From NCBI GenBank assembly GCA_030754595.1, contig JASLZZ010000034.1, forward strand, positions 1 to 64,000: 64,000 bases of DNA. Direction: 5' to 3'. Shown here in pieces: positions 1 through 64,000 of the stretch. This stretch comes from Nitrospinota bacterium (lineage in GTDB: Bacteria; UBA8248). Each line of letters begins with the position of its first letter. Position 1 is the first letter of the stretch. A program made the position numbers and the translations under genes. Under the pieces are notes generated by a model. It ran no database searches, was not told the origin of the DNA, and saw only the letters and a program-made list of their open reading frames with translations.

Positions 1-167
1 ACTATCTGGCTCAAACACTCAAGCGGATCGCCTCCATCACTCAAAAGCGCATGCCGGGCATCAAGGTCGAAAAATCCTGGCTGTGAGGTCATCATCTATC
101 CTCCGGGGCGGGAGGATTCTCTTGGATCACATCAGAGATGAAATAGGAGAGGTTTTTAGAGGTGCCC
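1..167 (-). mobile_element. IS5-family element, left end and 5' part of transposase (partial, runs off window)
   Basis: Matches 26721..26887 except at 3 positions (89, 121, 148); ends in the same terminal IR ggtttttagaggtgccc. Confidence 0.92.
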
Positions 168-298
168 TTACGCCACATTCATATAATTGGGAACGCAAAA
201 ATACTACTACATTCCGGAGTTTTTAAGTACTCCATCGGGTATAGGATTTCAAGTCGGGCAAGAGGACCCGAACCCCTGCCCGCCGCCTCTCAGGCCCC

Positions 299-1540
299 CT
301 ACAGGGCCGCCGCGCGGAGCATGACCTCGTCGAGGAGCGCACGGTGGGCTCCGCAGCCGACCACCCGCTTCCTCGTTTCCTGAAGGCGGGCGAGGTGGCC
401 CTCCTCCGAGTAGGAGGAGGGCCCCGATTTCGAGTAGGAGGAGGGGCCGCCCGCGTAGCGGTCCCGCATCAAACCGATGCGCCCGAAGGATTCCTCTTCC
501 TCGCGGGCCGTGATTTCCTCCTCGCGAATCGCCCGTGAAATTCCCTCGTGCGCCCGTTCCTGGGCCTCCTCGGAGCGGCAGATGAGGGCGATGTCCGCCC
601 CCGCCCGCAAACCGGCCGCCGCCGCCGCCGCCGGGTCCTCGATCGCCCCCATTTCCAGATCGTCGGTGACGACCACCCCGCCGAAGCAGAGCTCGCCTCG
701 AAGTAGCTCTTTTATCAAACGCGGAGAGAGGCTCGCGGGCCGTTCCGGGTCGATGCGCTCGAACACCGCATGGGCCACCATCACGCTAGCCGCCCCACCG
801 GGGATGGTTGCCCCACCGGGGATGGTTGCCCCGCCGGGGATAGTTGCCCCATCGGGGATGGTTGCCCCACCGGGGATGGCTGCCCCGCTGGAGACGGCCG
901 CGCGGAAGGGAACAAGCTCTCTGCCGCGCAGGTCATCGAGCGAGAGCCCGCTCGAGGGAAGCGTCTCGTGCGGATCGGGGGCCATGTCGCCGATTCCGGG
1001 AAAGTGCTTGGCCGCCGCGGCCACCCCGCCCGCCTGAAGGCCGGCAATCACCGCGGCGCCCATCGTAGCGACGGCTCCCGCCTCCTCCCCGTAGGCGCGG
1101 TTTCCGATAACCGTACAGGCCGGGTTCGTCAAAATATCGAGCACCGGCGCGAAATTCCAGTTGACCCCCACGGCGCGAAGCTCGGCCGCCGCCGCGCCCG
1201 CGCACCTGCGGGCGAGATCGGGATCGCCGATTCGCCCTATAACACGCGCGGCGGGGAAGAGAGTGAAATCTGGGGAAACGCGGCTCACCCGGCCGCCCTC
1301 CTGATCGATGCCGATCAGCAGGGGCGCCCTGCGGAGAGATTCCGCAGCCGCGCACTGAAGAGAGTGAGTGAGTTCGAGGGCCTGCCCGGCGCTCTCGATG
1401 TTCCGCGAGAAGAGGATCACGCCTCCGGCCCGGCCCGCCCGGATTCGCTCGAGCAGATTGGGCGGGGCGGCCGCACCCTCGAAACCGGCCATGATGTGGG
1501 CGCCGGCCTTGATCTCGGGCGGCCAGTCTCTATAGGGCAC
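299..1540 (-). CDS. nagZ: Beta-N-acetylhexosaminidase, GH3 (NagZ-like), with internal repeat expansion
   Basis: Motifs GGVILFSRN, IDQEGGRVSR, NFAPVLD, KHFPG, VTDDLEMGAI. The canonical KHFPGHG...D(S/T)H reads KHFPGIGDMAPDPH here. Confidence 0.85.
   Translation of the reverse strand: MPYRDWPPEIKAGAHIMAGFEGAAAPPNLLERIRAGRAGGVILFSRNIESAGQALELTHSLQCAAAESLRRAPLLIGIDQEGGRVSRVSPDFTLFPAARVIGRIGDPDLARRCAGAAAAELRAVGVNWNFAPVLDILTNPACTVIGNRAYGEEAGAVATMGAAVIAGLQAGGVAAAAKHFPGIGDMAPDPHETLPSSGLSLDDLRGRELVPFRAAVSSGAAIPGGATIPDGATIPGGATIPGGATIPGGAASVMVAHAVFERIDPERPASLSPRLIKELLRGELCFGGVVVTDDLEMGAIEDPAAAAAAGLRAGADIALICRSEEAQERAHEGISRAIREEEITAREEEESFGRIGLMRDRYAGGPSSYSKSGPSSYSEEGHLARLQETRKRVVGCGAHRALLDEVMLRAAAL
792..886. 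repeat. 18-bp tandem repeat, about 5.3 copies (gccccaccggggatggtt), encoding GATIPG repeats in nagZ
   Basis: Units start at 792, 810, 828, 846 and 864. Confidence 0.95.
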
Positions 1541-1561
1541 GGTGGCCGGCTCCCGGTGCGG

Positions 1562-2248
1562 CTAGCGCAGCCGCTTGATGGTGAAGTTCTCGGCCATCGG
1601 GAGCCCGACGACGGCCCCGGCCTCCTCCGCGCGGATGCGCACCCGTCTTTCCGTATCGCGCGGGTTGTGAATCTGGCTCTTGTGGGCGTTGATGGATTTA
1701 ATCTTTTTTCCGATGGTCTCCGAGATATCGACGAAAAAATTCGGCTCGTTCGAGCGCGTGTAGATCAGCGTGTTCGTGTGGTGGGCCTCGATGCCCGCGT
1801 AGGTCAGCTCGGGCAGGAAGTGATGATCGCGCGCGTAGATGACCCCCTTGAAGGCGGCGTGGCCCACGGCCTGATGGTCGGGGTGTGAGTAATGACCCAG
1901 CCAGGGGTCGTGCATGACAACGGTGTCGGGCTTGAGGTGGCGAATGAGGAAAGCGATCTGGTTCCTGAAGGCCCGCGTGTCCTCGAGCTCGCCGTCGCGG
2001 TGCCGGAGGAAAATCGTATCCTTCACGCCCAGCACTTTCGAGGCCGCGAGCTGTTCCCTCTCGCGGGTCTCGGTGAGCTTGTAGGGGGGGATGTCTTTCT
2101 TCGTTCCCTTGTCGCCGTTAGTGCATATGACGGTGTGGACGGCGCCGCCGTCCTCGGTCCACTTGGCGATGCTTCCGCCCACCCCGAGTTCGGCGTCGTC
2201 GTGGTGGGCGACCACCACCATGATGTTTTTGAACTCCGATCGAATCAA
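1562..2248 (-). CDS. PIG-L/LmbE-family N-acetylglucosaminyl deacetylase (MshB/BshB-like)
   Basis: VVAHHDDAE, TNGDKG, REREQLAAS and HPDH motifs. Confidence 0.88.
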   Translation of the reverse strand: MIRSEFKNIMVVVAHHDDAELGVGGSIAKWTEDGGAVHTVICTNGDKGTKKDIPPYKLTETREREQLAASKVLGVKDTIFLRHRDGELEDTRAFRNQIAFLIRHLKPDTVVMHDPWLGHYSHPDHQAVGHAAFKGVIYARDHHFLPELTYAGIEAHHTNTLIYTRSNEPNFFVDISETIGKKIKSINAHKSQIHNPRDTERRVRIRAEEAGAVVGLPMAENFTIKRLR

Positions 2249-2272
2249 GATTTTCTCCTAAAGAAAAATTTT

Positions 2273-3649
2273 TCAGCCCGAAACCGGCGAAACGCGCCGG
2301 GGACTGTCCTTTTTATCCGGCTCCCCGGCCCTTAGCCGAAGAAGTTTTCTCCAAACCTCGGTTTCCCTCTTGGCGGCGGAGCGCCACGAGAAGTCCCGCG
2401 CCCGCTCCCGCGCCCGTGCGGCCAGCCGCGCCCTTGTCTCGGGTGAGGTGATGATATTCAGAGCCGCCCCGGCGAAGGCCATGATATCACCCTCGGGGAC
2501 GAGGTGGCCGCTTCCCCCCGTCTCGATGGCGCCCGAGAGCCCCCCAACGTCGAAGGCCACGGCGGGCAGCCCGCAGGCCGCCGCCTCGAGCGCGACGAGC
2601 CCGAAGGTTTCGTAGCGCGAGGGTATCGCCAGCACGTCGGCCGCCGAGTAGTAGGCGCGAAGCTCCTCCTGGCTCCTGGCGCCGTGGAAGCGAAAGCTTC
2701 CGGCGAGGTTCGCCTCTCCCGCCAATCCGAGGATTCGGGCTACCTCCCCCCGCTGAGCGGGAGAATTGAAATCGCCTGGAACGAGACCATTAGCCGTTTG
2801 CCCGCTCCCCGCTTGAGGCTCTCTTCCCGCCTCCCCTCCGGCGTGAATGACGCTCACCGAAATATCCGGCCGCATCTCCCGGATGGCCTCGAGCGCCCGG
2901 ACCAGCCGGTCAAGGCCCTTGATCGGCTCAATCCGGCCCACGCTGAGGATGACCCGTTCCCTCTCGCCCAGACCGAGCATTTTCTTTGCCCGGGCGCGGG
3001 GAAGGGGGGAGAAACGCTCCGAATCGACGCCGCAAGGGATAACGTCAATTTTCCCTCTTTCCGAGCCGAGCATCCCGGCCAGGTCGTCCGCCTCGGCTTC
3101 CGATGAGGCGACGAGCGCGTCCGCCCGCCGGGCGATCCCCTCCTCGGCGATCATCCGCCCGCCGCTTTCTTTTCCGCCGTCTCCGGGAAGAGAGCCGTTT
3201 TTCCGGGCCGCGATAGTGTGGAACCTGTGCACCAGAGGGACCCCCCAGGCGCCGGCAAGCTCCTGCCCGGCGAGGGCGGATAGCCAGTAGTGAGAGGAGA
3301 TGAGTCCGTATCTTTCGCCTTGCTCATCGGCGAATCGGCGGATGCCCGAGGCGAACTCCCCGGTGAAGGGGGTTTGATGGTTCTTGTCGAGCGGCTTGCG
3401 CGGCCCGGCCGGTATCCGGATTAGGCGCGCCCCCGGCGAAAGCTCGGCGATTTCGGGCGATTCGTCGCCAGGCCGCGGGCCGCCGGTGGCGCGTGTGAAC
3501 ACATCGGCCCGGACCCCCAGCGAGGGTAGGGCCCTGGCGATCTCCCGGACATAGACGTTCATCCCCCCGGTGACATCCCCGCCCAGCGGTCCCGCCGGGT
3601 CGGTGTGCATCGACAATAGCGCGGCGCTGAGCCAGTAGCGCTCGGTCAT
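2273..3649 (-). CDS. GT4 glycosyltransferase, MshA-like
   Basis: SMHTDPAGPLGGDVTGGMNVYV, SHYWLS, VGRIEPIKG and ETFGLVALEA closely resemble the mycothiol MshA signature. Confidence 0.85.
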   Translation of the reverse strand: MTERYWLSAALLSMHTDPAGPLGGDVTGGMNVYVREIARALPSLGVRADVFTRATGGPRPGDESPEIAELSPGARLIRIPAGPRKPLDKNHQTPFTGEFASGIRRFADEQGERYGLISSHYWLSALAGQELAGAWGVPLVHRFHTIAARKNGSLPGDGGKESGGRMIAEEGIARRADALVASSEAEADDLAGMLGSERGKIDVIPCGVDSERFSPLPRARAKKMLGLGERERVILSVGRIEPIKGLDRLVRALEAIREMRPDISVSVIHAGGEAGREPQAGSGQTANGLVPGDFNSPAQRGEVARILGLAGEANLAGSFRFHGARSQEELRAYYSAADVLAIPSRYETFGLVALEAAACGLPAVAFDVGGLSGAIETGGSGHLVPEGDIMAFAGAALNIITSPETRARLAARARERARDFSWRSAAKRETEVWRKLLRLRAGEPDKKDSPRRVSPVSG

Positions 3650-4770
3650 GCGCCCTCCCGCGTCATGCGCCCTGGCCGCGCCAGCCGCTCTGGCCGCTCC
3701 AGCCGGATCAGGCGGATGCCCTCGTCCCTGGCCGCGTAGCGGTATTTGTAGGGTTCATCCCCGCGCAGCAAGTCGAACGAGGCGCGGCCGGCCTGAATGG
3801 CCTGCTCGATGTTCTGGCCAAGAAGGACGAGGCCCGCGCTGAGTTCGCGCTCCCCCGGGTCGAAGCCCGAGTTGTAGAGATAGATTCGGTCCCCGTAGTC
3901 AAGCGAGAAATTCGCGGCAACGGGATGCCCGTCCACGCGCATGAAACTGAGGTCGAGCCATCCGAGGGCGAGCATTTCCTTCGCCATCTCCCTGAAAAAA
4001 GCGCTGCGCGAGGGGTTCCAGAATTCCGCCTTCTCGGGCTGGCTGAGTTCGTGGAGTCGGACGAAATCATCGAGGTCGGCTTCGAGTTCTTTTTCCGAGA
4101 GGGTGCGCCCGAACTCCAGCCCCGGCTCCATGTTCGCCTTGCGGATTTTCCGGCGGAGTTCGCGCTCATCACGCTGGCCAAGCATCCCGGTGTAATCATC
4201 CCAGGAGCCGGGAAGGGGGATCACCGGGCAGACGTTTTCGGCCTCGATGGTGGCGCCACCACCATGGGTGCCGCCGCCGGCCGCGCCGCCGGCCGCTTCG
4301 AAAAAGGCCACTGTCGGCGAAGCGCCGGGGACGCTGTGCAGGGCCAGCTCTTTCCACGCGGGGGCGTCCGGGCTGTTCAGGTATCCGAGCAGCGCCCGCC
4401 AGGCGTCCTCGTGGGCGCCGTCCCGCGCGACGATATCGAGATAGTCGGTGAGGTCCTCGCCGCCGACGAAGCGCATCAGCCCGTCCTCCCGAAGGGTGAG
4501 GGGGGCGATGGCGATCAGGGGCCCGCCCTCCGGGCCCACCGTGCAAATGTGGAGCTCGCCCGAGCCGAGATGCTTCCACCAGGTGGAGTGCCAGACGGGA
4601 TCGTAGAATGGGTGCGAATGAGAGCTGGCCTCCATGAGCGCGCGCCACTCCGGGGCCAGCCGGTCAATATCGCCGGGTGTGGCATAGACGCAGACTTGTA
4701 GGGGCTCCTTCCCCTCCGGCGAGGAAGTCACGACGTAACACGAAGAAGGCGCGGAGCACGAAGAGGTCAT
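3646..4770 (-). CDS. GNAT-family acyltransferase (CelD/BcsL, Acetyltransf_6 type)
   Basis: TDYLD, YLYNSGFDP and FDLLRGDEPYKYR; ATG at 4770 preceded by GGAGAG; stop overlaps the next start. Confidence 0.8.
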   Translation of the reverse strand: MTSSCSAPSSCYVVTSSPEGKEPLQVCVYATPGDIDRLAPEWRALMEASSHSHPFYDPVWHSTWWKHLGSGELHICTVGPEGGPLIAIAPLTLREDGLMRFVGGEDLTDYLDIVARDGAHEDAWRALLGYLNSPDAPAWKELALHSVPGASPTVAFFEAAGGAAGGGTHGGGATIEAENVCPVIPLPGSWDDYTGMLGQRDERELRRKIRKANMEPGLEFGRTLSEKELEADLDDFVRLHELSQPEKAEFWNPSRSAFFREMAKEMLALGWLDLSFMRVDGHPVAANFSLDYGDRIYLYNSGFDPGERELSAGLVLLGQNIEQAIQAGRASFDLLRGDEPYKYRYAARDEGIRLIRLERPERLARPGRMTREGA

Positions 4771-4867
4771 TAGCTCTCCATCAAACCTGTTGCGGGCGGC
4801 GGAAATCCACAGCCCGGAGAAACCCACAGATACTAAGTTGACGTATTTCGGGCGTCAAATCCGCGGG

Positions 4868-5452
4868 CTAAAGAGGGACGAACACCGCCGATTCGTGGCC
4901 GTCGAGGGGGGGCTGCAGCCGGGGGGTGCCGAATCCCAGTACCGTGGTCATGAGAAGTTTCTGGAAAAGGGTGAAGCCCGCCTTCGTCACCCCCCGGATC
5001 GAAGGCATATTTCTGGCCTCGACGAAAATGATCGAGCGCACCAAGTCGAGTTTCCCGCCGAATTCCAGCGCTCGCTGGAGGACGGAGGGGTAGAGGTTCT
5101 GCCCCCGAAAGGGCTCGATCGTGAACGCGTCGTAGAGATATATGTCCGTCGGCGCGATGTCGACGGCCATCATGATTTCATCGACGTCGACCTTGCCCCG
5201 CGAGCCCCAGACGTAGCTGACCACATGGCCTTCGTGTTTCGCGACGAAGCAAACCTCGTCCCGGCCGAACCGGATTTTCGTCAGGCGCTCGCCCTGCACT
5301 TCCTCGATCAGTTTCCGGTTCGGCGAGTCGCCGTTCAGAGTTTCGAAGCTGGTCTCGATGCGGGCCTCGTTTCGCAAAATTTCGACCGGATAGACGAAGT
5401 CGTATAGACCGAGCTCAATCGGGTTGTAGATAAAAGAGGGCCATCCGCTCAA
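4868..5452 (-). CDS. GNAT-family N-acetyltransferase
   Basis: YLYDAFTIEPFRGQNLY (acetyl-CoA motif A) and NMPSIRGVTKAGF; overlaps the upstream stop. Confidence 0.75.
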   Translation of the reverse strand: MSGWPSFIYNPIELGLYDFVYPVEILRNEARIETSFETLNGDSPNRKLIEEVQGERLTKIRFGRDEVCFVAKHEGHVVSYVWGSRGKVDVDEIMMAVDIAPTDIYLYDAFTIEPFRGQNLYPSVLQRALEFGGKLDLVRSIIFVEARNMPSIRGVTKAGFTLFQKLLMTTVLGFGTPRLQPPLDGHESAVFVPL

Positions 5453-6558
5453 TGAACCGTCTCCTTTTCCATTTCCTCAAGAGCGCAGATATAGGGTTCG
5501 AGCAGCGCCGCGAATTCGCTCCACTCCGGGAGGGCTGCGAGATGGCGGCGGACGTGGGCCGCCGTGAGTGAGATATGGCGAAGGTAGCGCGGGTTTCCGC
5601 GCTCGGTTTTCTGATAGGCGAAGGTCCCGATGGCTTTGAGGTTTCGCTGAAGCCCAGTGAGACAAAGCGCGCGGCCGAACGCCGCGGGGTCCGGGAACAA
5701 GTCCTCCGCGCCCGATTCGGCCCTGAATTGCGCCACGAGCGCCATTCGCCCCTCCTCTGGGAGAGGGACATAGCTGTCGAAGACCAGGGAGGCGAGATCG
5801 TAGGTCAGAGGGCCGAGGCGGGCGTCCTGAAAATCGAGGACGAGCAGCCCCGCCGGATCCGCGAGCCCCGCCGGCTCCCCGGTTGAATATTCTCCCCGCG
5901 CCATGAGGTTCCGGCTGTGATAGTCGCGGTGGGTGAGGGCGTAGGGCAGCGTGCAAAGCTCGCCGGCCAGCGCGGCGAAGGGGGGGCCAAACTCAGCCTC
6001 GGGGGCGGGGAGGCCGCATAGCCTCTCGAAGGCGCAGCGGCGGGTCATGTGGAGTTCGCGCATGAAAAGCGCCTCGTCAAATCCGTAGCTGAGCGCCAGC
6101 CGATCCTGTTGCTCCGGTCCTGCGTTCTCTACGGGCGCCCTCCGGAGGGCGGCGAGCAGGCGGATAGCCTCCTCGTAAAAGGGCCGAGCCGCCTCCCATC
6201 CGCCCGCGTTCCACACCTCCTCGAGCGTCCGGTCTCCGGCGTCCTCGAGGAGCAATAAACCGCCCCCGGGGTCGGCCGCGTATATCTCGGGAACGGGGAG
6301 GCCGATCACCCGGAAGTGGGCCTGAACGTTGATGAAGGGAAGCTCTTTTTTATCGAACGGGGAGGCGAGAATCATGCCGACCGAGGACGTGGCCGTCCCG
6401 CCAAGGATGGCTGCCCCGCCGGGGTGGCGGAGGCGGACATAAGAGCGTTCCGAGGCGTCCCCCGCGAGCGGGTCGGCCCCGGCCACCTCGGCCCCGAAAT
6501 AATTTACTGCCATCTCTTTCAGGCGCGTTAGCGCCTCGCGCGGAATTTCCCCGGTCAT
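5449..6558 (-). CDS. APH-fold phosphotransferase, AmgK-like anomeric MurNAc/GlcNAc kinase
   Basis: LAGDASERSYVR, HRDYHSRNLM, LDFQDARLGP, YDLASL and QRNLKAIGTF. Confidence 0.82.
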   Translation of the reverse strand: MTGEIPREALTRLKEMAVNYFGAEVAGADPLAGDASERSYVRLRHPGGAAILGGTATSSVGMILASPFDKKELPFINVQAHFRVIGLPVPEIYAADPGGGLLLLEDAGDRTLEEVWNAGGWEAARPFYEEAIRLLAALRRAPVENAGPEQQDRLALSYGFDEALFMRELHMTRRCAFERLCGLPAPEAEFGPPFAALAGELCTLPYALTHRDYHSRNLMARGEYSTGEPAGLADPAGLLVLDFQDARLGPLTYDLASLVFDSYVPLPEEGRMALVAQFRAESGAEDLFPDPAAFGRALCLTGLQRNLKAIGTFAYQKTERGNPRYLRHISLTAAHVRRHLAALPEWSEFAALLEPYICALEEMEKETVH

Positions 6559-7394
6559 GCGGGCCTCCCCGGCAGTGGGGCGCTCCGGTCCAGCTCGTCG
6601 AGAATATCGGCGTAGGCGGCGCCCTCGGGGCGGCGAAGCTCGAAGGTAAGCGGCCCCTCGTAGGCGGCCTCCTCGAGCGCCCGCCAGAGGGCGGCGAAGG
6701 GGATACCGCCCGCCCCCGGAATCAGATGCCCGTCGCTCTCTCCGTCGTTGTCGTGCAGATGGGTGGCGGCGGCGAGCGGCGCGAGCCGCCCGAAGGCCTC
6801 CCCGGCGCCCTCCCCCTCGGTGAGGAAGGCGTGGCCGGCGTCGATGCAGGCCCGCACTCGGGGGTGATCGATCCGCTCGATGAGGGTTTTAATCTGATCG
6901 GCCCCCCCGAGCGGGGCCGGGATGTTTTCGATGGCGAGCGTCATATCCAGATGCTCGGCGACGGGGATAAGCCGTTCGATGCTCTGGCGAAAGCCGTCGG
7001 GGTGGTCCGTGGCGCCGGCCGCCCCGGGGGCCGAGGGGTGGAGGATGGCGATCCGCGCGCCGAGGCCGCCCATGGCGACCAGCGAGGCAAGAGTCTGATT
7101 TATGGCTTCGAGGCGCCGCTCGGGGTCCATGTCGGCGAGGGAGAGCCACCTCCCGGCGCGGGCCTGGTCCAGGCTGGCGTAAAACGGAGCGTGGAAGCTC
7201 GCCGGCTCAAGAGAGAGCTCCTTCAACCAGCCTTCCAGCCGCGACACCGTTCCGGGGTCGGCGCAGGGGAGATTCGGAATCATGGCCCAGAGCTCGACCC
7301 GAGCGTATCCGGCCTCGGACACCGCCCGAAGGTGGTCGAAAGTCAGTGGTTCGTAAGCGAAAAGGTGGGCCGACACACTCGGAAATGGGGGCAA
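6555..7394 (-). CDS. Sugar phosphate isomerase/epimerase (xylose-isomerase-like TIM barrel)
   Basis: LAIEN, CIDAGH, HLHDNDGESDGHLIPGAG and LTFE metal motifs. Confidence 0.82.
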   Translation of the reverse strand: MPPFPSVSAHLFAYEPLTFDHLRAVSEAGYARVELWAMIPNLPCADPGTVSRLEGWLKELSLEPASFHAPFYASLDQARAGRWLSLADMDPERRLEAINQTLASLVAMGGLGARIAILHPSAPGAAGATDHPDGFRQSIERLIPVAEHLDMTLAIENIPAPLGGADQIKTLIERIDHPRVRACIDAGHAFLTEGEGAGEAFGRLAPLAAATHLHDNDGESDGHLIPGAGGIPFAALWRALEEAAYEGPLTFELRRPEGAAYADILDELDRSAPLPGRPA

Positions 7395-7635
7395 GAAATA
7401 TCCTTTGTCGTTGATGGGGCGGAAAAAACCCCCTTTAGCCCATTATACGGCCCCGCCACTAGCGGGAACAACGGGTCCCCGGCAACGCGAAAAAATGAGC
7501 GCTCCCGGCCTTTGGGGTATACATTGGAATCAGCCTTCCCGACCACAGCGGCTTGTATCTCAGGCCAGTTTCTAAAAGGGACGATGTCGCCCCCAACGGA
7601 GCGTGAGCGTATTCCGCGGAAAATCCCGGGATATG

Positions 7636-7681
7636 TTGACACTTGGGAGCTTTTCATAGTATTGGTCAGACCACCAGACCA
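7636..7681 (+). promoter_or_regulatory. Sigma70-like promoter with FadR/PdhR-type operator
   Basis: TTGACA at 7636-7641, -10-like tagtat near 7657, palindrome TGGTC-a-GACCA at 7663-7673, upstream of a FadR-family gene. Confidence 0.6.
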
Positions 7682-7776
7682 GAAGCGGCCCGTTTTGAAG
7701 TTGATTTTTAGCTAAGGCCGCCGGGGATTTCGCCCGGCCTGCCGCCGGGATATGAGCCCGGCCCGGAGGTGAATTC

Positions 7777-8595
7777 TTGCTCCGCCCAATCAAAAAAACG
7801 CGCCTCTACGAAGGCGTCGTCTCCCAAATCGAACACTTGATCCGGACGAAGAAACTCTCTCCGGGCGACCGGCTTCCCTCCGAGCGCGAACTCGCCACCA
7901 CCCTCGGCATCGGGCGCGCCTCGGTCCGCGAGGCGCTCCGCACCCTCGACAGCACAGGTCTCATCGATGTGCGGAGCGGCCAAGGGGCCTTCCTCCGAAA
8001 CCTCAGCGTCGATCCCTACCTCGCCTCAATCCGCGAGAGCCTCTCGTTCCTGCTCGATGTCCGCGAGGAGACCCTGCTCGAGCTCTGGGAGGTGCGCCAG
8101 GGCCTCGAGGAGCAGATCGCCTCCCACGCCGCCGGCCGGCGCAGTGCATCGGATGTCGAGTCGCTTCGCGCCCTGACCGGGGAGATGAGAGGCGGCAAGG
8201 CCTCGCCGGAGGTGTTCGTCCGCGCGGGAATCGCCTTTCACCGCAAGCTCGCAGAGGCGGCGGGGAACACCGTCATCCTCACCCTTTGGGAGGCCATCGC
8301 CGGCCTCATCGAAAAGAGCCAGCGGCGCATCATCGGCATCCCCGGCCAGCCCGACGAGGCTCTCGCCAAGCACGAGGCGCTCCTCGCCGCCGTCGAGGCG
8401 GGCGATTCTAACCGCGCGCTCGGGGCGATGCGCGAGCACATGGAAAAAGAGGGAGACCATCTTCGGGAGGCGCTGGTGGCCGCGGGGTATCCGGCCCGCC
8501 CGGCGGCGGCTCCCGTTTCGACAGGAGAAGTGAGTGCCGATAAAGGCGTTCGGAAGATAAAAAAAGGAGAGGGGAAAACAAAAAAAACGGCTTAG
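7777..8595 (+). CDS. FadR/GntR-family transcriptional regulator (FCD domain)
   Basis: PGDRLPSERELATTLGIGRASVREAL helix-turn-helix; FHRKLAEAAGN and MREH in the FCD domain. Confidence 0.93.
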   Translation: MLRPIKKTRLYEGVVSQIEHLIRTKKLSPGDRLPSERELATTLGIGRASVREALRTLDSTGLIDVRSGQGAFLRNLSVDPYLASIRESLSFLLDVREETLLELWEVRQGLEEQIASHAAGRRSASDVESLRALTGEMRGGKASPEVFVRAGIAFHRKLAEAAGNTVILTLWEAIAGLIEKSQRRIIGIPGQPDEALAKHEALLAAVEAGDSNRALGAMREHMEKEGDHLREALVAAGYPARPAAAPVSTGEVSADKGVRKIKKGEGKTKKTA

Positions 8596-8701
8596 ATCCG
8601 AGAGTCATTTCGTTTAATTTCACGAGGCGCGGGCTGGGGCCTTCGCTTCGCACGAAGCGAAATAACTGTTTCAGCCACTTCTATTTAAGGAGGAGTTCAC
8701 T

Positions 8702-10042
8702 ATGGTGGACCTCAGCAAACAGGGAATGCCGATGGATTTCTTGCAGCGGGAGCACTACCAGTCGCCCCGCCGCGTGTTCAGCCAGACGGGCAGCGACTGG
8801 CAGCGCCGGGTCGATTTCGACCAGATGCGCAAGGATCGCCTGCAGCGCGCCAAGGACATGATGGAAAAACACGACATGGATGCCGTCATCATGTTCAAGG
8901 GCGAGAACATCCGCTACACCTGCTCGGTCTTTCAGGGCAACTGGAAGAACAATATCTTCATCCGCTACGCGGTCCTCTGTCGCGGCGCCGAGACGCCCGT
9001 ACTCTTCGAGACGGCGGGCTCGGACTACGAGTGCGCCCGCATCGACGCCCCTTGGCTCAAGGGCAACATCCGGCCCGCCATCACCTGGAAATGGTCCGAG
9101 ACGGCCGAGCAGATGATGGTCAACCGCATGGTCGATTCGGTCATCGACGTTCTAAAGGAGGGCGGCGTCGATCTGAACGGCCGAATCGGCATCGACATCA
9201 TGGATTTCCAGGCCTACAGCGCTTTCACCGAAAAGGGCGTGAACCTGGTCAACGCCTGGCCGGCGATGAGCGAGGCCCGCGTCATCAAGACGCCCGAGGA
9301 GATCGAGTGCCTCAAAATCAGCTCGACCATCGGCGACACCTGTATGTGGAAAATCCGCCACGAGTGGCTCAAGCCCGGCATCCGCGAGTGCGACCTCACG
9401 GCCTGGGTGAACAACCTGCTCTACGAGGAAGGCTTCGACTTCGTTTATGACATCATCGTCGCCTCGGGCGGCAACACCAGCCCCTACCGGCGCTGGCACA
9501 CCGACAAGATGATCCGCGACGGCGACCTCGTCATCGTGGACATCAACGCCATCGGTCCAGGCGGCTACTTCGTCGACTACGTGCGCTGCTTCAAGTGCGG
9601 CGGCGACTGGACGAAGACCGAAAAAGCGCTCTACCGCGAGGTGTACGACTCGATGTACGCCGGCCTCGTCAATCTCAAGCCCGGACAGACGACCAAGGAC
9701 GTGGCTTCCCAGTTCCCCGTGTACGCCGACGACAAGTACGGCACCGTCACGCTCCAGCAGTTCGCCCACTCCATCGGCCTCGACCTTTACGAGGGCATGT
9801 GGATCAGCCGGGCCTACAGCCTCGACTACCCCGTCGAGATCAAGGAAAATATGTACTTCGCCATCGAGACCTTCGCCGGCCATCCGGGCCTGCCGCAGAC
9901 GGTTCGCCTCGAGGAGAACGTCCTCGTCGGTCCCGACGGCCCGATCATCTTCACCGGCATGCAGCACTACGACGAGTGCATCGAGGATTCGCCGTACTTC
10001 GACTTCTCGCACAAGTCTCGCGGCGAGGCGCGTTACGAGTAA
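8702..10042 (+). CDS. M24 (Xaa-Pro peptidase/creatinase/DddP-like) family metalloenzyme
   Basis: N-terminal creatinase-like domain (ENIRY), ARVIKTPEEI, and metal ligands D..D (VDINAIGPGGYFVDYVR), H (AHSIG), E (AIET), E (LEEN); RBS AAGGAGGAG. Confidence 0.85.
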   Translation: MVDLSKQGMPMDFLQREHYQSPRRVFSQTGSDWQRRVDFDQMRKDRLQRAKDMMEKHDMDAVIMFKGENIRYTCSVFQGNWKNNIFIRYAVLCRGAETPVLFETAGSDYECARIDAPWLKGNIRPAITWKWSETAEQMMVNRMVDSVIDVLKEGGVDLNGRIGIDIMDFQAYSAFTEKGVNLVNAWPAMSEARVIKTPEEIECLKISSTIGDTCMWKIRHEWLKPGIRECDLTAWVNNLLYEEGFDFVYDIIVASGGNTSPYRRWHTDKMIRDGDLVIVDINAIGPGGYFVDYVRCFKCGGDWTKTEKALYREVYDSMYAGLVNLKPGQTTKDVASQFPVYADDKYGTVTLQQFAHSIGLDLYEGMWISRAYSLDYPVEIKENMYFAIETFAGHPGLPQTVRLEENVLVGPDGPIIFTGMQHYDECIEDSPYFDFSHKSRGEARYE

Positions 10043-10126
10043 ACCGGTTATTACTTTCCCCGATGGGCGGGGCGGCCTCGGGCCGCCTCCCGCCGGGGCC
10101 TTACCTTCAAAGCAGAGGAGAGAAGG

Positions 10127-11350
10127 GTGATGAGCGAGCCCTGGAACACGGACATGTGGTTCACCAGCCCCTGGAACTTCGACAAGGAAGTCCGGGATCA
10201 GGTCAATTTCGACCCCAGCCCCAAACTGCACGACGTAACCCTGCGCGACGGCGAGCAGCAGACCGGCGTCCTCTTCAACAAGGACGAGAAAATCCGCATC
10301 GCCGAGGCGCTGGCCGAGGTGGGCATCCACCGAATCGAGGCCGGCATGCCCGTCGTCTCCAAACAGGACGAAGAGGCCATCAAGGAGATCGTCAAGCGTC
10401 TCGAGGGCTCGGACACCCAGGTGTTCAGCTTCGCGCGCTGCATGGCCGACGACGTGAAGCGCTCGGTCGACACCGGCGTCAAGGGCATCGTCATGGAAGT
10501 GCCCAGTTCGACCCATATCATCGAGCGGGCCTACAAGTGGGACCTCAACAAGGCCATCGACACCTCGATCAAGGCGACCCAGTACGCCAAGGAAAACGGC
10601 CTCTACGTCTGCTTCTTCCCGATCGACTTCTCGCGCGCCCCGCTCGAGTGGGTGCTCGACATGCTCAAGAAAGTCGCCACCGAGGGGCACATGGACGCCC
10701 TCGCCATCGTGGACACCTTCGGCGGCCTCGCGCCCCACACCGTGCCCCATCTGATCAAGAAGATGCGCGAGGTATTCCCGGACACGCCGTTCGAGCCCCA
10801 TTTCCACGACGACTACGGCATGGGCGTGGCCAACACCCTGATGGCGATGGCTGCGGGTTGCCAGGTGGCCCAGACCTCGGTCACCGGTCTCGGCGAACGC
10901 GCCGGAAACTGCGCCTACGAAGAGCTCGCCCTCGCCATGAAGACCATGTACGACGTGGACATGGGCCTCAAGACCGAAAAATTCGTCGAGACCTCGCGCC
11001 TCGTCACCGGGCTGGCGAACGTCGCCGTCCCGCCCAACCGCTGCATCGTGGGCGAAAAACTCTACGACATCGAGAGCGGCATCATCGTCAGCTGGCTCAA
11101 GAACGCGGGCGTCGATTTCCCGACCGAGCTCGTGCCCTACCGCGCGGGCCTCGTCGGCCAGACCGAGCCCAAGCCCGTCATCGGCAAGGGCAGCGGCATC
11201 GATTCTATCGTCTGGTTCCTCGAGGAGCTCGGCATCAAGGCCACCCAGGAAGAGATGATGGCCCTTCTCACCGACGTCAAGGAGCGGGCGCTCAAGGAAA
11301 ACCGCCTCCTCACCATGGACGAATTCAAGGAGCTCGCCGGGGCGGATTGA
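10127..11350 (+). CDS. DRE-TIM metallolyase (homocitrate/isopropylmalate synthase-like, no LeuA regulatory domain)
   Basis: DVTLRDGEQQ, HFHDDYG and GLGERAGNC. Confidence 0.85.
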   Translation: MMSEPWNTDMWFTSPWNFDKEVRDQVNFDPSPKLHDVTLRDGEQQTGVLFNKDEKIRIAEALAEVGIHRIEAGMPVVSKQDEEAIKEIVKRLEGSDTQVFSFARCMADDVKRSVDTGVKGIVMEVPSSTHIIERAYKWDLNKAIDTSIKATQYAKENGLYVCFFPIDFSRAPLEWVLDMLKKVATEGHMDALAIVDTFGGLAPHTVPHLIKKMREVFPDTPFEPHFHDDYGMGVANTLMAMAAGCQVAQTSVTGLGERAGNCAYEELALAMKTMYDVDMGLKTEKFVETSRLVTGLANVAVPPNRCIVGEKLYDIESGIIVSWLKNAGVDFPTELVPYRAGLVGQTEPKPVIGKGSGIDSIVWFLEELGIKATQEEMMALLTDVKERALKENRLLTMDEFKELAGAD

Positions 11351-11376
11351 CCCTGCGGAAGATCAGCGGCACACGG

Positions 11377-11412
11377 CGGGGGCGGCCCATCACGGGCCGC
11401 CCCCGTTTTTTT
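11377..11412 (+). terminator. Rho-independent terminator
   Basis: 12-bp GC stem cgggggcggccc/gggccgcccccg followed by T7. Confidence 0.85.
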
Positions 11413-11538
11413 GTGCGGAAGGGGCCGATACCCGGCGAGCGGAGGCGCCCTCCCCGCCTTGGGCTCTCCTCCGTTTGGCGGTATCATCCCTCCACAGACC
11501 CAATTCCGATTTTTGCTCGAATTCAGGAGTTTTTTGCG

Positions 11539-12573
11539 ATGAAAGCGGCACTGCTCGAAGCGCCCCATAAAATGACGGTGGGGGGCCAGCCCGACCCGGA
11601 GCTCCGGCCGGGCGAGGTCATCGTCGACGTGGCGACCTCGGCCATCTGCGGCACCGACGTTTCCATCTGGGCGGGGAAGATGCCCGCCAATATTCCCGTG
11701 ATCCCCGGCCACGAGTGCACCGGCACGGTCGCCCGCCTCGGCGAGGGCGTCACGCGGCTGGCGCTGGGGGATAGAGTCGTGCTCAATCCGGTGACGGCCT
11801 GCGGGGTGTGTCACTACTGCATGCGCGCGCTGACGAATCTGTGCCTGAACGGCGGGCTGCGCGGCAGAGAAGTTCCCGGAACCTTCGCCGAGCTCATCGC
11901 CGTCAAGGAGACCGAGGCCTACCGGATTCCGGACAACGTGGGCTTCGCCGCGGCGACGAATTTTGTCGGGCTCTATACGGTCGTCTACAGTCAGCGAAAG
12001 GCGCCCTACATCCCCGGCGGATCGGTGGCCGTCATCGGCCAGGGTTCGAGCGGGCTCCTCCACACTCAACTGGCGAAAGTGTCGGGCGCCTCGTTGGTCA
12101 TCGCCGTCACGCGGAGCAAGTGGAAGCTCGAAATGGCGCAAAAACTCGGGGCGGACGAAATCGTCCCCGCCGGGGAATGCGACCCGGTCGAGCGGGTGCG
12201 CGAGCTCACCGGCGGCCTCGGGGCGGACGTGGTGATCGAGACGGCGGGTACGAACCAGACCATGGTCCAGGCCTACGAGATGGTCCGGCCGGGCGGGGCG
12301 ATTCTCCAGTTCGGCATCGGGCCCGCCGAGGTCGGGGGCATCCCGGCCCAGGCGTACTATTTCAAGGATATCTCCGTCATCGGCTCGAGGGCCGGTCTCG
12401 CCGAGGATTTTGACCGCTCGATCGCCCTCGTGGCGTCGGGCCAAATAGACCTCGCGCTGATCGTCACCCATTATTTTCCGCTCGACGATATTCAGAAGGG
12501 TTTCGAGTTCATCGAGGGGGGCGGGGACGGCGGGACGCTGCGCGGGGTCGTTCGGATTGGCGAGAAGGGGTAG
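11539..12573 (+). CDS. Zn-dependent medium-chain dehydrogenase (sorbitol/threonine DH-like)
   Basis: ICGTD, GHE, CGVCHYC...NLC and GQGSSG; ATG at 11539 after AGGAG (the 992-aa ORF call is a spurious upstream extension). Confidence 0.9.
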   Translation: MKAALLEAPHKMTVGGQPDPELRPGEVIVDVATSAICGTDVSIWAGKMPANIPVIPGHECTGTVARLGEGVTRLALGDRVVLNPVTACGVCHYCMRALTNLCLNGGLRGREVPGTFAELIAVKETEAYRIPDNVGFAAATNFVGLYTVVYSQRKAPYIPGGSVAVIGQGSSGLLHTQLAKVSGASLVIAVTRSKWKLEMAQKLGADEIVPAGECDPVERVRELTGGLGADVVIETAGTNQTMVQAYEMVRPGGAILQFGIGPAEVGGIPAQAYYFKDISVIGSRAGLAEDFDRSIALVASGQIDLALIVTHYFPLDDIQKGFEFIEGGGDGGTLRGVVRIGEKG

Positions 12574-12665
12574 GGTATATATCGCGAGTCCAAATTTTTT
12601 CATCCCCACTCCCTCCGGGAGAGGGAGTAAAGGTGATTTCTCTTTTTTGATATGGGGAATTTATC

Positions 12666-13535
12666 ATGGCGTTCGAGCATCCATATATCAGAATAAAAAA
12701 CGTGGCTCCCGAGAAGATGGACGAGAGCCAGGGCTGGACCGTCTCGGAGTTCCGGGTGGTCATCAGCGAAAAAGAGGGCGCCTCCTCGACGATGTACCAT
12801 GCCACCCTCGGGCCCGGAGACCGTTTCCAGAAGCGGCGGAACGATAACTGCGACGAACAGTACTACGTGGTGAGCGGACACGGCCTCGCCGGCGCGGGCA
12901 CGGACCGGGTGGAAGTTCACCCCGGCCACTATCACCTGATCCCCAAGGGCGTGGAGCATTGGCTCGCCAACCTCAGCCGGAACGAGCCGCTCGTCGTCAT
13001 CGGGCTTTTCGACCGCGCTCCCAACATGGGGGTGGCGGGCCACGTCCACCTCGGCGATATCACCGAGGACGATCTAAATGCCCCGCGCACACTGGATTCC
13101 GCCGGCCTCGAGTATCCTCTCGTTCATCAGGACGCCGTTCCGATGGTGAAAGTATCGCGGGATGAGGGCTGGACCCAGGATTATTTCTGCGAGCCCCTCA
13201 ACCGGAGCCACGGCGCGGGCTCATGCTGGATGATGGGCTACTTCGGCCCCCACACCATCCACATGAAGCACCGCCACGATAACTGCGAGGAGATTTGCTA
13301 TATCCTCAAGGGGCACGGGCTGGCGGGCATAGGCGCCGACCGGGGGGAGCTCGCCACCGGCGACGTTCACTACATCCCGGCCGGCTGCGAGCACTGGCTC
13401 GCCAACCTAAGCGACACGGAGGACCTCGCCGCTCCCGGCTGGTACATCGGCGTCGGCGGGCTCGACGAGAGCGGGTTCAACTACATGGGACAGGTGACCG
13501 AGGAGGATCTCAAGCAGCGGACGGGCGAGATCTAG
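12666..13535 (+). CDS. Bicupin protein A
   Basis: Two cupin repeats; the second has HMKHRHDNCEEICY...EHW, the first has lost the HxH. Confidence 0.85.
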   Translation: MAFEHPYIRIKNVAPEKMDESQGWTVSEFRVVISEKEGASSTMYHATLGPGDRFQKRRNDNCDEQYYVVSGHGLAGAGTDRVEVHPGHYHLIPKGVEHWLANLSRNEPLVVIGLFDRAPNMGVAGHVHLGDITEDDLNAPRTLDSAGLEYPLVHQDAVPMVKVSRDEGWTQDYFCEPLNRSHGAGSCWMMGYFGPHTIHMKHRHDNCEEICYILKGHGLAGIGADRGELATGDVHYIPAGCEHWLANLSDTEDLAAPGWYIGVGGLDESGFNYMGQVTEEDLKQRTGEI

Positions 13536-13563
13536 ATCATTTATTCATAAAAAGGAAAACTTC

Positions 13564-14421
13564 ATGCCCCTTCAATATCCCCTGATTCACGTGGACGACG
13601 TAAGGCCCGAGAACATGAACGAAGGCGAGGGGTGGGCGATTTCGGAGTTTCGCCTTCCGATCACGAAGGCGTGCGGAAGCTCGACCTGCGTTTTTCACTC
13701 GATCTTCCGCCCCGGCTCGACTCACAAAAAACACCTCCACACGAACGCGGACGAGATCGCCGTCTACCTGAGCGGCAACGGGGTCGTCGGCCAGGGAGAC
13801 GGCCGGACCGAGGTGCGCTCGGGGCACTGCCGGCTCATGCCGGCGGGGGTCGATCATTTTTTCCACAACGAGACGAAAGAGGAAGAGGCCGTCGTCGTGG
13901 GCTTCTACATCGGCGCGGGGAGCGTCGAGGACTCGGGCTACCGGTTCGCGGGCGACGTGACCGAGGCCGATCTCGCTATGCCGCGCGAGGGTTTCGGCGA
14001 GGGCATCCTCGTTCACCTCGACGACGTGCCCAAGGAGAACATGGACGCGGGCGATGGCTGGTCGATCACCGATTTTCGAATCCCGATCGGGACCCACAAC
14101 GGCAGCTCGACAACGCTTTTCAGGGCGCGTTTCTTTCCGGGGGCCGTCCACAAAAAACACCGCCACGACAATTGCGAGGAGATCTACTACATCATCAGCG
14201 GCCACGGCCTCGCCGGAGCGGGCCCCGACCGCGTGGAAGTGCGCGGCGGCCACTTTCACTACATCCCCAAGGGCGTCGAGCACTGGCTCTACAACCTGAG
14301 CGAGACCGAGCCCGTCGAGGCGGTGGGAATATACATCGGCTCGGGGAGCGTCGCCGAATCCGGCTATGTGTACATGGGCGACGTGACCGGGGACGACATC
14401 AAGGCGAGGACGCCTCTCTAG
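13564..14421 (+). CDS. Bicupin protein B (paralog of A)
   Basis: HKKHLHTNADE...DHF and HKKHRHDNCEEIYY...EHW cupin metal motifs. Confidence 0.85.
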   Translation: MPLQYPLIHVDDVRPENMNEGEGWAISEFRLPITKACGSSTCVFHSIFRPGSTHKKHLHTNADEIAVYLSGNGVVGQGDGRTEVRSGHCRLMPAGVDHFFHNETKEEEAVVVGFYIGAGSVEDSGYRFAGDVTEADLAMPREGFGEGILVHLDDVPKENMDAGDGWSITDFRIPIGTHNGSSTTLFRARFFPGAVHKKHRHDNCEEIYYIISGHGLAGAGPDRVEVRGGHFHYIPKGVEHWLYNLSETEPVEAVGIYIGSGSVAESGYVYMGDVTGDDIKARTPL

Positions 14422-14511
14422 GGCTACACGGTAGCGTGGGGGCGGCCCCGCGTGGCTGCCCGGCAGGCCCACGGATAACGCCTGGCCGTACGAATAACGA
14501 AGGAGAAACCC

Positions 14512-15567
14512 ATGACGGCAAGCACCATGGAGGCGCTCGTCCTCCTCGGGCCGGACAAATACGAATTCAAGGAGGTTCCAGTCCCCGAGGCCGGCCCGGG
14601 CGAGGTGCGCTGCCGCGTCGGGGCCGTCGCAATCTGCGGAACCGACCTCGGCATCATGTCCGGAAAGTTCTTTCCGATGTGGCCGCCCGAGTGGCCCTTC
14701 ATCATCGGCCACGAGTGGGCAGGCACTGTCGAGGCCGTCGGCCCCGGTGTCACCGGCTTTGGGCCGGGCGACCTCGTGGCCGGAAGCTCGGCCGTGGGCT
14801 GCGGCCACTGCCGCAACTGCATGAAGGGGCGCTACAACATCTGCCTCAACTACGGAAACGTGAATTCGGGGCACCGCCAGTACGGCTTCACGGTGCACGG
14901 CGCCTACGCGCAGTACATCGCGGTGAACGCCATCTGCCTCGTCAAACTCCCGCCCGGCTCTGATCTCGCCTCGGCCTCGCTATACGACACCGCGGGCATC
15001 GCGCTCCACATCGCCAAGCAGGGCCGCATCGAGTCGGGCGACACCGTGGTCGTCATCGGCCCCGGCGCGGTCGGCTCGGTCACTTATCAGTGCGCCCGGG
15101 CGCTCGGCGCGGGGCGCGTCATCGTCGTCGGCCGGGGCAGCCGGCTCGATAAAGCGGCGGGGATGGGCTACGAGACGATCAACTTCGAGCAGACCGATGT
15201 CACGGAATTCATCAAGGAGACCACGGGCGGTGTGGGACCCGATGTCGTGCTCGAGTGCGCGGGAACGGCGCAGACCATCGTCCAGGCGGTCGAGATGATC
15301 AAAAAAGGCGGGCGCGTCGTCGTGGGGGGCATCAGCCAGGAAAAAGGGGCGTTTCCCCTCCAGCGCTTCGTCCTCGACGAAATCGAAGTCATCGGCTCCA
15401 GGGCCGCGCCGAACTGCCTGCCCGAGGTGCACGCCTTTGTCGAGAGCGGCGCGCTCGCGCTCCCCGATCTCGTCACGCATAAATTTCCGCTGAGCGAGTT
15501 CACTACGGCGGTGAAAACCTTCCGCGAACGCATCGGCGGTGCGATCAAGGTGGTCGTCGAGCCCTGA
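14512..15567 (+). CDS. Zn-dependent medium-chain dehydrogenase
   Basis: ICGTD, GHE, CGHCRNC...NIC and GPGAVG; RBS AAGGAG. Confidence 0.9.
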   Translation: MTASTMEALVLLGPDKYEFKEVPVPEAGPGEVRCRVGAVAICGTDLGIMSGKFFPMWPPEWPFIIGHEWAGTVEAVGPGVTGFGPGDLVAGSSAVGCGHCRNCMKGRYNICLNYGNVNSGHRQYGFTVHGAYAQYIAVNAICLVKLPPGSDLASASLYDTAGIALHIAKQGRIESGDTVVVIGPGAVGSVTYQCARALGAGRVIVVGRGSRLDKAAGMGYETINFEQTDVTEFIKETTGGVGPDVVLECAGTAQTIVQAVEMIKKGGRVVVGGISQEKGAFPLQRFVLDEIEVIGSRAAPNCLPEVHAFVESGALALPDLVTHKFPLSEFTTAVKTFRERIGGAIKVVVEP

Positions 15568-15612
15568 CCGGCCGTCGGTGGACAAGAGACGGGGGGATAA
15601 TAGGTTGCTGCT

Positions 15613-15979
15613 ATGGCGATGATTTTGTTCGTGGACGACGATGAGTTGCTCCACCCGCTGGTGAGGAAAGTCCTCCAGGACGCGGGGCACAATCTGGTTT
15701 TCGCGGCCGACGGGGAGCGCGCCTGCGCCCTCGCGCGGGAGCAGCCCTTCGATCTGATCTTGCTCGACTACGAAATGCCGAAGATGACGGGGATCGACGT
15801 GCTCAACCATCTCAAGATGATGAGAACCGGTCCGCCGCCCGTGATCATGCTGACCGCCCGGGGGGGATGCCGAAACCGTCCAGGCCCGCATCGGGGCCGG
15901 GGCGCGGGATTTCATCGTCAAGCCATTTAACGTGGAGGAGCTCCTGCGCCGGGTCACCCAACACCTGGGGGAAGGGTAG
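15613..15979 (+). pseudogene. Single-domain response regulator (CheY-like), +1 frameshift in a G7 run
   Basis: ILFVDDD and LLDYEMPKMTG, IMLTARG; removing one G at 15860-15866 restores DAETVQARIGAGARDFIVKPFNVEELL...GEG* (TAG 15977-15979). May be a sequencing error. Confidence 0.8.
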
Positions 15980-16160
15980 GGTTCGTCAATTGGTTGATAA
16001 TAAAGAGATTGTCCCCACCTGCCCGGATCAGGCGGGGGGCCACGCGATCCGGCTCCCTCGATTGTCTTTTTGAGTGGACGTGGTATCGTATCGGATGAAA
16101 TTGGTCTGATTATTTAAAAACGAACGGCCATTCACCGGCCATTTTCCTGGAGCCATTCCG

Positions 16161-16709
16161 ATGAAGATCACCGAGGGCGCTGTCAACAAGATCAATGAAA
16201 TCATGGACCAGCAAGGGGGCGGATTCGCCGGAATCCTTCTCAGCTTCGAGGGTGGCTACAAGCTCGACCTCGTGAAGGAGGGCGATGAGGGAAATTACGA
16301 GAAACTCGTTAACGGCGAAATCGGCGTTTTCGCGCCGGCCGAGCATTTGTCCCGCGCCGAGGCGGCCCAGATTGACTTCATCAGCGAGGGACCGACAAGC
16401 GGGTTTAAAGTCACGCGCGAGCGAGTCGGGGTGGAGGAGTCGCTCCTCCAGCAGCTCCAGGAGATCATCGACAGCGAGATTAACCCCGCCATCGCCTCGC
16501 ACGGCGGCGTTATCAATCTGCTCGACGTGGAAGGAAAGCGGGTTTTTGTCCAGATGGGCGGGGGCTGCGCCGGCTGCGGCATGGCGGACGTCACGCTCAA
16601 GTCGGGCGTTCAGGAGAGGATCCGGCAGATCGACCCCGAGCTCGAGGTGGTGGACACCACCGACCACGCCTCGGGCGATAATCCCTACTACGCCCCGACC
16701 AAGAAATAA
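16161..16709 (+). CDS. nfuA: NfuA-like Fe-S carrier (degenerate A-type domain + NifU C-terminal domain)
   Basis: MKITEGA N-terminus; INPAIASHGG, GGGCAGCGMADVTLK and TDHASGDNPYY. Confidence 0.85.
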   Translation: MKITEGAVNKINEIMDQQGGGFAGILLSFEGGYKLDLVKEGDEGNYEKLVNGEIGVFAPAEHLSRAEAAQIDFISEGPTSGFKVTRERVGVEESLLQQLQEIIDSEINPAIASHGGVINLLDVEGKRVFVQMGGGCAGCGMADVTLKSGVQERIRQIDPELEVVDTTDHASGDNPYYAPTKK

Positions 16710-16724
16710 CGAGAGCGCTTCTTG

Positions 16725-16755
16725 AAAAGGCCGGCCTTCGGGCCGGCTTTTTTTT
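16725..16755. terminator. Bidirectional rho-independent terminator
   Basis: aaaa-gccggcc-ttcg-ggccggc-T8 between convergent genes. Confidence 0.85.
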
Positions 16756-16782
16756 GATTGATGAGGCGAGTCATCTACTGAT

Positions 16783-18060
16783 TTAGATTTCGGGGTCTTC
16801 TTCGGGGTCTTTCCAGGAACCTGCCTCGGGCTCGATATGGAATTTTAGCTGTGCGTGCGCTCGGCGAAGCGCCCCCTCGGCCTCGGCGGGCGTTTCGCCG
16901 CCGGCGAAGATGAAACCGAGGTAGCGGTTGCCCTCGGGGAGGGGGACGACGAGCCCGCCCGTTTGAATGCTGATATCGATCGATCGGACCCCCGGAACCT
17001 CGAGCGCCTCCTCCATTCCCTCGACCCCGCGCAGAATGCCCCGCCCCGGAATCGGGATCATCATCACCCCCGAGGCCGCGCCCGCCCGGAAGATGGCGGG
17101 CGGCTCCCTCCCCAGCGCGCGGGCGATGATCAGCTCCTCGAGGCTCGCGCCCTCTCCGAATTCCAGCGCCCCCGAGCATTTGCCCCCGATGGTGCGGCTC
17201 GCGATGTCGATCACCCACACCCCGTCATCGTTCACCCGGACCTCCGCGTGCACCGGCCCGTCGCGCAGGCCGATGGCTTTCGCGGCGCGGTCCACGGCCC
17301 GGATGATTTCCGCCTGCGTTTTTTCGGGCAGACGCGAGGGCGTCACGTAAATCGTTTCCTCGAAAAACGGCCCCTCCATCGGGTTGGGCTTATCAAAAAT
17401 GGCGAGGACATGGAGTGCGCCGCCCGCGACGAGGCCTTCGAGCGCCGCTTCCCGGCCGGGGATGTAGTCCTCGACGAGGATTGAGCCGGCCTCGGCGCCG
17501 CCGCGCTCTTTCGTGTCGGCTTCCTCCAGGATTTTTCCGATCCGACGGTAGGCGGCGGAGAATTCCGCCTCGCTGTTCGCGCGGATGACGCCCTGGCTCC
17601 CCGCGAGGAAGGTGGGCTTGAGTACGCAGGGATATCCGAGCGAGCGGGCGATGGGCGCCGGGTCCTCCCCCGCCGCGACGAGCCGGAACCCCGGAGAGGG
17701 CAGCCCCTCCTCGTCGAGAATTTTCCTGAGCTCGTACTTGCTCCGGGTGGCCCGCGCGCCCTCGACGGTGTGCGCGGGCAGGCCGAGCGCCTGCGCCGCC
17801 ATCGCTCCGGCGATCACGGTGTCATCGTCCACCGCGATCACGGCGTCGAGGGGATGCTCCCGGGCGAAGGTCTCGATGTCCCCGGCCGCTTTTTCGGGCG
17901 CGTGAAAATCGAGGACCAACGAGCCGCCCGGAGTCAGGCCGGCGAGCGCGTCCGGCCGGTCGGTCCCCACAACGGACAGCACCCCGGCCCGCTCCGCCGC
18001 CACGAGATAGGCCGAGGCGCGGTAGGTGTTCACCGTCATCAGGAGTAGAACGCGCTTCAC
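16783..18060 (-). CDS. ATP-grasp domain protein (L-amino-acid-ligase-like)
   Basis: SKYELRKIL, YPCVLKP, GSQGVIR, LVEDYIPGRE, HAEVR and IDIASRTIGG. Confidence 0.87.
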   Translation of the reverse strand: MKRVLLLMTVNTYRASAYLVAAERAGVLSVVGTDRPDALAGLTPGGSLVLDFHAPEKAAGDIETFAREHPLDAVIAVDDDTVIAGAMAAQALGLPAHTVEGARATRSKYELRKILDEEGLPSPGFRLVAAGEDPAPIARSLGYPCVLKPTFLAGSQGVIRANSEAEFSAAYRRIGKILEEADTKERGGAEAGSILVEDYIPGREAALEGLVAGGALHVLAIFDKPNPMEGPFFEETIYVTPSRLPEKTQAEIIRAVDRAAKAIGLRDGPVHAEVRVNDDGVWVIDIASRTIGGKCSGALEFGEGASLEELIIARALGREPPAIFRAGAASGVMMIPIPGRGILRGVEGMEEALEVPGVRSIDISIQTGGLVVPLPEGNRYLGFIFAGGETPAEAEGALRRAHAQLKFHIEPEAGSWKDPEEDPEI

Positions 18061-18165
18061 ACCTTCCTCCGAAGCTCTTTGAGCATTTTCAGGGCGTTGA
18101 CGTAGACGAGGCGGGGGCGGCGCCGGTTCCGGTATTCGTCCATGCGCACCCGCTTGGCCGCGCGC

Positions 18166-19014
18166 TCACTCCGCCAGCCGGTCGCGGATATCGTCCCAGG
18201 TGGAGAGACGGCGGTTGCTGTGCTGCGCCGGGGGCTGGGGGGTCATGATCTCGAGCCAGCGGCAGGCCGCCCCCCGGTTCATGAAAAACCCGTGGGGCGA
18301 GCCCACCCCGGACCAGCCGATCGTCCCCGGCTTCAGAATGTACTCCTCCCCCTCGGCGGTGAAGGTGCCCTCGCCCTCGAGACAGAGATAGGCCTCCTCG
18401 AAAGGATGGTCGTGCTCGTTGGTCTGGCCCCCCTCGGCGAACTCGATGATGAACATATCGAACTGCTCGCTGCCGAACTTCCGGTCCATCAGCATTTTCT
18501 TCGTCCACCCCCACATGTATTTATCGATCCTCTGGTGAGGGTGAAGCTGGTCCCAGTCGAAATGCCCCGTCATCCGGCAGGCGGGATTCAGCGGATCGAC
18601 GGAGAGCGCCTCGCTCCACTCGCTTCCGGCCGTGAAAAAACTGTCCGCCCACTCGCCCGGCTCTTTGGGCCGGGGGGCGCATTTTTCGACCCACCGGGCC
18701 GAGGCGCCGCTGGTGTTCCTGATGGCGTAGGCCACGCCGATGGGCACGAGGGCGTAGTCGAACCTGCCGAGGCGGAAACATCTACCCTCGCGGTTGAGCT
18801 CGACCTCGCCCTCCATGATGAAAATCCCCTTCTCGTAGGAGTGGACGCAGGTGTCGATCCGCCCGCCCGGCGCCAGCTCGCCGATACGAAATCCGATGTG
18901 GACTGAGCCCTGCTCCCGTCCGATCAGGTCGGCGCGCCTGAAGCTCTCGGAGCGGCCCGCATGGCTCGCGGGCGTTTCGTACAGCGAATCGGTGATTTCA
19001 CGAAATGAGTGCAT
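18166..19014 (-). CDS. Bicupin protein
   Basis: CVHSYEKGIFIMEGE and EHDHPFEEAYLCLEGE...PHGF; start uncertain (19014 or 19032). Confidence 0.8.
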   Translation of the reverse strand: MHSFREITDSLYETPASHAGRSESFRRADLIGREQGSVHIGFRIGELAPGGRIDTCVHSYEKGIFIMEGEVELNREGRCFRLGRFDYALVPIGVAYAIRNTSGASARWVEKCAPRPKEPGEWADSFFTAGSEWSEALSVDPLNPACRMTGHFDWDQLHPHQRIDKYMWGWTKKMLMDRKFGSEQFDMFIIEFAEGGQTNEHDHPFEEAYLCLEGEGTFTAEGEEYILKPGTIGWSGVGSPHGFFMNRGAACRWLEIMTPQPPAQHSNRRLSTWDDIRDRLAE

Positions 19015-19099
19015 GGTTGGATTTCCTTTCAATGAAAAAAAGTTATTATCAAGCTCACACTCATCCGGCGTGTCAATCGCCCTCGCGGTTATTGCCCCC

Positions 19100-19411
19100 C
19101 TACTGCATGGGCGAATAGTCCGTCGGCCGGAGGATGATGGTGTCGGTCCTCAGGCTGAGGCCCTGGAAGCGGCCCATGAGTTTTTTGAACTCGGTGTCGG
19201 CGACGAGGGAGCTCTGAGCCCGCTCGTACTGGGCCCAGTCCTCGAAGGCGGTGATGGAGACCACGCATGGCGAGGGGCCGATTTCGGTCTTCCAGTAGCC
19301 GACGACCTTGATGCCGTGTTTTTCGAAAAAGGGAATCGCCTCGCGGCGCAGTTCGTGGAATTCGTTCATCTTGCCGGGCGCGACGTGGTGTGTGCGAAGG
19401 GAGTGGAGCAT
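19100..19411 (-). CDS. NIPSNAP-family protein
   Basis: LRTHHVAPGKM, FEKHGIKVVGYW and ILRPTDYSP. Confidence 0.85.
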   Translation of the reverse strand: MLHSLRTHHVAPGKMNEFHELRREAIPFFEKHGIKVVGYWKTEIGPSPCVVSITAFEDWAQYERAQSSLVADTEFKKLMGRFQGLSLRTDTIILRPTDYSPMQ

Positions 19412-19439
19412 GAGCGATCCTCCGGATGGCCGAAGCGGC

Positions 19440-19736
19440 CTACTTGGATGTGAGAGCGAATTTTTTCACCTTGATCTTGCCGGCTTTCTTCCGGGCCTGG
19501 GCCAGGTCGTAATCCATCTGCATCCCGAGCCATACCTCCGGGCTGCTCCCGAAAGCCTTCGAAAGCCGTATGGCCATCTCCGGGGAAACACCGTTTTTCC
19601 CGTTGACCAGATTGCTCAGGGTCAGCCGGGTGACGCCAAGAATCTCCGCGCCCTTGGTGATGGTCAGGTCTAGAGGTTCCAGGCAGTCGTGCTTCACGAG
19701 CTTCCCGGGGTGTGGCGGGTTCTTCATGCGAGTCAT
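19440..19736 (-). CDS. higA: HigA-family antitoxin (HTH)
   Basis: MKNPPHPG, LGVTRLTLSNLVNGK and SPEMAIRLSKAFGSSPEVWLGMQMDYDL. Confidence 0.93.
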   Translation of the reverse strand: MTRMKNPPHPGKLVKHDCLEPLDLTITKGAEILGVTRLTLSNLVNGKNGVSPEMAIRLSKAFGSSPEVWLGMQMDYDLAQARKKAGKIKVKKFALTSK

Positions 19737-19745
19737 TTCAGTCTC

Positions 19746-20024
19746 CTAATGGTAATCGGTTAAATCTACGTCGTAGGCGTCGCCCTGTTCCATCCTGAAA
19801 GTGGTGCGCTAGTTGGCTGTAACCGTCATGGCCCAATGGCCTTTCATGCCGCCTTTCAGCGGGTGCAGGCGGCAGCCGGGAAAGTCCATATCCTCCGGCT
19901 TGCCGGCCCTGTTCAGGGCGGCGAGGATACGCCTTATCTTGCCTACATCCTGTGCGGAAACCCGGCTCTGGTCGTCCCTTTCAAACAGCCTTCTCAATCC
20001 ACGATGTTTAAATCCTTGAATCGT
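19746..20024 (-). pseudogene. higB: HigB (RelE-like killer protein) toxin pseudogene
   Basis: Reads (ACG)IQGFKHRGLRRLFE...LHPLKG...WAMTVTAN*RTTFRMEQGDAYDVDLTDYH*; start codon is ACG and the conserved Trp codon is TAG (19809-19811). Confidence 0.88.
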
Positions 20025-20030
20025 GGCTGT

Positions 20031-20059
20031 AATGTATAGTATATATATTCAGTATGCAA
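20031..20059 (-). promoter_or_regulatory. Sigma70 promoter of higBA
   Basis: TTGCAT-17 bp-TACATT on the minus strand, ending 6 nt before the mutated higB start (leaderless-type layout). Confidence 0.6.
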
Positions 20060-20107
20060 ATCTTTTTCAGGGGTGAGGTTGCCAGATGATCGAAAACGCG
20101 GAGGCGG

Positions 20108-20887
20108 TCACCCCGCGTGCCACCCGCCGTCAACGAGCAGCGACTCGCCGGTGACGAGATTGCTGGCGGCGGAGGCGAGGAAAACGCAGGGCCCCACGAG
20201 CTCTTCCATCAGGCCGAGGCGGCCCATCGGCGTCCGGTCGCGGATGGCACCGAATACCACGGGGTCATCGACCAGGGACTTGGTGAGCGGGGTCTCGATG
20301 AAGGTGGGGCAGATGGCGTTGACCTGGATGTTTTCCTTCGCCCACTCGACGGCGAACGAGCGGGTGAGCGAGATGACGCCCCCCTTGCTCGAGGCATAGG
20401 GGCCGTAAGTCTGCCGGTGTGGGTTTCGGAAGACAGACCAGCCCATGAGCGAGGCGATGTTGATGACCTTTCCGCCGCCCGTTTTTTTCATCTCATCGCC
20501 CGCGCGGCGGGTGATGAAAAAAAGACTCTTGAGGTTGAGGTCGAGAACGAGGTCCCAGTCCTCCTCGGACACCTCGTCCATTTTCTTGCGCACGTTGGTC
20601 CCCGCGTTGTTGACCAGGATCGTCAGCCCGCCGAGGCCCGCCGCAGCCTCGCTCACCATCCGGTCCACCGAATCGCCCTCGGTGACGTTTGCCTCGATGG
20701 GGACGCACTTTCGCCCCAGCGCCACGATCTCGCGGCGGCCCGCGTCCGCCCCGGTGAGATTGATGTCGGCGAGGGCGACGTCCGCGCCCGCCCGGGCGAG
20801 GCCGATGGCGAGCGTCAGGCCGATGCCCCGGCCCGCGCCGGTGACGAGGGCCTTTTGGCCCGTGAGATCGAATAGAGGATGGGACAT
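20108..20887 (-). CDS. Short-chain dehydrogenase/reductase (gluconate 5-DH/KduD-like)
   Basis: TGAGRGIG, NNAG, YASSK and VDGG. Confidence 0.92.
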   Translation of the reverse strand: MSHPLFDLTGQKALVTGAGRGIGLTLAIGLARAGADVALADINLTGADAGRREIVALGRKCVPIEANVTEGDSVDRMVSEAAAGLGGLTILVNNAGTNVRKKMDEVSEEDWDLVLDLNLKSLFFITRRAGDEMKKTGGGKVINIASLMGWSVFRNPHRQTYGPYASSKGGVISLTRSFAVEWAKENIQVNAICPTFIETPLTKSLVDDPVVFGAIRDRTPMGRLGLMEELVGPCVFLASAASNLVTGESLLVDGGWHAG

Positions 20888-21001
20888 GGGATTTCCCCCT
20901 TGAGGAATGCGGAATAATAAAATGCCGTTTTCAGGATTCTCCCCCTCGGGGGGAGGCGGGTCAATCGGGGGAAGGACCGGGCATGAGCAGCCCGCCCGCC
21001 G

Positions 21002-21256
21002 CTACTTCCTCGAAAAAAGATTCCAGAGAATTGTCAGGACGATGCTGACGATGATCGAGGTGACGATCGGGAAGTGAAAGCTCCAGTTTTTTCCGCGCAG
21101 GTGAATGTCGCCCGGAAGGCGGCCGAGCCAGGGGCCAAGCCAAGGAAGCCTGGGGCCGAATGTCATCAGGGCGCCGATGGCCGCGAGGGCGAGCCCGGCG
21201 ATGAGAAGTGTCTTGCCGATGTTGCCGAGCGGGCCGGACGGGTCGCCTGGGTCCAT
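21002..21256 (-). CDS. DUF2905-like small membrane protein
   Basis: LGRLPGDI...FHFPIVTSIIVSIVLT; typical position downstream of ruvB. Confidence 0.8.
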   Translation of the reverse strand: MDPGDPSGPLGNIGKTLLIAGLALAAIGALMTFGPRLPWLGPWLGRLPGDIHLRGKNWSFHFPIVTSIIVSIVLTILWNLFSRK

Positions 21257-21265
21257 TTCGCCGCG

Positions 21266-22342
21266 CTACCCGGTTTCCCCGATTTCGGAATCGCCAGCTT
21301 CGGAATCCCCGGCGGCGGACCAGAGCTCGTCCTGGAGCCCCTCGGGAACTTTCAGGCTGAGGTGGGCGAAGGCGGCCGGAGTCGCCCGGCGGCCGCCGCG
21401 CGTGCGCTGGACGAAGCCCGTGCGGAGCAGGTAGGGCTCCACCACGTCAACGAGGGTGTCGCTCTCCTCGTTCATGGTGGCGGCGATGGCTTCGACACCC
21501 ACCGGGCCGCCCGCGTACTGCTCGATGATGGTGCGGAGATAGCGCCTGTCGAGGGCGTCGAGACCCATCTCGTCCACGCTGTCCATCGCCAGCGCCTCGC
21601 GGGTGGTATCGAGCGATATGGCGCCGTCGCGCCGCGCCTGGCTGAAGTCGCGGACCCAGAGAAGAAGCCGGTTCGCCGTCCGGGGGGTGCCTCGGCTCCG
21701 GCGGGCGAGCTCGAGCGAGGCGCCATCCTCGATGGGCAACTCCAACCGCCCGGCGCTCCGCGTGATAATCACCTGAAGCTCTTCCTCGGAGTAAAAATCG
21801 ACGTGATAGACCCGCTCGAAGCGATCGCGCAGGGGAGGCGAAAGGGCGCCGGGCCGGGTGGTGGCGCCCACTATCGAGAAGCGCTTGAGATTGATTTTGA
21901 TCGACCGGGCCATCGGGCCCTGCTGTGAGATGAAGTCCACCTCGAAGTCCTCCATCGCCGGGTAGAGGTATTCCTCGACCGGTCTCGGCATGCGGTGGAT
22001 TTCGTCGATGAAAAGTACGTCGCCCGCCTGGAGATCGGTGAGAATCCCCACCAGGTCGAAGGGCCGGGAGAGCGAGGGGCCCGATGTCTTGACCAGGCGC
22101 GAGCCCATCTCCTGGGCGATGATGTGGGAAAGGGTGGTTTTGCCCAGCCCGGGCGGGCCGTGAAAAAGAACGTGGCCCACCGATTCGCCGCGTGCGGCGG
22201 CGGCGTCGAGGGTGATCTGGAGCTTATCGACGAGATTCTGCTGGCCGACGTACTGATCGAGCCGGGAGGGGCGGAGCGAGGAGAAAACCCGCTCCTCCGC
22301 CGGGCTGACTTCCCGGGCCGAGACGCGCCTTTCGATGACCAC
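21266..22342 (-). CDS. ruvB: Holliday junction branch migration helicase RuvB
   Basis: SLRPSRLDQYVGQ, GPPGLGKTT, FIDEIHR and SRGTPR. Confidence 0.97.
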   Translation of the reverse strand: MVIERRVSAREVSPAEERVFSSLRPSRLDQYVGQQNLVDKLQITLDAAAARGESVGHVLFHGPPGLGKTTLSHIIAQEMGSRLVKTSGPSLSRPFDLVGILTDLQAGDVLFIDEIHRMPRPVEEYLYPAMEDFEVDFISQQGPMARSIKINLKRFSIVGATTRPGALSPPLRDRFERVYHVDFYSEEELQVIITRSAGRLELPIEDGASLELARRSRGTPRTANRLLLWVRDFSQARRDGAISLDTTREALAMDSVDEMGLDALDRRYLRTIIEQYAGGPVGVEAIAATMNEESDTLVDVVEPYLLRTGFVQRTRGGRRATPAAFAHLSLKVPEGLQDELWSAAGDSEAGDSEIGETG

Positions 22343-22352
22343 GGCGACTCCT

Positions 22353-22991
22353 TTACCGCCTGAGGCGGAAAACTTCCTCTAAAACGGCGGGTATCTCCGC
22401 CTCGGGGCCCAGCGACACCCGCGCGCGGCTGATTAACTCCTCGGCCTCGGTTGTGCGCAGTCCGAGCTGGCCGACGAGGATCGCCATCGCCTCGGCGTTC
22501 TGGCCCATGGCTTCGGGTTGCTCGGGGCGGGCGTCCTCCACCCCCGCCGAAAGCCCCAATTCCGCGAGTTCGTCGGCGAGCTTGGAGATGATCTGCTCCG
22601 CCTTTTTCTTTCCGATTCCTTGGAGCTTCGTCAGGGTGCCCATGTCGCGGGCGAGGATCGCCGCCGCGATTCGCTCGGGCGGGAGACCCATCGCCCGGAC
22701 GCCGCTCCGGGGGCTGAGGCCCGGCACCTTGATGAAGCGAAGGAAAAAGTCGCGCTCGGCGGCCATGAGAAAACCCACAAGCCGGGGAACGAGGGTTTGG
22801 CCCGCCGCCACGTTGCCCTCGAGATAGTGATGGGTGTGAAGCTCGACCGGCTCCCGGGCGTCCATGAGGGCCTGGAGCTCGGAAAGGGCGTAGGCTCCCA
22901 CCTGGGTTTCGTAGCACAGGCCCGCGCCCGTGCGCACGACGACGCTTTCGTCGAGAATCTCGACGACCTCGCCCGATATGCGCCGGATCAT
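22353..22991 (-). CDS. ruvA: Holliday junction branch migration protein RuvA
   Basis: MIRRISG start with ATGA overlap on the ruvC stop; HhH motif LQGIGKKKAEQI. Confidence 0.9.
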   Translation of the reverse strand: MIRRISGEVVEILDESVVVRTGAGLCYETQVGAYALSELQALMDAREPVELHTHHYLEGNVAAGQTLVPRLVGFLMAAERDFFLRFIKVPGLSPRSGVRAMGLPPERIAAAILARDMGTLTKLQGIGKKKAEQIISKLADELAELGLSAGVEDARPEQPEAMGQNAEAMAILVGQLGLRTTEAEELISRARVSLGPEAEIPAVLEEVFRLRR

Positions 22992-23521
22992 TGGTTCACC
23001 GCCGGGGCGGCGCCGGAGCGGCGGATGGTGCGGTCGATGAAACAATAGGCCGCGGCCACCGCGTCGGCGAAATCGTTCGGCTCGGGGAGCTTGTCGAGTT
23101 CCAGCCGCTGCTGCACCATCCGCTGAACCTGGGCCTTCGAGGCGCGGCCGACGCCGACGAGGGATTTTTTAATCTCGGTCGCCGCAAAGCTGTGGACGGA
23201 AATTCCGGCCTGGGAGGCGGCCAGGAATATCACCCCGCGGGCGTGGCCCATGATGATCGAGGTGCGGGGGTGATTGTAGTGCGCGTAAAGGTCCTCGACG
23301 GCCATGACGGCGGGTTCGAGGGCGGCGATGATCTCGGACAGTTCGCGGTGGAGCTCTCCGAGGCGCTCCTCGAAGGGGGCCCGCTCGTTGCTCCTCAGGA
23401 CGCCGCCGTCCACGAGCCGTGGCTCCGCGAAGGGGTCCGAGACGGCGAGAACGGCATACCCGGTCACACCGAGGCCCGGATCGACCCCTAGGATGCGGTA
23501 GGAACTGTTGGTGTCAGGCAA
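22988..23521 (-). CDS. ruvC: Crossover junction endodeoxyribonuclease RuvC
   Basis: ILGVDPG, MAVE, GHARGVI, GRASKAQVQRMV and DFADA. Confidence 0.95.
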   Translation of the reverse strand: MPDTNSSYRILGVDPGLGVTGYAVLAVSDPFAEPRLVDGGVLRSNERAPFEERLGELHRELSEIIAALEPAVMAVEDLYAHYNHPRTSIIMGHARGVIFLAASQAGISVHSFAATEIKKSLVGVGRASKAQVQRMVQQRLELDKLPEPNDFADAVAAAYCFIDRTIRRSGAAPAVNQ

Positions 23522-23559
23522 GGTGGCCTCGCCCGGGCGGTGGGAGAGGGGGAGGCGGC

Positions 23560-24309
23560 TCAGGCGGAAACCTTGGCCATCTCCTCCTCCGAGATATCGA
23601 AATTTGCGTAGACGTTTTGAACGTCGTCGTTGTCCTCGAGCGTCTCGATGAGCCGGAGCATCTGCTCGGCGGGTTTTCCCTCGAGTTTGATCGTGGTTTT
23701 CGGAATCATTGAAATCTCGGCGGTTTCCATGGGAACTTGGTTTTTCTCGAGCGCCGCGCAGATATCTTCATAGGCCTCGGGTTCGGAGGTGACTTCGTAG
23801 TGCCCGTCGGCGGGTTCCATGTCGTCGGCCCCGGCTTCGAGCACGATCTCGAGGAGGCTGTCCTCGTCCACGCCTGTCTCGGGGATGAGAAAAAGGCCTT
23901 TTTTATCGAAATTCCAGGCCACGGCGTTGGGCTCGGCGAGATTTCCCCCTCTGCGCGAGAGAATATGGCGGACCTCGGAGCCCGTTCGGTTGCGGTTTTC
24001 GGTGAGGACAGAGATGAGGATGGCGACGCCGCCGGGCCCGTAGGCCTCATAAGTGAATTCCTCGTAGACGACCCCTTCCATGTCGCCCGTTCCCTTGGAA
24101 ATGGCGCGGGTGACGTTGTCCTGGGGCATGTTGGCGCTCTTGGCGTTTTGAATGGCCATCCGAAGGCGGGGGTTGCCGTCCGGGTCGCCTCCGCCCATTT
24201 TCGCGGCGACGGTGATCTCCCGGATCAGCTTGGTGAAGATTTTACCCCGCTTGGCGTCCAAGGCGCCCTTTTTTCGCTTGATGGTGCTCCATTTGGAATG
24301 GCCCGACAT
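23560..24309 (-). CDS. yebC: YebC/PmpR-family protein
   Basis: [23 protein letters not shown] and [10 protein letters not shown]. Confidence 0.96.
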
Positions 24310-24594
24310 GGCGTTCGATCTCCAGGGGTATATAACAGGGCCGGTTCCGGAAGTGCGCCAAAGGAAATGGCCGGCCCATGCAACACACGGAATTATAGCT
24401 TTTTTCTAGCATGCCCCGGAAGGCGAAGTAAAGGAAAAGACCGGCGGGCCCTTTCTCCCGGTGACCTCCGGGAGGGGAAACAAAGCGGCTTTTCGCGCCG
24501 GACCGTAATGGACATAGCGGTGTGGCAATGCTATTTTTTTGGTCGAAATTCCCTTGAAGGCATTGGTTTTACTTTGTGAACGGGGATTTTATCA

Positions 24595-25554
24595 TTGGAC
24601 CTCATCGGACGCGGTGTCAAGACGCTCCAGATTGAAGCCGATGCGCTGGGCCGGTTGCCCGGGCGCCTTGGGAAGGATTTCGTCCGGGCGGTCGAACTCA
24701 TCATCGCCTGCAAGGGCCGAGTCGTCGTGACCGGAATGGGAAAAAGCGGTCTGGTTGGACAGAAAATCGCCGCGACGCTGGCGAGCGTCGGGGCCCCCTC
24801 GTTTTTCCTTCATCCCGCCGAAGGTGTCCACGGCGACCTGGGGATGGTGACACGCGATGATGTAGTGATTGTTCTCTCCTTTAGTGGGGAGACGGATGAG
24901 GTTCTTCGGTTGCTTCCGGTTTTCGGGCGGCTGGGGATTTCGATCATCGCCATCACCGGGGTGGTGGAATCGACGCTGGCTAAAGAGGCCCGGGCCGTTC
25001 TCGATGTTTCGGTGGACGAGGAGGCTTGTCCGATGAACCTGGTTCCCACCGCGAGCAGTACGGCGACGCTGGCGATGGGAGATGCGCTGGCCATGGCCGT
25101 GCTGGAGGCCAACAGGTTTCGCGAGGAGGATTTCGCGGATTTTCATCCGGGCGGCTCCCTCAGCAGAAAGCTCATTCGGGTCCGGGACCTCATGGTGACC
25201 GGGGAGGCCGTTCCCCGGGTCGCCGTCGATGCGCCCTTGAATGAGGTGACCCGCGAGATGAGTTCGAAGGGGCTCGGAATGACCTGTGTGGTCGATGGTG
25301 CGGGCGGCCTGGTCGGGGTGATTACGGACGGGGATTTGCGGAGGGCGCTGGAGCGGTCGAACGGGAATCTTCGCGCGAATGCCACCGGATTGATGACTCC
25401 TTCGCCCGGCACGGTTCGGGGGGACATGATGGCGGCGGCCGTGCTTCAGATGATAGAGGAAAAATCGATTACATCGCTGATTGTCGTGGATGGGGAAGGG
25501 CGAATCTCCGGAGTGATCCACCTGCATCATCTTTTACGCGCAGGGATTATTTAA
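24595..25554 (+). CDS. kdsD: Arabinose-5-phosphate isomerase (KpsF/GutQ: SIS + 2 CBS)
   Basis: GMGKSG, HPAEGVHGDLG, EACPMNLVPTASST, HPGGSL and ITDGDLRR. Confidence 0.93.
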   Translation: MDLIGRGVKTLQIEADALGRLPGRLGKDFVRAVELIIACKGRVVVTGMGKSGLVGQKIAATLASVGAPSFFLHPAEGVHGDLGMVTRDDVVIVLSFSGETDEVLRLLPVFGRLGISIIAITGVVESTLAKEARAVLDVSVDEEACPMNLVPTASSTATLAMGDALAMAVLEANRFREEDFADFHPGGSLSRKLIRVRDLMVTGEAVPRVAVDAPLNEVTREMSSKGLGMTCVVDGAGGLVGVITDGDLRRALERSNGNLRANATGLMTPSPGTVRGDMMAAAVLQMIEEKSITSLIVVDGEGRISGVIHLHHLLRAGII

Positions 25555-25639
25555 GAGAAATAAAGAGGATTATCAGTTAAATTATTGTGAAATTGTGAAT
25601 TTTGGTCCTTTTTGAGGCCCCAGTCACTATTTGTCATAA

Positions 25640-26887
25640 GGGAACCCCTAAAAACCGCCGAACTTCCCCCGATTCTGTGTTATCGCAGCATTTTAGCCAC
25701 AATTCATACCCATTTTCCATCTTATCCTCGGCCATCGGAACTCCGAAGAGCCTCCCGATGGCCAATTTTCCTCATGCGCGCGCAGGTATCCCGTCTCTCG
25801 CCAACCAGACAAGGCGGCGCATGTTGTAGACCAGGTTCATCATTCCGATCCTGGTTCGGGCCCTCGCAATGCCGATCGTGCGAACCAGCTTGCCGCCCAT
25901 GGCGCTTTCCTGGAATGCGAAGACATGCTCGACGCGGGCCCGGACCCTGGAGCGGCGGGCATTCACCTGGCTCTTGTGTCTCGATAAGGGCGTGCCCCGT
26001 TTGCCGCGCCGATGCACCTGGCTGATAAAACCGTTTTCCTTCAGGCGGCGCCCGGCATCCCCCGGGCAATAGGCGCTGTCGGCCCAGACCTTCGAGCAGG
26101 TGTTCGCCTCGTCCAGAAGGTTATCGAAGAGCTGGCTGTCATGAACGGAGGCGTCGGTGACCTCATAGCGGCGAACCAGCTTGTGGCGGCGGTCCACGCT
26201 CACATGATTCTTGTAGCCGAAGTCGCTCTTGCCGTGCTTCCGGGTCCAGCGGTCGTCCACATCTTTTTGCGCCCGCTGGCGGGGCCTGGCCTTCCAGCCG
26301 CCGGGAACATCGCCCGACTTGATCGCCTCGTTCTCATCGCGGCGGTTGCGCTGCACCGGGGCGCGCACGATCGAGGCATCAACGACCTGGCCGCCCATGT
26401 CCATGAACCCCTTATCCCGGAGAACCCGGTCAAAGCGATCGAAGAAAGCCTCGACCACACCCGCCTGCGTCCAGTGCTCCCTGTAGAGCCAGATCGTCCT
26501 CGCGTCCGGCCCCTTGTCCCCCAGGCCCAATCCCAGGAACCGCATGAACGACAGGCGGTCCCGGATCAGATATTCCGCCGCGTCATCTCCAAGGTTGTAC
26601 AGGCTTTGCAATACCAGGATACAGACCATCATGACCGAATCCACCGGAGGCCGGCCCCCCAGGCTCCGGTCCCTGCGCTCAAGCGCATCCTCCAGAAGGG
26701 GACGGAAATCCTCGAACGAAACTATCTGGCTCAAACACTCAAGCGGATCGCCTCCATCACTCAAAAGCGCATGCCGGGCATCAAGGTCGAAAAATCCTGG
26801 CTGTGAGGCCATCATCTATCCTCCGGGGCGGGAGGATTCTATTGGATCACATCAGAGATGAAATAGGGGAGGTTTTTAGAGGTGCCC
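25640..26887 (-). mobile_element. IS5-family insertion sequence (about 1.25 kb)
   Basis: 17-bp terminal IRs gggaacccctaaaaacc (25640-25656) and ggtttttagaggtgccc (26871-26887), 15/17 match; no clean target-site duplication. Confidence 0.9.
25772..26815 (-). CDS. IS5-family DDE transposase
   Basis: GGRPP, DRLSFMRFLGL, VDASIV, FGYKNH, WADSAY and RARVEHVF. Confidence 0.95.
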   Translation of the reverse strand: MMASQPGFFDLDARHALLSDGGDPLECLSQIVSFEDFRPLLEDALERRDRSLGGRPPVDSVMMVCILVLQSLYNLGDDAAEYLIRDRLSFMRFLGLGLGDKGPDARTIWLYREHWTQAGVVEAFFDRFDRVLRDKGFMDMGGQVVDASIVRAPVQRNRRDENEAIKSGDVPGGWKARPRQRAQKDVDDRWTRKHGKSDFGYKNHVSVDRRHKLVRRYEVTDASVHDSQLFDNLLDEANTCSKVWADSAYCPGDAGRRLKENGFISQVHRRGKRGTPLSRHKSQVNARRSRVRARVEHVFAFQESAMGGKLVRTIGIARARTRIGMMNLVYNMRRLVWLARDGIPARA

Positions 26888-27235
26888 ATATGTATATTTA
26901 CCGGATGAAAAGGCCAGCCCATGCTTTTTGTGAACACCGAGTTGGCGGCCCGCGGTTTGGCTCAGGCGAGATTTTATCCGCCCGACATCCTCCGGAAAAC
27001 CGAAATTAGAGCGGCGGAGCGAAGAGCCCGCCGGGCCAAACGGGGAATTTGGAAGCTTCCGCCGAGCCGCCCCCGGGGCAAAAAACGCGGAATGGTCCTG
27101 GCGGACCCGGCCCGAAAACTATATTACCGCCCGAGAACGCAGCCCTATGAAAACCTTCGGTGCCTCTCCGGGAGGGTTGCTTTTTCATCCGTAGCCAAGA
27201 CCCAAAATTCGGGTTACCGGGATGGAATCCCTTAA
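26888..27235 (+). pseudogene. 3' half of a thermonuclease (SNase) gene cut by the IS, with degenerate Ada-like tail
   Basis: Directly after the IS end: YVYLPDEK(fs)GQPMLFVNTELAARGLA...AERRARRAKRGIW; one-base frameshift in the A-run near 26910; no N-terminal half on the other side of the IS. Confidence 0.75.
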
Positions 27236-27513
27236 TTGTCTTCGTAGGCGCTGCCCGTCCTTCGAAGCTGGCGATTTGAGCGGCGTGTTTCGATTACGAG
27301 GCGGCGGTTCTTTCTAGAACGCTTGTTGAAGGCCGGCGCCTGGCGGTATTTGCCTATCTTGGGAATTCGTTTTCTCGGAATTTTCTTTACGGGAATGTTT
27401 TTTCTCTTGGCTTCGGCTTTTTCGACAAAAACATTTCCGCCGGCCAGAAAAAAGGCCAGGAAAACCATCGAAACCATCACCCGGACGGAATATCTTGACT
27501 TAAATCGAATCAT
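27232..27513 (-). CDS. Small, very basic, probably secreted protein
   Basis: ATG at 27513 after GAGAGG; hydrophobic segment ending in AEA, then a K/R-rich mature part. Confidence 0.55.
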   Translation of the reverse strand: MIRFKSRYSVRVMVSMVFLAFFLAGGNVFVEKAEAKRKNIPVKKIPRKRIPKIGKYRQAPAFNKRSRKNRRLVIETRRSNRQLRRTGSAYEDN

Positions 27514-27652
27514 TCGCACCCTCTCATGGGTCGCCCTTTGGGCCAGGCTGGGATGGCCCTTTGGCCTAGGGATAGTCCCTCCGGGGGATATTCCCCGGAC
27601 CTGGGCATTGTCTGCTCCTAGGGGGGATATCCCCGCCCTCTCATAGAAGCTC

Positions 27653-27668
27653 GCAGGACGCATGCCAA
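27653..27668 (-). promoter_or_regulatory. Candidate sigma54 (-24/-12) promoter
   Basis: Minus strand TTGGCATGCGTCCTGC fits GG-N10-GC; AT-rich IHF-like tract at about 27690-27718. Confidence 0.5.
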
Positions 27669-27985
27669 GCGTCCATTAAACGCTAACACACTAATAAATA
27701 AATACTTACATGATTATTGCGATTCTGCGAGATCGAGATTTTCGCCCCAGGCCCTGAAAAATATTCCCCTCCGAAAAAAATTTGCCCGAATGGAGATCGC
27801 CGGACGCCCCCTCTCCCGGAATCACCCCCCTCCAGAGAGCAAAATCGGTTTATTATCCTCTATTAGCCCCTAATTCCGATTCGGGGCGAAAACACCGTTT
27901 GTACCCAAATCGTTAACATTGTCACAGTAAAGCCAAAATTTGGGAGGAGAGCACACTGTTCCGGCGAACGTTAATAGCGGCTATC

Positions 27986-28513
27986 GTGGCGGCGCATTTT
28001 TTTATTTCCGCTCCCCCGGCCGCTCAGGCAGAGCCAAAACCCGGAAAACGGCTAACCGCCAAAATCACCCGTGTTTTTGACGGCTACAGCTTCCAGCTGG
28101 GCGCCGGAATGAGAGGAGCCTTGATCGGTGTGGCCTCTCCTTCTCGCCGTGCGCTGGGGGGGAAAGAATCCTTCGCCTTTTTGCGAAACTTGCTTGAAGG
28201 AAGAACCGTCAAACTCGAGGTAGACAAAAAACTGGTGGATACATACGGGCAAGCGAGGTACTACGTTTATCTTAACGACGGGACCATGGTAAATGCGCTG
28301 ATCCTGCTACGCGGGTTTGGCCGGGCGGTTATCAAGCATCCAAACGTTCGTTACCGGAAAAAACTCCTGGAAGCCGAGAAATTCGCCAAATCATTCAAAC
28401 GGGGAATATGGGGCGATTCATTTCGCGATCCGAACGAAGACGATTTTTTCAAAGATAAAGATCCTTTCGACCGCTCTCCCCTCTTCCGTCCGCGGCGGCG
28501 GCGGAGATACTAA
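27986..28513 (+). CDS. Thermonuclease (SNase)-fold protein with degenerate active site
   Basis: RVFDGYSF, LEGRTVKLEVD, DTYGQ, YVYLNDGTMVNALILLRGFG and AKSFKRGIW; true start may lie upstream. Confidence 0.78.
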   Translation: MAAHFFISAPPAAQAEPKPGKRLTAKITRVFDGYSFQLGAGMRGALIGVASPSRRALGGKESFAFLRNLLEGRTVKLEVDKKLVDTYGQARYYVYLNDGTMVNALILLRGFGRAVIKHPNVRYRKKLLEAEKFAKSFKRGIWGDSFRDPNEDDFFKDKDPFDRSPLFRPRRRRRY

Positions 28514-28580
28514 TTCAAAATTGTGCCGCTAAATTTCAATTAAACCGGAGAATCTTGCATCAGCCCGATAATCGATTGCC

Positions 28581-29375
28581 CTAGGATGATTTCTCTTCTC
28601 CGCCCTGCAACTCCTTACCGCCACCCATGGAATCCGCCATACCCATGAGCGGACGGAGAAGTTCCAGCGGCAGCGGAAATACGATGGTGGAATTGTTTTC
28701 CGTCGCCACCTCAGAGAGGGTCTGAAGAAAGCGGAGCTGAAGGGCCCCCGGCGCCGCTCCTATTATCGTTGCGGCCTCAGCGAGGCGCGCGCTGGCCTGG
28801 AACTCACCCTCGGCATGTATCACCTTGGCCCGACGCTCCCTTTCGGCCTCGGCTTGACGCGCAATGGCCCTTTGCATCTCCGTGGGCAAGTCCACATGCT
28901 TTACCTCGACGGTTGTCACCTTTATGCCCCAAGCGTCGGTAGCTTGATCGAGGAGTTCCTGCAACTGGACATTTATTTTCTCGCGCTCCGAGAGAAGGTC
29001 GTCAAGCTCCATTTGCCCAAGAACACTTCGCAAAGTGGTCTGGCTTAATTGCCCGGTGGCATATAAAAAATCCTCCACCTCGATAATCGCATGTTGGGGG
29101 TTCAGAACTCGAAAATAAACCACTGCGTTGACTTTAACCGACACATTGTCCTTGGTGATGATATCCTGAGCCGGGACATCCATCGTCACCAGGCGAAGAC
29201 TGGTTCGGACCGACCGATCAATTAACGGAAGCACAATAATTAGTCCGGGTCCTTTCGTACGGTAGTATCTCCCCAACCGAAAGATTACAGCTCTCTCGTA
29301 TTCGTTGAGCACTCGAATTGCGCTAAACAAAAATAGACCCACAATCGCAACAAAGACGATTAAGGTATAGCTCAT
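28581..29375 (-). CDS. SPFH/stomatin (slipin) family protein
   Basis: [30 protein letters not shown] and [17 protein letters not shown]. Confidence 0.95.
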
Positions 29376-30712
29376 TTCTGACCATCCTCCCTGGAAACGT
29401 GGAGCCTGAGGCCATCGATTGCGACAACCCGGACTTTTTCACCCTGTTGAATCGCCTCATCGGAATCCGCCGTCCAGAGTTCACCGCGAACAAATATCTT
29501 CATTTGTTCGTCACCAGCGGAACGCACGACACCGATCTGGTCGATCAATCCTTCCACCCCGCTTACAGGCCGCGTTTGCTGAACCCTGAAACCCAAACCG
29601 ACAATCCACACGAAAAATATCGCGGTTCCGGCCACGGCGGGCAGAATCACGGTAAGGCTGATTTGAAGGTAAGGCTCGGGCGAATCGATCAACATGACCG
29701 AACCCAGCGTCATCGCCACGACTCCGCTTATCGTCAAACCCCCATAGCTCACAACCTTAATTTCGAGCAAGAACATAATAACGGCCAGTCCCATCAAAAG
29801 GAGGCCCACATAGTTGATTGGAAGAACTTTCATCGCATAAAGCGCAAGAAGAATACTGATGGCCCCCACCACGCCGGGCAAGATATTCCCAGGGTTTGAA
29901 AGCTCGAAGAAAAGACCATACATCCCTAGCAACATGAGAATGTAAGCAATATTGGGATCACTCAAAAGCGAAAGCACTTTATCCCGCCAAGTGCGCTCCA
30001 AGGCCACCATTTGCGCACCGCGGATGGAAAGGGTTATTTCCTGGCCTGAAGCGAGCTTCACCTTGCGTCCGTCCAGGGCAAGCAAAAGTGATTTTACGTT
30101 CACCGCCACGAGATCAATTACCTTGAGCTTCAAGGCTTCAGCCTCGTCCACGGAAATGGCCTCGCGTACCGCACTCTCCGCCCATTCAGCATTTCGGCCG
30201 GTTCGAGTGGCGACGGACCGGGCAAAGGCGGCCACATCATTCATCGCCTTTTTCCGCATGTCGCCCTGAATTTGGCTTCCGCCGCCCCCGACAGGGCTGG
30301 CCGCGCCGATATTCGTCCCTGGTGCCATGGCAGCGATGTGGGCCGACATCGTGATGAAAGTTCCGGCGGAAGCAGCCCGGGCTCCACCAGGAGCAACAAA
30401 CACGGCCACGGGAATCTCGGAGGCGAATATCGCCTTAACAATGGCCCGCGTACTCGAAACCAGGCCGCCCGGCGTATCCAACCGGATGACGAGAAGCTGC
30501 GCTCCGCGCTTCCTGGCCTCTTCCAAGCCGTAATTTACATAGGAGGTCGAACCGGGTGAAATGGCATCTTCTACATCGATAACGAGAACAGGCCCCTTGC
30601 CTTGGGCAAGGAGGGTATGGACACTCAAAAGCCCCCAGAGGGCCAAACCCGCAAGGAGAAGTGTGCCGTAGTGTCCCCGTCTCTTTTTTGTCCTCGGGCG
30701 GCTTCCATTCAT
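29372..30712 (-). CDS. nfeD: NfeD long form (ClpP-like protease + TM + OB domain)
   Basis: LDTPGG, AASAG, TNIGAA and VRGELWTA; canonical partner of the stomatin gene; start 30712 inferred from GAGG. Confidence 0.9.
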
Positions 30713-30846
30713 AGGAACACCCTCATGAACTTCCGGCGGCGGGAGGGAAGTAAAACCAATCATCGCTGAAAGTCTAGCACAAAGAAGGCCCACCCCAGGA
30801 ATATCCCCGCCTCTCCCGGACTTTTTCAAAAATTCTCCTGAATCTC

Positions 30847-32193
30847 TCAACCTTTCTCTGAGAGCTCAAGAAGGATCTCGTCCACAATCCCCACCGCGGC
30901 TTCAATCTGCGCCTCATCGGTGACGATCGGCGGCATGAAAGCCAGTACATTTTTGTAGTGCCCGCCCGGATAGAGAAAAAGGCCCTTTTTCACGGCCATC
31001 TCGCTCGCCTCCTTGGCGATTGGCAAGGGCTCCCGCGTCTGGCGATCCGAGACAAGCTCCGCAGCCAGCATGAGCCCCCGGCCTCGAACCTCGCCCACCA
31101 CGGGATGCCGCTCGGCCAGTTCTCCGAGACGCTCAAGAAAATAGCCCCCCATCCGCTCGGCACGATCGGCCAGATTCTCATCTTCGTAGACCGCGATGGA
31201 GGCGAGCCCGGCTGCGCAGGACAAAACATTGCCGGCATAGGTGCCCGTCTCGCTTCCTGGTGGAGAGGCATCGGCAATCTCCGATTTGGCCACGCAGGCC
31301 GAAAGGGGCAGCCCCCCCGAAAGGGATTTTCCCATGACAACCAGATCGGGCTCCACCCCTTCTTCGTGCTGGTAGGCGAACATTCTTCCCGTCCGTGCGA
31401 AACCGCTCATCACTTCATCACAGATGAACAAAACCCCATAGCGGTCGCAAAGTTCCCGGAGAGCGCGAAGAAACCCCAGGGGCGCCGGAATCATCCCTCC
31501 GTTTCCCTGGACGGGTTCAGTCATGATCGCGGCCACCTCGCCCCACCCGCTCGCCGGATTTTTCAAAAACTCCTCGATATAGGCGATCGTCCCCTCGACG
31601 CAATCATTCGGGCTTCGGCCGAAGGGATTCCGGTAAGGATAGGGATAGGGAACATGGTGCGCTCCCGGAACGAGCGCCCCCAGCCCCTCGCGCTGGGACT
31701 TCCGGCCCATGAAAGGAAGGGCCCCGAGGGAGCGCCCGTGGAATCCGCCCGTAAACCCCACGATTTCTTGCCGCCCGGTGGCCCGGCGAGCGAGTTTGAT
31801 CGCGGTCTCAACAGCCTCGCCGCCCGAGGCGCCGAAGAGAATTTTCTTGGGCGCCGCCCCGCCCACCAGCGAGATCACTTTTTCCTCGAGGTCGAGGCGT
31901 ACCTTCGATCCCAGCGACATGGCCTGATGCAATTTCCCGGCCTGCTCCCGCACGGCCTCGACGACCCTCGGATGACAGTGGCCCGCGTTGAGCGAACCGA
32001 ATCCGGACACAAAATCGAGAAAAACATTCCCGTCAACATCTTCGACCTCTGCGCCCAGGGCACGCTCAATCATCACCGTGTCCGGGGTCATCCCCGACGA
32101 CAAACCAGCCTTTGCCTCATAACGGCCGAGCCGCTCGAGCTGCTCACGGGTTTTCGGGCCAGGGTGAGGCACTCGCATCTGAGGTGCTTTCAT
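30847..32193 (-). CDS. Class-III PLP aminotransferase (GABA-AT-like)
   Basis: DVDGNVFLDF, SGGEAVETAIK, FHGR, EPVQGNGG, DEVMSGFARTG and MGKSLSGG. Confidence 0.92.
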   Translation of the reverse strand: MKAPQMRVPHPGPKTREQLERLGRYEAKAGLSSGMTPDTVMIERALGAEVEDVDGNVFLDFVSGFGSLNAGHCHPRVVEAVREQAGKLHQAMSLGSKVRLDLEEKVISLVGGAAPKKILFGASGGEAVETAIKLARRATGRQEIVGFTGGFHGRSLGALPFMGRKSQREGLGALVPGAHHVPYPYPYRNPFGRSPNDCVEGTIAYIEEFLKNPASGWGEVAAIMTEPVQGNGGMIPAPLGFLRALRELCDRYGVLFICDEVMSGFARTGRMFAYQHEEGVEPDLVVMGKSLSGGLPLSACVAKSEIADASPPGSETGTYAGNVLSCAAGLASIAVYEDENLADRAERMGGYFLERLGELAERHPVVGEVRGRGLMLAAELVSDRQTREPLPIAKEASEMAVKKGLFLYPGGHYKNVLAFMPPIVTDEAQIEAAVGIVDEILLELSEKG

Positions 32194-32648
32194 CGGTTGA
32201 ACTCCCTCGCAAAAATAATCAAGCAGATAAAATCGCGAAAATAAGATAAATTCGCTTCATGATGCCGCTCATTTTATTGTATCACTGCCGAGAAATGGTG
32301 CTGGTGGCCGCTATATTTTCTTTGCTCTTCCCATTAGCGCTAGTTCTCATTGAGCGGAGACCTCAAGGCTGGCTGCCTAATTGTGCCTCCAGGCGAGCAT
32401 TCTCGCGTTTATTATAAACGAGAAGGAAACCCGAACGGCCCCGACGGCTCCCCAACAGGAAGGAGCCTAAACCCCTTTCTCTGGGCCAAATTCGGACATC
32501 TCCCGCCCCCGTTCCACCGGGTTCGATGCCCCCGCCCGATGAGCTTGCTGCGGGAAAAACGGGAAATCGTTGCGGGGCGAGGCGGGCTCTGCCATAATCC
32601 CCTCGCTTTCAGACAGTTACGCTGGATTTTCTTTCTTACGGATGGATC

Positions 32649-33992
32649 ATGGAAAATAACTGCTGGTTTCAGTGCATCAACGAGGATTGCGGGGCCACCT
32701 ATTCGGTCTTCGACGCCATCTACCGGTGCAGAGATTGCGGCCAACTTCTCGAAGTGATCCACGACATCGACTCACTCAGAACCCAAAGCGCCTCGGAATG
32801 GCGTCATCTGTTTGATGATCGCTACAAGCGAAATATATGGCCCTACGGCAGCGGCGTCTGGGGGAAGAAAGAGTGGGTCATGCCTCTCGTGGAGGATGAC
32901 AACATCATCTCCTTCTACGAAGGGGGAACCAACCTTTTTTGGGCCAATCGCCTGAGCCGGGAACTGGGAGTCAGCGATATTTGGATAAAACAGTGCGGCA
33001 ACAGTCACACCGGGTCGTTCAAGGATTTGGGAATGACCGTCCTCGTATCCGCCGCCCGGCAAATGATCGCCGACGGAAGGAAAATTCGCGCCATCGCCTG
33101 CGCCTCGACCGGAGACACATCGGCGGCCCTGGCCGCCTATTGCGCGGCGGCCGACATTCCTTCGATCGTCTTTTTGCCCCGGGATAAAGTCTCAACGGCC
33201 CAGCTTATTCAACCCATCGCCAACGGCGCCACCGTCATGTCGCTGGACACCGATTTCGACGGTTGCATGAAGATCGTGCAAAAGGTGGCGGAGGATCAAG
33301 GCATCTACTTGGCGAACAGCATGAATTCGCTCCGCCTCGAAGGGCAAAAGACGATCAGCATCGAGCTTGCCCAGCAGTTCGACTGGGAATTGCCCGACGT
33401 CATTATTATCCCCGGAGGAAACCTGGGGAACGTGAGCGCACTCGGAAAAGGTTTTTTGATGATGCAGGATTTGGGGCTGATCGATCACCTGCCCCGAATC
33501 GTCTGCGCCCAGGCGGAAAATGCAAATCCACTCTACCGGAGCTACCTTACGGGATTCAAGGAATACGAACCTATCAAGGCAAAGACGACCCTCGCTAGCG
33601 CTATCCAGATTGGAAATCCGGTGAGCATCGAGCGCGCCGTCCGCATCCTGAAACAATTCAAAGGAGTGGTGGAGCAGGCCTCGGAGGAAGAGTTGGCAAA
33701 CGCATCGGCCCAGGCCGACCAGACAGGCATGTATAACTGCCCGCATACTGGTGTGGCGCTTGCGGTTCTGCAAAAACTTATTTCCCGCGGCGAAGTGGGC
33801 GCCCGCGACCGCGTTGCGGTCATCTCCACGGCGCACGGGCTGAAATTCACGGAATTCAAAATTCGATACCACGAAAGGAAAATCGAGGGCATGGAGGCGC
33901 GTTACGCCAATTCGCCCATCGAGCTTCCCGATGATGTCGGTGCAGTGCAGGAAGCGATCGAAAAGAAACTCGATTCGATATCTGTTACCTAA
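32649..33992 (+). CDS. thrC: Threonine synthase, plant-like type
   Basis: [47 protein letters not shown] and STAHGLKF. Confidence 0.93.
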
Positions 33993-34017
33993 ATACTCCA
34001 TAAACTCAGGAATTCTA

Positions 34018-35211
34018 ATGAGCGAGCCACCGAAAAATCTGAAAATAACGGAACCCTCGGCCGACGGAAATAAATCCGGGCGCCGGAACGCGGAAAACTC
34101 TCTTCCCGCGCCGATATTTCAGACCGCGACTTTCACCTTCGACAGTACGGCCGATCTTGCCGCGTTTCACGACGGGGAGAGCGAGGGATATTTTTATACC
34201 CGCTACGGAAACCCCACTTTAGCCGCAGCCGAATCACGTCTTTCCAGGCTTGAAGGGGCCGAGGCGTCTCTCCTCTACGCAAGCGGCATGGCCGCCGTCT
34301 CATCGGTGTTCTGGGCGCTCCTCGGCCCGGGGGCAAGACTCATCCTCCTTGGCGAGACCTACCGCCACACGAGAGATTTTGCCGAATCCCTTCTCTCCCG
34401 CTACAAGGTGGATGTTGAGATACTGCCGGAGAACACCATCGACGCCCTCGAAAAAGCGAATGAAGGTCCGGTTCGCGTACTGTTCGCCGAAATTCCATCG
34501 AACCCCACCATGCGGGTTCCCGAGCTGGAGCGGCTCGCGGAATGGGCCCGGAATCGCGGCGCAAAACTGGTTGTGGACTCCACGATAGCCTCGCCCGTTC
34601 TCCTCCGGCCCCTCGAACATGGGGCGGACCTCGTCGTTCATAGCGCTACGAAATTTCTCGGAGGTCACAACGACTTGCTTGCCGGCGCTGTCTCCGGTTC
34701 CCGGCCTTTCATCGACGCCTTGGTTGAGCAACAGGCCATGTTGGGAGCGGTGATCAGCCCTCATACGGCATTTCTTCTCGAACGGGGAATGAAAACCCTC
34801 GGAGTCCGGGTGGAGCGGCAATCCGAGACGGCGCTTCGTCTCGCCGAATTTCTCAGAGAGCAAAAACAGATCAAGTGCGTCCATTACCCTGGCCTCGAAT
34901 CGCACCCCGACCATAAAACCGCCCGGAAGATCATGAGGGCGTTCGGCGGCTTGCTCAGTTTCGAGCTTAACGGTGGCTCCGATGCCGCGGACCGGCTGGT
35001 CGATTCACTCAGGATACCTGTGCTGGCGGCTGGATTCGGCGGCACCGAGAGCCAGGCCGAGCACCACCCCCGGATGGCCTATGCCGACCTCGGCCTCGAG
35101 GGTGCACAGGCCAGAGGAGTAGTTCCCGGTCTTATCCGCTATTCTGTAGGGTTGGAGAATTTCGAAGCGCTACGGGATGACTTGGTGGAAGGGCTAAGGA
35201 TAATTGACTAA
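34018..35211 (+). CDS. Cystathionine gamma-synthase family (Cys/Met PLP enzyme), plant-like
   Basis: YTRYGNPT, ASGM, YRHTR, HSATKFLGGHND, RGMKTL and YPGLESHP. Confidence 0.85.
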   Translation: MSEPPKNLKITEPSADGNKSGRRNAENSLPAPIFQTATFTFDSTADLAAFHDGESEGYFYTRYGNPTLAAAESRLSRLEGAEASLLYASGMAAVSSVFWALLGPGARLILLGETYRHTRDFAESLLSRYKVDVEILPENTIDALEKANEGPVRVLFAEIPSNPTMRVPELERLAEWARNRGAKLVVDSTIASPVLLRPLEHGADLVVHSATKFLGGHNDLLAGAVSGSRPFIDALVEQQAMLGAVISPHTAFLLERGMKTLGVRVERQSETALRLAEFLREQKQIKCVHYPGLESHPDHKTARKIMRAFGGLLSFELNGGSDAADRLVDSLRIPVLAAGFGGTESQAEHHPRMAYADLGLEGAQARGVVPGLIRYSVGLENFEALRDDLVEGLRIID

Positions 35212-35225
35212 TTTCGTCTCGCAGG

Positions 35226-35855
35226 CTACCCCTTCTTCCCTTTCCGCGACTTCATTTTGACGACCAGCCAACGGGTTCTCACCCACATTTTCCTTCTCTT
35301 CCAGCGGCCTGATTTCACCAATATGCGAGTGAATCCCCGGTTATCCCTCGAGAGAACCTCGACCAGCGTGCCGGGAGGAAGCATATAGAGGAATCGCTTG
35401 CCCCGAGGCTTACGGTAGCCCCCGGCGTAATTCAGGGGAAGACCGCGGTATGAGGCCCGCACAAAAAGAGATCTCCCGATAGGATGGCCGCCGCCCAACA
35501 ACCTCCTGCCGCCACCCGCGCCGCTCGCTGCGGATTTCGACCTCGCCCGAGAGGATTTTTTCGATCTTACGGGAGACTTTGCCGGGCCGAAGTCCTTTTG
35601 TTTTTTGACTCTGGAGGCGATATCGCGAAGCTGAAGTTGAACTTCGTTTATTGATCTTCCGTGATTTTGCAAAATTTGGGTATGGGCGAGGAGCTGTTTT
35701 CGGACAAACTCAATCTTGGCATTGGATTCCTTGGCGTCTTTTTCGTACCTGCTTGTCTGGACAATATATCCGCAACCGGAAAGGAGAATCGATACCGCCA
35801 CGAGGCATACCCCCCCTCTCACGCATCCTCTGTCCGAACTCAAAGATCTTGACAC
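35226..35855 (-). CDS. Putative lipoprotein: coiled coil, basic linker, SH3b-like C-terminus
   Basis: Lipobox LLSGC; C-terminal LPPGTLVEVLSRD...MWVRTRWL. Confidence 0.6.
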   Translation of the reverse strand: MSRSLSSDRGCVRGGVCLVAVSILLSGCGYIVQTSRYEKDAKESNAKIEFVRKQLLAHTQILQNHGRSINEVQLQLRDIASRVKKQKDFGPAKSPVRSKKSSRARSKSAASGAGGGRRLLGGGHPIGRSLFVRASYRGLPLNYAGGYRKPRGKRFLYMLPPGTLVEVLSRDNRGFTRILVKSGRWKRRKMWVRTRWLVVKMKSRKGKKG

Positions 35856-35875
35856 CTAAATTCCCATGCGCCTCA

Positions 35876-36709
35876 TCATACGGGATACCACCCTTCGATG
35901 GGCGGCATCACGACCAATTCGCTCTCTAATGATTCCACATCCTCAAAAGAGTTGGCAATGCTCTCCGACAGGTCCTTTTCATCCTCGCTGTTAACGCGCC
36001 CGCGCAAAACAAGGCACCCGGCGACGGTACATTCCACGGAAATTCCGCTGGCATCGATACGGTCATCCGTCATCAACGCCGCCTTCACCTTTTGCGCGAA
36101 CGAGTTGTTTCGGAGACTCTCGGACGAAGCCGGCGCGTTTTGGGCAAGATGTTCCCGCTTCATGATTTTGACGAGCATCCGGACGACGGCTTCATCCTCG
36201 AAGTAGCCGGTATTGAGAACTACATCAAAATCGCCCGGATCACCCCAACGAGCATTAAAGAAATAGCGCGTATACGACTTTCTCTCCTGATCGTTGTGGC
36301 GGATAAACTCCTCCGCCATCGCTCCGGTGATTCCTTCGTTTTCGGTAAGATGTTTTCGCCGGACATCATCGGATGCAACGATTCGGCTCCGAAATACCCC
36401 AGGAATGCCAGTGAGCAGAGAATTTCCGCCCCGGCCCAGGATGACGTAGTTGTCGCTAAGGGCACACTCGTAAACAATCGCCCTCATAATATCGAGATAG
36501 ACCAATTGGCGATCCCTGAAAAACCTATCTACGAAGCCGGGACTTCGCTCGTCCACCCGCTCGAGTTCGGCGCGCACATAACCATAGGAGCGGGCGGCCT
36601 CGGCGAAACTCTCTGTATCAAGGAGGTCCCAACCCAATTCATCCGCCACTTTTTTTCCGATGACGTCCCCGCCACTACCTAGTTCCCGAGATATCGTCAA
36701 CACGCCCAT
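35876..36709 (-). CDS. Cytidylate-kinase-like family protein with C-terminal BON domain
   Basis: TISRELGSGG, VILGRGG and FDVVLNT; C-terminal VKAALMTDDRI...LRGRV. Confidence 0.82.
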   Translation of the reverse strand: MGVLTISRELGSGGDVIGKKVADELGWDLLDTESFAEAARSYGYVRAELERVDERSPGFVDRFFRDRQLVYLDIMRAIVYECALSDNYVILGRGGNSLLTGIPGVFRSRIVASDDVRRKHLTENEGITGAMAEEFIRHNDQERKSYTRYFFNARWGDPGDFDVVLNTGYFEDEAVVRMLVKIMKREHLAQNAPASSESLRNNSFAQKVKAALMTDDRIDASGISVECTVAGCLVLRGRVNSEDEKDLSESIANSFEDVESLESELVVMPPIEGWYPV

Positions 36710-36894
36710 CGAAGATCCCTCCCGGTGGAATTTTATTCAATCGGGCGACCTGAAATTTTCGAGCCGGTTTTCGGCTTTCGATCATGGAATCCATTGTCTT
36801 CCGCATGGTCGTACACCCACTCAATAAGGTCAAGGCAAGGATTCACAAAACCATTATCGATCGAATCATTCTATTCCCCTCACTGAAGCACCGC

Positions 36895-38625
36895 CTATCG
36901 GCTGGCTCTTTTGAATTTATCCAACTGAACCCTATAGTAACGGTTGCTGGGCTCCAGTTCTATGGCTCGCTGAATGAGGGGTATCGATTTCACAGGCTGC
37001 TTGTTCCTGAAATAAAGCTCCGCCAAAGTATCCAAATAGGGGGGTGTATCCGGACGAATTTCCAGAGAGCGCTTCGAGAGTTCTATGCCATGCTCAAGAT
37101 TCTTTCCATCCACGACATGAAACCACGCCAGCCGGTTCAATGCTGGGGCTGAATTGGGTTCTATTTTCAACACCTCTCTAAAATGTTCCTTGGACTCCTT
37201 GGCCTTTCCGCTCTCCCATAGCAACATTCCCAATTCGAGCAGAATTTCCTTGGATTTCGGATGCTTTTTTCGCATTTTTAAAAGCAACTTATATGCCTCA
37301 TCCGGGCGTCTACGCGCCCTCTCAAGGCGGGCTATCCGGACCAGCATTTCCAAATTAGATGGATGTAGGGCAGCAGCGCGGCGATAGAGAACAACCGCCT
37401 CCTTGTACCTCCGCCCGGCTTCGAGCAAGGCCCCAAGGCGGGAATAAGCGTCCAGCCAATCAGGGGCCAAATCAATCACTTTTTTGTATGCATCAATAGC
37501 GCCATCTCGATTCGAAATTTCCGTCAGGGCTGACCCCAGCTGAAAGTACAGGCGGGGCTCCTCGGACATCAATGAAATTCCTTTTCGAAGAATCTTCGCC
37601 GCCTGGACGGGTTTTTTTCCGCCGAGGAGCTCTTCGGCCTCACTCAGTAGCGCTTCGAGGGAGGGAATTTTTTTCACTTCTCCCGGCGCTGGCTTTCCTT
37701 CTCTCAAGCGAACCCTGACCTTCTCCAACCGCCGCCGGAGAACAACATCCGCAGGATCGAAACGAATGGCCTCTGCATAGGCGAATGCGGCTTTTTGAAA
37801 ACTTTCCGCGCGAGCATACAAATCGCCCAAAAGAACCCGGCCCTCGATATGGTCAGGGGTCTTTTTCAACAAATTCACCAACTGAGCGATTGCATCGTCG
37901 GACCGGCCCAGCCGTGCGAAATTTTTCGCCAGCCGAAACCTCGCCACAGGTGTTTTCACGCCCTCCACCTTCGCCGCTTTTGCCAACTGAGTCACCGCCA
38001 TGGGAAAAATCCCGTTTCTTTCAAAACGAATTGCCTTTTCGAGGAGTTCATCTTGAACGTCGTCATCTTTTTCAGGAACGCCACCAGCAGAGGAATAATC
38101 CATAGTAGGAATCAAACGACCGAACCGACTTAGGCGTTCTTCAATGGCCTGTAGGTAGAGGGGAACCTTTTGGATAGCCACAGGCGCACCGGCACCCGCC
38201 AAAAAGAGGACAAATATACCAACCATTAGCTTCTTCCGATTGCGGTTGCCCGTTGGGTCCTGCGGCGGATCGGGTCTTGAGTCCGGCATCTTCAAGACGC
38301 CTTCGAGACAGGCTTTGGGGCTAATTTGAACCCGAAGCGCTTGAATATCTCCCCGATGGTAGCATCCAGGCCTAAGATCTAATTTATCAACGGTGACAAG
38401 ATCGCCTTCGCTCGATCCGTGGTGGACCAACTCCTCGACGGAAATTCTTCCTTCTGCTTGAGCGGATGAGCCCAATTCAAGGCGGCCGCTTCCCTCGATT
38501 TCGCCCTCGAACCGGCCGTCCAGGAGGAATTTTCCGGCGAAGCGCAACGCACCTTCCAGGCGCACAGAATCGCCCGCGAAGGATAAATCCGCTTCAGGTC
38601 TAATGGGCAAATCCGGAGATGACAT
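36895..38625 (-). CDS. Bactofilin-domain / TM / TPR-repeat protein
   Basis: N-terminal beta-helix repeats (LEGALRFAGKFLLDGRFEGEI...GDIQALRVQISPKACLEG), Pro-rich linker, hydrophobic helix, then many TPR motifs (LGDLY, YFQLG, ALNRLAW, YLDTLAELY). Confidence 0.78.
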   Translation of the reverse strand: MSSPDLPIRPEADLSFAGDSVRLEGALRFAGKFLLDGRFEGEIEGSGRLELGSSAQAEGRISVEELVHHGSSEGDLVTVDKLDLRPGCYHRGDIQALRVQISPKACLEGVLKMPDSRPDPPQDPTGNRNRKKLMVGIFVLFLAGAGAPVAIQKVPLYLQAIEERLSRFGRLIPTMDYSSAGGVPEKDDDVQDELLEKAIRFERNGIFPMAVTQLAKAAKVEGVKTPVARFRLAKNFARLGRSDDAIAQLVNLLKKTPDHIEGRVLLGDLYARAESFQKAAFAYAEAIRFDPADVVLRRRLEKVRVRLREGKPAPGEVKKIPSLEALLSEAEELLGGKKPVQAAKILRKGISLMSEEPRLYFQLGSALTEISNRDGAIDAYKKVIDLAPDWLDAYSRLGALLEAGRRYKEAVVLYRRAAALHPSNLEMLVRIARLERARRRPDEAYKLLLKMRKKHPKSKEILLELGMLLWESGKAKESKEHFREVLKIEPNSAPALNRLAWFHVVDGKNLEHGIELSKRSLEIRPDTPPYLDTLAELYFRNKQPVKSIPLIQRAIELEPSNRYYRVQLDKFKRASR

Positions 38626-38752
38626 GGGCGTCTCGAGCGTTAGAGAATTATCGATAAGGACCCTTGGAGCAGATCCCTTGGGGCAGGATACCTTTTATAC
38701 GAACGCCCCATCAGGACATCATACTCTTGTTTCGGGTGAAAAAAACGGGCCT

Positions 38753-40144
38753 TTATTTGCTGTTTTTTCGGTGCACCCAATAAACGTAATGATCCCAGCC
38801 TTCCTCGAGAATCAGCCGCTCCTGCCCAGGCGGCAAAAACCATGATTTTTTTGGTAATCCCTTTGAAACTTCTCTAAAATTCGAGGCAGCGCTTCCCCTC
38901 CCCCCCAGGAGGCCGAGCCTTCTCATGGTGATTTCGACGGACTTTTTACCGTCAAAATCCTTCCATGAGGAAACAAAGTAGACCCGGTAGGTCCTGCCTG
39001 CGGGAAGAAGCCTCGCGGAGAAATGGGAAACCTTTTCGGGGACCACCAATGCAGGCTTACCCGGCCCATTTCCGGAGGAGAATACTTCCTCGGTCTCCCC
39101 GCGGTTGTCTACCGCAAATCCATAGATATATCTGGGAGCGGGTACACCGATGCGGCCCACTAGCAAATCTTTCGACCCTACCACCTCACCGCCAATCAAC
39201 TGGGTCCGCCGCCCCTCGAGGTCGATCTGCTCCATGGCCACCTCGAAAGCCAAATCCGCCCATCCACCGGGGTACCTCGGATGGATGTGAGGCCGGGGAG
39301 AGAGCCAGACAGAGAGCCAAGCATCTGGCACATTTTTCCTCGGTTGATTCCCCCTCGCCAACGCCAGATAAGGCCTCGACTTCTCCTCCCGCTCGGGGAG
39401 ACCAAAAAAATGCTCAAAACCCCTTCTAAAATAAATGGTCTCGGGAGGGCTGTTCATCACAACCGCCCCCCAGACGCGGATCCGGTGGGTGCCCAGCGAA
39501 TAGGCGCCAAACACAGCTGCATCCGCCCCGAGCATCGACGCCGCATAAACGGCCGAACTTTCTCCGTAAGCTCCGTTTTTCACTTTCGGCCATAAGCCCC
39601 GAACGGGATGGTCGTCATCCAACTGTTTATTCAAATTTATTCGAATGGACTGGGGCGATTCGCCTTCAGCCTTTCTCAGGGCCACCTCCTCGTCCAGCCG
39701 CCCGAACACACCCGTCCACCCGGTGGTTGGGGTCACGCTGGCTACGGACAGCCCCGTCTCCTGCCAGGAGAGGCCGTCTCCCCCATCGACAATATGAAAA
39801 GTCCCGGATCGCTCCAGCGCCTCCCGAATCGCGCCTTCGATTTTTCGGCTGAATTCCGTTCGGAGTCCGGTCCGCGCTTCGGGAAAAGCGACTACAACAA
39901 TGCGGAGAGGGGTCGCCGAAGCAAGCTTGGAATCCCTGTCCCGAGAATCTGCCAGGTTCGGATTCAGCTTTATCCGGTTTTTTTTAACTTCGCTCTCAAG
40001 GACGGCGACCATTCTCCGGCCGAACGCCGCGAGCGATTTTTCTCCCTCCAAGGCATCGCGCCACGGAACAGGATCATATCCACTACAGGCGGTCAGAGCG
40101 GACAGAAGAACAAACAGAAAGGAATGAAAGATAATCGGTTTCAA
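38753..40144 (-). CDS. Hypothetical lipoprotein
   Basis: Lipobox LTAC; 463-aa ORF starting 5 nt after the kdsA stop. Confidence 0.6.
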   Translation of the reverse strand: MKPIIFHSFLFVLLSALTACSGYDPVPWRDALEGEKSLAAFGRRMVAVLESEVKKNRIKLNPNLADSRDRDSKLASATPLRIVVVAFPEARTGLRTEFSRKIEGAIREALERSGTFHIVDGGDGLSWQETGLSVASVTPTTGWTGVFGRLDEEVALRKAEGESPQSIRINLNKQLDDDHPVRGLWPKVKNGAYGESSAVYAASMLGADAAVFGAYSLGTHRIRVWGAVVMNSPPETIYFRRGFEHFFGLPEREEKSRPYLALARGNQPRKNVPDAWLSVWLSPRPHIHPRYPGGWADLAFEVAMEQIDLEGRRTQLIGGEVVGSKDLLVGRIGVPAPRYIYGFAVDNRGETEEVFSSGNGPGKPALVVPEKVSHFSARLLPAGRTYRVYFVSSWKDFDGKKSVEITMRRLGLLGGRGSAASNFREVSKGLPKKSWFLPPGQERLILEEGWDHYVYWVHRKNSK

Positions 40145-40149
40145 TCGAA

Positions 40150-40977
40150 TTAACTTTCCTCCCCCTTGAGCCGGGCGGCGTCGATGTCCGCCAGAGACTT
40201 CAAAAGGGGAGTCAGGCTGTCGAGCGAAATCATATTAGGCCCATCTGAGAGCGCCTCGTCCGGGTGTGGATGGCACTCGATAAAAAATGCGTCCACACCG
40301 ACACCAGCGGCGGCTCTGGCCAAGGGCCCCACCATCCGGCGATCACCGCCGCTCCTATCGCCTAGGCCGCCGGGGGCCTGGACGCTATGGGTCGCATCAA
40401 AAACAACCGGGCATCCCGTCTCGCGCATCAAGACCAGAGAGCGCATATCGCAAATCAAATTATGATACCCAAATGACGAGCCCCGCTCGGTCAACAATAT
40501 TTGCCGGCATCCCGCCTCACGCAATTTCTCAACCACGTTCCCCATATCCTGGGGAGCGAGGAACTGACCTTTTTTCACATTCACCGGTTTTCCTGTTCGT
40601 CCGGCGGCTTGAAGTAAATCCGTTTGCCTGCATAAAAAAGCCGGTATCTGAAGTGCATCGAGGACTTCCGAAGACGGCCCAGCCTCACCGGGTGAGTGAA
40701 TGTCCGAAAGTACCGGAAGCCCGCTGGCCTCTCGAACCGCGGCCAGTATATCGAGCCCTTTCGAAAGGCCCGGTCCTCGGGGCGATGAAACCGAGCTGCG
40801 GTTGGCTTTGTCGTAGGAGGATTTGAATACGGCCTTCATCCCCGTGGCCTCTGAGGCCTCACGAATGGCGGCGGCGCACTCCAAGGCAAGGGATTCGCTC
40901 TCGAGAACACAAGGCCCGGCGATCAACGCCGGCGGCGAACCCCCACCGATGGGCACACCGCCAATTTCGACAATCAC
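40150..40977 (-). CDS. kdsA: KDO-8-phosphate synthase
   Basis: IAGPCVLES, KSSYDKANRSS, QIPAFLCRQTDL, KKGQF and DATHSVQ; start approximate. Confidence 0.96.
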   Translation of the reverse strand: MIVEIGGVPIGGGSPPALIAGPCVLESESLALECAAAIREASEATGMKAVFKSSYDKANRSSVSSPRGPGLSKGLDILAAVREASGLPVLSDIHSPGEAGPSSEVLDALQIPAFLCRQTDLLQAAGRTGKPVNVKKGQFLAPQDMGNVVEKLREAGCRQILLTERGSSFGYHNLICDMRSLVLMRETGCPVVFDATHSVQAPGGLGDRSGGDRRMVGPLARAAAGVGVDAFFIECHPHPDEALSDGPNMISLDSLTPLLKSLADIDAARLKGEES

Positions 40978-41072
40978 GGACAGAGGTGACAAATCGTGGA
41001 ACCTCCAGCGGCAAAAACGTGGCTCCGGGCCAAACAAGAGTTCCGGAAGAAGAAATTCCCTGCGCCAACCGC

Positions 41073-43507
<2,435 letters not shown>

Positions 43508-43537
43508 CCGGATTCCTCGTCCATAGTAGAGTCTTGT

Positions 43538-44938
43538 TTAGTAGGCATTTTGACTGAAGAACCCCTTCCATACCGTCAGCCACATGATCTTAATGTCCAA
43601 GGTCAGCGACCAGTTCTCGATATAGTACAAATCGTATTCGATTCGCCTATCGATAGAGGTGTCCCCACGCCATCCGTTGACCTGAGCCCAGCCGGTCATG
43701 CCACTTTTCATCTTATGGCGCAACATATAGCCGGGGACCGACTGGCGAAAATTCTCGACGAAAACCGGGCGCTCGGGCCGAGGCCCCACCAGACTCATAT
43801 CTCCTCTCAGGACGTTGAAGAGCTGCGGGAGTTCGTCCAGGCTTGTTTTTCGGAGAAGAACACCAAGTCCGGTTCGCCGGTCATCCTCGGGACTCGCCCA
43901 GACGGCGCCGCTTTCCGTCTCGGCGTCCACCCGCATCGAACGAAATTTATACATCTCGAACCTCACTCCATCGAGGCCCATCCGCTCCTGCGCGTAGAAA
44001 ACCGGCCCCCTGCTGGAGAGTTTAACGAGGACCGCGATCAATGCCATGAGGGGGCTGAAAACCAAGAGCGCCACCAGCCCGCAGGCAATATCCATCATCC
44101 GCTTCACAATCCGGTTCCAGCCCAGGAGAGGAGTCTGCGAAAGGAGAATGACGGGAAGGCCGTTTAACTCCTCGATGCCCGCGTTAAGACTCATTCTTCC
44201 CACCAGATCGGGCACCACCCGAAGGTCCACGCTTGAGTCGGCCAAGGTATCGAGCAGATCGGATTGCTCCTTCTGCCTATCGGCCGGAAGAACCACATAC
44301 ACTTCGTGTATTTCCTCCCGCTCAACAACCCTCCGGACGTCCGGGAGCTTCCCGAGGACGTTCATATCTCCCGCCAACTCTCCGGCTTCCTCTTGATCGG
44401 AGATATGCCCCGCCACCTGAAACCCCAAAAACCGGTAGGCCTCGAGTTGGGACGCCGTTTGCCGGGCAAGAGGCGAAGTGCCCACCACGAGAATCCGCCT
44501 CATATCCACCCCGCGCCGCCTCAGCCGCCTGATGATGGACCAGGTGATGCGCCTGAACAAAAACAATAAAACCGGCCCCATCACCATAAAGAAAACCACC
44601 ATGATCCGGCTGTAACTCGTCTCGCGATAGAAAAACGTCAGGGCGATGATCATCAAAACAGTCCATGCCATCGTCCGGGTAATCCTTCCAATTTCGACCG
44701 TGCTCTTCAGGCCCACACGAAACCAGTAAAGATGCGTCAACCGGGCAGCCATGATCCACGCCAGCCAAACAAACGGGAGGAGAACCAGGTAATCCGAGAC
44801 AGGGGGAAGCCCAAGGGCCACCGGAATGATTTCCAACCGAAAGCGCAGGAGGTAAGAAACGATCCACGAGAGCCCCAAAGCCACCACATCTCCCGCGAAA
44901 AGCAAGGCTACGTTCAATTGGCCGTATCTTCTTATCAT
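43538..44938 (-). CDS. Undecaprenyl-phosphate sugar phosphotransferase (WcaJ/WbaP-like)
   Basis: N-terminal TMs; KFRSM, SLDELPQLFNVLRGDMSLVGPRPE and DLYYIENWS. Confidence 0.93.
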   Translation of the reverse strand: MIRRYGQLNVALLFAGDVVALGLSWIVSYLLRFRLEIIPVALGLPPVSDYLVLLPFVWLAWIMAARLTHLYWFRVGLKSTVEIGRITRTMAWTVLMIIALTFFYRETSYSRIMVVFFMVMGPVLLFLFRRITWSIIRRLRRRGVDMRRILVVGTSPLARQTASQLEAYRFLGFQVAGHISDQEEAGELAGDMNVLGKLPDVRRVVEREEIHEVYVVLPADRQKEQSDLLDTLADSSVDLRVVPDLVGRMSLNAGIEELNGLPVILLSQTPLLGWNRIVKRMMDIACGLVALLVFSPLMALIAVLVKLSSRGPVFYAQERMGLDGVRFEMYKFRSMRVDAETESGAVWASPEDDRRTGLGVLLRKTSLDELPQLFNVLRGDMSLVGPRPERPVFVENFRQSVPGYMLRHKMKSGMTGWAQVNGWRGDTSIDRRIEYDLYYIENWSLTLDIKIMWLTVWKGFFSQNAY

Positions 44939-44947
44939 GACGGTTTC

Positions 44948-46138
44948 CTAAACGCGGGATGTCAGATGCGCTAAGTGAGCAGCCCATCCGGAGGCGAAAC
45001 GCTCCCGAGCGGCATTTTTGAATCGCAGACGACCAAATTTCCCTGCCTGCCGTCTCGCCGCTTCGGGGCGAAAAACGCCTTCCTTTTTCTCAAACTCGAG
45101 AACCGCTTCAACCAACGACTCGGGGGTCGGCTCCCTGAAAAAAAGGCCAGTTGGCTCTCCCGGATTATCATCCCCTTCCCCCCAGGCGGGAAACCCCGGA
45201 GGAGGAGCGAATTTATCGCGGTTCGCCGCCACCACGGTTTCAAGCGCCCCGCCCTCTCCCAGGGCAATGACAGGCCTTCCCGAGGCCTGCGCCTCAAGCG
45301 AGGTAATTCCGAAGTCCTCGACCCCGGGAAAAATAAACGCCCGGCAGCCGGCATAGAGCTCGGCGAGGGTTGAATCGTCCTGCCACCCGAGAAACTCCAC
45401 ATTGGACTTTCCAATCCCCCGTACCCTCTCGAAATCCTGACCGTGCCCCACCACCTTAAGAGGACGCCCCAGGCGATTGAACGCCTCAACAGCCACATCA
45501 ACCCTCTTGTAGGGAGCAAAAGCCGAGACCACGAGGTAGTATTCCCCCGCCCTGGAACCGGGGCAAAATCGGTCCGTGTCGACCGGCGGGTAAAGTATGT
45601 CCGCCTCCCGGCCGTAGTGGCAGCGGATGCGGTTGGCTACCGTGTGGCTGATCGCCACGAATTCATTCACGCCGCTGTTGGACTCCCGGTCCCACCCGCG
45701 AAGGTAGGCCATCGCCCAGGGGAGGACCCACTTGAGGGGCCTTCCCACCCGGCCACCGCTGAAATACTCATCGTAGGCCGACCATGCATACCTCATCGGG
45801 GTATAGCAGTAACATAGATGAAAGGCGTCCTCCCTGCCCCGGGCGCCCTTCGCCACACAATGGCTGCTCGAGAGGATGAAATCGTATCCCGAAAGGTCAA
45901 ACATCCGGATGGCCGAGGGCATTAGCGGAAGAAAATACCGGTATTTCTTCTCGACGCCCGGCATATGCTGAATCGGGCTGGTATGAATGGGGTGGTTTTC
46001 AATTATCTTCGAGACCGAATCCGGCACATGAAGGAGGGTAAAAATGTCAGCCTCAGGATATATCTCGCAAAACACCTCGAGGCACTTCTCCCCCCCGCGC
46101 ATCCCCGTCAGCCAGTCGTGAACTATTGCAATCCGCAT
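44948..46138 (-). CDS. GT4 glycosyltransferase
   Basis: HDWLTGMRGGEK, YCYTPMRY and EDFGITSLEAQASG. Confidence 0.9.
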   Translation of the reverse strand: MRIAIVHDWLTGMRGGEKCLEVFCEIYPEADIFTLLHVPDSVSKIIENHPIHTSPIQHMPGVEKKYRYFLPLMPSAIRMFDLSGYDFILSSSHCVAKGARGREDAFHLCYCYTPMRYAWSAYDEYFSGGRVGRPLKWVLPWAMAYLRGWDRESNSGVNEFVAISHTVANRIRCHYGREADILYPPVDTDRFCPGSRAGEYYLVVSAFAPYKRVDVAVEAFNRLGRPLKVVGHGQDFERVRGIGKSNVEFLGWQDDSTLAELYAGCRAFIFPGVEDFGITSLEAQASGRPVIALGEGGALETVVAANRDKFAPPPGFPAWGEGDDNPGEPTGLFFREPTPESLVEAVLEFEKKEGVFRPEAARRQAGKFGRLRFKNAARERFASGWAAHLAHLTSRV

Positions 46139-46953
46139 TAATTTTTTCCCGCCCCGGGAGGCGTAATCGGCATTCCCTCTCCCGCCTGCGGCCCGCCCTT
46201 TCGCATGACAATGACGGCATACCTGCAGTAGCGCTGAAGCCAGGGGAACACCCGGAGAAGTATCCTGTCGATCACCTCAAGCAAATCGATTAGCACCTTC
46301 CACCTGAACAGGCGGCGAATCATCGAGAAAAGCTGATACCCCCGCATCTCAATCCAGGGGAAATTCTTTCTGAGAGTTTCGATATCCTTTTGGCGAATGG
46401 GCTCCTCGTCCTCCGTTCGGTCCTTTCCCCGGTAGGGGATTCTTTTCCGGACAAATTCGAGAATCGGGTTCCCCCCCCAGGGCTCGCTGAAAACAGCGAT
46501 GCCGCCGGGCCGGAGCACACGCGCCATTTCCTTTCCCGCTAGTTCCAAATCGACATGATGAAGAACCGCATTTCCGTAAATGGCGTCGAACGATTCGTCC
46601 CGGTACCCGAGAGACTCGCCGGCCATCTCCTGAAGATGAACGCGTCCGCCCACCCCGTTCGCGTACGCGCGGCGGGCCGAGAGGACTGCATTGCCAAAAG
46701 CGATATCAAACGCAAAAACATCCCCCTTGAGACGGGCCAGAACCGTGGCGCTCATTCCGTCCCCCGTCCCATAGTCGAGCACCCGTTTTCCCTGGAGATC
46801 GCCTAAAAGCTCGAAAGTGTCCCGGACCCAGCTCTCATGGTCTACGTATACCGAATCCTCGAAGTAAAGCGTCTCATCGGCAAGCGCCTCTCCACGAAGG
46901 GAGCTTCTCTTCTCATAGAAATCCCGTTCCCGGTGAAGACGGTCGTTGCTCAC
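46138..46953 (-). CDS. Class I SAM-dependent methyltransferase
   Basis: VLDYGTGDG, FDAIYGNAVLHH and RVLRPGG; GTG start overlapping the upstream stop. Confidence 0.85.
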   Translation of the reverse strand: MSNDRLHRERDFYEKRSSLRGEALADETLYFEDSVYVDHESWVRDTFELLGDLQGKRVLDYGTGDGMSATVLARLKGDVFAFDIAFGNAVLSARRAYANGVGGRVHLQEMAGESLGYRDESFDAIYGNAVLHHVDLELAGKEMARVLRPGGIAVFSEPWGGNPILEFVRKRIPYRGKDRTEDEEPIRQKDIETLRKNFPWIEMRGYQLFSMIRRLFRWKVLIDLLEVIDRILLRVFPWLQRYCRYAVIVMRKGGPQAGEGMPITPPGAGKN

Positions 46954-48071
46954 GTCCCGCCCCCCGAAGCGGCGGCATTGTTGCGGTTTTCCGGCAAGGC
47001 ATCCCGGTAGGCTTTCAGGGTTTCCTCGGCCAAAGCGCGCCAGGAGAATTTTCGCGCCTGCTTCCGGGCCTTCAAGGATAGACTGGCACGAAGCGAATCG
47101 TCCTCGAGCAGGCGGACCATGGCCTCCCGAAGCGGCTCCACACACCCTTCGGGGACGACGATCCCCGCCTCTCCCACCACTTCGGGCAAAGATGCTACAT
47201 CGGAGACAATCGCCGGAGTTCCGCAACCCATCGCCTCCAGCGGCGGGTAGCCGAACCCCTCATAGCTTGAGGGGAAAACAAGGGCCCTCGCGGCGGCGTA
47301 AATGCCCTCAAGAGCTTCGTGCGGGACATCTCCAAGAAACTCCACCTCGCCGCCGAGACCGCGCCGGGCCATCTCATCCTTCAATCCGTCCCCACTGCCC
47401 GTCAGCAGAAGCCGCACCCCGCTCATCCGGCGGCGGACCCCCGCGAACGCCTCGAGGAGCAGCGGGATATTCTTGTGTTTTTTATGATTGCCAACATAAA
47501 GAAAAAAAGGGTCCCCCGCCTTCAATCCGGGGAACGATTCTCTTTGTCCTTCCTCTCCCCAACCCGGAGGAAGCGCGTTATAGGTAAGACGAACCTTGTC
47601 GGGAGCCACCCCCAGATGTTTTATGATGTCGCGCCGTGAATGCTCCGATACCGTCAGGATAATCCGGGCACGGCCGGCGGTCCGCTTCGCCAGGAGCCGC
47701 GATACCCGCCAAGCCAATTTGGAAGGACACTGCTCGGGAAAAAGCTGGTGAATCAAATCGTGAATCGTCGCTACCATCGGAGTGCGCCCGAACATAGGAG
47801 CGGCGTAGTGAGGATGATGAACGAGATCGAGATTTTGAGCCTCCACCAACCGCGCAAGTCCCACCTGCTCGGAAAGTGAATATGGCCGCACTCTCGAAAA
47901 AATCAAAGAAAAATTCTCGCCCGGCGGATGAAACCGCTCCCGATCGCCGTCATGTATAATAACGACGTATTCATGGTCTTCGCCCAGGCGGCGCAGACCT
48001 TCAATCAAATTTCTCAAGTAGGTACCGATACCACTCATGAAAATCATGCGGGCATCAATGCCTATCCGCAT
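46950..48071 (-). CDS. GT4 glycosyltransferase
   Basis: IGIDAR, TIHDL, HKN and EGFGYPPLEAMGCG. Confidence 0.9.
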   Translation of the reverse strand: MRIGIDARMIFMSGIGTYLRNLIEGLRRLGEDHEYVVIIHDGDRERFHPPGENFSLIFSRVRPYSLSEQVGLARLVEAQNLDLVHHPHYAAPMFGRTPMVATIHDLIHQLFPEQCPSKLAWRVSRLLAKRTAGRARIILTVSEHSRRDIIKHLGVAPDKVRLTYNALPPGWGEEGQRESFPGLKAGDPFFLYVGNHKKHKNIPLLLEAFAGVRRRMSGVRLLLTGSGDGLKDEMARRGLGGEVEFLGDVPHEALEGIYAAARALVFPSSYEGFGYPPLEAMGCGTPAIVSDVASLPEVVGEAGIVVPEGCVEPLREAMVRLLEDDSLRASLSLKARKQARKFSWRALAEETLKAYRDALPENRNNAAASGGGT

Positions 48072-49405
48072 CTCCGCACCGCCTGATAAACCGCATCGAT
48101 ATCGAGTTCAGCCATGCAAGAAAGGTGGTCGCATTGGGTCAATCCGCAACCCTCGCACTCTATCCGCTTGCGGACGATGACGACCGATGGCCCCCGGGGG
48201 CCCCATTCAGCCGGGTCGTTCGTTCCACTGAAAACGCTGACCACTGGAACCTGAAGCGCCGCGGCGATATGGCCGGGTCCGGAATCGTTTCCGACGAAAA
48301 GGGCGCACTGCTTGGCCACCATCATGAACGTGCGCAAATCGGGTAGCTTTCCGCAAAGATCGAAAACACGGCCCTCTATCCGGCTTCCCTTCAAAGAAAT
48401 TAGGACATCGTCCGTAATGGCCCGATCTTCGGGGCCGCCGAGCAACACCACTTGGGAGGGCCGGCCCGCGATGATGCGCCTAATCAATTCGGCATATTTA
48501 TCGACTCCCCACAACTTGGTCGGCTGCCCGGCGCCAACATGCATACCGATTAATATTTTGGATCCGTCCACCCCCTGGGCTCGAAGAATAGACTTCCCCT
48601 GTCCCTCCTCCTCCTTGCTCGGGATCAACTCGGGACTGGTGGTTTCCCGCGGTTCGAAACCCGCCGATTCGACATGCGCCAGATTCATCTCGACCTGGTG
48701 GCGGCCGCCGGCTCCGTCCACCTCCACATCGAGGAGGCTCCCAAGCCCTGTATGTCCCTTTCCCACCAGGTAGCGCGCGCCGGCAAGCCGGGAAGCCAGA
48801 ATTAATTGAAAATCCCCGCGGAGATCGATGGCCAGATCGTACCGGCCGCCCAGATCGCGCCGCCGTTTTCGCAGCAGCCGAGTCAAACCCAAAGTCGCCC
48901 TCAGGCCAAATCGGATTTTCTTGGGCCTTTGAAGCCAAGGAGCGGAAAATTCCAAAGGCGCGAAACCCCACCACTCCTTCCAGTTGTTTGGAATCAATTG
49001 ACGCGCCAAGGGAGAAACAAGTACGTCGATTCGAGCATCCGGAAGCTCGTCCCTCAAGGCTTTAAGGGCGGGTAGCGAGAACAGGAAATCGCCCAAATGA
49101 TCGGGGCGCATCACCAGAACGCGCTCTATGGTTTTGGGACGCTCTCGTATTTTGCCGAAAAGCCGGCCGCACACGCTGTCCAGCAGCCGGAATAGCCTCA
49201 CCGTCCAGGGATTGCGATAGGCATACCGGCGCGGGCGAGGTTCATGCTGAAAAGAGTTCCCCCCCCGGGGACCTTCCGGCGGCTTAATTCGCCCGAGTTC
49301 AGGATCCAGTACGGGCAAGGGTATCCCTGGCAACTCGGAATTTCCGATTACGCCTGATGGAGAATCGGACAAAGGGTTGGATGATTTTCGAACCGCTCCT
49401 TTCAT
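48062..49405 (-). CDS. GT9 heptosyltransferase-family protein
   Basis: RPDHLGDFL, GNDSGPGHIAAAL and WGP. Confidence 0.88.
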   Translation of the reverse strand: MKGAVRKSSNPLSDSPSGVIGNSELPGIPLPVLDPELGRIKPPEGPRGGNSFQHEPRPRRYAYRNPWTVRLFRLLDSVCGRLFGKIRERPKTIERVLVMRPDHLGDFLFSLPALKALRDELPDARIDVLVSPLARQLIPNNWKEWWGFAPLEFSAPWLQRPKKIRFGLRATLGLTRLLRKRRRDLGGRYDLAIDLRGDFQLILASRLAGARYLVGKGHTGLGSLLDVEVDGAGGRHQVEMNLAHVESAGFEPRETTSPELIPSKEEEGQGKSILRAQGVDGSKILIGMHVGAGQPTKLWGVDKYAELIRRIIAGRPSQVVLLGGPEDRAITDDVLISLKGSRIEGRVFDLCGKLPDLRTFMMVAKQCALFVGNDSGPGHIAAALQVPVVSVFSGTNDPAEWGPRGPSVVIVRKRIECEGCGLTQCDHLSCMAELDIDAVYQAVRRCG

Positions 49406-49413
49406 GATCAGAT

Positions 49414-50868
49414 TTACTCGCCTCTCGGATGGCGGAATTTCGACACGAACAGCGATTGTACCGCAGCTACCCCCTCGGGGGTGAGCCCCCGGCCCTTATA
49501 GACAAGCGTAGCGTACAAAACCAGCGCGATAAACAGGTTTGCCCCCAGCGGGGCCGGGACCCAAGCGAGCACCGCCGCCGACGCGGCGGCCGCGCCGGCG
49601 GCGCGGAGGGCAGCTCCTCCCGAGGGCAGGCCCACCTCGGGCCTAAGCACCGCCAGCCCCGCCGCCAGCATGAATCCCTCCGCGATAAGGGTGGCCCAGC
49701 TTGCCCCCAGGAAATCGAACGAGGGGATGAGCGCCGCGTTCAAGACGATGTTCAACAACGCCAAAGCACCGGCATAAACCGTGAAAAGGCCCGCCCTGCC
49801 CACCGCCACTCCCGTCGTCGTCATTACATAGAGAACGAAGCTCAAAACCGTCGCCACCCCCAAGACGCTTAGCGCATCCGCCGCCGGGGCGAATTTGGGG
49901 CCGTAAACCGCGCCAATGATCTCTCTCGAAAAAATCAGCCCGCCAATCAGGATCGGCAGGCCCGCCGCTACCGCCAGGGAGGCCGCACCCCGGTACATTT
50001 TACGCACCATCTCGCCGTCACCTTCTTCGAAAGCCCTGGATATCATCGGAAGGAGCGATACCGTTATCGCTATGGGCACAATGGCCAGCGACCCCGTCAG
50101 CTTGTAAGCGGCGGAATACATGCCGACGGATGATTCGCCCGACAACCACTCCAGCATTAAAAGATCGGATCGCGTGTAGGCGATGAGAAAGATATTGGCG
50201 GCTCCGATGGGTATCGCCATTCGAAGGAGCCCGAGCCAGTGGCGGGGATCGAACCGAATAACGGGCCGGGCCTCGCGAAAGAAATGCAGCCCAAGCCACA
50301 ATCCGCCGGGAAGAAGCACCCCCAGCTGTACACCGATGAGCGCCGGAAGGGGCCATCTCGCCAAAGCGGCGGCGATGAGGCAGGCCGCGGAGGCCAACTC
50401 GGTCATGACCCCAATTCTGATGGGCACGGCCATCCGCAAACCGGCCTCGAACGGAGCGTCGAGAATCGTTCGAAGGGATGTCACCCTGAAAGAGACGAAC
50501 AATAATAACGAGGCAGCGAGCGCCGACCAGAGGGACTCGCCCGCGGGAATTATCCAGATGGCGATGAGGCAGGCCGCGGCCCAGCAGCTGGCGGCCATGA
50601 CCGCCTTGAGAACCAGGGCGCTACCCAAAAGCCGGGGCGCCGAATCACGATCGCGGGCTATCTCACGGACCAAAACCGTCTGAAGGCCCACATCCGTGAA
50701 TATCGCGAACACCTCCGCGAAAGCGAACACGAACGAATAGACGCCGAACCCGCGCACCCCGAGAATCCGGGCCAGCACAACAACAACCACGATCCGAATC
50801 AAACGCTCCGCGCCGCGCCCGATAAAAACCCAGCCGGAATTTCTGGCGGCCTGCTCCATGCGGTTCAT
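49414..50868 (-). CDS. Wzx-like polysaccharide flippase
   Basis: ARILGVRGFG, DVGL and VGMYSAAYKL; many TM helices. Confidence 0.87.
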   Translation of the reverse strand: MNRMEQAARNSGWVFIGRGAERLIRIVVVVVLARILGVRGFGVYSFVFAFAEVFAIFTDVGLQTVLVREIARDRDSAPRLLGSALVLKAVMAASCWAAACLIAIWIIPAGESLWSALAASLLLFVSFRVTSLRTILDAPFEAGLRMAVPIRIGVMTELASAACLIAAALARWPLPALIGVQLGVLLPGGLWLGLHFFREARPVIRFDPRHWLGLLRMAIPIGAANIFLIAYTRSDLLMLEWLSGESSVGMYSAAYKLTGSLAIVPIAITVSLLPMISRAFEEGDGEMVRKMYRGAASLAVAAGLPILIGGLIFSREIIGAVYGPKFAPAADALSVLGVATVLSFVLYVMTTTGVAVGRAGLFTVYAGALALLNIVLNAALIPSFDFLGASWATLIAEGFMLAAGLAVLRPEVGLPSGGAALRAAGAAAASAAVLAWVPAPLGANLFIALVLYATLVYKGRGLTPEGVAAVQSLFVSKFRHPRGE

Positions 50869-52010
50869 GGAGCCGCCCGCCCTGCGCCCGCACTTTTCGC
50901 GGCGAATGCGCGCTCATAGACGGCATGCGTCTTTTCGGCGATTACCTCCCAGCCAAATTCGGTCCTGGCCCTTTCTCTCGCGGAAATCGAAATCCGCCGG
51001 CGCAGTTCCGGATTCTCCTGAAGCTCCGCGAGAATATTCGCGAGCGAAAGGGAATCGTTTTCGGGGAAAACAAACCCCTCCTTTCCGATGACGTTCGGAA
51101 TTTCACCCGATGTGGAGCCCACCGGGACCACCCCGGAACTCATCGCCTCGATAAGCACATGGCCAAACTGCTCCTTCCACCGCTCGACGCTCCGGGTCGG
51201 CAGGACCAGGACATCCATCTTTCTCAGCAGCCCGGGAATTTCAAAATGATCCACCCATCCCGGGAATTCGATTCGCCCGGAAAGGTTCAGCGACCGGGCA
51301 AGGGCCTCCATCTCGGCTCGCCTTGGACCATCTCCCACGATAATTGCTCTCCAATTTCCCTTTAAATCCACCAGGGCTCGGATGAGGGTGTCGATCCCTT
51401 TTTCATGGACGTGGCGGCCGATAAACCCAACCGTGAATTCATCGGAACGATCACCCTCCTCGGGCGGATGAAACAGGTCCGCATCAAGGCCGAACTGGGG
51501 GATCACGGTGATTCTCCCGGGAGAAGCGCCCCGGAGGAGGAGACGGTCCCGGACAGTCTCCCCACCCGCGATTATCTCCTCCGCCACGGCAAGGGATTTT
51601 CGTTCAATGCACCGGCGGAAAAACGGAAGATCCAAATCCATATTCTCAAAGGAAAACAAAACCAGTCTCGGCCGCGGCCGATACCACGGCAAAAGGGCGA
51701 GGAGTTGAGCTGCCGCGAGGCTCCACGGCTCTTCCTCGAGATGGATGATATCGGGGCGCGCGCTCTTTATGGCCTGCATCAGGCCACTTCGGTAGACATG
51801 CCCCGTAACCCGGCCCGGAAATAATACGGCCCCCGCATAAAGCGGAAATCCTTCACCGTCCCTCGGATCGGTGGTGAGAGTGCGCTCCCTTTCCTTCCAG
51901 AGGCGAGGGACCAAAAGGGATATTTCCAGACCCGGCCGGCGGGTGAGCGCTTTCAGCTTGCCGCGATTTATCGGCTCCGCGCAGGCATGGGAAACCATCA
52001 AAACCCGCAT
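50865..52010 (-). CDS. GT4 glycosyltransferase
   Basis: EEEPWS, GRHVHEKG and EQFGHVLIEAM. Confidence 0.9.
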   Translation of the reverse strand: MRVLMVSHACAEPINRGKLKALTRRPGLEISLLVPRLWKERERTLTTDPRDGEGFPLYAGAVLFPGRVTGHVYRSGLMQAIKSARPDIIHLEEEPWSLAAAQLLALLPWYRPRPRLVLFSFENMDLDLPFFRRCIERKSLAVAEEIIAGGETVRDRLLLRGASPGRITVIPQFGLDADLFHPPEEGDRSDEFTVGFIGRHVHEKGIDTLIRALVDLKGNWRAIIVGDGPRRAEMEALARSLNLSGRIEFPGWVDHFEIPGLLRKMDVLVLPTRSVERWKEQFGHVLIEAMSSGVVPVGSTSGEIPNVIGKEGFVFPENDSLSLANILAELQENPELRRRISISARERARTEFGWEVIAEKTHAVYERAFAAKSAGAGRAAP

Positions 52011-52016
52011 GAGCGA

Positions 52017-53261
52017 TTACCCAATTCCCTTCGAATCCGAAATCACGCGGCGATAGAAATCCTCGAGGAGATCTCCCGCATCGGACCACCGGAAATTCTC
52101 CTCCGCGTAACTCCGGCATCGGGGCCGAATATCCGCCAGGGCCGACGGGAACACTAGCCAGGGGAGAACCGCCTTCGAAATTCCCTGGGGCGACGTTTCC
52201 TGAGCTACCAATCCCTTCTCAAGGGGAGCCAGAATTCCGGGTGTGGCTCCGATGGGCGTTCCGACGGCGGGAGTACCCGACGCGAGCGCCTCCAGCGTGG
52301 ACACTCCGTATCCCTCGAGAGAGCGTGTGGGCAGGATGAAAAGATCCGCGGCCTTGTAGTAGTCGGGTAACTCCCCATCCGGAACGAAACCGGCGAATCG
52401 AACGGAGGGGCCGATGCCCAGTTCGTTCGCCATCCGCTCGAGCCCTTCCCTCTCCGAACCCGTTCCCACCACCACAAGCCGAACGTTCGGCACGCGGGAG
52501 CAGATTTGGACCATCGCTTTCAGAAGAAGATCGATGCCCATTCGCCTCACAAGTCTTCTCACGGTCAACAAGGTCAGGCCGTCGAAACCCAGTTGGCGCC
52601 GGATACTCTCCCGACGCTCCCCTTGGGCGGGCGAGAACTGGTCCAGATCGATTCCGCCACGCAGGAAATCGATTCCCGCTGGAAGTATTCCGTGAACCCC
52701 GGCAAGACGATCGCGGCTGAACTCGCTCAGGACGGCAACTCGCCGGCACCGGATGAGAGAATCGCCTTCCATGTGGTGAATGCGGGCCGCTTTCAGGCGG
52801 GCTATCAATCGGTAGAGCAGGCGAATTACGGGTGAGAGGGTCTCCTCTCTCGCCAGCGCGTCCTCGATAAACTCGTCGCGCCAGGGGCTGTGAAATGTGC
52901 AAACCGCCGGGGCCGGAATTCCCGCGTGGAGCGCCGCATAGGCGGACAACCCCTGGTGGCAGTGAATGATGTCCGGCCGCCATTCTTCCGCGAGTTTACC
53001 GGCCGCCCTGGTGCAAGCAAAAATCGCCGAAAGATACCCGTCCCCGAATGAGCGCCTCCGCGAGGACCATCTCCGGATCCGGTAGCCTCCCCTCTCCTCG
53101 TCCGGTCCAGACCCCTCTCCGATCCGGCCCGCCAACACACATACCTCGTGCCCCTTGCCGGCCATCTCCCGGCTCCAGCCGTCCACTATCCGTTCCGCCC
53201 CGCCCTGGCTGTCCGGAAAGTAACTGTCAATGACCATCAGAATCCGTAGTGGCCTACTCAA
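52017..53261 (-). CDS. GT4 glycosyltransferase
   Basis: GGAER, TVRRLVRRMG and EGYGVSTLEALASG; TTG start at 53261 inferred. Confidence 0.88.
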   Translation of the reverse strand: MSRPLRILMVIDSYFPDSQGGAERIVDGWSREMAGKGHEVCVLAGRIGEGSGPDEERGGYRIRRWSSRRRSFGDGYLSAIFACTRAAGKLAEEWRPDIIHCHQGLSAYAALHAGIPAPAVCTFHSPWRDEFIEDALAREETLSPVIRLLYRLIARLKAARIHHMEGDSLIRCRRVAVLSEFSRDRLAGVHGILPAGIDFLRGGIDLDQFSPAQGERRESIRRQLGFDGLTLLTVRRLVRRMGIDLLLKAMVQICSRVPNVRLVVVGTGSEREGLERMANELGIGPSVRFAGFVPDGELPDYYKAADLFILPTRSLEGYGVSTLEALASGTPAVGTPIGATPGILAPLEKGLVAQETSPQGISKAVLPWLVFPSALADIRPRCRSYAEENFRWSDAGDLLEDFYRRVISDSKGIG

Positions 53262-53605
53262 ACCGATATGCTCCCCATGGTCATGCGGGGGAAAAGAAAA
53301 AAATTCTCGGCGGACGGAAAATAAAACGACGAACGGAAAAACAGGGGAATATCCACCTGGGCACAAAAGAATCTTTTTATCAGAAACATCTCTCCGGCGG
53401 GCATCGTGAAGTAATATTGCCCTTACTTTATCCTTCCATCAGTCCGGTAGACAAGTATGCAACACATCTTCCACCGTGATCCCTATACGCTCCTCCAATA
53501 CCATCCCCGAAACTATTTTCGGATGTTTTGATCATCGCCGCTTCCTGATAGCCTTTGAGGGGTGGCGAGGTTTAATTATTTTCCGACAATATCCGAGGAC
53601 ATACC

Positions 53606-53905
53606 ATGATCACGGTAGGCATGTACTACGACGTTATTAAAGGAAAAGAAGAGGAATTCGAGGAGAAATTCGAGGCGGTGACCACCGCGCTCGACGGCTC
53701 ACTCGGCCATGTGCAAAGCCTCCTTTACCGTCAGGTCAAGAAACCAAACTCATACACCATTCTTTCCAAGTGGGACTCACAGGACGCATTCAAGGAATTC
53801 ATTCAAAGTGACGCCTTTAAAAGAGTAACCGACTGGGGGAAAGCGGAGATCCTCGAGGGGCGGCCGCGCCATAAAATTTACGGAAACGAGGGGGATGTTA
53901 ATTAA
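53606..53905 (+). CDS. Antibiotic-biosynthesis-monooxygenase (ABM) domain protein
   Basis: KGKEEEFE...W.S..AF..F..S..F pattern; RBS GAGG. Confidence 0.8.
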   Translation: MITVGMYYDVIKGKEEEFEEKFEAVTTALDGSLGHVQSLLYRQVKKPNSYTILSKWDSQDAFKEFIQSDAFKRVTDWGKAEILEGRPRHKIYGNEGDVN

Positions 53906-53955
53906 TTACGCCCGAGTCCATCAAATCGACTGAAAATATCGAACAACGGATTTCG

Positions 53956-55197
53956 ATGAACGCACCAAACGAACAGACAAAAATCGTCCCCCATCAGCCG
54001 ACATTGCCCGTTTTGTGTCTCCTCGTATTTCTCGCGGTCATCCCCGTCACCCTTCTCGTCCCCATCCTGAAACCACTGGTCCTGGATCGCTTCCCCGTGG
54101 GGCCTTTTGCCGCCCACGCCTTTCTCTCCATCAACATGATTAGCGCTATTCTCGCCGCTCCGGTCGTGGGACTGATCGTTGACCGGATCGGCAAACGCCA
54201 GCCCATCGTTGTAATCGCTTTTGTTCTGGATGCTCTTCTTTTGCTCAGCATCAAATGGGCCCCCACCTACGCGGCCCTGATGGCGCTCCGCTTCCTTGAG
54301 GGAATCACCCATATCGCGGCTCTGACCGGTGTCATGGGAGCCGCTCTCACCCTAGCCCACCGGAATCCGGCCCGCTCGGGCGGAATCATGGGCGCGGTGG
54401 GGGGGTCCATTATCTTCGCCGTCGCCACAGGCGCCGGGTTGGGCGGCGCGCTCTCAACGGGCGGAATTCACCGCCCCCTCGTTGCCGCGGCAATGATTAG
54501 TCTAATTGGCGCCCTCGTCAGCGGTTGGGTACTCCGGCACGATCGACGGGTCCGCCCCACCGAGGGTGGGCAAAATCCGGCCGAACTCATGCGGATTATC
54601 CGCAAGGAAAGAGCCACCTTTATCCCCTGCCTGTTCACCTTCGCAGACCGGCTTCTCGTAGGAATCATGATCTCCTCGTTCAACCTCTACCTGGTTCAGA
54701 CGGCCGGCTGGTCGCCCAAACAGTTCGGCTTCCTGATGTCCACCCTTCTGATTCCCTTCGGGCTGCTTTGCTACCCTTTCGGGCGACTCTGCCGAACATG
54801 GTCGAAAAGCTTTCTTATCGTTGCCGCCTCCTTGCTTTACGCTATTTTCGTGTCCCTTCTCGGCTGGATTCCCACCGATTGGCTTTTTCCATCGATGCTC
54901 CTCCTCGGAATCATAAGCGCCCTGAATTTCTCGCCGAGCCTGGCCATCATGACCGACCTCGCGGGAAGCGAGATTCGCTCCACCGCGATGGGGGCCTTCA
55001 ACTCCGCCGGTTCGCTGGGGTTTTTTGCCGGCCCTCTTCTCGGAGGTGGCATCGTCCAGTTAATGCTTTCGAAGGGATCACCCGCCTCGGAGGCCTATAA
55101 AATGGCATTTATCGGCGGCGGAAGCGTCTCGATCCTCACCACCCTCATAGCCATCCCGTTCCTTATCCGGCTCGTGCGGGCCGGAAGGACCACCTAG
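53956..55197 (+). CDS. MFS transporter
   Basis: GLIVDRIGKR motif A; about 12 TM helices. Confidence 0.88.
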   Translation: MNAPNEQTKIVPHQPTLPVLCLLVFLAVIPVTLLVPILKPLVLDRFPVGPFAAHAFLSINMISAILAAPVVGLIVDRIGKRQPIVVIAFVLDALLLLSIKWAPTYAALMALRFLEGITHIAALTGVMGAALTLAHRNPARSGGIMGAVGGSIIFAVATGAGLGGALSTGGIHRPLVAAAMISLIGALVSGWVLRHDRRVRPTEGGQNPAELMRIIRKERATFIPCLFTFADRLLVGIMISSFNLYLVQTAGWSPKQFGFLMSTLLIPFGLLCYPFGRLCRTWSKSFLIVAASLLYAIFVSLLGWIPTDWLFPSMLLLGIISALNFSPSLAIMTDLAGSEIRSTAMGAFNSAGSLGFFAGPLLGGGIVQLMLSKGSPASEAYKMAFIGGGSVSILTTLIAIPFLIRLVRAGRTT

Positions 55198-55341
55198 ACA
55201 AACCTTAGGCTCTCGAGTGCGCCGATACTTTTTTCGTGCTATATTTGAATTAATTAGTCTAAAATGAAATCGTAATTTTCGTTTTCCCGAAGTCTTCATA
55301 CCAAAGTTCGTGCTGGATTATCCGAAAAGGGAATTGGAAAC

Positions 55342-56253
55342 ATGTCGAAAAAGGTGGCATTTCTCGGTCTTGGAAAAATGGGGGGCTTGATGGCGAAGCA
55401 TCTCCTCGAAGCGGGCTATTCCGTTACGGGCTATGACCCCGTGGCCAAGGCGATGGCAACGGCCAAGAAAAACGGGGCAAAAGCAGCGAAAACTCCCGCA
55501 GCGGCTGTAAAAGGGGCCGATATCGTGTGCAGCTCGCTCCCGACCCCGGCTGTCGTGCGCGATGTTTATCTGGGATCGGGCGGAGCCCTGAAGGCGCTCC
55601 AGCGCGGAGCGGTGATCTTCGAACTCTCAACCAGTACAGTCGATCTGGCTCGCGAGATTGCCGCGGCCGGAAAGAAAAAAGGTGTCGCCTTTCTCGACGC
55701 CCCCGTGAGTGGAAGTATCCCCCACCTCGCGAATAAACAGGTCGCTGCCATGGTGGGCGGCGACCGAAAGGCCCTGAAAAAGAACCGGGACGTTCTTGAG
55801 ACCTTCTGCAAATCGATCACATACATGGGGCCATCAGGCACCGGCCTGATAATGAAGCTCGTAACGAATCACATACTCTACATCCACCACGCCGGTATCG
55901 CCGAAGGGGTCGCCTTCGGGATGAAGGGAGGGCTGAAGGCCGACAAGATGGTGAAATTCCTCCAGGAAAGCGCCGTCCCCAATCTTTTATTCTACAAAGG
56001 GACGGAAATGGCCGCCCGCGATTACTCGAATGTCATCGCCCCGGTCGAGCTCAGCAAAAAAGACCTCGGGCTGAGCGTCGGGGAGGCGAACGACCTCGGC
56101 GTTCCTGTTCCGCTCGGCGTCGCCGCTCTCCAGCAATACGTCACGGCAATCGCACTGGGCTTGCGTCAAGCCGATTTCAACGCCGTTTTCGAGAGCTACC
56201 TGAACGCCGCAGGAGAGAAGCCCATGCGCCAGAGCAAGGGTCGAAGCCGTTAA
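55342..56253 (+). CDS. NAD(P)-dependent beta-hydroxyacid dehydrogenase (HIBADH/GarR family)
   Basis: FLGLGKMG, FLDAPVSG and MKLVTN. Confidence 0.9.
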   Translation: MSKKVAFLGLGKMGGLMAKHLLEAGYSVTGYDPVAKAMATAKKNGAKAAKTPAAAVKGADIVCSSLPTPAVVRDVYLGSGGALKALQRGAVIFELSTSTVDLAREIAAAGKKKGVAFLDAPVSGSIPHLANKQVAAMVGGDRKALKKNRDVLETFCKSITYMGPSGTGLIMKLVTNHILYIHHAGIAEGVAFGMKGGLKADKMVKFLQESAVPNLLFYKGTEMAARDYSNVIAPVELSKKDLGLSVGEANDLGVPVPLGVAALQQYVTAIALGLRQADFNAVFESYLNAAGEKPMRQSKGRSR

Positions 56254-56284
56254 TTTTTATATAAAACCCGAGGAGATTCGATTC

Positions 56285-57172
56285 GTGCCGAAGATAGTGG
56301 CTTATTTGGGATTGGGAAACATGGGAGGCGCCATGGCGGCAAATCTGCTCAAGAACGGGTTCGAGGTCCGCGGATTCGACCCTTCGCCCGCCGCGAGAGG
56401 GCGCGCCGAGGAGCAGGGCATACGGACGTTCGCCTCCGCCGCCGAGGCGGCCAGCGGAGCCCAGGTCATCTGCAGCTCGGTCCCCGAAACCCGGCACGCC
56501 GAGGAGGCCTATCTGGGCGAAAAGGGCGCTCTCGCGGCCGCGCCCGAGGGAGCGGTCTGCTTCGATCTCTCCACCATCACGGCCGATGGAAGCCAGAAAA
56601 TCGCCGCGGAAGCCCAAAAACGAGGCATCCGCTTCCTCGACACCCCGGTGAGCGGCAGCGTCCCCCAGGCCAAGGCCGGAACCCTGGCCCTCATCGCCGG
56701 CGGCGACAAAACCGCCTTGGACGAGCACGCCGACGTCCTCGGGACCATCGGGGAGTCCGTCCACCACTTCGGCCCAAACGGCGCGGGCCTCCAGATGAAG
56801 CTCGTGACCAACCACATCTTCGCCGTGCACATCTCGGCCATCGCCGAGGCCACCACCCTTGGCGCCAAGGCCGGGCTCGACCCCGAGGCGATGATGGCGT
56901 TCCTCAAGGCGAGCGTCATCCCCAAGATCCTTGACTACAAAGGCAGCACGATGATCGCAAAGGACTATACCCCCACCTTCACCGTCAACCTCATGCTCAA
57001 GGACCTGCGGATGATCACCGCCCTCGCCGAGGAGGCGAAGGTGCCCGCCCCCCTTTGTTCGATCGCGCGGCAGGTCTACCTGGGCGCGGCGGCGCTGGGC
57101 CACGGGGACGCCGACCAGAACGCCATCGTCGAATACTTCGAGGCGGGCGCGGGCATGAAGGCCGAGGGCTAG
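56285..57172 (+). CDS. NAD(P)-dependent beta-hydroxyacid dehydrogenase, paralog
   Basis: YLGLGNMG, FLDTPVSG, MKLVTN and MLKDL. Confidence 0.9.
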   Translation: MPKIVAYLGLGNMGGAMAANLLKNGFEVRGFDPSPAARGRAEEQGIRTFASAAEAASGAQVICSSVPETRHAEEAYLGEKGALAAAPEGAVCFDLSTITADGSQKIAAEAQKRGIRFLDTPVSGSVPQAKAGTLALIAGGDKTALDEHADVLGTIGESVHHFGPNGAGLQMKLVTNHIFAVHISAIAEATTLGAKAGLDPEAMMAFLKASVIPKILDYKGSTMIAKDYTPTFTVNLMLKDLRMITALAEEAKVPAPLCSIARQVYLGAAALGHGDADQNAIVEYFEAGAGMKAEG

Positions 57173-57424
57173 GCCCCCTCGGCGTCAGGGCGCCCAGGGC
57201 GAAAATATCGATCATCACTTCGCAGTTCCTGCCGCCACCCCGCGATTCCCGCCGTACCGCACAATTGCCGCCGGGCGCAATGAAAAGCCGCCGGGATTCC
57301 GCCTTAATTAACTATTTATCAACCAGTTAACAAATTCCCGCGCCGCCCGACCGAGTTTTATGCCCCCTCCCCCGTTAATTACTTGCTATTCCTGATAAAA
57401 ACGATATAGATTGTCCTCTAAATT

Positions 57425-57466
57425 CCGGGACACGGGTAGTCCCCCCGGGACATGGGTAGTCCCCCC
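57425..57466. repeat. 20-bp tandem duplication in the moeB leader
   Basis: ccgggacacgggtagtcccc followed by ccgggacatgggtagtcccc. Confidence 0.85.
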
Positions 57467-57702
57467 CAGCGCTTCAAATTTTAGACGCTTCACGAGAGAA
57501 GCCCAGCTGTTCAGGAACCCGGCGATTCAGTACCCTAGCTGTTCAGTAGCCAGACGATGAAAGCGGTTTCCCGGTGAAGGGCGGCCAGCCCCCCCCCTTT
57601 TTCGGGAAAGCGGACATCCGGGCAAGAACATCCGGCCGACACCTGTTAACGGTTTTTTTTTAACTAACGGTTTTTTCAACGCGAAGCCTAGGAGATCAAA
57701 GC

Positions 57703-58908
57703 ATGCCAACCACCGGACGCGACCTGCTGGATGCCGCCCGGCAGGAAATCACCGAAATCACCCCCGACGAGGTCGCCGAGCTCCAGGGGTCGGGCGGCCA
57801 GTTCGCCCTCATCGACGTGCGCGAGCCCGACGAGTACCGGGCCGGCTATATCCCCGGCGCCGACCACGTGTCGCGGGGCTTTCTCGAGCTCAAGATCGAA
57901 CAGGTCGTCCCCGAGCGCGCCACCCCGATCATCGCCTACTGCGCCGGCGGGGTCCGCTCCCTGTTCGCGGGGCAGGCTTTAAGGTCGATGGGCTACGACG
58001 ACGTGAAATCCATGTCGGGCGGCTACGCCAAATGGAAAGACCTCGGCCACCCCGTCGCCGTCGACAAGCAGATGTCCACCGAGCAGCTCGACCGCTACTC
58101 GCGCCATTTCCTTCTCTCCCAGATCGGCGAGAAGGGCCAGGCCAAGCTCCTCGACGCCAAGGTCCTCTTGATCGGTGCGGGCGGCCTCGGCTCCCCGACC
58201 GGCCTCTACCTCACCGCCATGGGCGTGGGCACCATCGGCATCATCGACATGGACGTCGTGGACATGAGCAACCTCCAGCGCCAGATCATCCACAACAACG
58301 ACCGCGTCGGCACCTCGAAGGTCGAGAGCGCCAGGGCCACCCTCACCGCGCTGAACCCCGACGTGAACGTCATCACCACCGAGGAGCGCCTCGACCGCAC
58401 CAACGCCCTCGAAATCCTCAAGGACTACGACATCATCGTGAACGGGGCCGACAACTTCCCGACCCGCTACCTCGTGAACGACGCCGCCGTCTTCCTCGGC
58501 AAGAAGATCGTCGACGCCTCGATCTTCAAGTTCGAAGGCCAGGCCACCGTCTACGACCCGGCCAACGGCGGGCCCTGCTACCGGTGCCTCTACCCCGAGC
58601 CCCCGCCCCCCGGCATGGTCCCCTCCTGCGCGGACGCGGGCGTCCTCGGCGCCCTCTGCGGCACCATGGGCTCGATCCAGGCCACCGAGGTCGCCAAGCT
58701 CATCGTCGGCTTCGGCGAGCCCCTCGTCGGCAAGCTGCTCATGTACGACTCCCTCAAGAGCCAGTTCCGGATCCTCAAGGCCCGGCGCGACCCCTCCTGC
58801 CCCGTCTGCGGAGACAGCCCGACGATCACCGAACTGATCGACTACGAATTCTTCTGCGGGTTGACCGAAGCGCCGGTGGGAGCCGAGGCGAACGGGCATA
58901 ATCACTAG
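57703..58908 (+). CDS. moeB: Rhodanese + ThiF/MoeB sulfur-carrier adenylyltransferase
   Basis: N-terminal IDVREPDEY...YCAGGVRS; RYSRH, GAGGLG, SNLQRQ, PCYRC and CPVC. Confidence 0.92.
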   Translation: MPTTGRDLLDAARQEITEITPDEVAELQGSGGQFALIDVREPDEYRAGYIPGADHVSRGFLELKIEQVVPERATPIIAYCAGGVRSLFAGQALRSMGYDDVKSMSGGYAKWKDLGHPVAVDKQMSTEQLDRYSRHFLLSQIGEKGQAKLLDAKVLLIGAGGLGSPTGLYLTAMGVGTIGIIDMDVVDMSNLQRQIIHNNDRVGTSKVESARATLTALNPDVNVITTEERLDRTNALEILKDYDIIVNGADNFPTRYLVNDAAVFLGKKIVDASIFKFEGQATVYDPANGGPCYRCLYPEPPPPGMVPSCADAGVLGALCGTMGSIQATEVAKLIVGFGEPLVGKLLMYDSLKSQFRILKARRDPSCPVCGDSPTITELIDYEFFCGLTEAPVGAEANGHNH

Positions 58909-58940
58909 AAGTCATTTTGAAGTTACGAAATGACTTCTAG
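58905..58940. repeat. 36-bp palindrome with CTAG at both ends
   Basis: ctagaagtcattt-N10-aaatgacttctag overlapping the moeB stop codon. Confidence 0.8.
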
Positions 58941-58960
58941 CCAAAAATGCTTTTTCTGTA

Positions 58961-59191
58961 ATGGCAAACGGAAGATTAAAAGAGGAACACAGAATTAATC
59001 TACAATGTGAAATGGATTTCACTGGCGAGGAAGAGAAAGAACCGCTATTACTAATTGCAGATCATATTGCTGCTGCATTCCGCCGAGAACATGCCCCGAT
59101 CATCGATAAATACAAAAGTGCTTTTTCCGAAAAACTTTTCGTAGGCGACTCCAGATTTGAATATGAATTTCCAAATCTAGACGGATCCTAA
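58961..59191 (+). other. AT-rich 76-codon ORF, probably a gene remnant
   Basis: Markedly lower GC than flanks; LLLIADHIAAAF weakly recalls the C-terminal motif of DUF3800-like proteins. Confidence 0.35.
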
Positions 59192-59222
59192 TCTTGACTA
59201 AAGGGGTTCTACCCCTACCAAC

Positions 59223-59303
59223 ACCGATCTGATCGACTACGAGTTCTTCTGCGGATTGAACGAGGCCGAGGGACCCGCTGGGGCGGCGGTGAACGGGCAT
59301 TAG
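59223..59303 (+). repeat. Diverged duplicate of the moeB 3' end
   Basis: Encodes TDLIDYEFFCGLNEAEGPAGAAVNGH* versus moeB TELIDYEFFCGLTEAPVGAEANGHNH* (58828-58908). Confidence 0.88.
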
Positions 59304-59372
59304 CAGAAGGAAAAAATTACACCGTCAGCGGAGTGAAGGAAAATTTCCCCGGACGATTGTCCGGGGGATTGT

Positions 59373-59867
59373 TCACGCCACCATCTCTTCAAATTCAAAT
59401 TCCTCGGATTCCACATCTCCATTTAAAATTACCCGCACAAATTCACGATCTCTTGGCGGGAAGAACTTTTTAATATCCTCCGTGTTTCCAACCTCCTTGG
59501 AAGCGGCATACACCAACCGAATCAGCCGGGCATTTGCCTTTCCCGGCAATACATGACCATTTTCCCACCTGGAATAAAGGGCGGTGTCCACACCGAGAAT
59601 ATCAGCCATTTCCTTGGCTTTTATGCCCATCCCCTTCCGCAGAAAAACTATGTCCTGCGCTTCGAGGGTGAGCTTCTTTGTAACAACCGCCTCGCCAATT
59701 CCCTCCAAAAGCATCTTCATATTCAGAATCCGCACAGATTTCTCCCCACACTCCCCACACCGCGCATATTCAATTCCCGAGAGATACACATAATCTAACC
59801 CGCTTGAAGTGAAATGATACTTTTCTTCAATCGGCGTCATTTCTTTTTCGCAACGTTTACATTTCAT
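59373..59867 (-). CDS. MqsA/YgiT-like Zn-finger + HTH antitoxin
   Basis: MKCKRC...CGECGE Zn ribbon, then LRKGMGIKAKEMADILGV...SRWENG HTH. Confidence 0.85.
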   Translation of the reverse strand: MKCKRCEKEMTPIEEKYHFTSSGLDYVYLSGIEYARCGECGEKSVRILNMKMLLEGIGEAVVTKKLTLEAQDIVFLRKGMGIKAKEMADILGVDTALYSRWENGHVLPGKANARLIRLVYAASKEVGNTEDIKKFFPPRDREFVRVILNGDVESEEFEFEEMVA

Positions 59868-59910
59868 CGGGCTTCCCCTTCCCAATTTTTCGATACGGCC
59901 CAATCCCCTC

Positions 59911-60221
59911 CTACCATCTGCCACAAGTAATCATTACCAACTCAGGAAATCTTTCATCTATCGAAAAAACAACCGCCAAACGGTTCCCATCCGTATCCTC
60001 TCCAACAATTTTGTAGCGATATTCCTGAAACGTGCCATTCCACCTTGGCCGATCAAATATCCGGCCGTGATAAATCACCTGAATCAGATCCCACTAAATT
60101 ACTTCCCATTCCACCATTCGATTTTCAAAATGCGGATGGGCTTGGCGGATACTACCTCCTTCGTAAAGCTCGGTTGCCCTTTCCTGCGCCTTCGTTGCGA
60201 TAGTGCTGGCAGTCTATCCAT
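59911..60221 (-). pseudogene. DUF4258-like toxin pseudogene
   Basis: ...HPHFENRMVEWEVI*WDLIQVIYHGRI...EYRYKIVGEDTDGNRLAVVFSI...VMIT; in-frame TAG at 60094-60096; the ATG at 60221 is out of frame. Confidence 0.7.
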
Positions 60222-60290
60222 TTCCTAGGACCCTTCTCCCCTTTCCATGAGGACACTTCCGTTCTTAACAATTACAATACCGGAGAAACA

Positions 60291-60317
60291 TGACTATAAG
60301 TCAAGTATATGTTGACT
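60291..60317. promoter_or_regulatory. Overlapping inverted repeats upstream of the TA pair (candidate antitoxin operator)
   Basis: TGACT-ata-AGTCA (60291-60303) and AGTCAA-N7-TTGACT (60299-60317). Confidence 0.55.
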
Positions 60318-60436
60318 AAAAATCAACTTCTCCTTTGTATAATATCGCTATAACATATTGTTTTTACTTCAATAGTGAACATTTTCGGGGGACAATTCCC
60401 TCCCCTCACCCCATCCCTCTCCCGAGGAGAGAAGGG

Positions 60437-60468
60437 GCAAAACCATTCGCGCACCTTCGTGCGCGACC
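60437..60468. repeat. REP-like hairpin repeat, copy 1
   Basis: tcgcgcac-cttc-gtgcgcga inside a ~31-bp unit repeated at 60974-61005. Confidence 0.75.
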
Positions 60469-60473
60469 CCTCA

Positions 60474-60860
60474 TCAATACTTCTCATCCTCGGGCGGCTG
60501 CTCTCCCGCCTGCTCCCCGGCGGGAACGCCCTTCAAACCCCAGGCGGTGTCCTTGACGTAGATGTAGACCAGATCCTCGCCGGGCTCGGCGGCGGTGTGG
60601 TGCGGGACGTTGGGGGGGATGTGGACGACGCCGCCGGGGCCGGCGCGGTGGACCTCGCCGGCGATCTCGGCACGGACCCGGCCCGAGATGATGTAGAGAA
60701 ACTCCTCGCTCGGGTGGTGATGGGGAGCCGAGCCCGTGCCAGCGTCCTTGGTGCGGAGGCCGAAGAAAATGCGCTCGCCCCTGACCGTCGGGCCGTGGGC
60801 GGTGGAAAGATCGGGGTTGTGCCGGACGTCGGGAAGCTCATCGAAGCGGTAGACGGGCAT
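60474..60860 (-). CDS. Monocupin (cupin_2) protein
   Basis: [15 protein letters not shown]...[16 protein letters not shown]. Confidence 0.87.
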
Positions 60861-60973
60861 GGCGGCTCCTTTTGGGGGCGGCGGCGGGGCGGAAGGTTTT
60901 TGCTTGAGGACCAAGATATTACGGAGGCCGCCTTCTCAAACATCGGGCCGTGCCCTTCCGGTCCGGAGTTGGA

Positions 60974-61005
60974 GCAAAAACCTTCGCGCACCTTCGTGCG
61001 CGACC
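60974..61005. repeat. REP-like hairpin repeat, copy 2
   Basis: Direct repeat of 60437-60468. Confidence 0.75.
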
Positions 61006-61112
61006 TGTCGGAACGACCCCGGAGGGGCCAATGGCTCAGAAAATGGTCCGGTGTGATAGAAGGTCCTTATGGTGGTTCACTCACAAATCCTTTCATGGAG
61101 GTGGGACCTGGC

Positions 61113-61442
61113 ATGGTGCTCGCGGCGAAATCCATCACCCTCTTTATCTTTGCGGGGCTTCTTGAAATCGGCGGCGGCTATCTCGTTTGGCGGTGGTGGC
61201 GAAGCGGTGCGCCGCTGCTCGTCGGTGTGCTCGGCGCGGCGGCGCTGGTCGCTTACGGCATCGTCCCCACCTATCAACCGGCGCATTTCGGGCGCGTCTA
61301 CGCGGCGTACGGCGGCTGGTTCGTGGTGCTCTCCCTTTTATGGGGCTGGGCGGTGGACAACACCGCGCCGGACCGCTTCGACATCATCGGCGGCGCGATT
61401 TACATCGCCGGGGTGGTGGTGATCATGTACTGGCCCCGATAG
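61113..61442 (+). CDS. ynfA: YnfA/UPF0060 small membrane protein
   Basis: [23 protein letters not shown] and PDRFD. Confidence 0.92.
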
Positions 61443-61478
61443 CTTTTGGCGAAAACCAGAAAAACCCTTCGTTCCTGT

Positions 61479-61543
61479 CGGAGCGACTAGCGGAGCGACT
61501 TGCGGAACGGCTAGCGGAGCGACTGACGGAACGACTGGCGGAG
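61479..61543. repeat. 12-bp tandem repeat, about 5.4 copies (cggagcgactag)
   Basis: Units at 61479, 61491, 61503, 61515 and 61527; reads ERLA-ERLA in one + frame. Confidence 0.9.
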
Positions 61544-61681
61544 GGGCGCTCTCCGCCCTCCAGCCAATCTCGTATTTCCCATCCGAAACTCCTATACTCG
61601 TGATTATTGAGGATTGCCCGGCGCCGGCACGCCGATGGAGAGGTTTTTTTTACAGCGTCCATGAGGGGGGAGGTTTTTTTC

Positions 61682-62125
61682 ATGCTGAAATTCGATCATG
61701 TGGGCTTTCTGGTCCGGGACACCGAGGAGAAGCGGGGGCTGATGGAGGAGCTACTGGGCTGCGACTTCCGCTACCGCCTGGTCCGCGAGGCCAAGGACAA
61801 CACGAATATCCTGGATTTTTATGATTTCGACGGCGGCGCGATGGAGTTGGTCCAGTCCTCGAACCCCGAGTCGATGTACAACCGTTTCATCAAAGAGAAG
61901 GGCGAGGGGATTCATCACATCGCCTTCGAGGTCGATGACATTCGCGCGACGATGGCAGAGTGGAAGGCCAAGGGGGTCCGCTTCGCGATGGACCCGCCGC
62001 TCGGGGCCTCGGGCTCGCGCCGGGCGATCATCACCTTCACCGAGGCCGAGAGCTCGGGCGGGCTGGTGATCGAGCTCTGCCAGGCCCTGGGGGAGGGCGA
62101 GGAGAACCCCGACTGGGTGCAATAG
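61682..62125 (+). CDS. VOC-family protein (methylmalonyl-CoA epimerase-like)
   Basis: FDHVG, MELVQ, GEGIHHIAFEVDDI and GLVIEL. Confidence 0.87.
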   Translation: MLKFDHVGFLVRDTEEKRGLMEELLGCDFRYRLVREAKDNTNILDFYDFDGGAMELVQSSNPESMYNRFIKEKGEGIHHIAFEVDDIRATMAEWKAKGVRFAMDPPLGASGSRRAIITFTEAESSGGLVIELCQALGEGEENPDWVQ

Positions 62126-62336
62126 CCGCCGATGAGGCGGATCGTCTGAGCCCAAGGCGGCTCCTGCCGGGATCGATAGAGGGTGTGCGCGGGCCGCGTT
62201 GCGTCCGGGGTTTGGTGTACCGCGGTAGAGGGCCACACCGCGACAGGAGGGTAGCTGCGCCCGCGACCTAAAGTCACGCACCCCCGGCGCCGGAGGCGGC
62301 ATCCCGCGCAGGATTCACCCCGCGCCGGAGTCGGGG

Positions 62337-62799
62337 CTAGGGCCTGACCTGGAGGGTGAGGATGGTCTCGACGGGAGCGTCGAAGGTGAGCTCGTTGATG
62401 TTCAGCGCGGCGCGGGCGGCGGCCACGCTCCTCGCCGAGCACCTCGACCAGGAGGTCCGAGGCGCCGTTCACCACCCAGGGCGCTTCGGTGAAGCCGGGG
62501 GCGCTGTTGACGTAGCCGACGAGGCGGACGGCGCGCTCGATGCGGCCGAGATCGCCGATGACGGACTTGGCCATGGCGAGGTGGTTCAGGGTGCACAGCC
62601 GAGCCGACTGGTAGCCCTCCTCGACGGTGAGGTCAGAGCCGAGCTTTCCCCGGTAAACGAGATTGTCCTTGATCTTGCCGATGGTGCCCGAGAGGTGGAG
62701 GGTCTCGCCGACGAGGACGCCGGGAATGTAGTTGGCCACCGCGTCGGGGACGGGGGGCAACTCAAGGCCGAGATCGGCCAGGCGCTTTTCAATATCCAT
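62337..62799 (-). pseudogene. RidA/YjgF-family protein with a frameshift near 62420
   Basis: MDIEKRLADLGLELP...VNGASDLLVEVLGEERGR, then the frame is lost; adding 2 nt restores HARAALNINELTFDAPVETILTLQVRP*. Confidence 0.8.
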
Positions 62800-62869
62800 T
62801 GGGATATCCATTAGGGTCACATTCGCATGCCGCGTTGCGACCGGAAATCATACCTCCCCCGAAGGGGGC

Positions 62870-63871
<1,002 letters not shown>

Positions 63872-64000
63872 CGAATTGCTCCTATATAGAAAGGCCTGCC
63901 GCCGTGGATATATTAACCGTGCCACGATTATAGGGAGGCTGACGGCGAAATGTCCACCCCCAAAACCCGGCCCGACCCTCCGGCGGCGGGCGCTCCTCCA

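Follow-up and report, generated by a model that had tools for sequence, protein, structure and literature searches.

The window, a 64,000-nt stretch of DNA from an uncultured marine bacterium of a Nitrospinota-like Gram-negative lineage, carries seven ORFs between positions 299 and 7394, all on the minus strand. Neighboring ORFs overlap by 4 nt at three junctions (TIM/KIN, KIN/GNAT and FEM/GT) and the remaining gaps are 21–97 nt, in agreement with the co-directional genes with overlapping ends described at the same coordinates in an earlier annotation of the letters alone (the sequence-only reading). The domains assigned there to the kinase, both GNATs, the glycosyltransferase, the PIG-L protein and NagZ were recovered with Pfam and NCBIfam. 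The features, in the order of transcription of the seven genes and followed by the adjoining region, were as follows.

6555..7394, minus strand: TIM, AP_endonuc_2 TIM-barrel protein (PF01261), 279 aa, first gene of the operon
5449..6558, minus strand: KIN, APH-family, AmgK-like sugar kinase (PF01636), 369 aa
4868..5452, minus strand: GNAT, small GNAT acyltransferase (PF00583), 194 aa
3646..4770 (ORF open to 4827), minus strand: FEM, Fem-like double-GNAT transferase (PF13480), 374 aa
2273..3649, minus strand: GT, MshA-like retaining GT4 glycosyltransferase (TIGR03449), 458 aa
1562..2248, minus strand: PIGL, PIG-L/LmbE-family de-N-acetylase (PF02585), 228 aa
299..1540, minus strand: NAGZ, GH3 beta-N-acetylhexosaminidase NagZ (NF003740, PF00933), 413 aa, last gene
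7395..7776, no strand: intergenic region between operon and regulator, presumed by position to hold divergent promoters/operator
7777..8595, plus strand: divergent GntR/FCD-family regulator (PF00392 and PF07729) adjoining the operon

The start of FEM was set by comparison with relatives and is most likely the ATG at 4770 rather than 4827. The intergenic region yielded no sigma-70 consensus site, and membrane segments were predicted in none of the seven operon proteins.

Gene order among relatives, which the sequence-only reading had proposed to compare, was kept across the phylum. The full operon order with the divergent GntR gene recurred in L001–L010, where GT identity was about 50% and the regulator was 70–95% identical, and the divergent regulator also stood beside the locus in L197 and L201–L216; given this recurrence in L001–L010 and further genomes of the phylum, the arrangement is not a product of chance. 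Two families of one order, the organism's own among them, have the arrangement TIM-KIN-GNAT-FEM-GT-PIGL-NagZ; the phylum's other order has KIN-GNAT-FEM-GT-PIGL, so that KIN is linked to the acyltransferase, glycosyltransferase and deacetylase genes there too, and small genomes of the phylum have FEM-GT-PIGL. NagZ and TIM were missing from the locus in one order of the phylum and in all other phyla. In a FEM-centered scan of 80 loci, GT lay directly downstream of FEM in 66, drawn from several phyla, and in 64 of the 72 loci with room, while PIGL was found at most 5 kb away in 42 and the small GNAT upstream of FEM in 21.

The glycosyltransferase and the deacetylase

Mycothiol is synthesized in Actinomycetota by Ino1, MshA, the MshA2 phosphatase, MshB, MshC and MshD, although we know of no gene identified for MshA2. 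Against MshA (TIGR03449), GT scored 315.5 bits, which is under the cut-off of 462.5 bits, and this was its only NCBIfam family below 1e-50, as it was for all 47 GT homologues scanned. Sucrose-phosphate synthase (SPS) reached 100 bits and BshA 98 bits (vs. 273.7). The best PDB matches of GT were MshA of Corynebacterium glutamicum (224 bits) and TeSPS (195 bits), with PimA/PimB at only 51–58 bits, and in a phylogenetic tree GT was placed in the sister clade of the actinobacterial MshA-like enzymes. Both approaches thus favored the MshA assignment over BshA and SPS. The positions of C. glutamicum MshA N25, Y110, H133, T134 and R154 were identical in 79 of 79 GT family members, and that of K78 was K or R in 72 of 79, including 17 of 17 in the phylum of the window. 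K89 and R165 of GT align with R105 and R178 of TeSPS, which bind the acceptor phosphate; these conserved residues are common to SPS and point to an acceptor that carries a phosphate, without singling out inositol.

PIGL matched PF02585 at 110.5 bits and scored higher on BshB1 (109 bits, cut-off 182.5) than on MshB (40 bits, cut-off 224). Its best PDB match was an archaeal diacetylchitobiose deacetylase (121 bits), which counts against a mycothiol-type reading. The MshA/MshB likeness noted in the sequence-only reading needs qualification in that both proteins fall under the curated cut-offs, and none of the operon's components passed the equivalog cut-offs for MshA, MshB, BshA or BshB. The MshA cut-off is strict, given that Acidimicrobiia GTs co-occurring with MshC-like genes fail it too. 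Bacillithiol synthesis (BshA, BshB, BshC) likewise runs from a GT4 enzyme through a PIG-L deacetylase to cysteine addition, but differs in that the GT described here has an acceptor pocket of the MshA/SPS phosphate-binding type.

The Fem-like transferase and thiol genes of the genome

Neither MshC nor BshC was found in the genome and no GshB exceeded its cut-off, so that no known thiol pathway remains for the organism, whereas Ino1 was present, as in 44 of 50 GT-bearing genomes. In the place of MshC the operon holds FEM (PF13480, Acetyltransf_6, 109.6 bits), which belongs to a Pfam family other than FemAB and could not be matched by sequence to any Fem-type member of solved structure. In a fold search with the FEM model (pLDDT 92), VIA ranks 1–23 (Z 16.9–22.5) were taken by FemX/FemA, Sbb17/Sba18 and MprF-type aminoacyl-tRNA transferases and one protein of unknown function. 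FemX/FemA and Orf11/Sba18/Sbb17 share its double-GNAT fold, the best structural matches having Z of 20.5–22.5, and MprF aminoacyl-lipid synthase domains gave Z of 16.9–18.9. The first acyl-CoA tandem GNAT stood at rank 24, and MshD scored Z 15.6 and 14.1. Orf11, Sba18 and Sbb17 belong to the BD-12 (streptothricin-like) pathway, and Orf11 is reported to aminoacylate the amino sugar streptothrisamine from Gly-tRNA (PMC12945691). The formation of an amide bond between a tRNA-borne amino acid and an amino-sugar amine is also the reaction we propose for FEM, although the acceptor of FEM would be a glucosamine glycoside of primary metabolism rather than a peptidoglycan precursor or an antibiotic.

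Of the phylum's 51 genomes, 48 carry FEM, and none of the 29 of high quality lacks it. In a set of 50 genomes that have an MshA-like GT, FEM (counted at at least 288 bits) occurred in 34 and an MshC-like ligase (at least 387 bits) in 13, and the single genome with both counts against their otherwise exclusive distribution; these genomes are not independent samples because the split largely follows phylum boundaries. The sequence-only reading had put forward this CelD-type GNAT as a substitute amine acylase, and the near-exclusive distribution, the adjacency to GT and the fold all agree with that view. FEM is thus apparently a candidate aminoacyl-tRNA-dependent ligase replacing MshC, with likeness of fold suggesting, but not proving, the use of tRNA.

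The small GNAT matched PF00583 (Acetyltransf_1) marginally (23.5 bits, cut-off 20.7), with no NCBIfam family, no significant PDB sequence match and no Q/RxxGxG/A motif found, and is a candidate for an MshD-like final N-acylase.

Two proteins of the genome passed the DinB-type model TIGR03083 ('mycothiol-dependent enzyme'). The family exceeds its cut-off in 44 of the phylum's 51 genomes and, among 14 control genomes, only in C. glutamicum. Counting against the mycothiol-type reading, six of the seven phylum genomes without TIGR03083 over cut-off have FEM, and outside the phylum TIGR03083 (E≤1e-12) occurred in just 7 of 28 FEM-positive genomes. Orthologues of mycothiol-dependent formaldehyde dehydrogenase (298 vs. 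513) and mycothione reductase (251 vs. 636) were not found over cut-off in the genome. The search for thiol genes that the sequence-only reading had suggested thus came out in its favor, the genome having ino1 but neither mshC nor bshC.

The salvage genes

Peptidoglycan recycling by the Pseudomonas-type bypass runs through NagZ, AnmK, MupP, AmgK and MurU. NAGZ, the only NagZ in the genome, passed the NF003740 cut-off (215.9 bits vs. 207) and matched PF00933 at 218 bits; its gene also holds an in-frame repeat of an 18-nt unit (5.3 copies) at 792–886. KIN, present in a single copy, matched PF01636 (APH) at 55.8 bits and had 3csv as its best PDB match (90 bits). AmgK was its sole NCBIfam family, so the AmgK-like assignment was upheld, at scores far under the cut-offs (73 and 66.5 bits vs. 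550 and 500). Relatives of KIN (33–40% identity) adjoin MurU-like NTP transferases, and triads of NTP transferase, KIN and TIM occur. The genome also has anmK and a murU-like gene elsewhere, the latter on another contig; murU, reported as absent, is indeed missing from the window. No HAD-type MupP was identified, and TIM may fill this step. A further difference from the known bypass is the fusion of these genes to a glycoside-synthesis operon.

TIM, previously called a TIM-barrel isomerase, is a TIM-barrel protein (PF01261, 110.9 bits; model pLDDT 94.8), but a metal site of endonuclease IV type argues against the isomerase part of that name. Aligned with Escherichia coli Nfo (hhalign probability 93.8), invariant residues of the TIM family correspond to the Nfo ligands H109, E145, D179, H182, H216, D229, H231 and E261, and an invariant H68 stands where Nfo has H69. 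Matches to the CbiR phosphodiesterase and Nfo models of NCBIfam were weak and under all curated cut-offs, and fold searches did not discriminate, ketose 3-epimerases and xylose isomerase scoring as high or higher. Given the retained ligands, TIM is probably a three-metal phosphoesterase rather than an isomerase. CbiR shows that small-molecule phosphodiesterases belong to the AP endonuclease 2 superfamily (PMC7733943). TIM has sugar kinases as its partners, and in Acidobacteriota and further phyla it stands next to AmgK-like ones; it is not partnered with genes of DNA repair or cobamide metabolism.

Proposed pathway and alternatives

We consider it somewhat more probable than its negation that the seven genes form one operon of two joined modules, a glycoside core (GT, PIGL, FEM and GNAT) and a salvage module, that together serve a form of mycothiol-type synthesis that depends on tRNA and draws on GlcNAc salvaged from the cell wall. 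With UDP-GlcNAc as donor, GT would glycosylate a phosphorylated acceptor, most likely 1L-myo-inositol-1-phosphate from Ino1, and after dephosphorylation PIGL would remove the acetyl group. FEM would then do the job of MshC by moving an amino acid onto the free amine of glucosamine, probably with an aminoacyl-tRNA, perhaps Cys-tRNA, as donor, and the small GNAT, like MshD, would acylate the amino group thus gained. In the salvage of cell-wall amino sugars, NagZ would release GlcNAc, KIN would make sugar-1-phosphates that GlmU and the MurU-like enzyme could convert to UDP-sugars, and TIM may strip the phosphate from MurNAc-6-P (as MupP) or GlcNAc-Ins-P (as MshA2). A look-alike of the mycothiol pathway and cell-wall sugar salvage would thus be united in one operon, an arrangement that gives experiments a way toward the small thiol of several little-studied phyla.

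The same chemistry might instead yield an N-acyl-aminoacyl-glucosaminyl-inositol that serves the marine and sponge-associated hosts as a compatible solute or as a metabolite of another kind, with FEM adding an acyl group or an amino acid other than cysteine. We regard this as rather unlikely. The sequences do not fix the amino acid, glycine is the one used by Orf11/Sba18, the solved precedent with an amino sugar, and a non-thiol product fits the shortage of TIGR03083 enzymes in FEM-positive Chloroflexota and the failure to find mycothione reductase and mycothiol-dependent formaldehyde dehydrogenase orthologues over cut-off; a thiol is favored by the enrichment of TIGR03083 in the phylum, the lack of another thiol pathway and the mutual replacement of FEM and MshC-like ligases. 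More doubtful still is an envelope modification in which GlcNAc is added to the phosphate of a lipid or polymer (an acceptor resembling phosphatidylinositol or linked to undecaprenyl), deacetylated in the manner of GPI anchors (PIG-A/PIG-L) and aminoacylated by FEM, with NagZ and the kinase serving cell-wall turnover. The MprF-like fold and the three genes of cell-wall recycling types are compatible with it, as are YfhO- and PMT_2-like membrane proteins near the FEM-GT pair in some Chloroflexota and a membrane PAP2 phosphatase after PIGL in three of four loci of the other order, which could mark a lipid-linked step and speaks against the mycothiol-type reading. However, the seven proteins lack predicted membrane segments, GT is much nearer to soluble MshA than to PimA/PimB, and the neighbors of FEM-GT differ widely between phyla with no constant envelope gene.

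GntR/FCD regulators often control catabolic operons, which also counts against mycothiol-type synthesis, and together with the salvage enzymes and the diacetylchitobiose deacetylases related to PIGL the divergent regulator might point to the catabolism or salvage of chitobiose or muropeptide sugars. The working enzymes would then be NagZ, the deacetylase (of chitobiose type), the kinase and a converter of sugar phosphates, with GT, FEM and GNAT as passengers. We consider this very improbable: a GT4 enzyme and two acyltransferases have no catabolic role, and FEM-GT-PIGL forms the core of the locus everywhere, whereas NagZ and TIM do not accompany it in one order of the phylum or in any other phylum. 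In neomycin and butirosin synthesis, a pseudodisaccharide arises through MshA- and MshB-like enzymes, and the pairing of GT4, PIG-L and an APH-family kinase is reminiscent of aminoglycoside clusters, where KIN would be a resistance gene. A secondary-metabolite cluster of this kind is hardly credible here, the locus being without aminotransferase, dehydrogenase or cyclase genes and KIN relatives pairing with MurU-like genes, while the near-universal presence of FEM in the phylum fits a housekeeping function.

Layout and conservation of the operon

The seven co-directional genes, several with overlapping stop and start codons, described in the sequence-only reading were recovered as seven minus-strand ORFs in the first 7.4 kb of the window, and the domain calls made there were borne out by Pfam and NCBIfam.

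Genes of the operon and its divergent regulator (scores in bits, with model cut-offs where stated)
6555–7394, minus strand: TIM, TIM-barrel protein; AP_endonuc_2 (Pfam)
5449–6558, minus strand: KIN, kinase; APH, with AmgK as the sole curated match (73 against a cut-off of 550)
4868–5452, minus strand: GNAT; marginal Acetyltransf_1 match
3646–4827 (ORF; likely start 4770), minus strand: FEM, Fem-like double-GNAT protein; Acetyltransf_6 (PF13480)
2273–3649, minus strand: GT, MshA-like GT4 glycosyltransferase; NCBIfam MshA model TIGR03449 (315.5 against a cut-off of 462.5), SPS 100, BshA 98
1562–2248, minus strand: PIGL; PIG-L (110.5), BshB1 (109.2 against 182.5), MshB (40.4 against 224.35)
299–1540, minus strand: NAGZ; NagZ model NF003740, passed (215.9 against a cut-off of 207)
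7777–8595, plus strand: GntR/FCD regulator, divergent from the operon

The genes overlap by 4 nt at TIM/KIN, KIN/GNAT and FEM/GT, and the remaining gaps are 21–97 nt. Since the relatives of FEM are 339–374 aa long and start at an internal methionine, 4770 is the most likely start of the gene. No membrane-type hydrophobic stretch was seen in any of the seven proteins. A scan of 8.7 kb for sigma-70 promoters and terminators gave nothing above shuffle expectation; the sole sigma-70-like site in this stretch (4830–4858, minus strand, TTGACG-17-TAGTAT, a count not above that in shuffled sequence) lies in the gap between GNAT and FEM and could drive FEM-GT-PIGL-nagZ as an internal promoter.

The FEM N-terminus (window 3646–4770) carries a Ser/Cys-rich tail (M-x-S-x-C-S-x-P...) before the first GNAT domain, which is common to phylum members, is missing from Chloroflexota relatives and was modeled with low confidence. 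Within nagZ, 5.3 copies of an 18-nt unit with 90% match (792–886, minus strand) encode a (GGATIP)-like run that interrupts the GH3 domain match, leaving it in two parts; another short repeat (PSSYS) was found near the NagZ C-terminus.

The assembly of the window (3.55 Mb in 138 contigs, 96.9% complete) was compared with a genome collection in which its phylum is represented by 51 species genomes of a single class. The closest loci came from MAGs labeled 'ODZ_NOB7a', Nitrospinota, Nitrospinaceae or Tectomicrobia. The seven genes and the divergent regulator were found in identical order in the nearest locus (L001, GT identity 88%) and in nine others (L002–L010, ∼50%), and the TIM-KIN-GNAT-FEM-GT-PIGL-NagZ order was kept both in the window's own family and in a second family of its order, so that the synteny across relatives on which the sequence-only reading had made its pathway depend was upheld. 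A third family of this order has a contig that starts at FEM, followed by GT-PIGL-NagZ. The other order of the phylum has KIN-GNAT-FEM-GT-PIGL, with an M28 peptidase gene upstream in four loci and a PAP2 phosphatase gene downstream in three of the four, and two small genomes have FEM-GT-PIGL only. In the three loci with the PAP2 gene (L190, L192 and L199, the last identical to L108), PIGL is followed by this membrane phosphatase gene and then by tatA, and the M28 peptidase gene lies ahead, as it also does in L196. The FEM family was detected in 48 of the 51 phylum genomes and in all 29 high-quality ones, which fits a housekeeping function rather than an accessory cluster.

We also scanned loci centered on FEM, using one genome per species and the best 80 loci, which were derived from the window's phylum, Dehalococcoidia, Anaerolineae, Methylomirabilota/Rokubacteria, Tectomicrobia/Entotheonellaceae and Thermodesulfobacteriota. 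An MshA-like GT was immediately downstream of FEM in 66 of these 80 loci (64 of the 72 whose sequence extended far enough), and PIGL, a small GNAT and the kinase were found within 5 kb in 42, 21 and 18 loci, respectively. The remaining neighbors of the FEM-GT pair were variable; in one Syntrophaceae locus, an inositol-monophosphatase-family gene adjoins GT.

Glycosyl transfer and the acylating enzyme

By sequence, the best solved relatives of GT were Corynebacterium glutamicum MshA (224 bits) and the Thermosynechococcus sucrose-phosphate synthase, TeSPS (195 bits). MshA was the sole NCBIfam family below 1e-50 in the 47 GT homologues scanned, but the TIGR03449 cut-off of 462.5 was passed by none of the 47, including Acidimicrobiia enzymes (373–407) that co-occur with MshC-like genes. 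Scores were 293–315 in the window's phylum, 334–409 in Chloroflexota and others, and 293–407 in Actinomycetota, or 373–407 once one aberrant Solirubrobacterales row was set aside. A quick maximum-likelihood tree of 82 rows, with three distant GT4 paralogues as its sole outgroup and no BshA or SPS rows, placed the GT of the window in a non-actinobacterial clade (62 rows, SH-aLRT 91), apart from the 17 Actinomycetota rows, which formed a clade of their own (SH-aLRT 99). Eight rows were left out of this tree owing to stops in the ORF extension (L011, L034 and L074), fragmentation (L040, L059, L076 and L077) or an aberrant N-terminus (L061). The earlier assignment to an MshA type thus stands at the level of the closest family, but neither at the curated cut-off nor within the actinobacterial MshA clade.

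Residues N31, K89, Y121, H144, T145 and R165 of GT correspond to N25, K78, Y110, H133, T134 and R154 of C. glutamicum MshA, which we take to be its acceptor-phosphate and pocket residues for inositol-phosphate binding. Five of the six positions were identical in all 79 family members, and the K89 position was K or R in 72 of the 79 and in 17 of 17 from the window's phylum. Arg105 and Arg178 of TeSPS, which are described in PMC7264703 as binding the phosphate of sucrose-6-phosphate, align with K89 and R165, so that the pocket indicates a phosphorylated acceptor, not inositol itself. Inositol phosphate is the favored acceptor on the combined grounds of family assignment and Ino1 presence: ino1, one of the genes that the sequence-only reading had wished to see searched for, was located on contig C29 (PF01658, 132.8 bits), and Ino1 was present in 44 of the 50 genomes with an MshA-like GT.

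That reading had also noted that the window lacks an MshC or BshC ligase and had suggested FEM, its CelD-type GNAT, as an alternative amine acylase. The first point extends to the whole genome: MshC was not found (TIGR03447, cut-off 485.1), the best match of 280.5 bits being at the level of the single housekeeping CysRS in related genomes, BshC gave no match, and glutathione synthetase (GshB) gave none over its cut-off. Among the 50 genomes with an MshA-like GT, an MshC-like gene (387–447 bits) was found in 13, namely 12 Actinomycetota and one Rokubacteria MAG, 12 of which also had a separate CysRS-level match, while a strong FEM-family match (288–462 bits) was found in 34. The two occurred together in one genome, three had neither, and one had FEM in three pieces; as the distribution mostly tracks phylum membership, these genomes do not count as independent observations. 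In one Solirubrobacterales (Actinomycetota) MAG, FEM is present and an MshC-like gene is not. The three adjacent FEM pieces, one with an in-frame TGA, lie at C12:553820–554866 in a Chloroflexia MAG (G009, the genome of locus L014) that retains its MshA-like GT, and may represent a pseudogene or an assembly error.

The FEM of the window matched PF13480 only in Pfam, not FemAB (PF02388); among the 120 relatives listed, some also matched PF04339 (FemAB_like) and one matched PF02388. FEM residues K342, R207, K208 and R210 are invariant and are candidates for lining its tRNA and acceptor sites. Neither a single-sequence nor a profile search with FEM against PDB sequences returned anything relevant. 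A structural model (pLDDT 92, pTM 0.89) submitted to Foldseek gave FemX first (E 3e-12), then Sbb17 and Sba18, 'aminoacyl-tRNA-dependent peptide synthases' whose structures were solved with streptothrisamine, and then MprF-type domains. With VIA, ranks 1–23 (Z 22.5–16.9) were occupied by tRNA-dependent enzymes and one protein of unknown function; Fem, Sbb17 and Sba18 scored 22.5–20.3 against at most 16.1 for acyl-CoA tandem GNATs, which appeared from rank 24 on, with MshD at 15.6 and 14.1. From this fold ranking, we infer that the donor of FEM would be an aminoacyl-tRNA. A passage in a review (PMC12945691) describes how Orf11 of the BD-12 pathway converts the amino sugar streptothrisamine to glycylthricin with Gly-tRNA, a direct precedent for the proposed FEM step. 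The near-exclusion of FEM and MshC, the adjacency to GT in the 66 loci and the fold all support the earlier suggestion, with FEM as a candidate acylase.

The TIM-barrel protein and the salvage genes

In an alignment of 23 TIM homologues, H68, H119, E156, D185, H188, D221, H223 and E252 were invariant and H212 was nearly so. As bona fide nfo was found neither in the window's genome nor in five related genomes, the annotated endonuclease IV of Escherichia coli K-12 was taken for comparison. We take its three-metal ligands to be H69, H109, E145, D179, H182, H216, D229, H231 and E261, and each of the nine is H, E or D in the E. coli sequence. The TIM family matched it in hhalign with a probability of 93.8 (E 1.7e-7), with H119, E156, D185, H188, H212, D221, H223 and E252 aligned to H109, E145, D179, H182, H216, D229, H231 and E261; the invariant H68 falls outside the hhalign range. 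Ketose 3-epimerases generally use only four ligands. The Nfo model itself scored only 19.6 bits on TIM. In Foldseek and VIA searches with the TIM model, superfamily members tied at Z 27–29.5, with epimerases and isomerases first and phosphoesterases not separated, and there was no endonuclease IV entry among the 50 fold matches listed. A passage on CbiR (PMC7733943) places small-molecule phosphodiesterases in the same superfamily. Given the ligand alignment, the smaller ligand set of the epimerases and the CbiR precedent, TIM is probably a phosphoesterase; the barrel called by the sequence-only reading was retained and its isomerase function is the less likely one, although fold searches rank isomerases and epimerases first. 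TIM could act at the MupP step, turning MurNAc-6-P into MurNAc ahead of the kinase, at the MshA2 step, turning GlcNAc-Ins-P into GlcNAc-Ins, or at both. Such a phosphatase slot is consistent with the other order of the phylum, where TIM is absent and a PAP2 phosphatase gene stands at the operon end; a homologue of this PAP2 protein was not found in the window's genome by tblastn.

The AmgK models, the sole NCBIfam families matched by KIN, scored 73 and 66.5 bits, below their cut-offs of 550 and 500. ESM Atlas look-ups for KIN and TIM returned family-level names only. Relatives of KIN at 33–40% identity are widespread. The loci examined from Nitrospira, Bdellovibrio and Magnetococcales have an NTP transferase gene next to the KIN homologue, which is the AmgK-MurU arrangement; many Acidobacteriota loci have KIN paired with TIM, and all three genes occur together in an Acidobacteriota locus and a 'Nitrospinae' genome. 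The trio may constitute a MurNAc salvage module of three genes, so far undescribed, in which the phosphatase is not of the HAD type. The AmgK-like kinase gene adjoins the Nfo-like TIM-barrel gene in L097, L102, L103, L106, L112 and ∼20 more loci (Acidobacteriota, Acidimicrobiia and a 'Nitrospinae' genome), with a MurU-like NTP transferase gene alongside in L112 and L103.

NagZ, KIN and TIM are single-copy in the window's genome. The absence of murU beside the amgK-like gene, pointed out by the sequence-only reading, holds for the operon, which has no NTP transferase gene, but not for the genome: a murU-like gene (L187, C24:11572–12606) is 41% identical to the Nitrospira neighbor of the KIN homologue, and anmK is present on contig C121. 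Downstream of the murU-like gene are genes for a gamma-glutamyltranspeptidase and a protein with a NAGPA (phosphodiester glycosidase) domain, and upstream of it is a metallo-beta-lactamase-fold gene, as in L103.

Proposed pathway and its product

We infer the following steps, for which the gene identities rest on searches and comparisons. NagZ would free GlcNAc from recycled muropeptides; MurNAc would be converted to UDP-MurNAc by AnmK, TIM, KIN and the MurU-like enzyme, and GlcNAc to UDP-GlcNAc by KIN and GlmU. GT would join UDP-GlcNAc and inositol-1-phosphate supplied by Ino1, after which a phosphatase, perhaps TIM, would remove the phosphate and PIGL the acetyl group. FEM would then transfer an amino acid, which for a thiol product would be cysteine, from a charged tRNA, and GNAT would cap the new amino group. 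We ranked catabolic, aminoglycoside-like and envelope-glycolipid readings of the operon lower; the PAP2 enzymes of the other order are membrane proteins and leave room for a lipid-linked reading too.

Whether the product is a thiol was approached through mycothiol-dependent enzymes. Two paralogous 276-aa proteins with MDMPI_N and SCP2 domains (L093 and L094, C82:6867–7553 and C109:58673–59368 in the window's genome) pass TIGR03083, the NCBIfam 'maleylpyruvate isomerase family mycothiol-dependent enzyme', which was over its cut-off in 44 of the 51 phylum genomes, usually in 2–5 copies, and in one of 14 controls (C. glutamicum). Indirect evidence for the mycothiol structure AcCys-GlcN-Ins as the product is confined to these TIGR03083 enzymes and to the lack of GshB and BshC hits in the genome. 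On the other hand, the window's genome gave no match over cut-off for an orthologue of mycothiol-dependent formaldehyde dehydrogenase or of mycothione reductase, six FEM-positive genomes within the phylum had no TIGR03083 match over the cut-off, and only seven of 28 FEM-positive genomes outside it had one at E≤1e-12. A thiol is therefore favored as the product, but not settled, on these sequence matches.

The proposed system would work like the mycothiol pathway, but it lies outside that pathway at MshA, by cut-off and by clade, at MshB and at MshC, and is best called a Fem-type variant of it. The bacillithiol enzymes were not matched over cut-off, with BshA at 97.7 against 273.7 and BshB1 at 109.2 against 182.5 in the window and BshC unmatched in the genome. 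With known Fem-type transferases, FEM shares the double-GNAT fold, but neither the FemAB family of Pfam nor sequence similarity to PDB entries. Mycothiol is generally treated as a hallmark of Actinomycetota, and we know of no established major small thiol for Chloroflexota, Nitrospinota-like lineages or other uncultured phyla. Literature and full-text searches returned no Fem-type enzyme tied to mycothiol-like synthesis and no description of such a variant, and the word mycothiol is absent from a review of aminoacyl-tRNA-dependent enzymes. The nearest statements are a genome-based claim of mshABC for Binatota in a preprint (10.1101/2020.09.14.296780) and a survey, conceptual in kind, of ligations based on tRNAs and on synthetases (PMC2922099).

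A wider reading, which we hold only tentatively and consider doubtful as a whole, is that several phyla (the window's Nitrospinota-like phylum, much of Chloroflexota, Methylomirabilota, Tectomicrobia and some Thermodesulfobacteriota) possess a second, convergent route to mycothiol or an analogue, in which a Fem-type enzyme transfers cysteine from Cys-tRNA onto GlcN-inositol, as against the tRNA-independent CysRS paralogue MshC of Actinomycetota, with the window's lineage re-using GlcNAc freed by NagZ and the Nfo-like TIM acting as a new sugar-phosphate phosphatase for the MupP step, the never-identified MshA2 step, or both. If so, one amide bond would have two makers, an aminoacyl-tRNA synthetase paralogue working as a ligase and a Fem-type transferase using a charged tRNA, which would be the two ends of the spectrum that Aravind and colleagues outline in that survey (PMC2922099). 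The reading supplies a four-enzyme set for reconstitution, proposes an enzyme that may be the missing MshA2/MupP-type phosphatase, and would link cell-wall turnover to the making of a redox buffer in abundant marine and sponge-associated bacteria.

Elsewhere in the window, an M24 (creatinase/prolidase-type) peptidase gene (8702–10042, plus strand) lies directly downstream of the GntR gene, and an ATP-grasp gene resembling L-amino-acid ligases (LAL_C2 domain; 16783–18060, minus strand) lies 9 kb away. Several more GT4 genes at ∼45000–53000 (minus strand), whose matches to the MshA model are weak (24–87 bits), suggest a polysaccharide cluster that appears unrelated to the operon.
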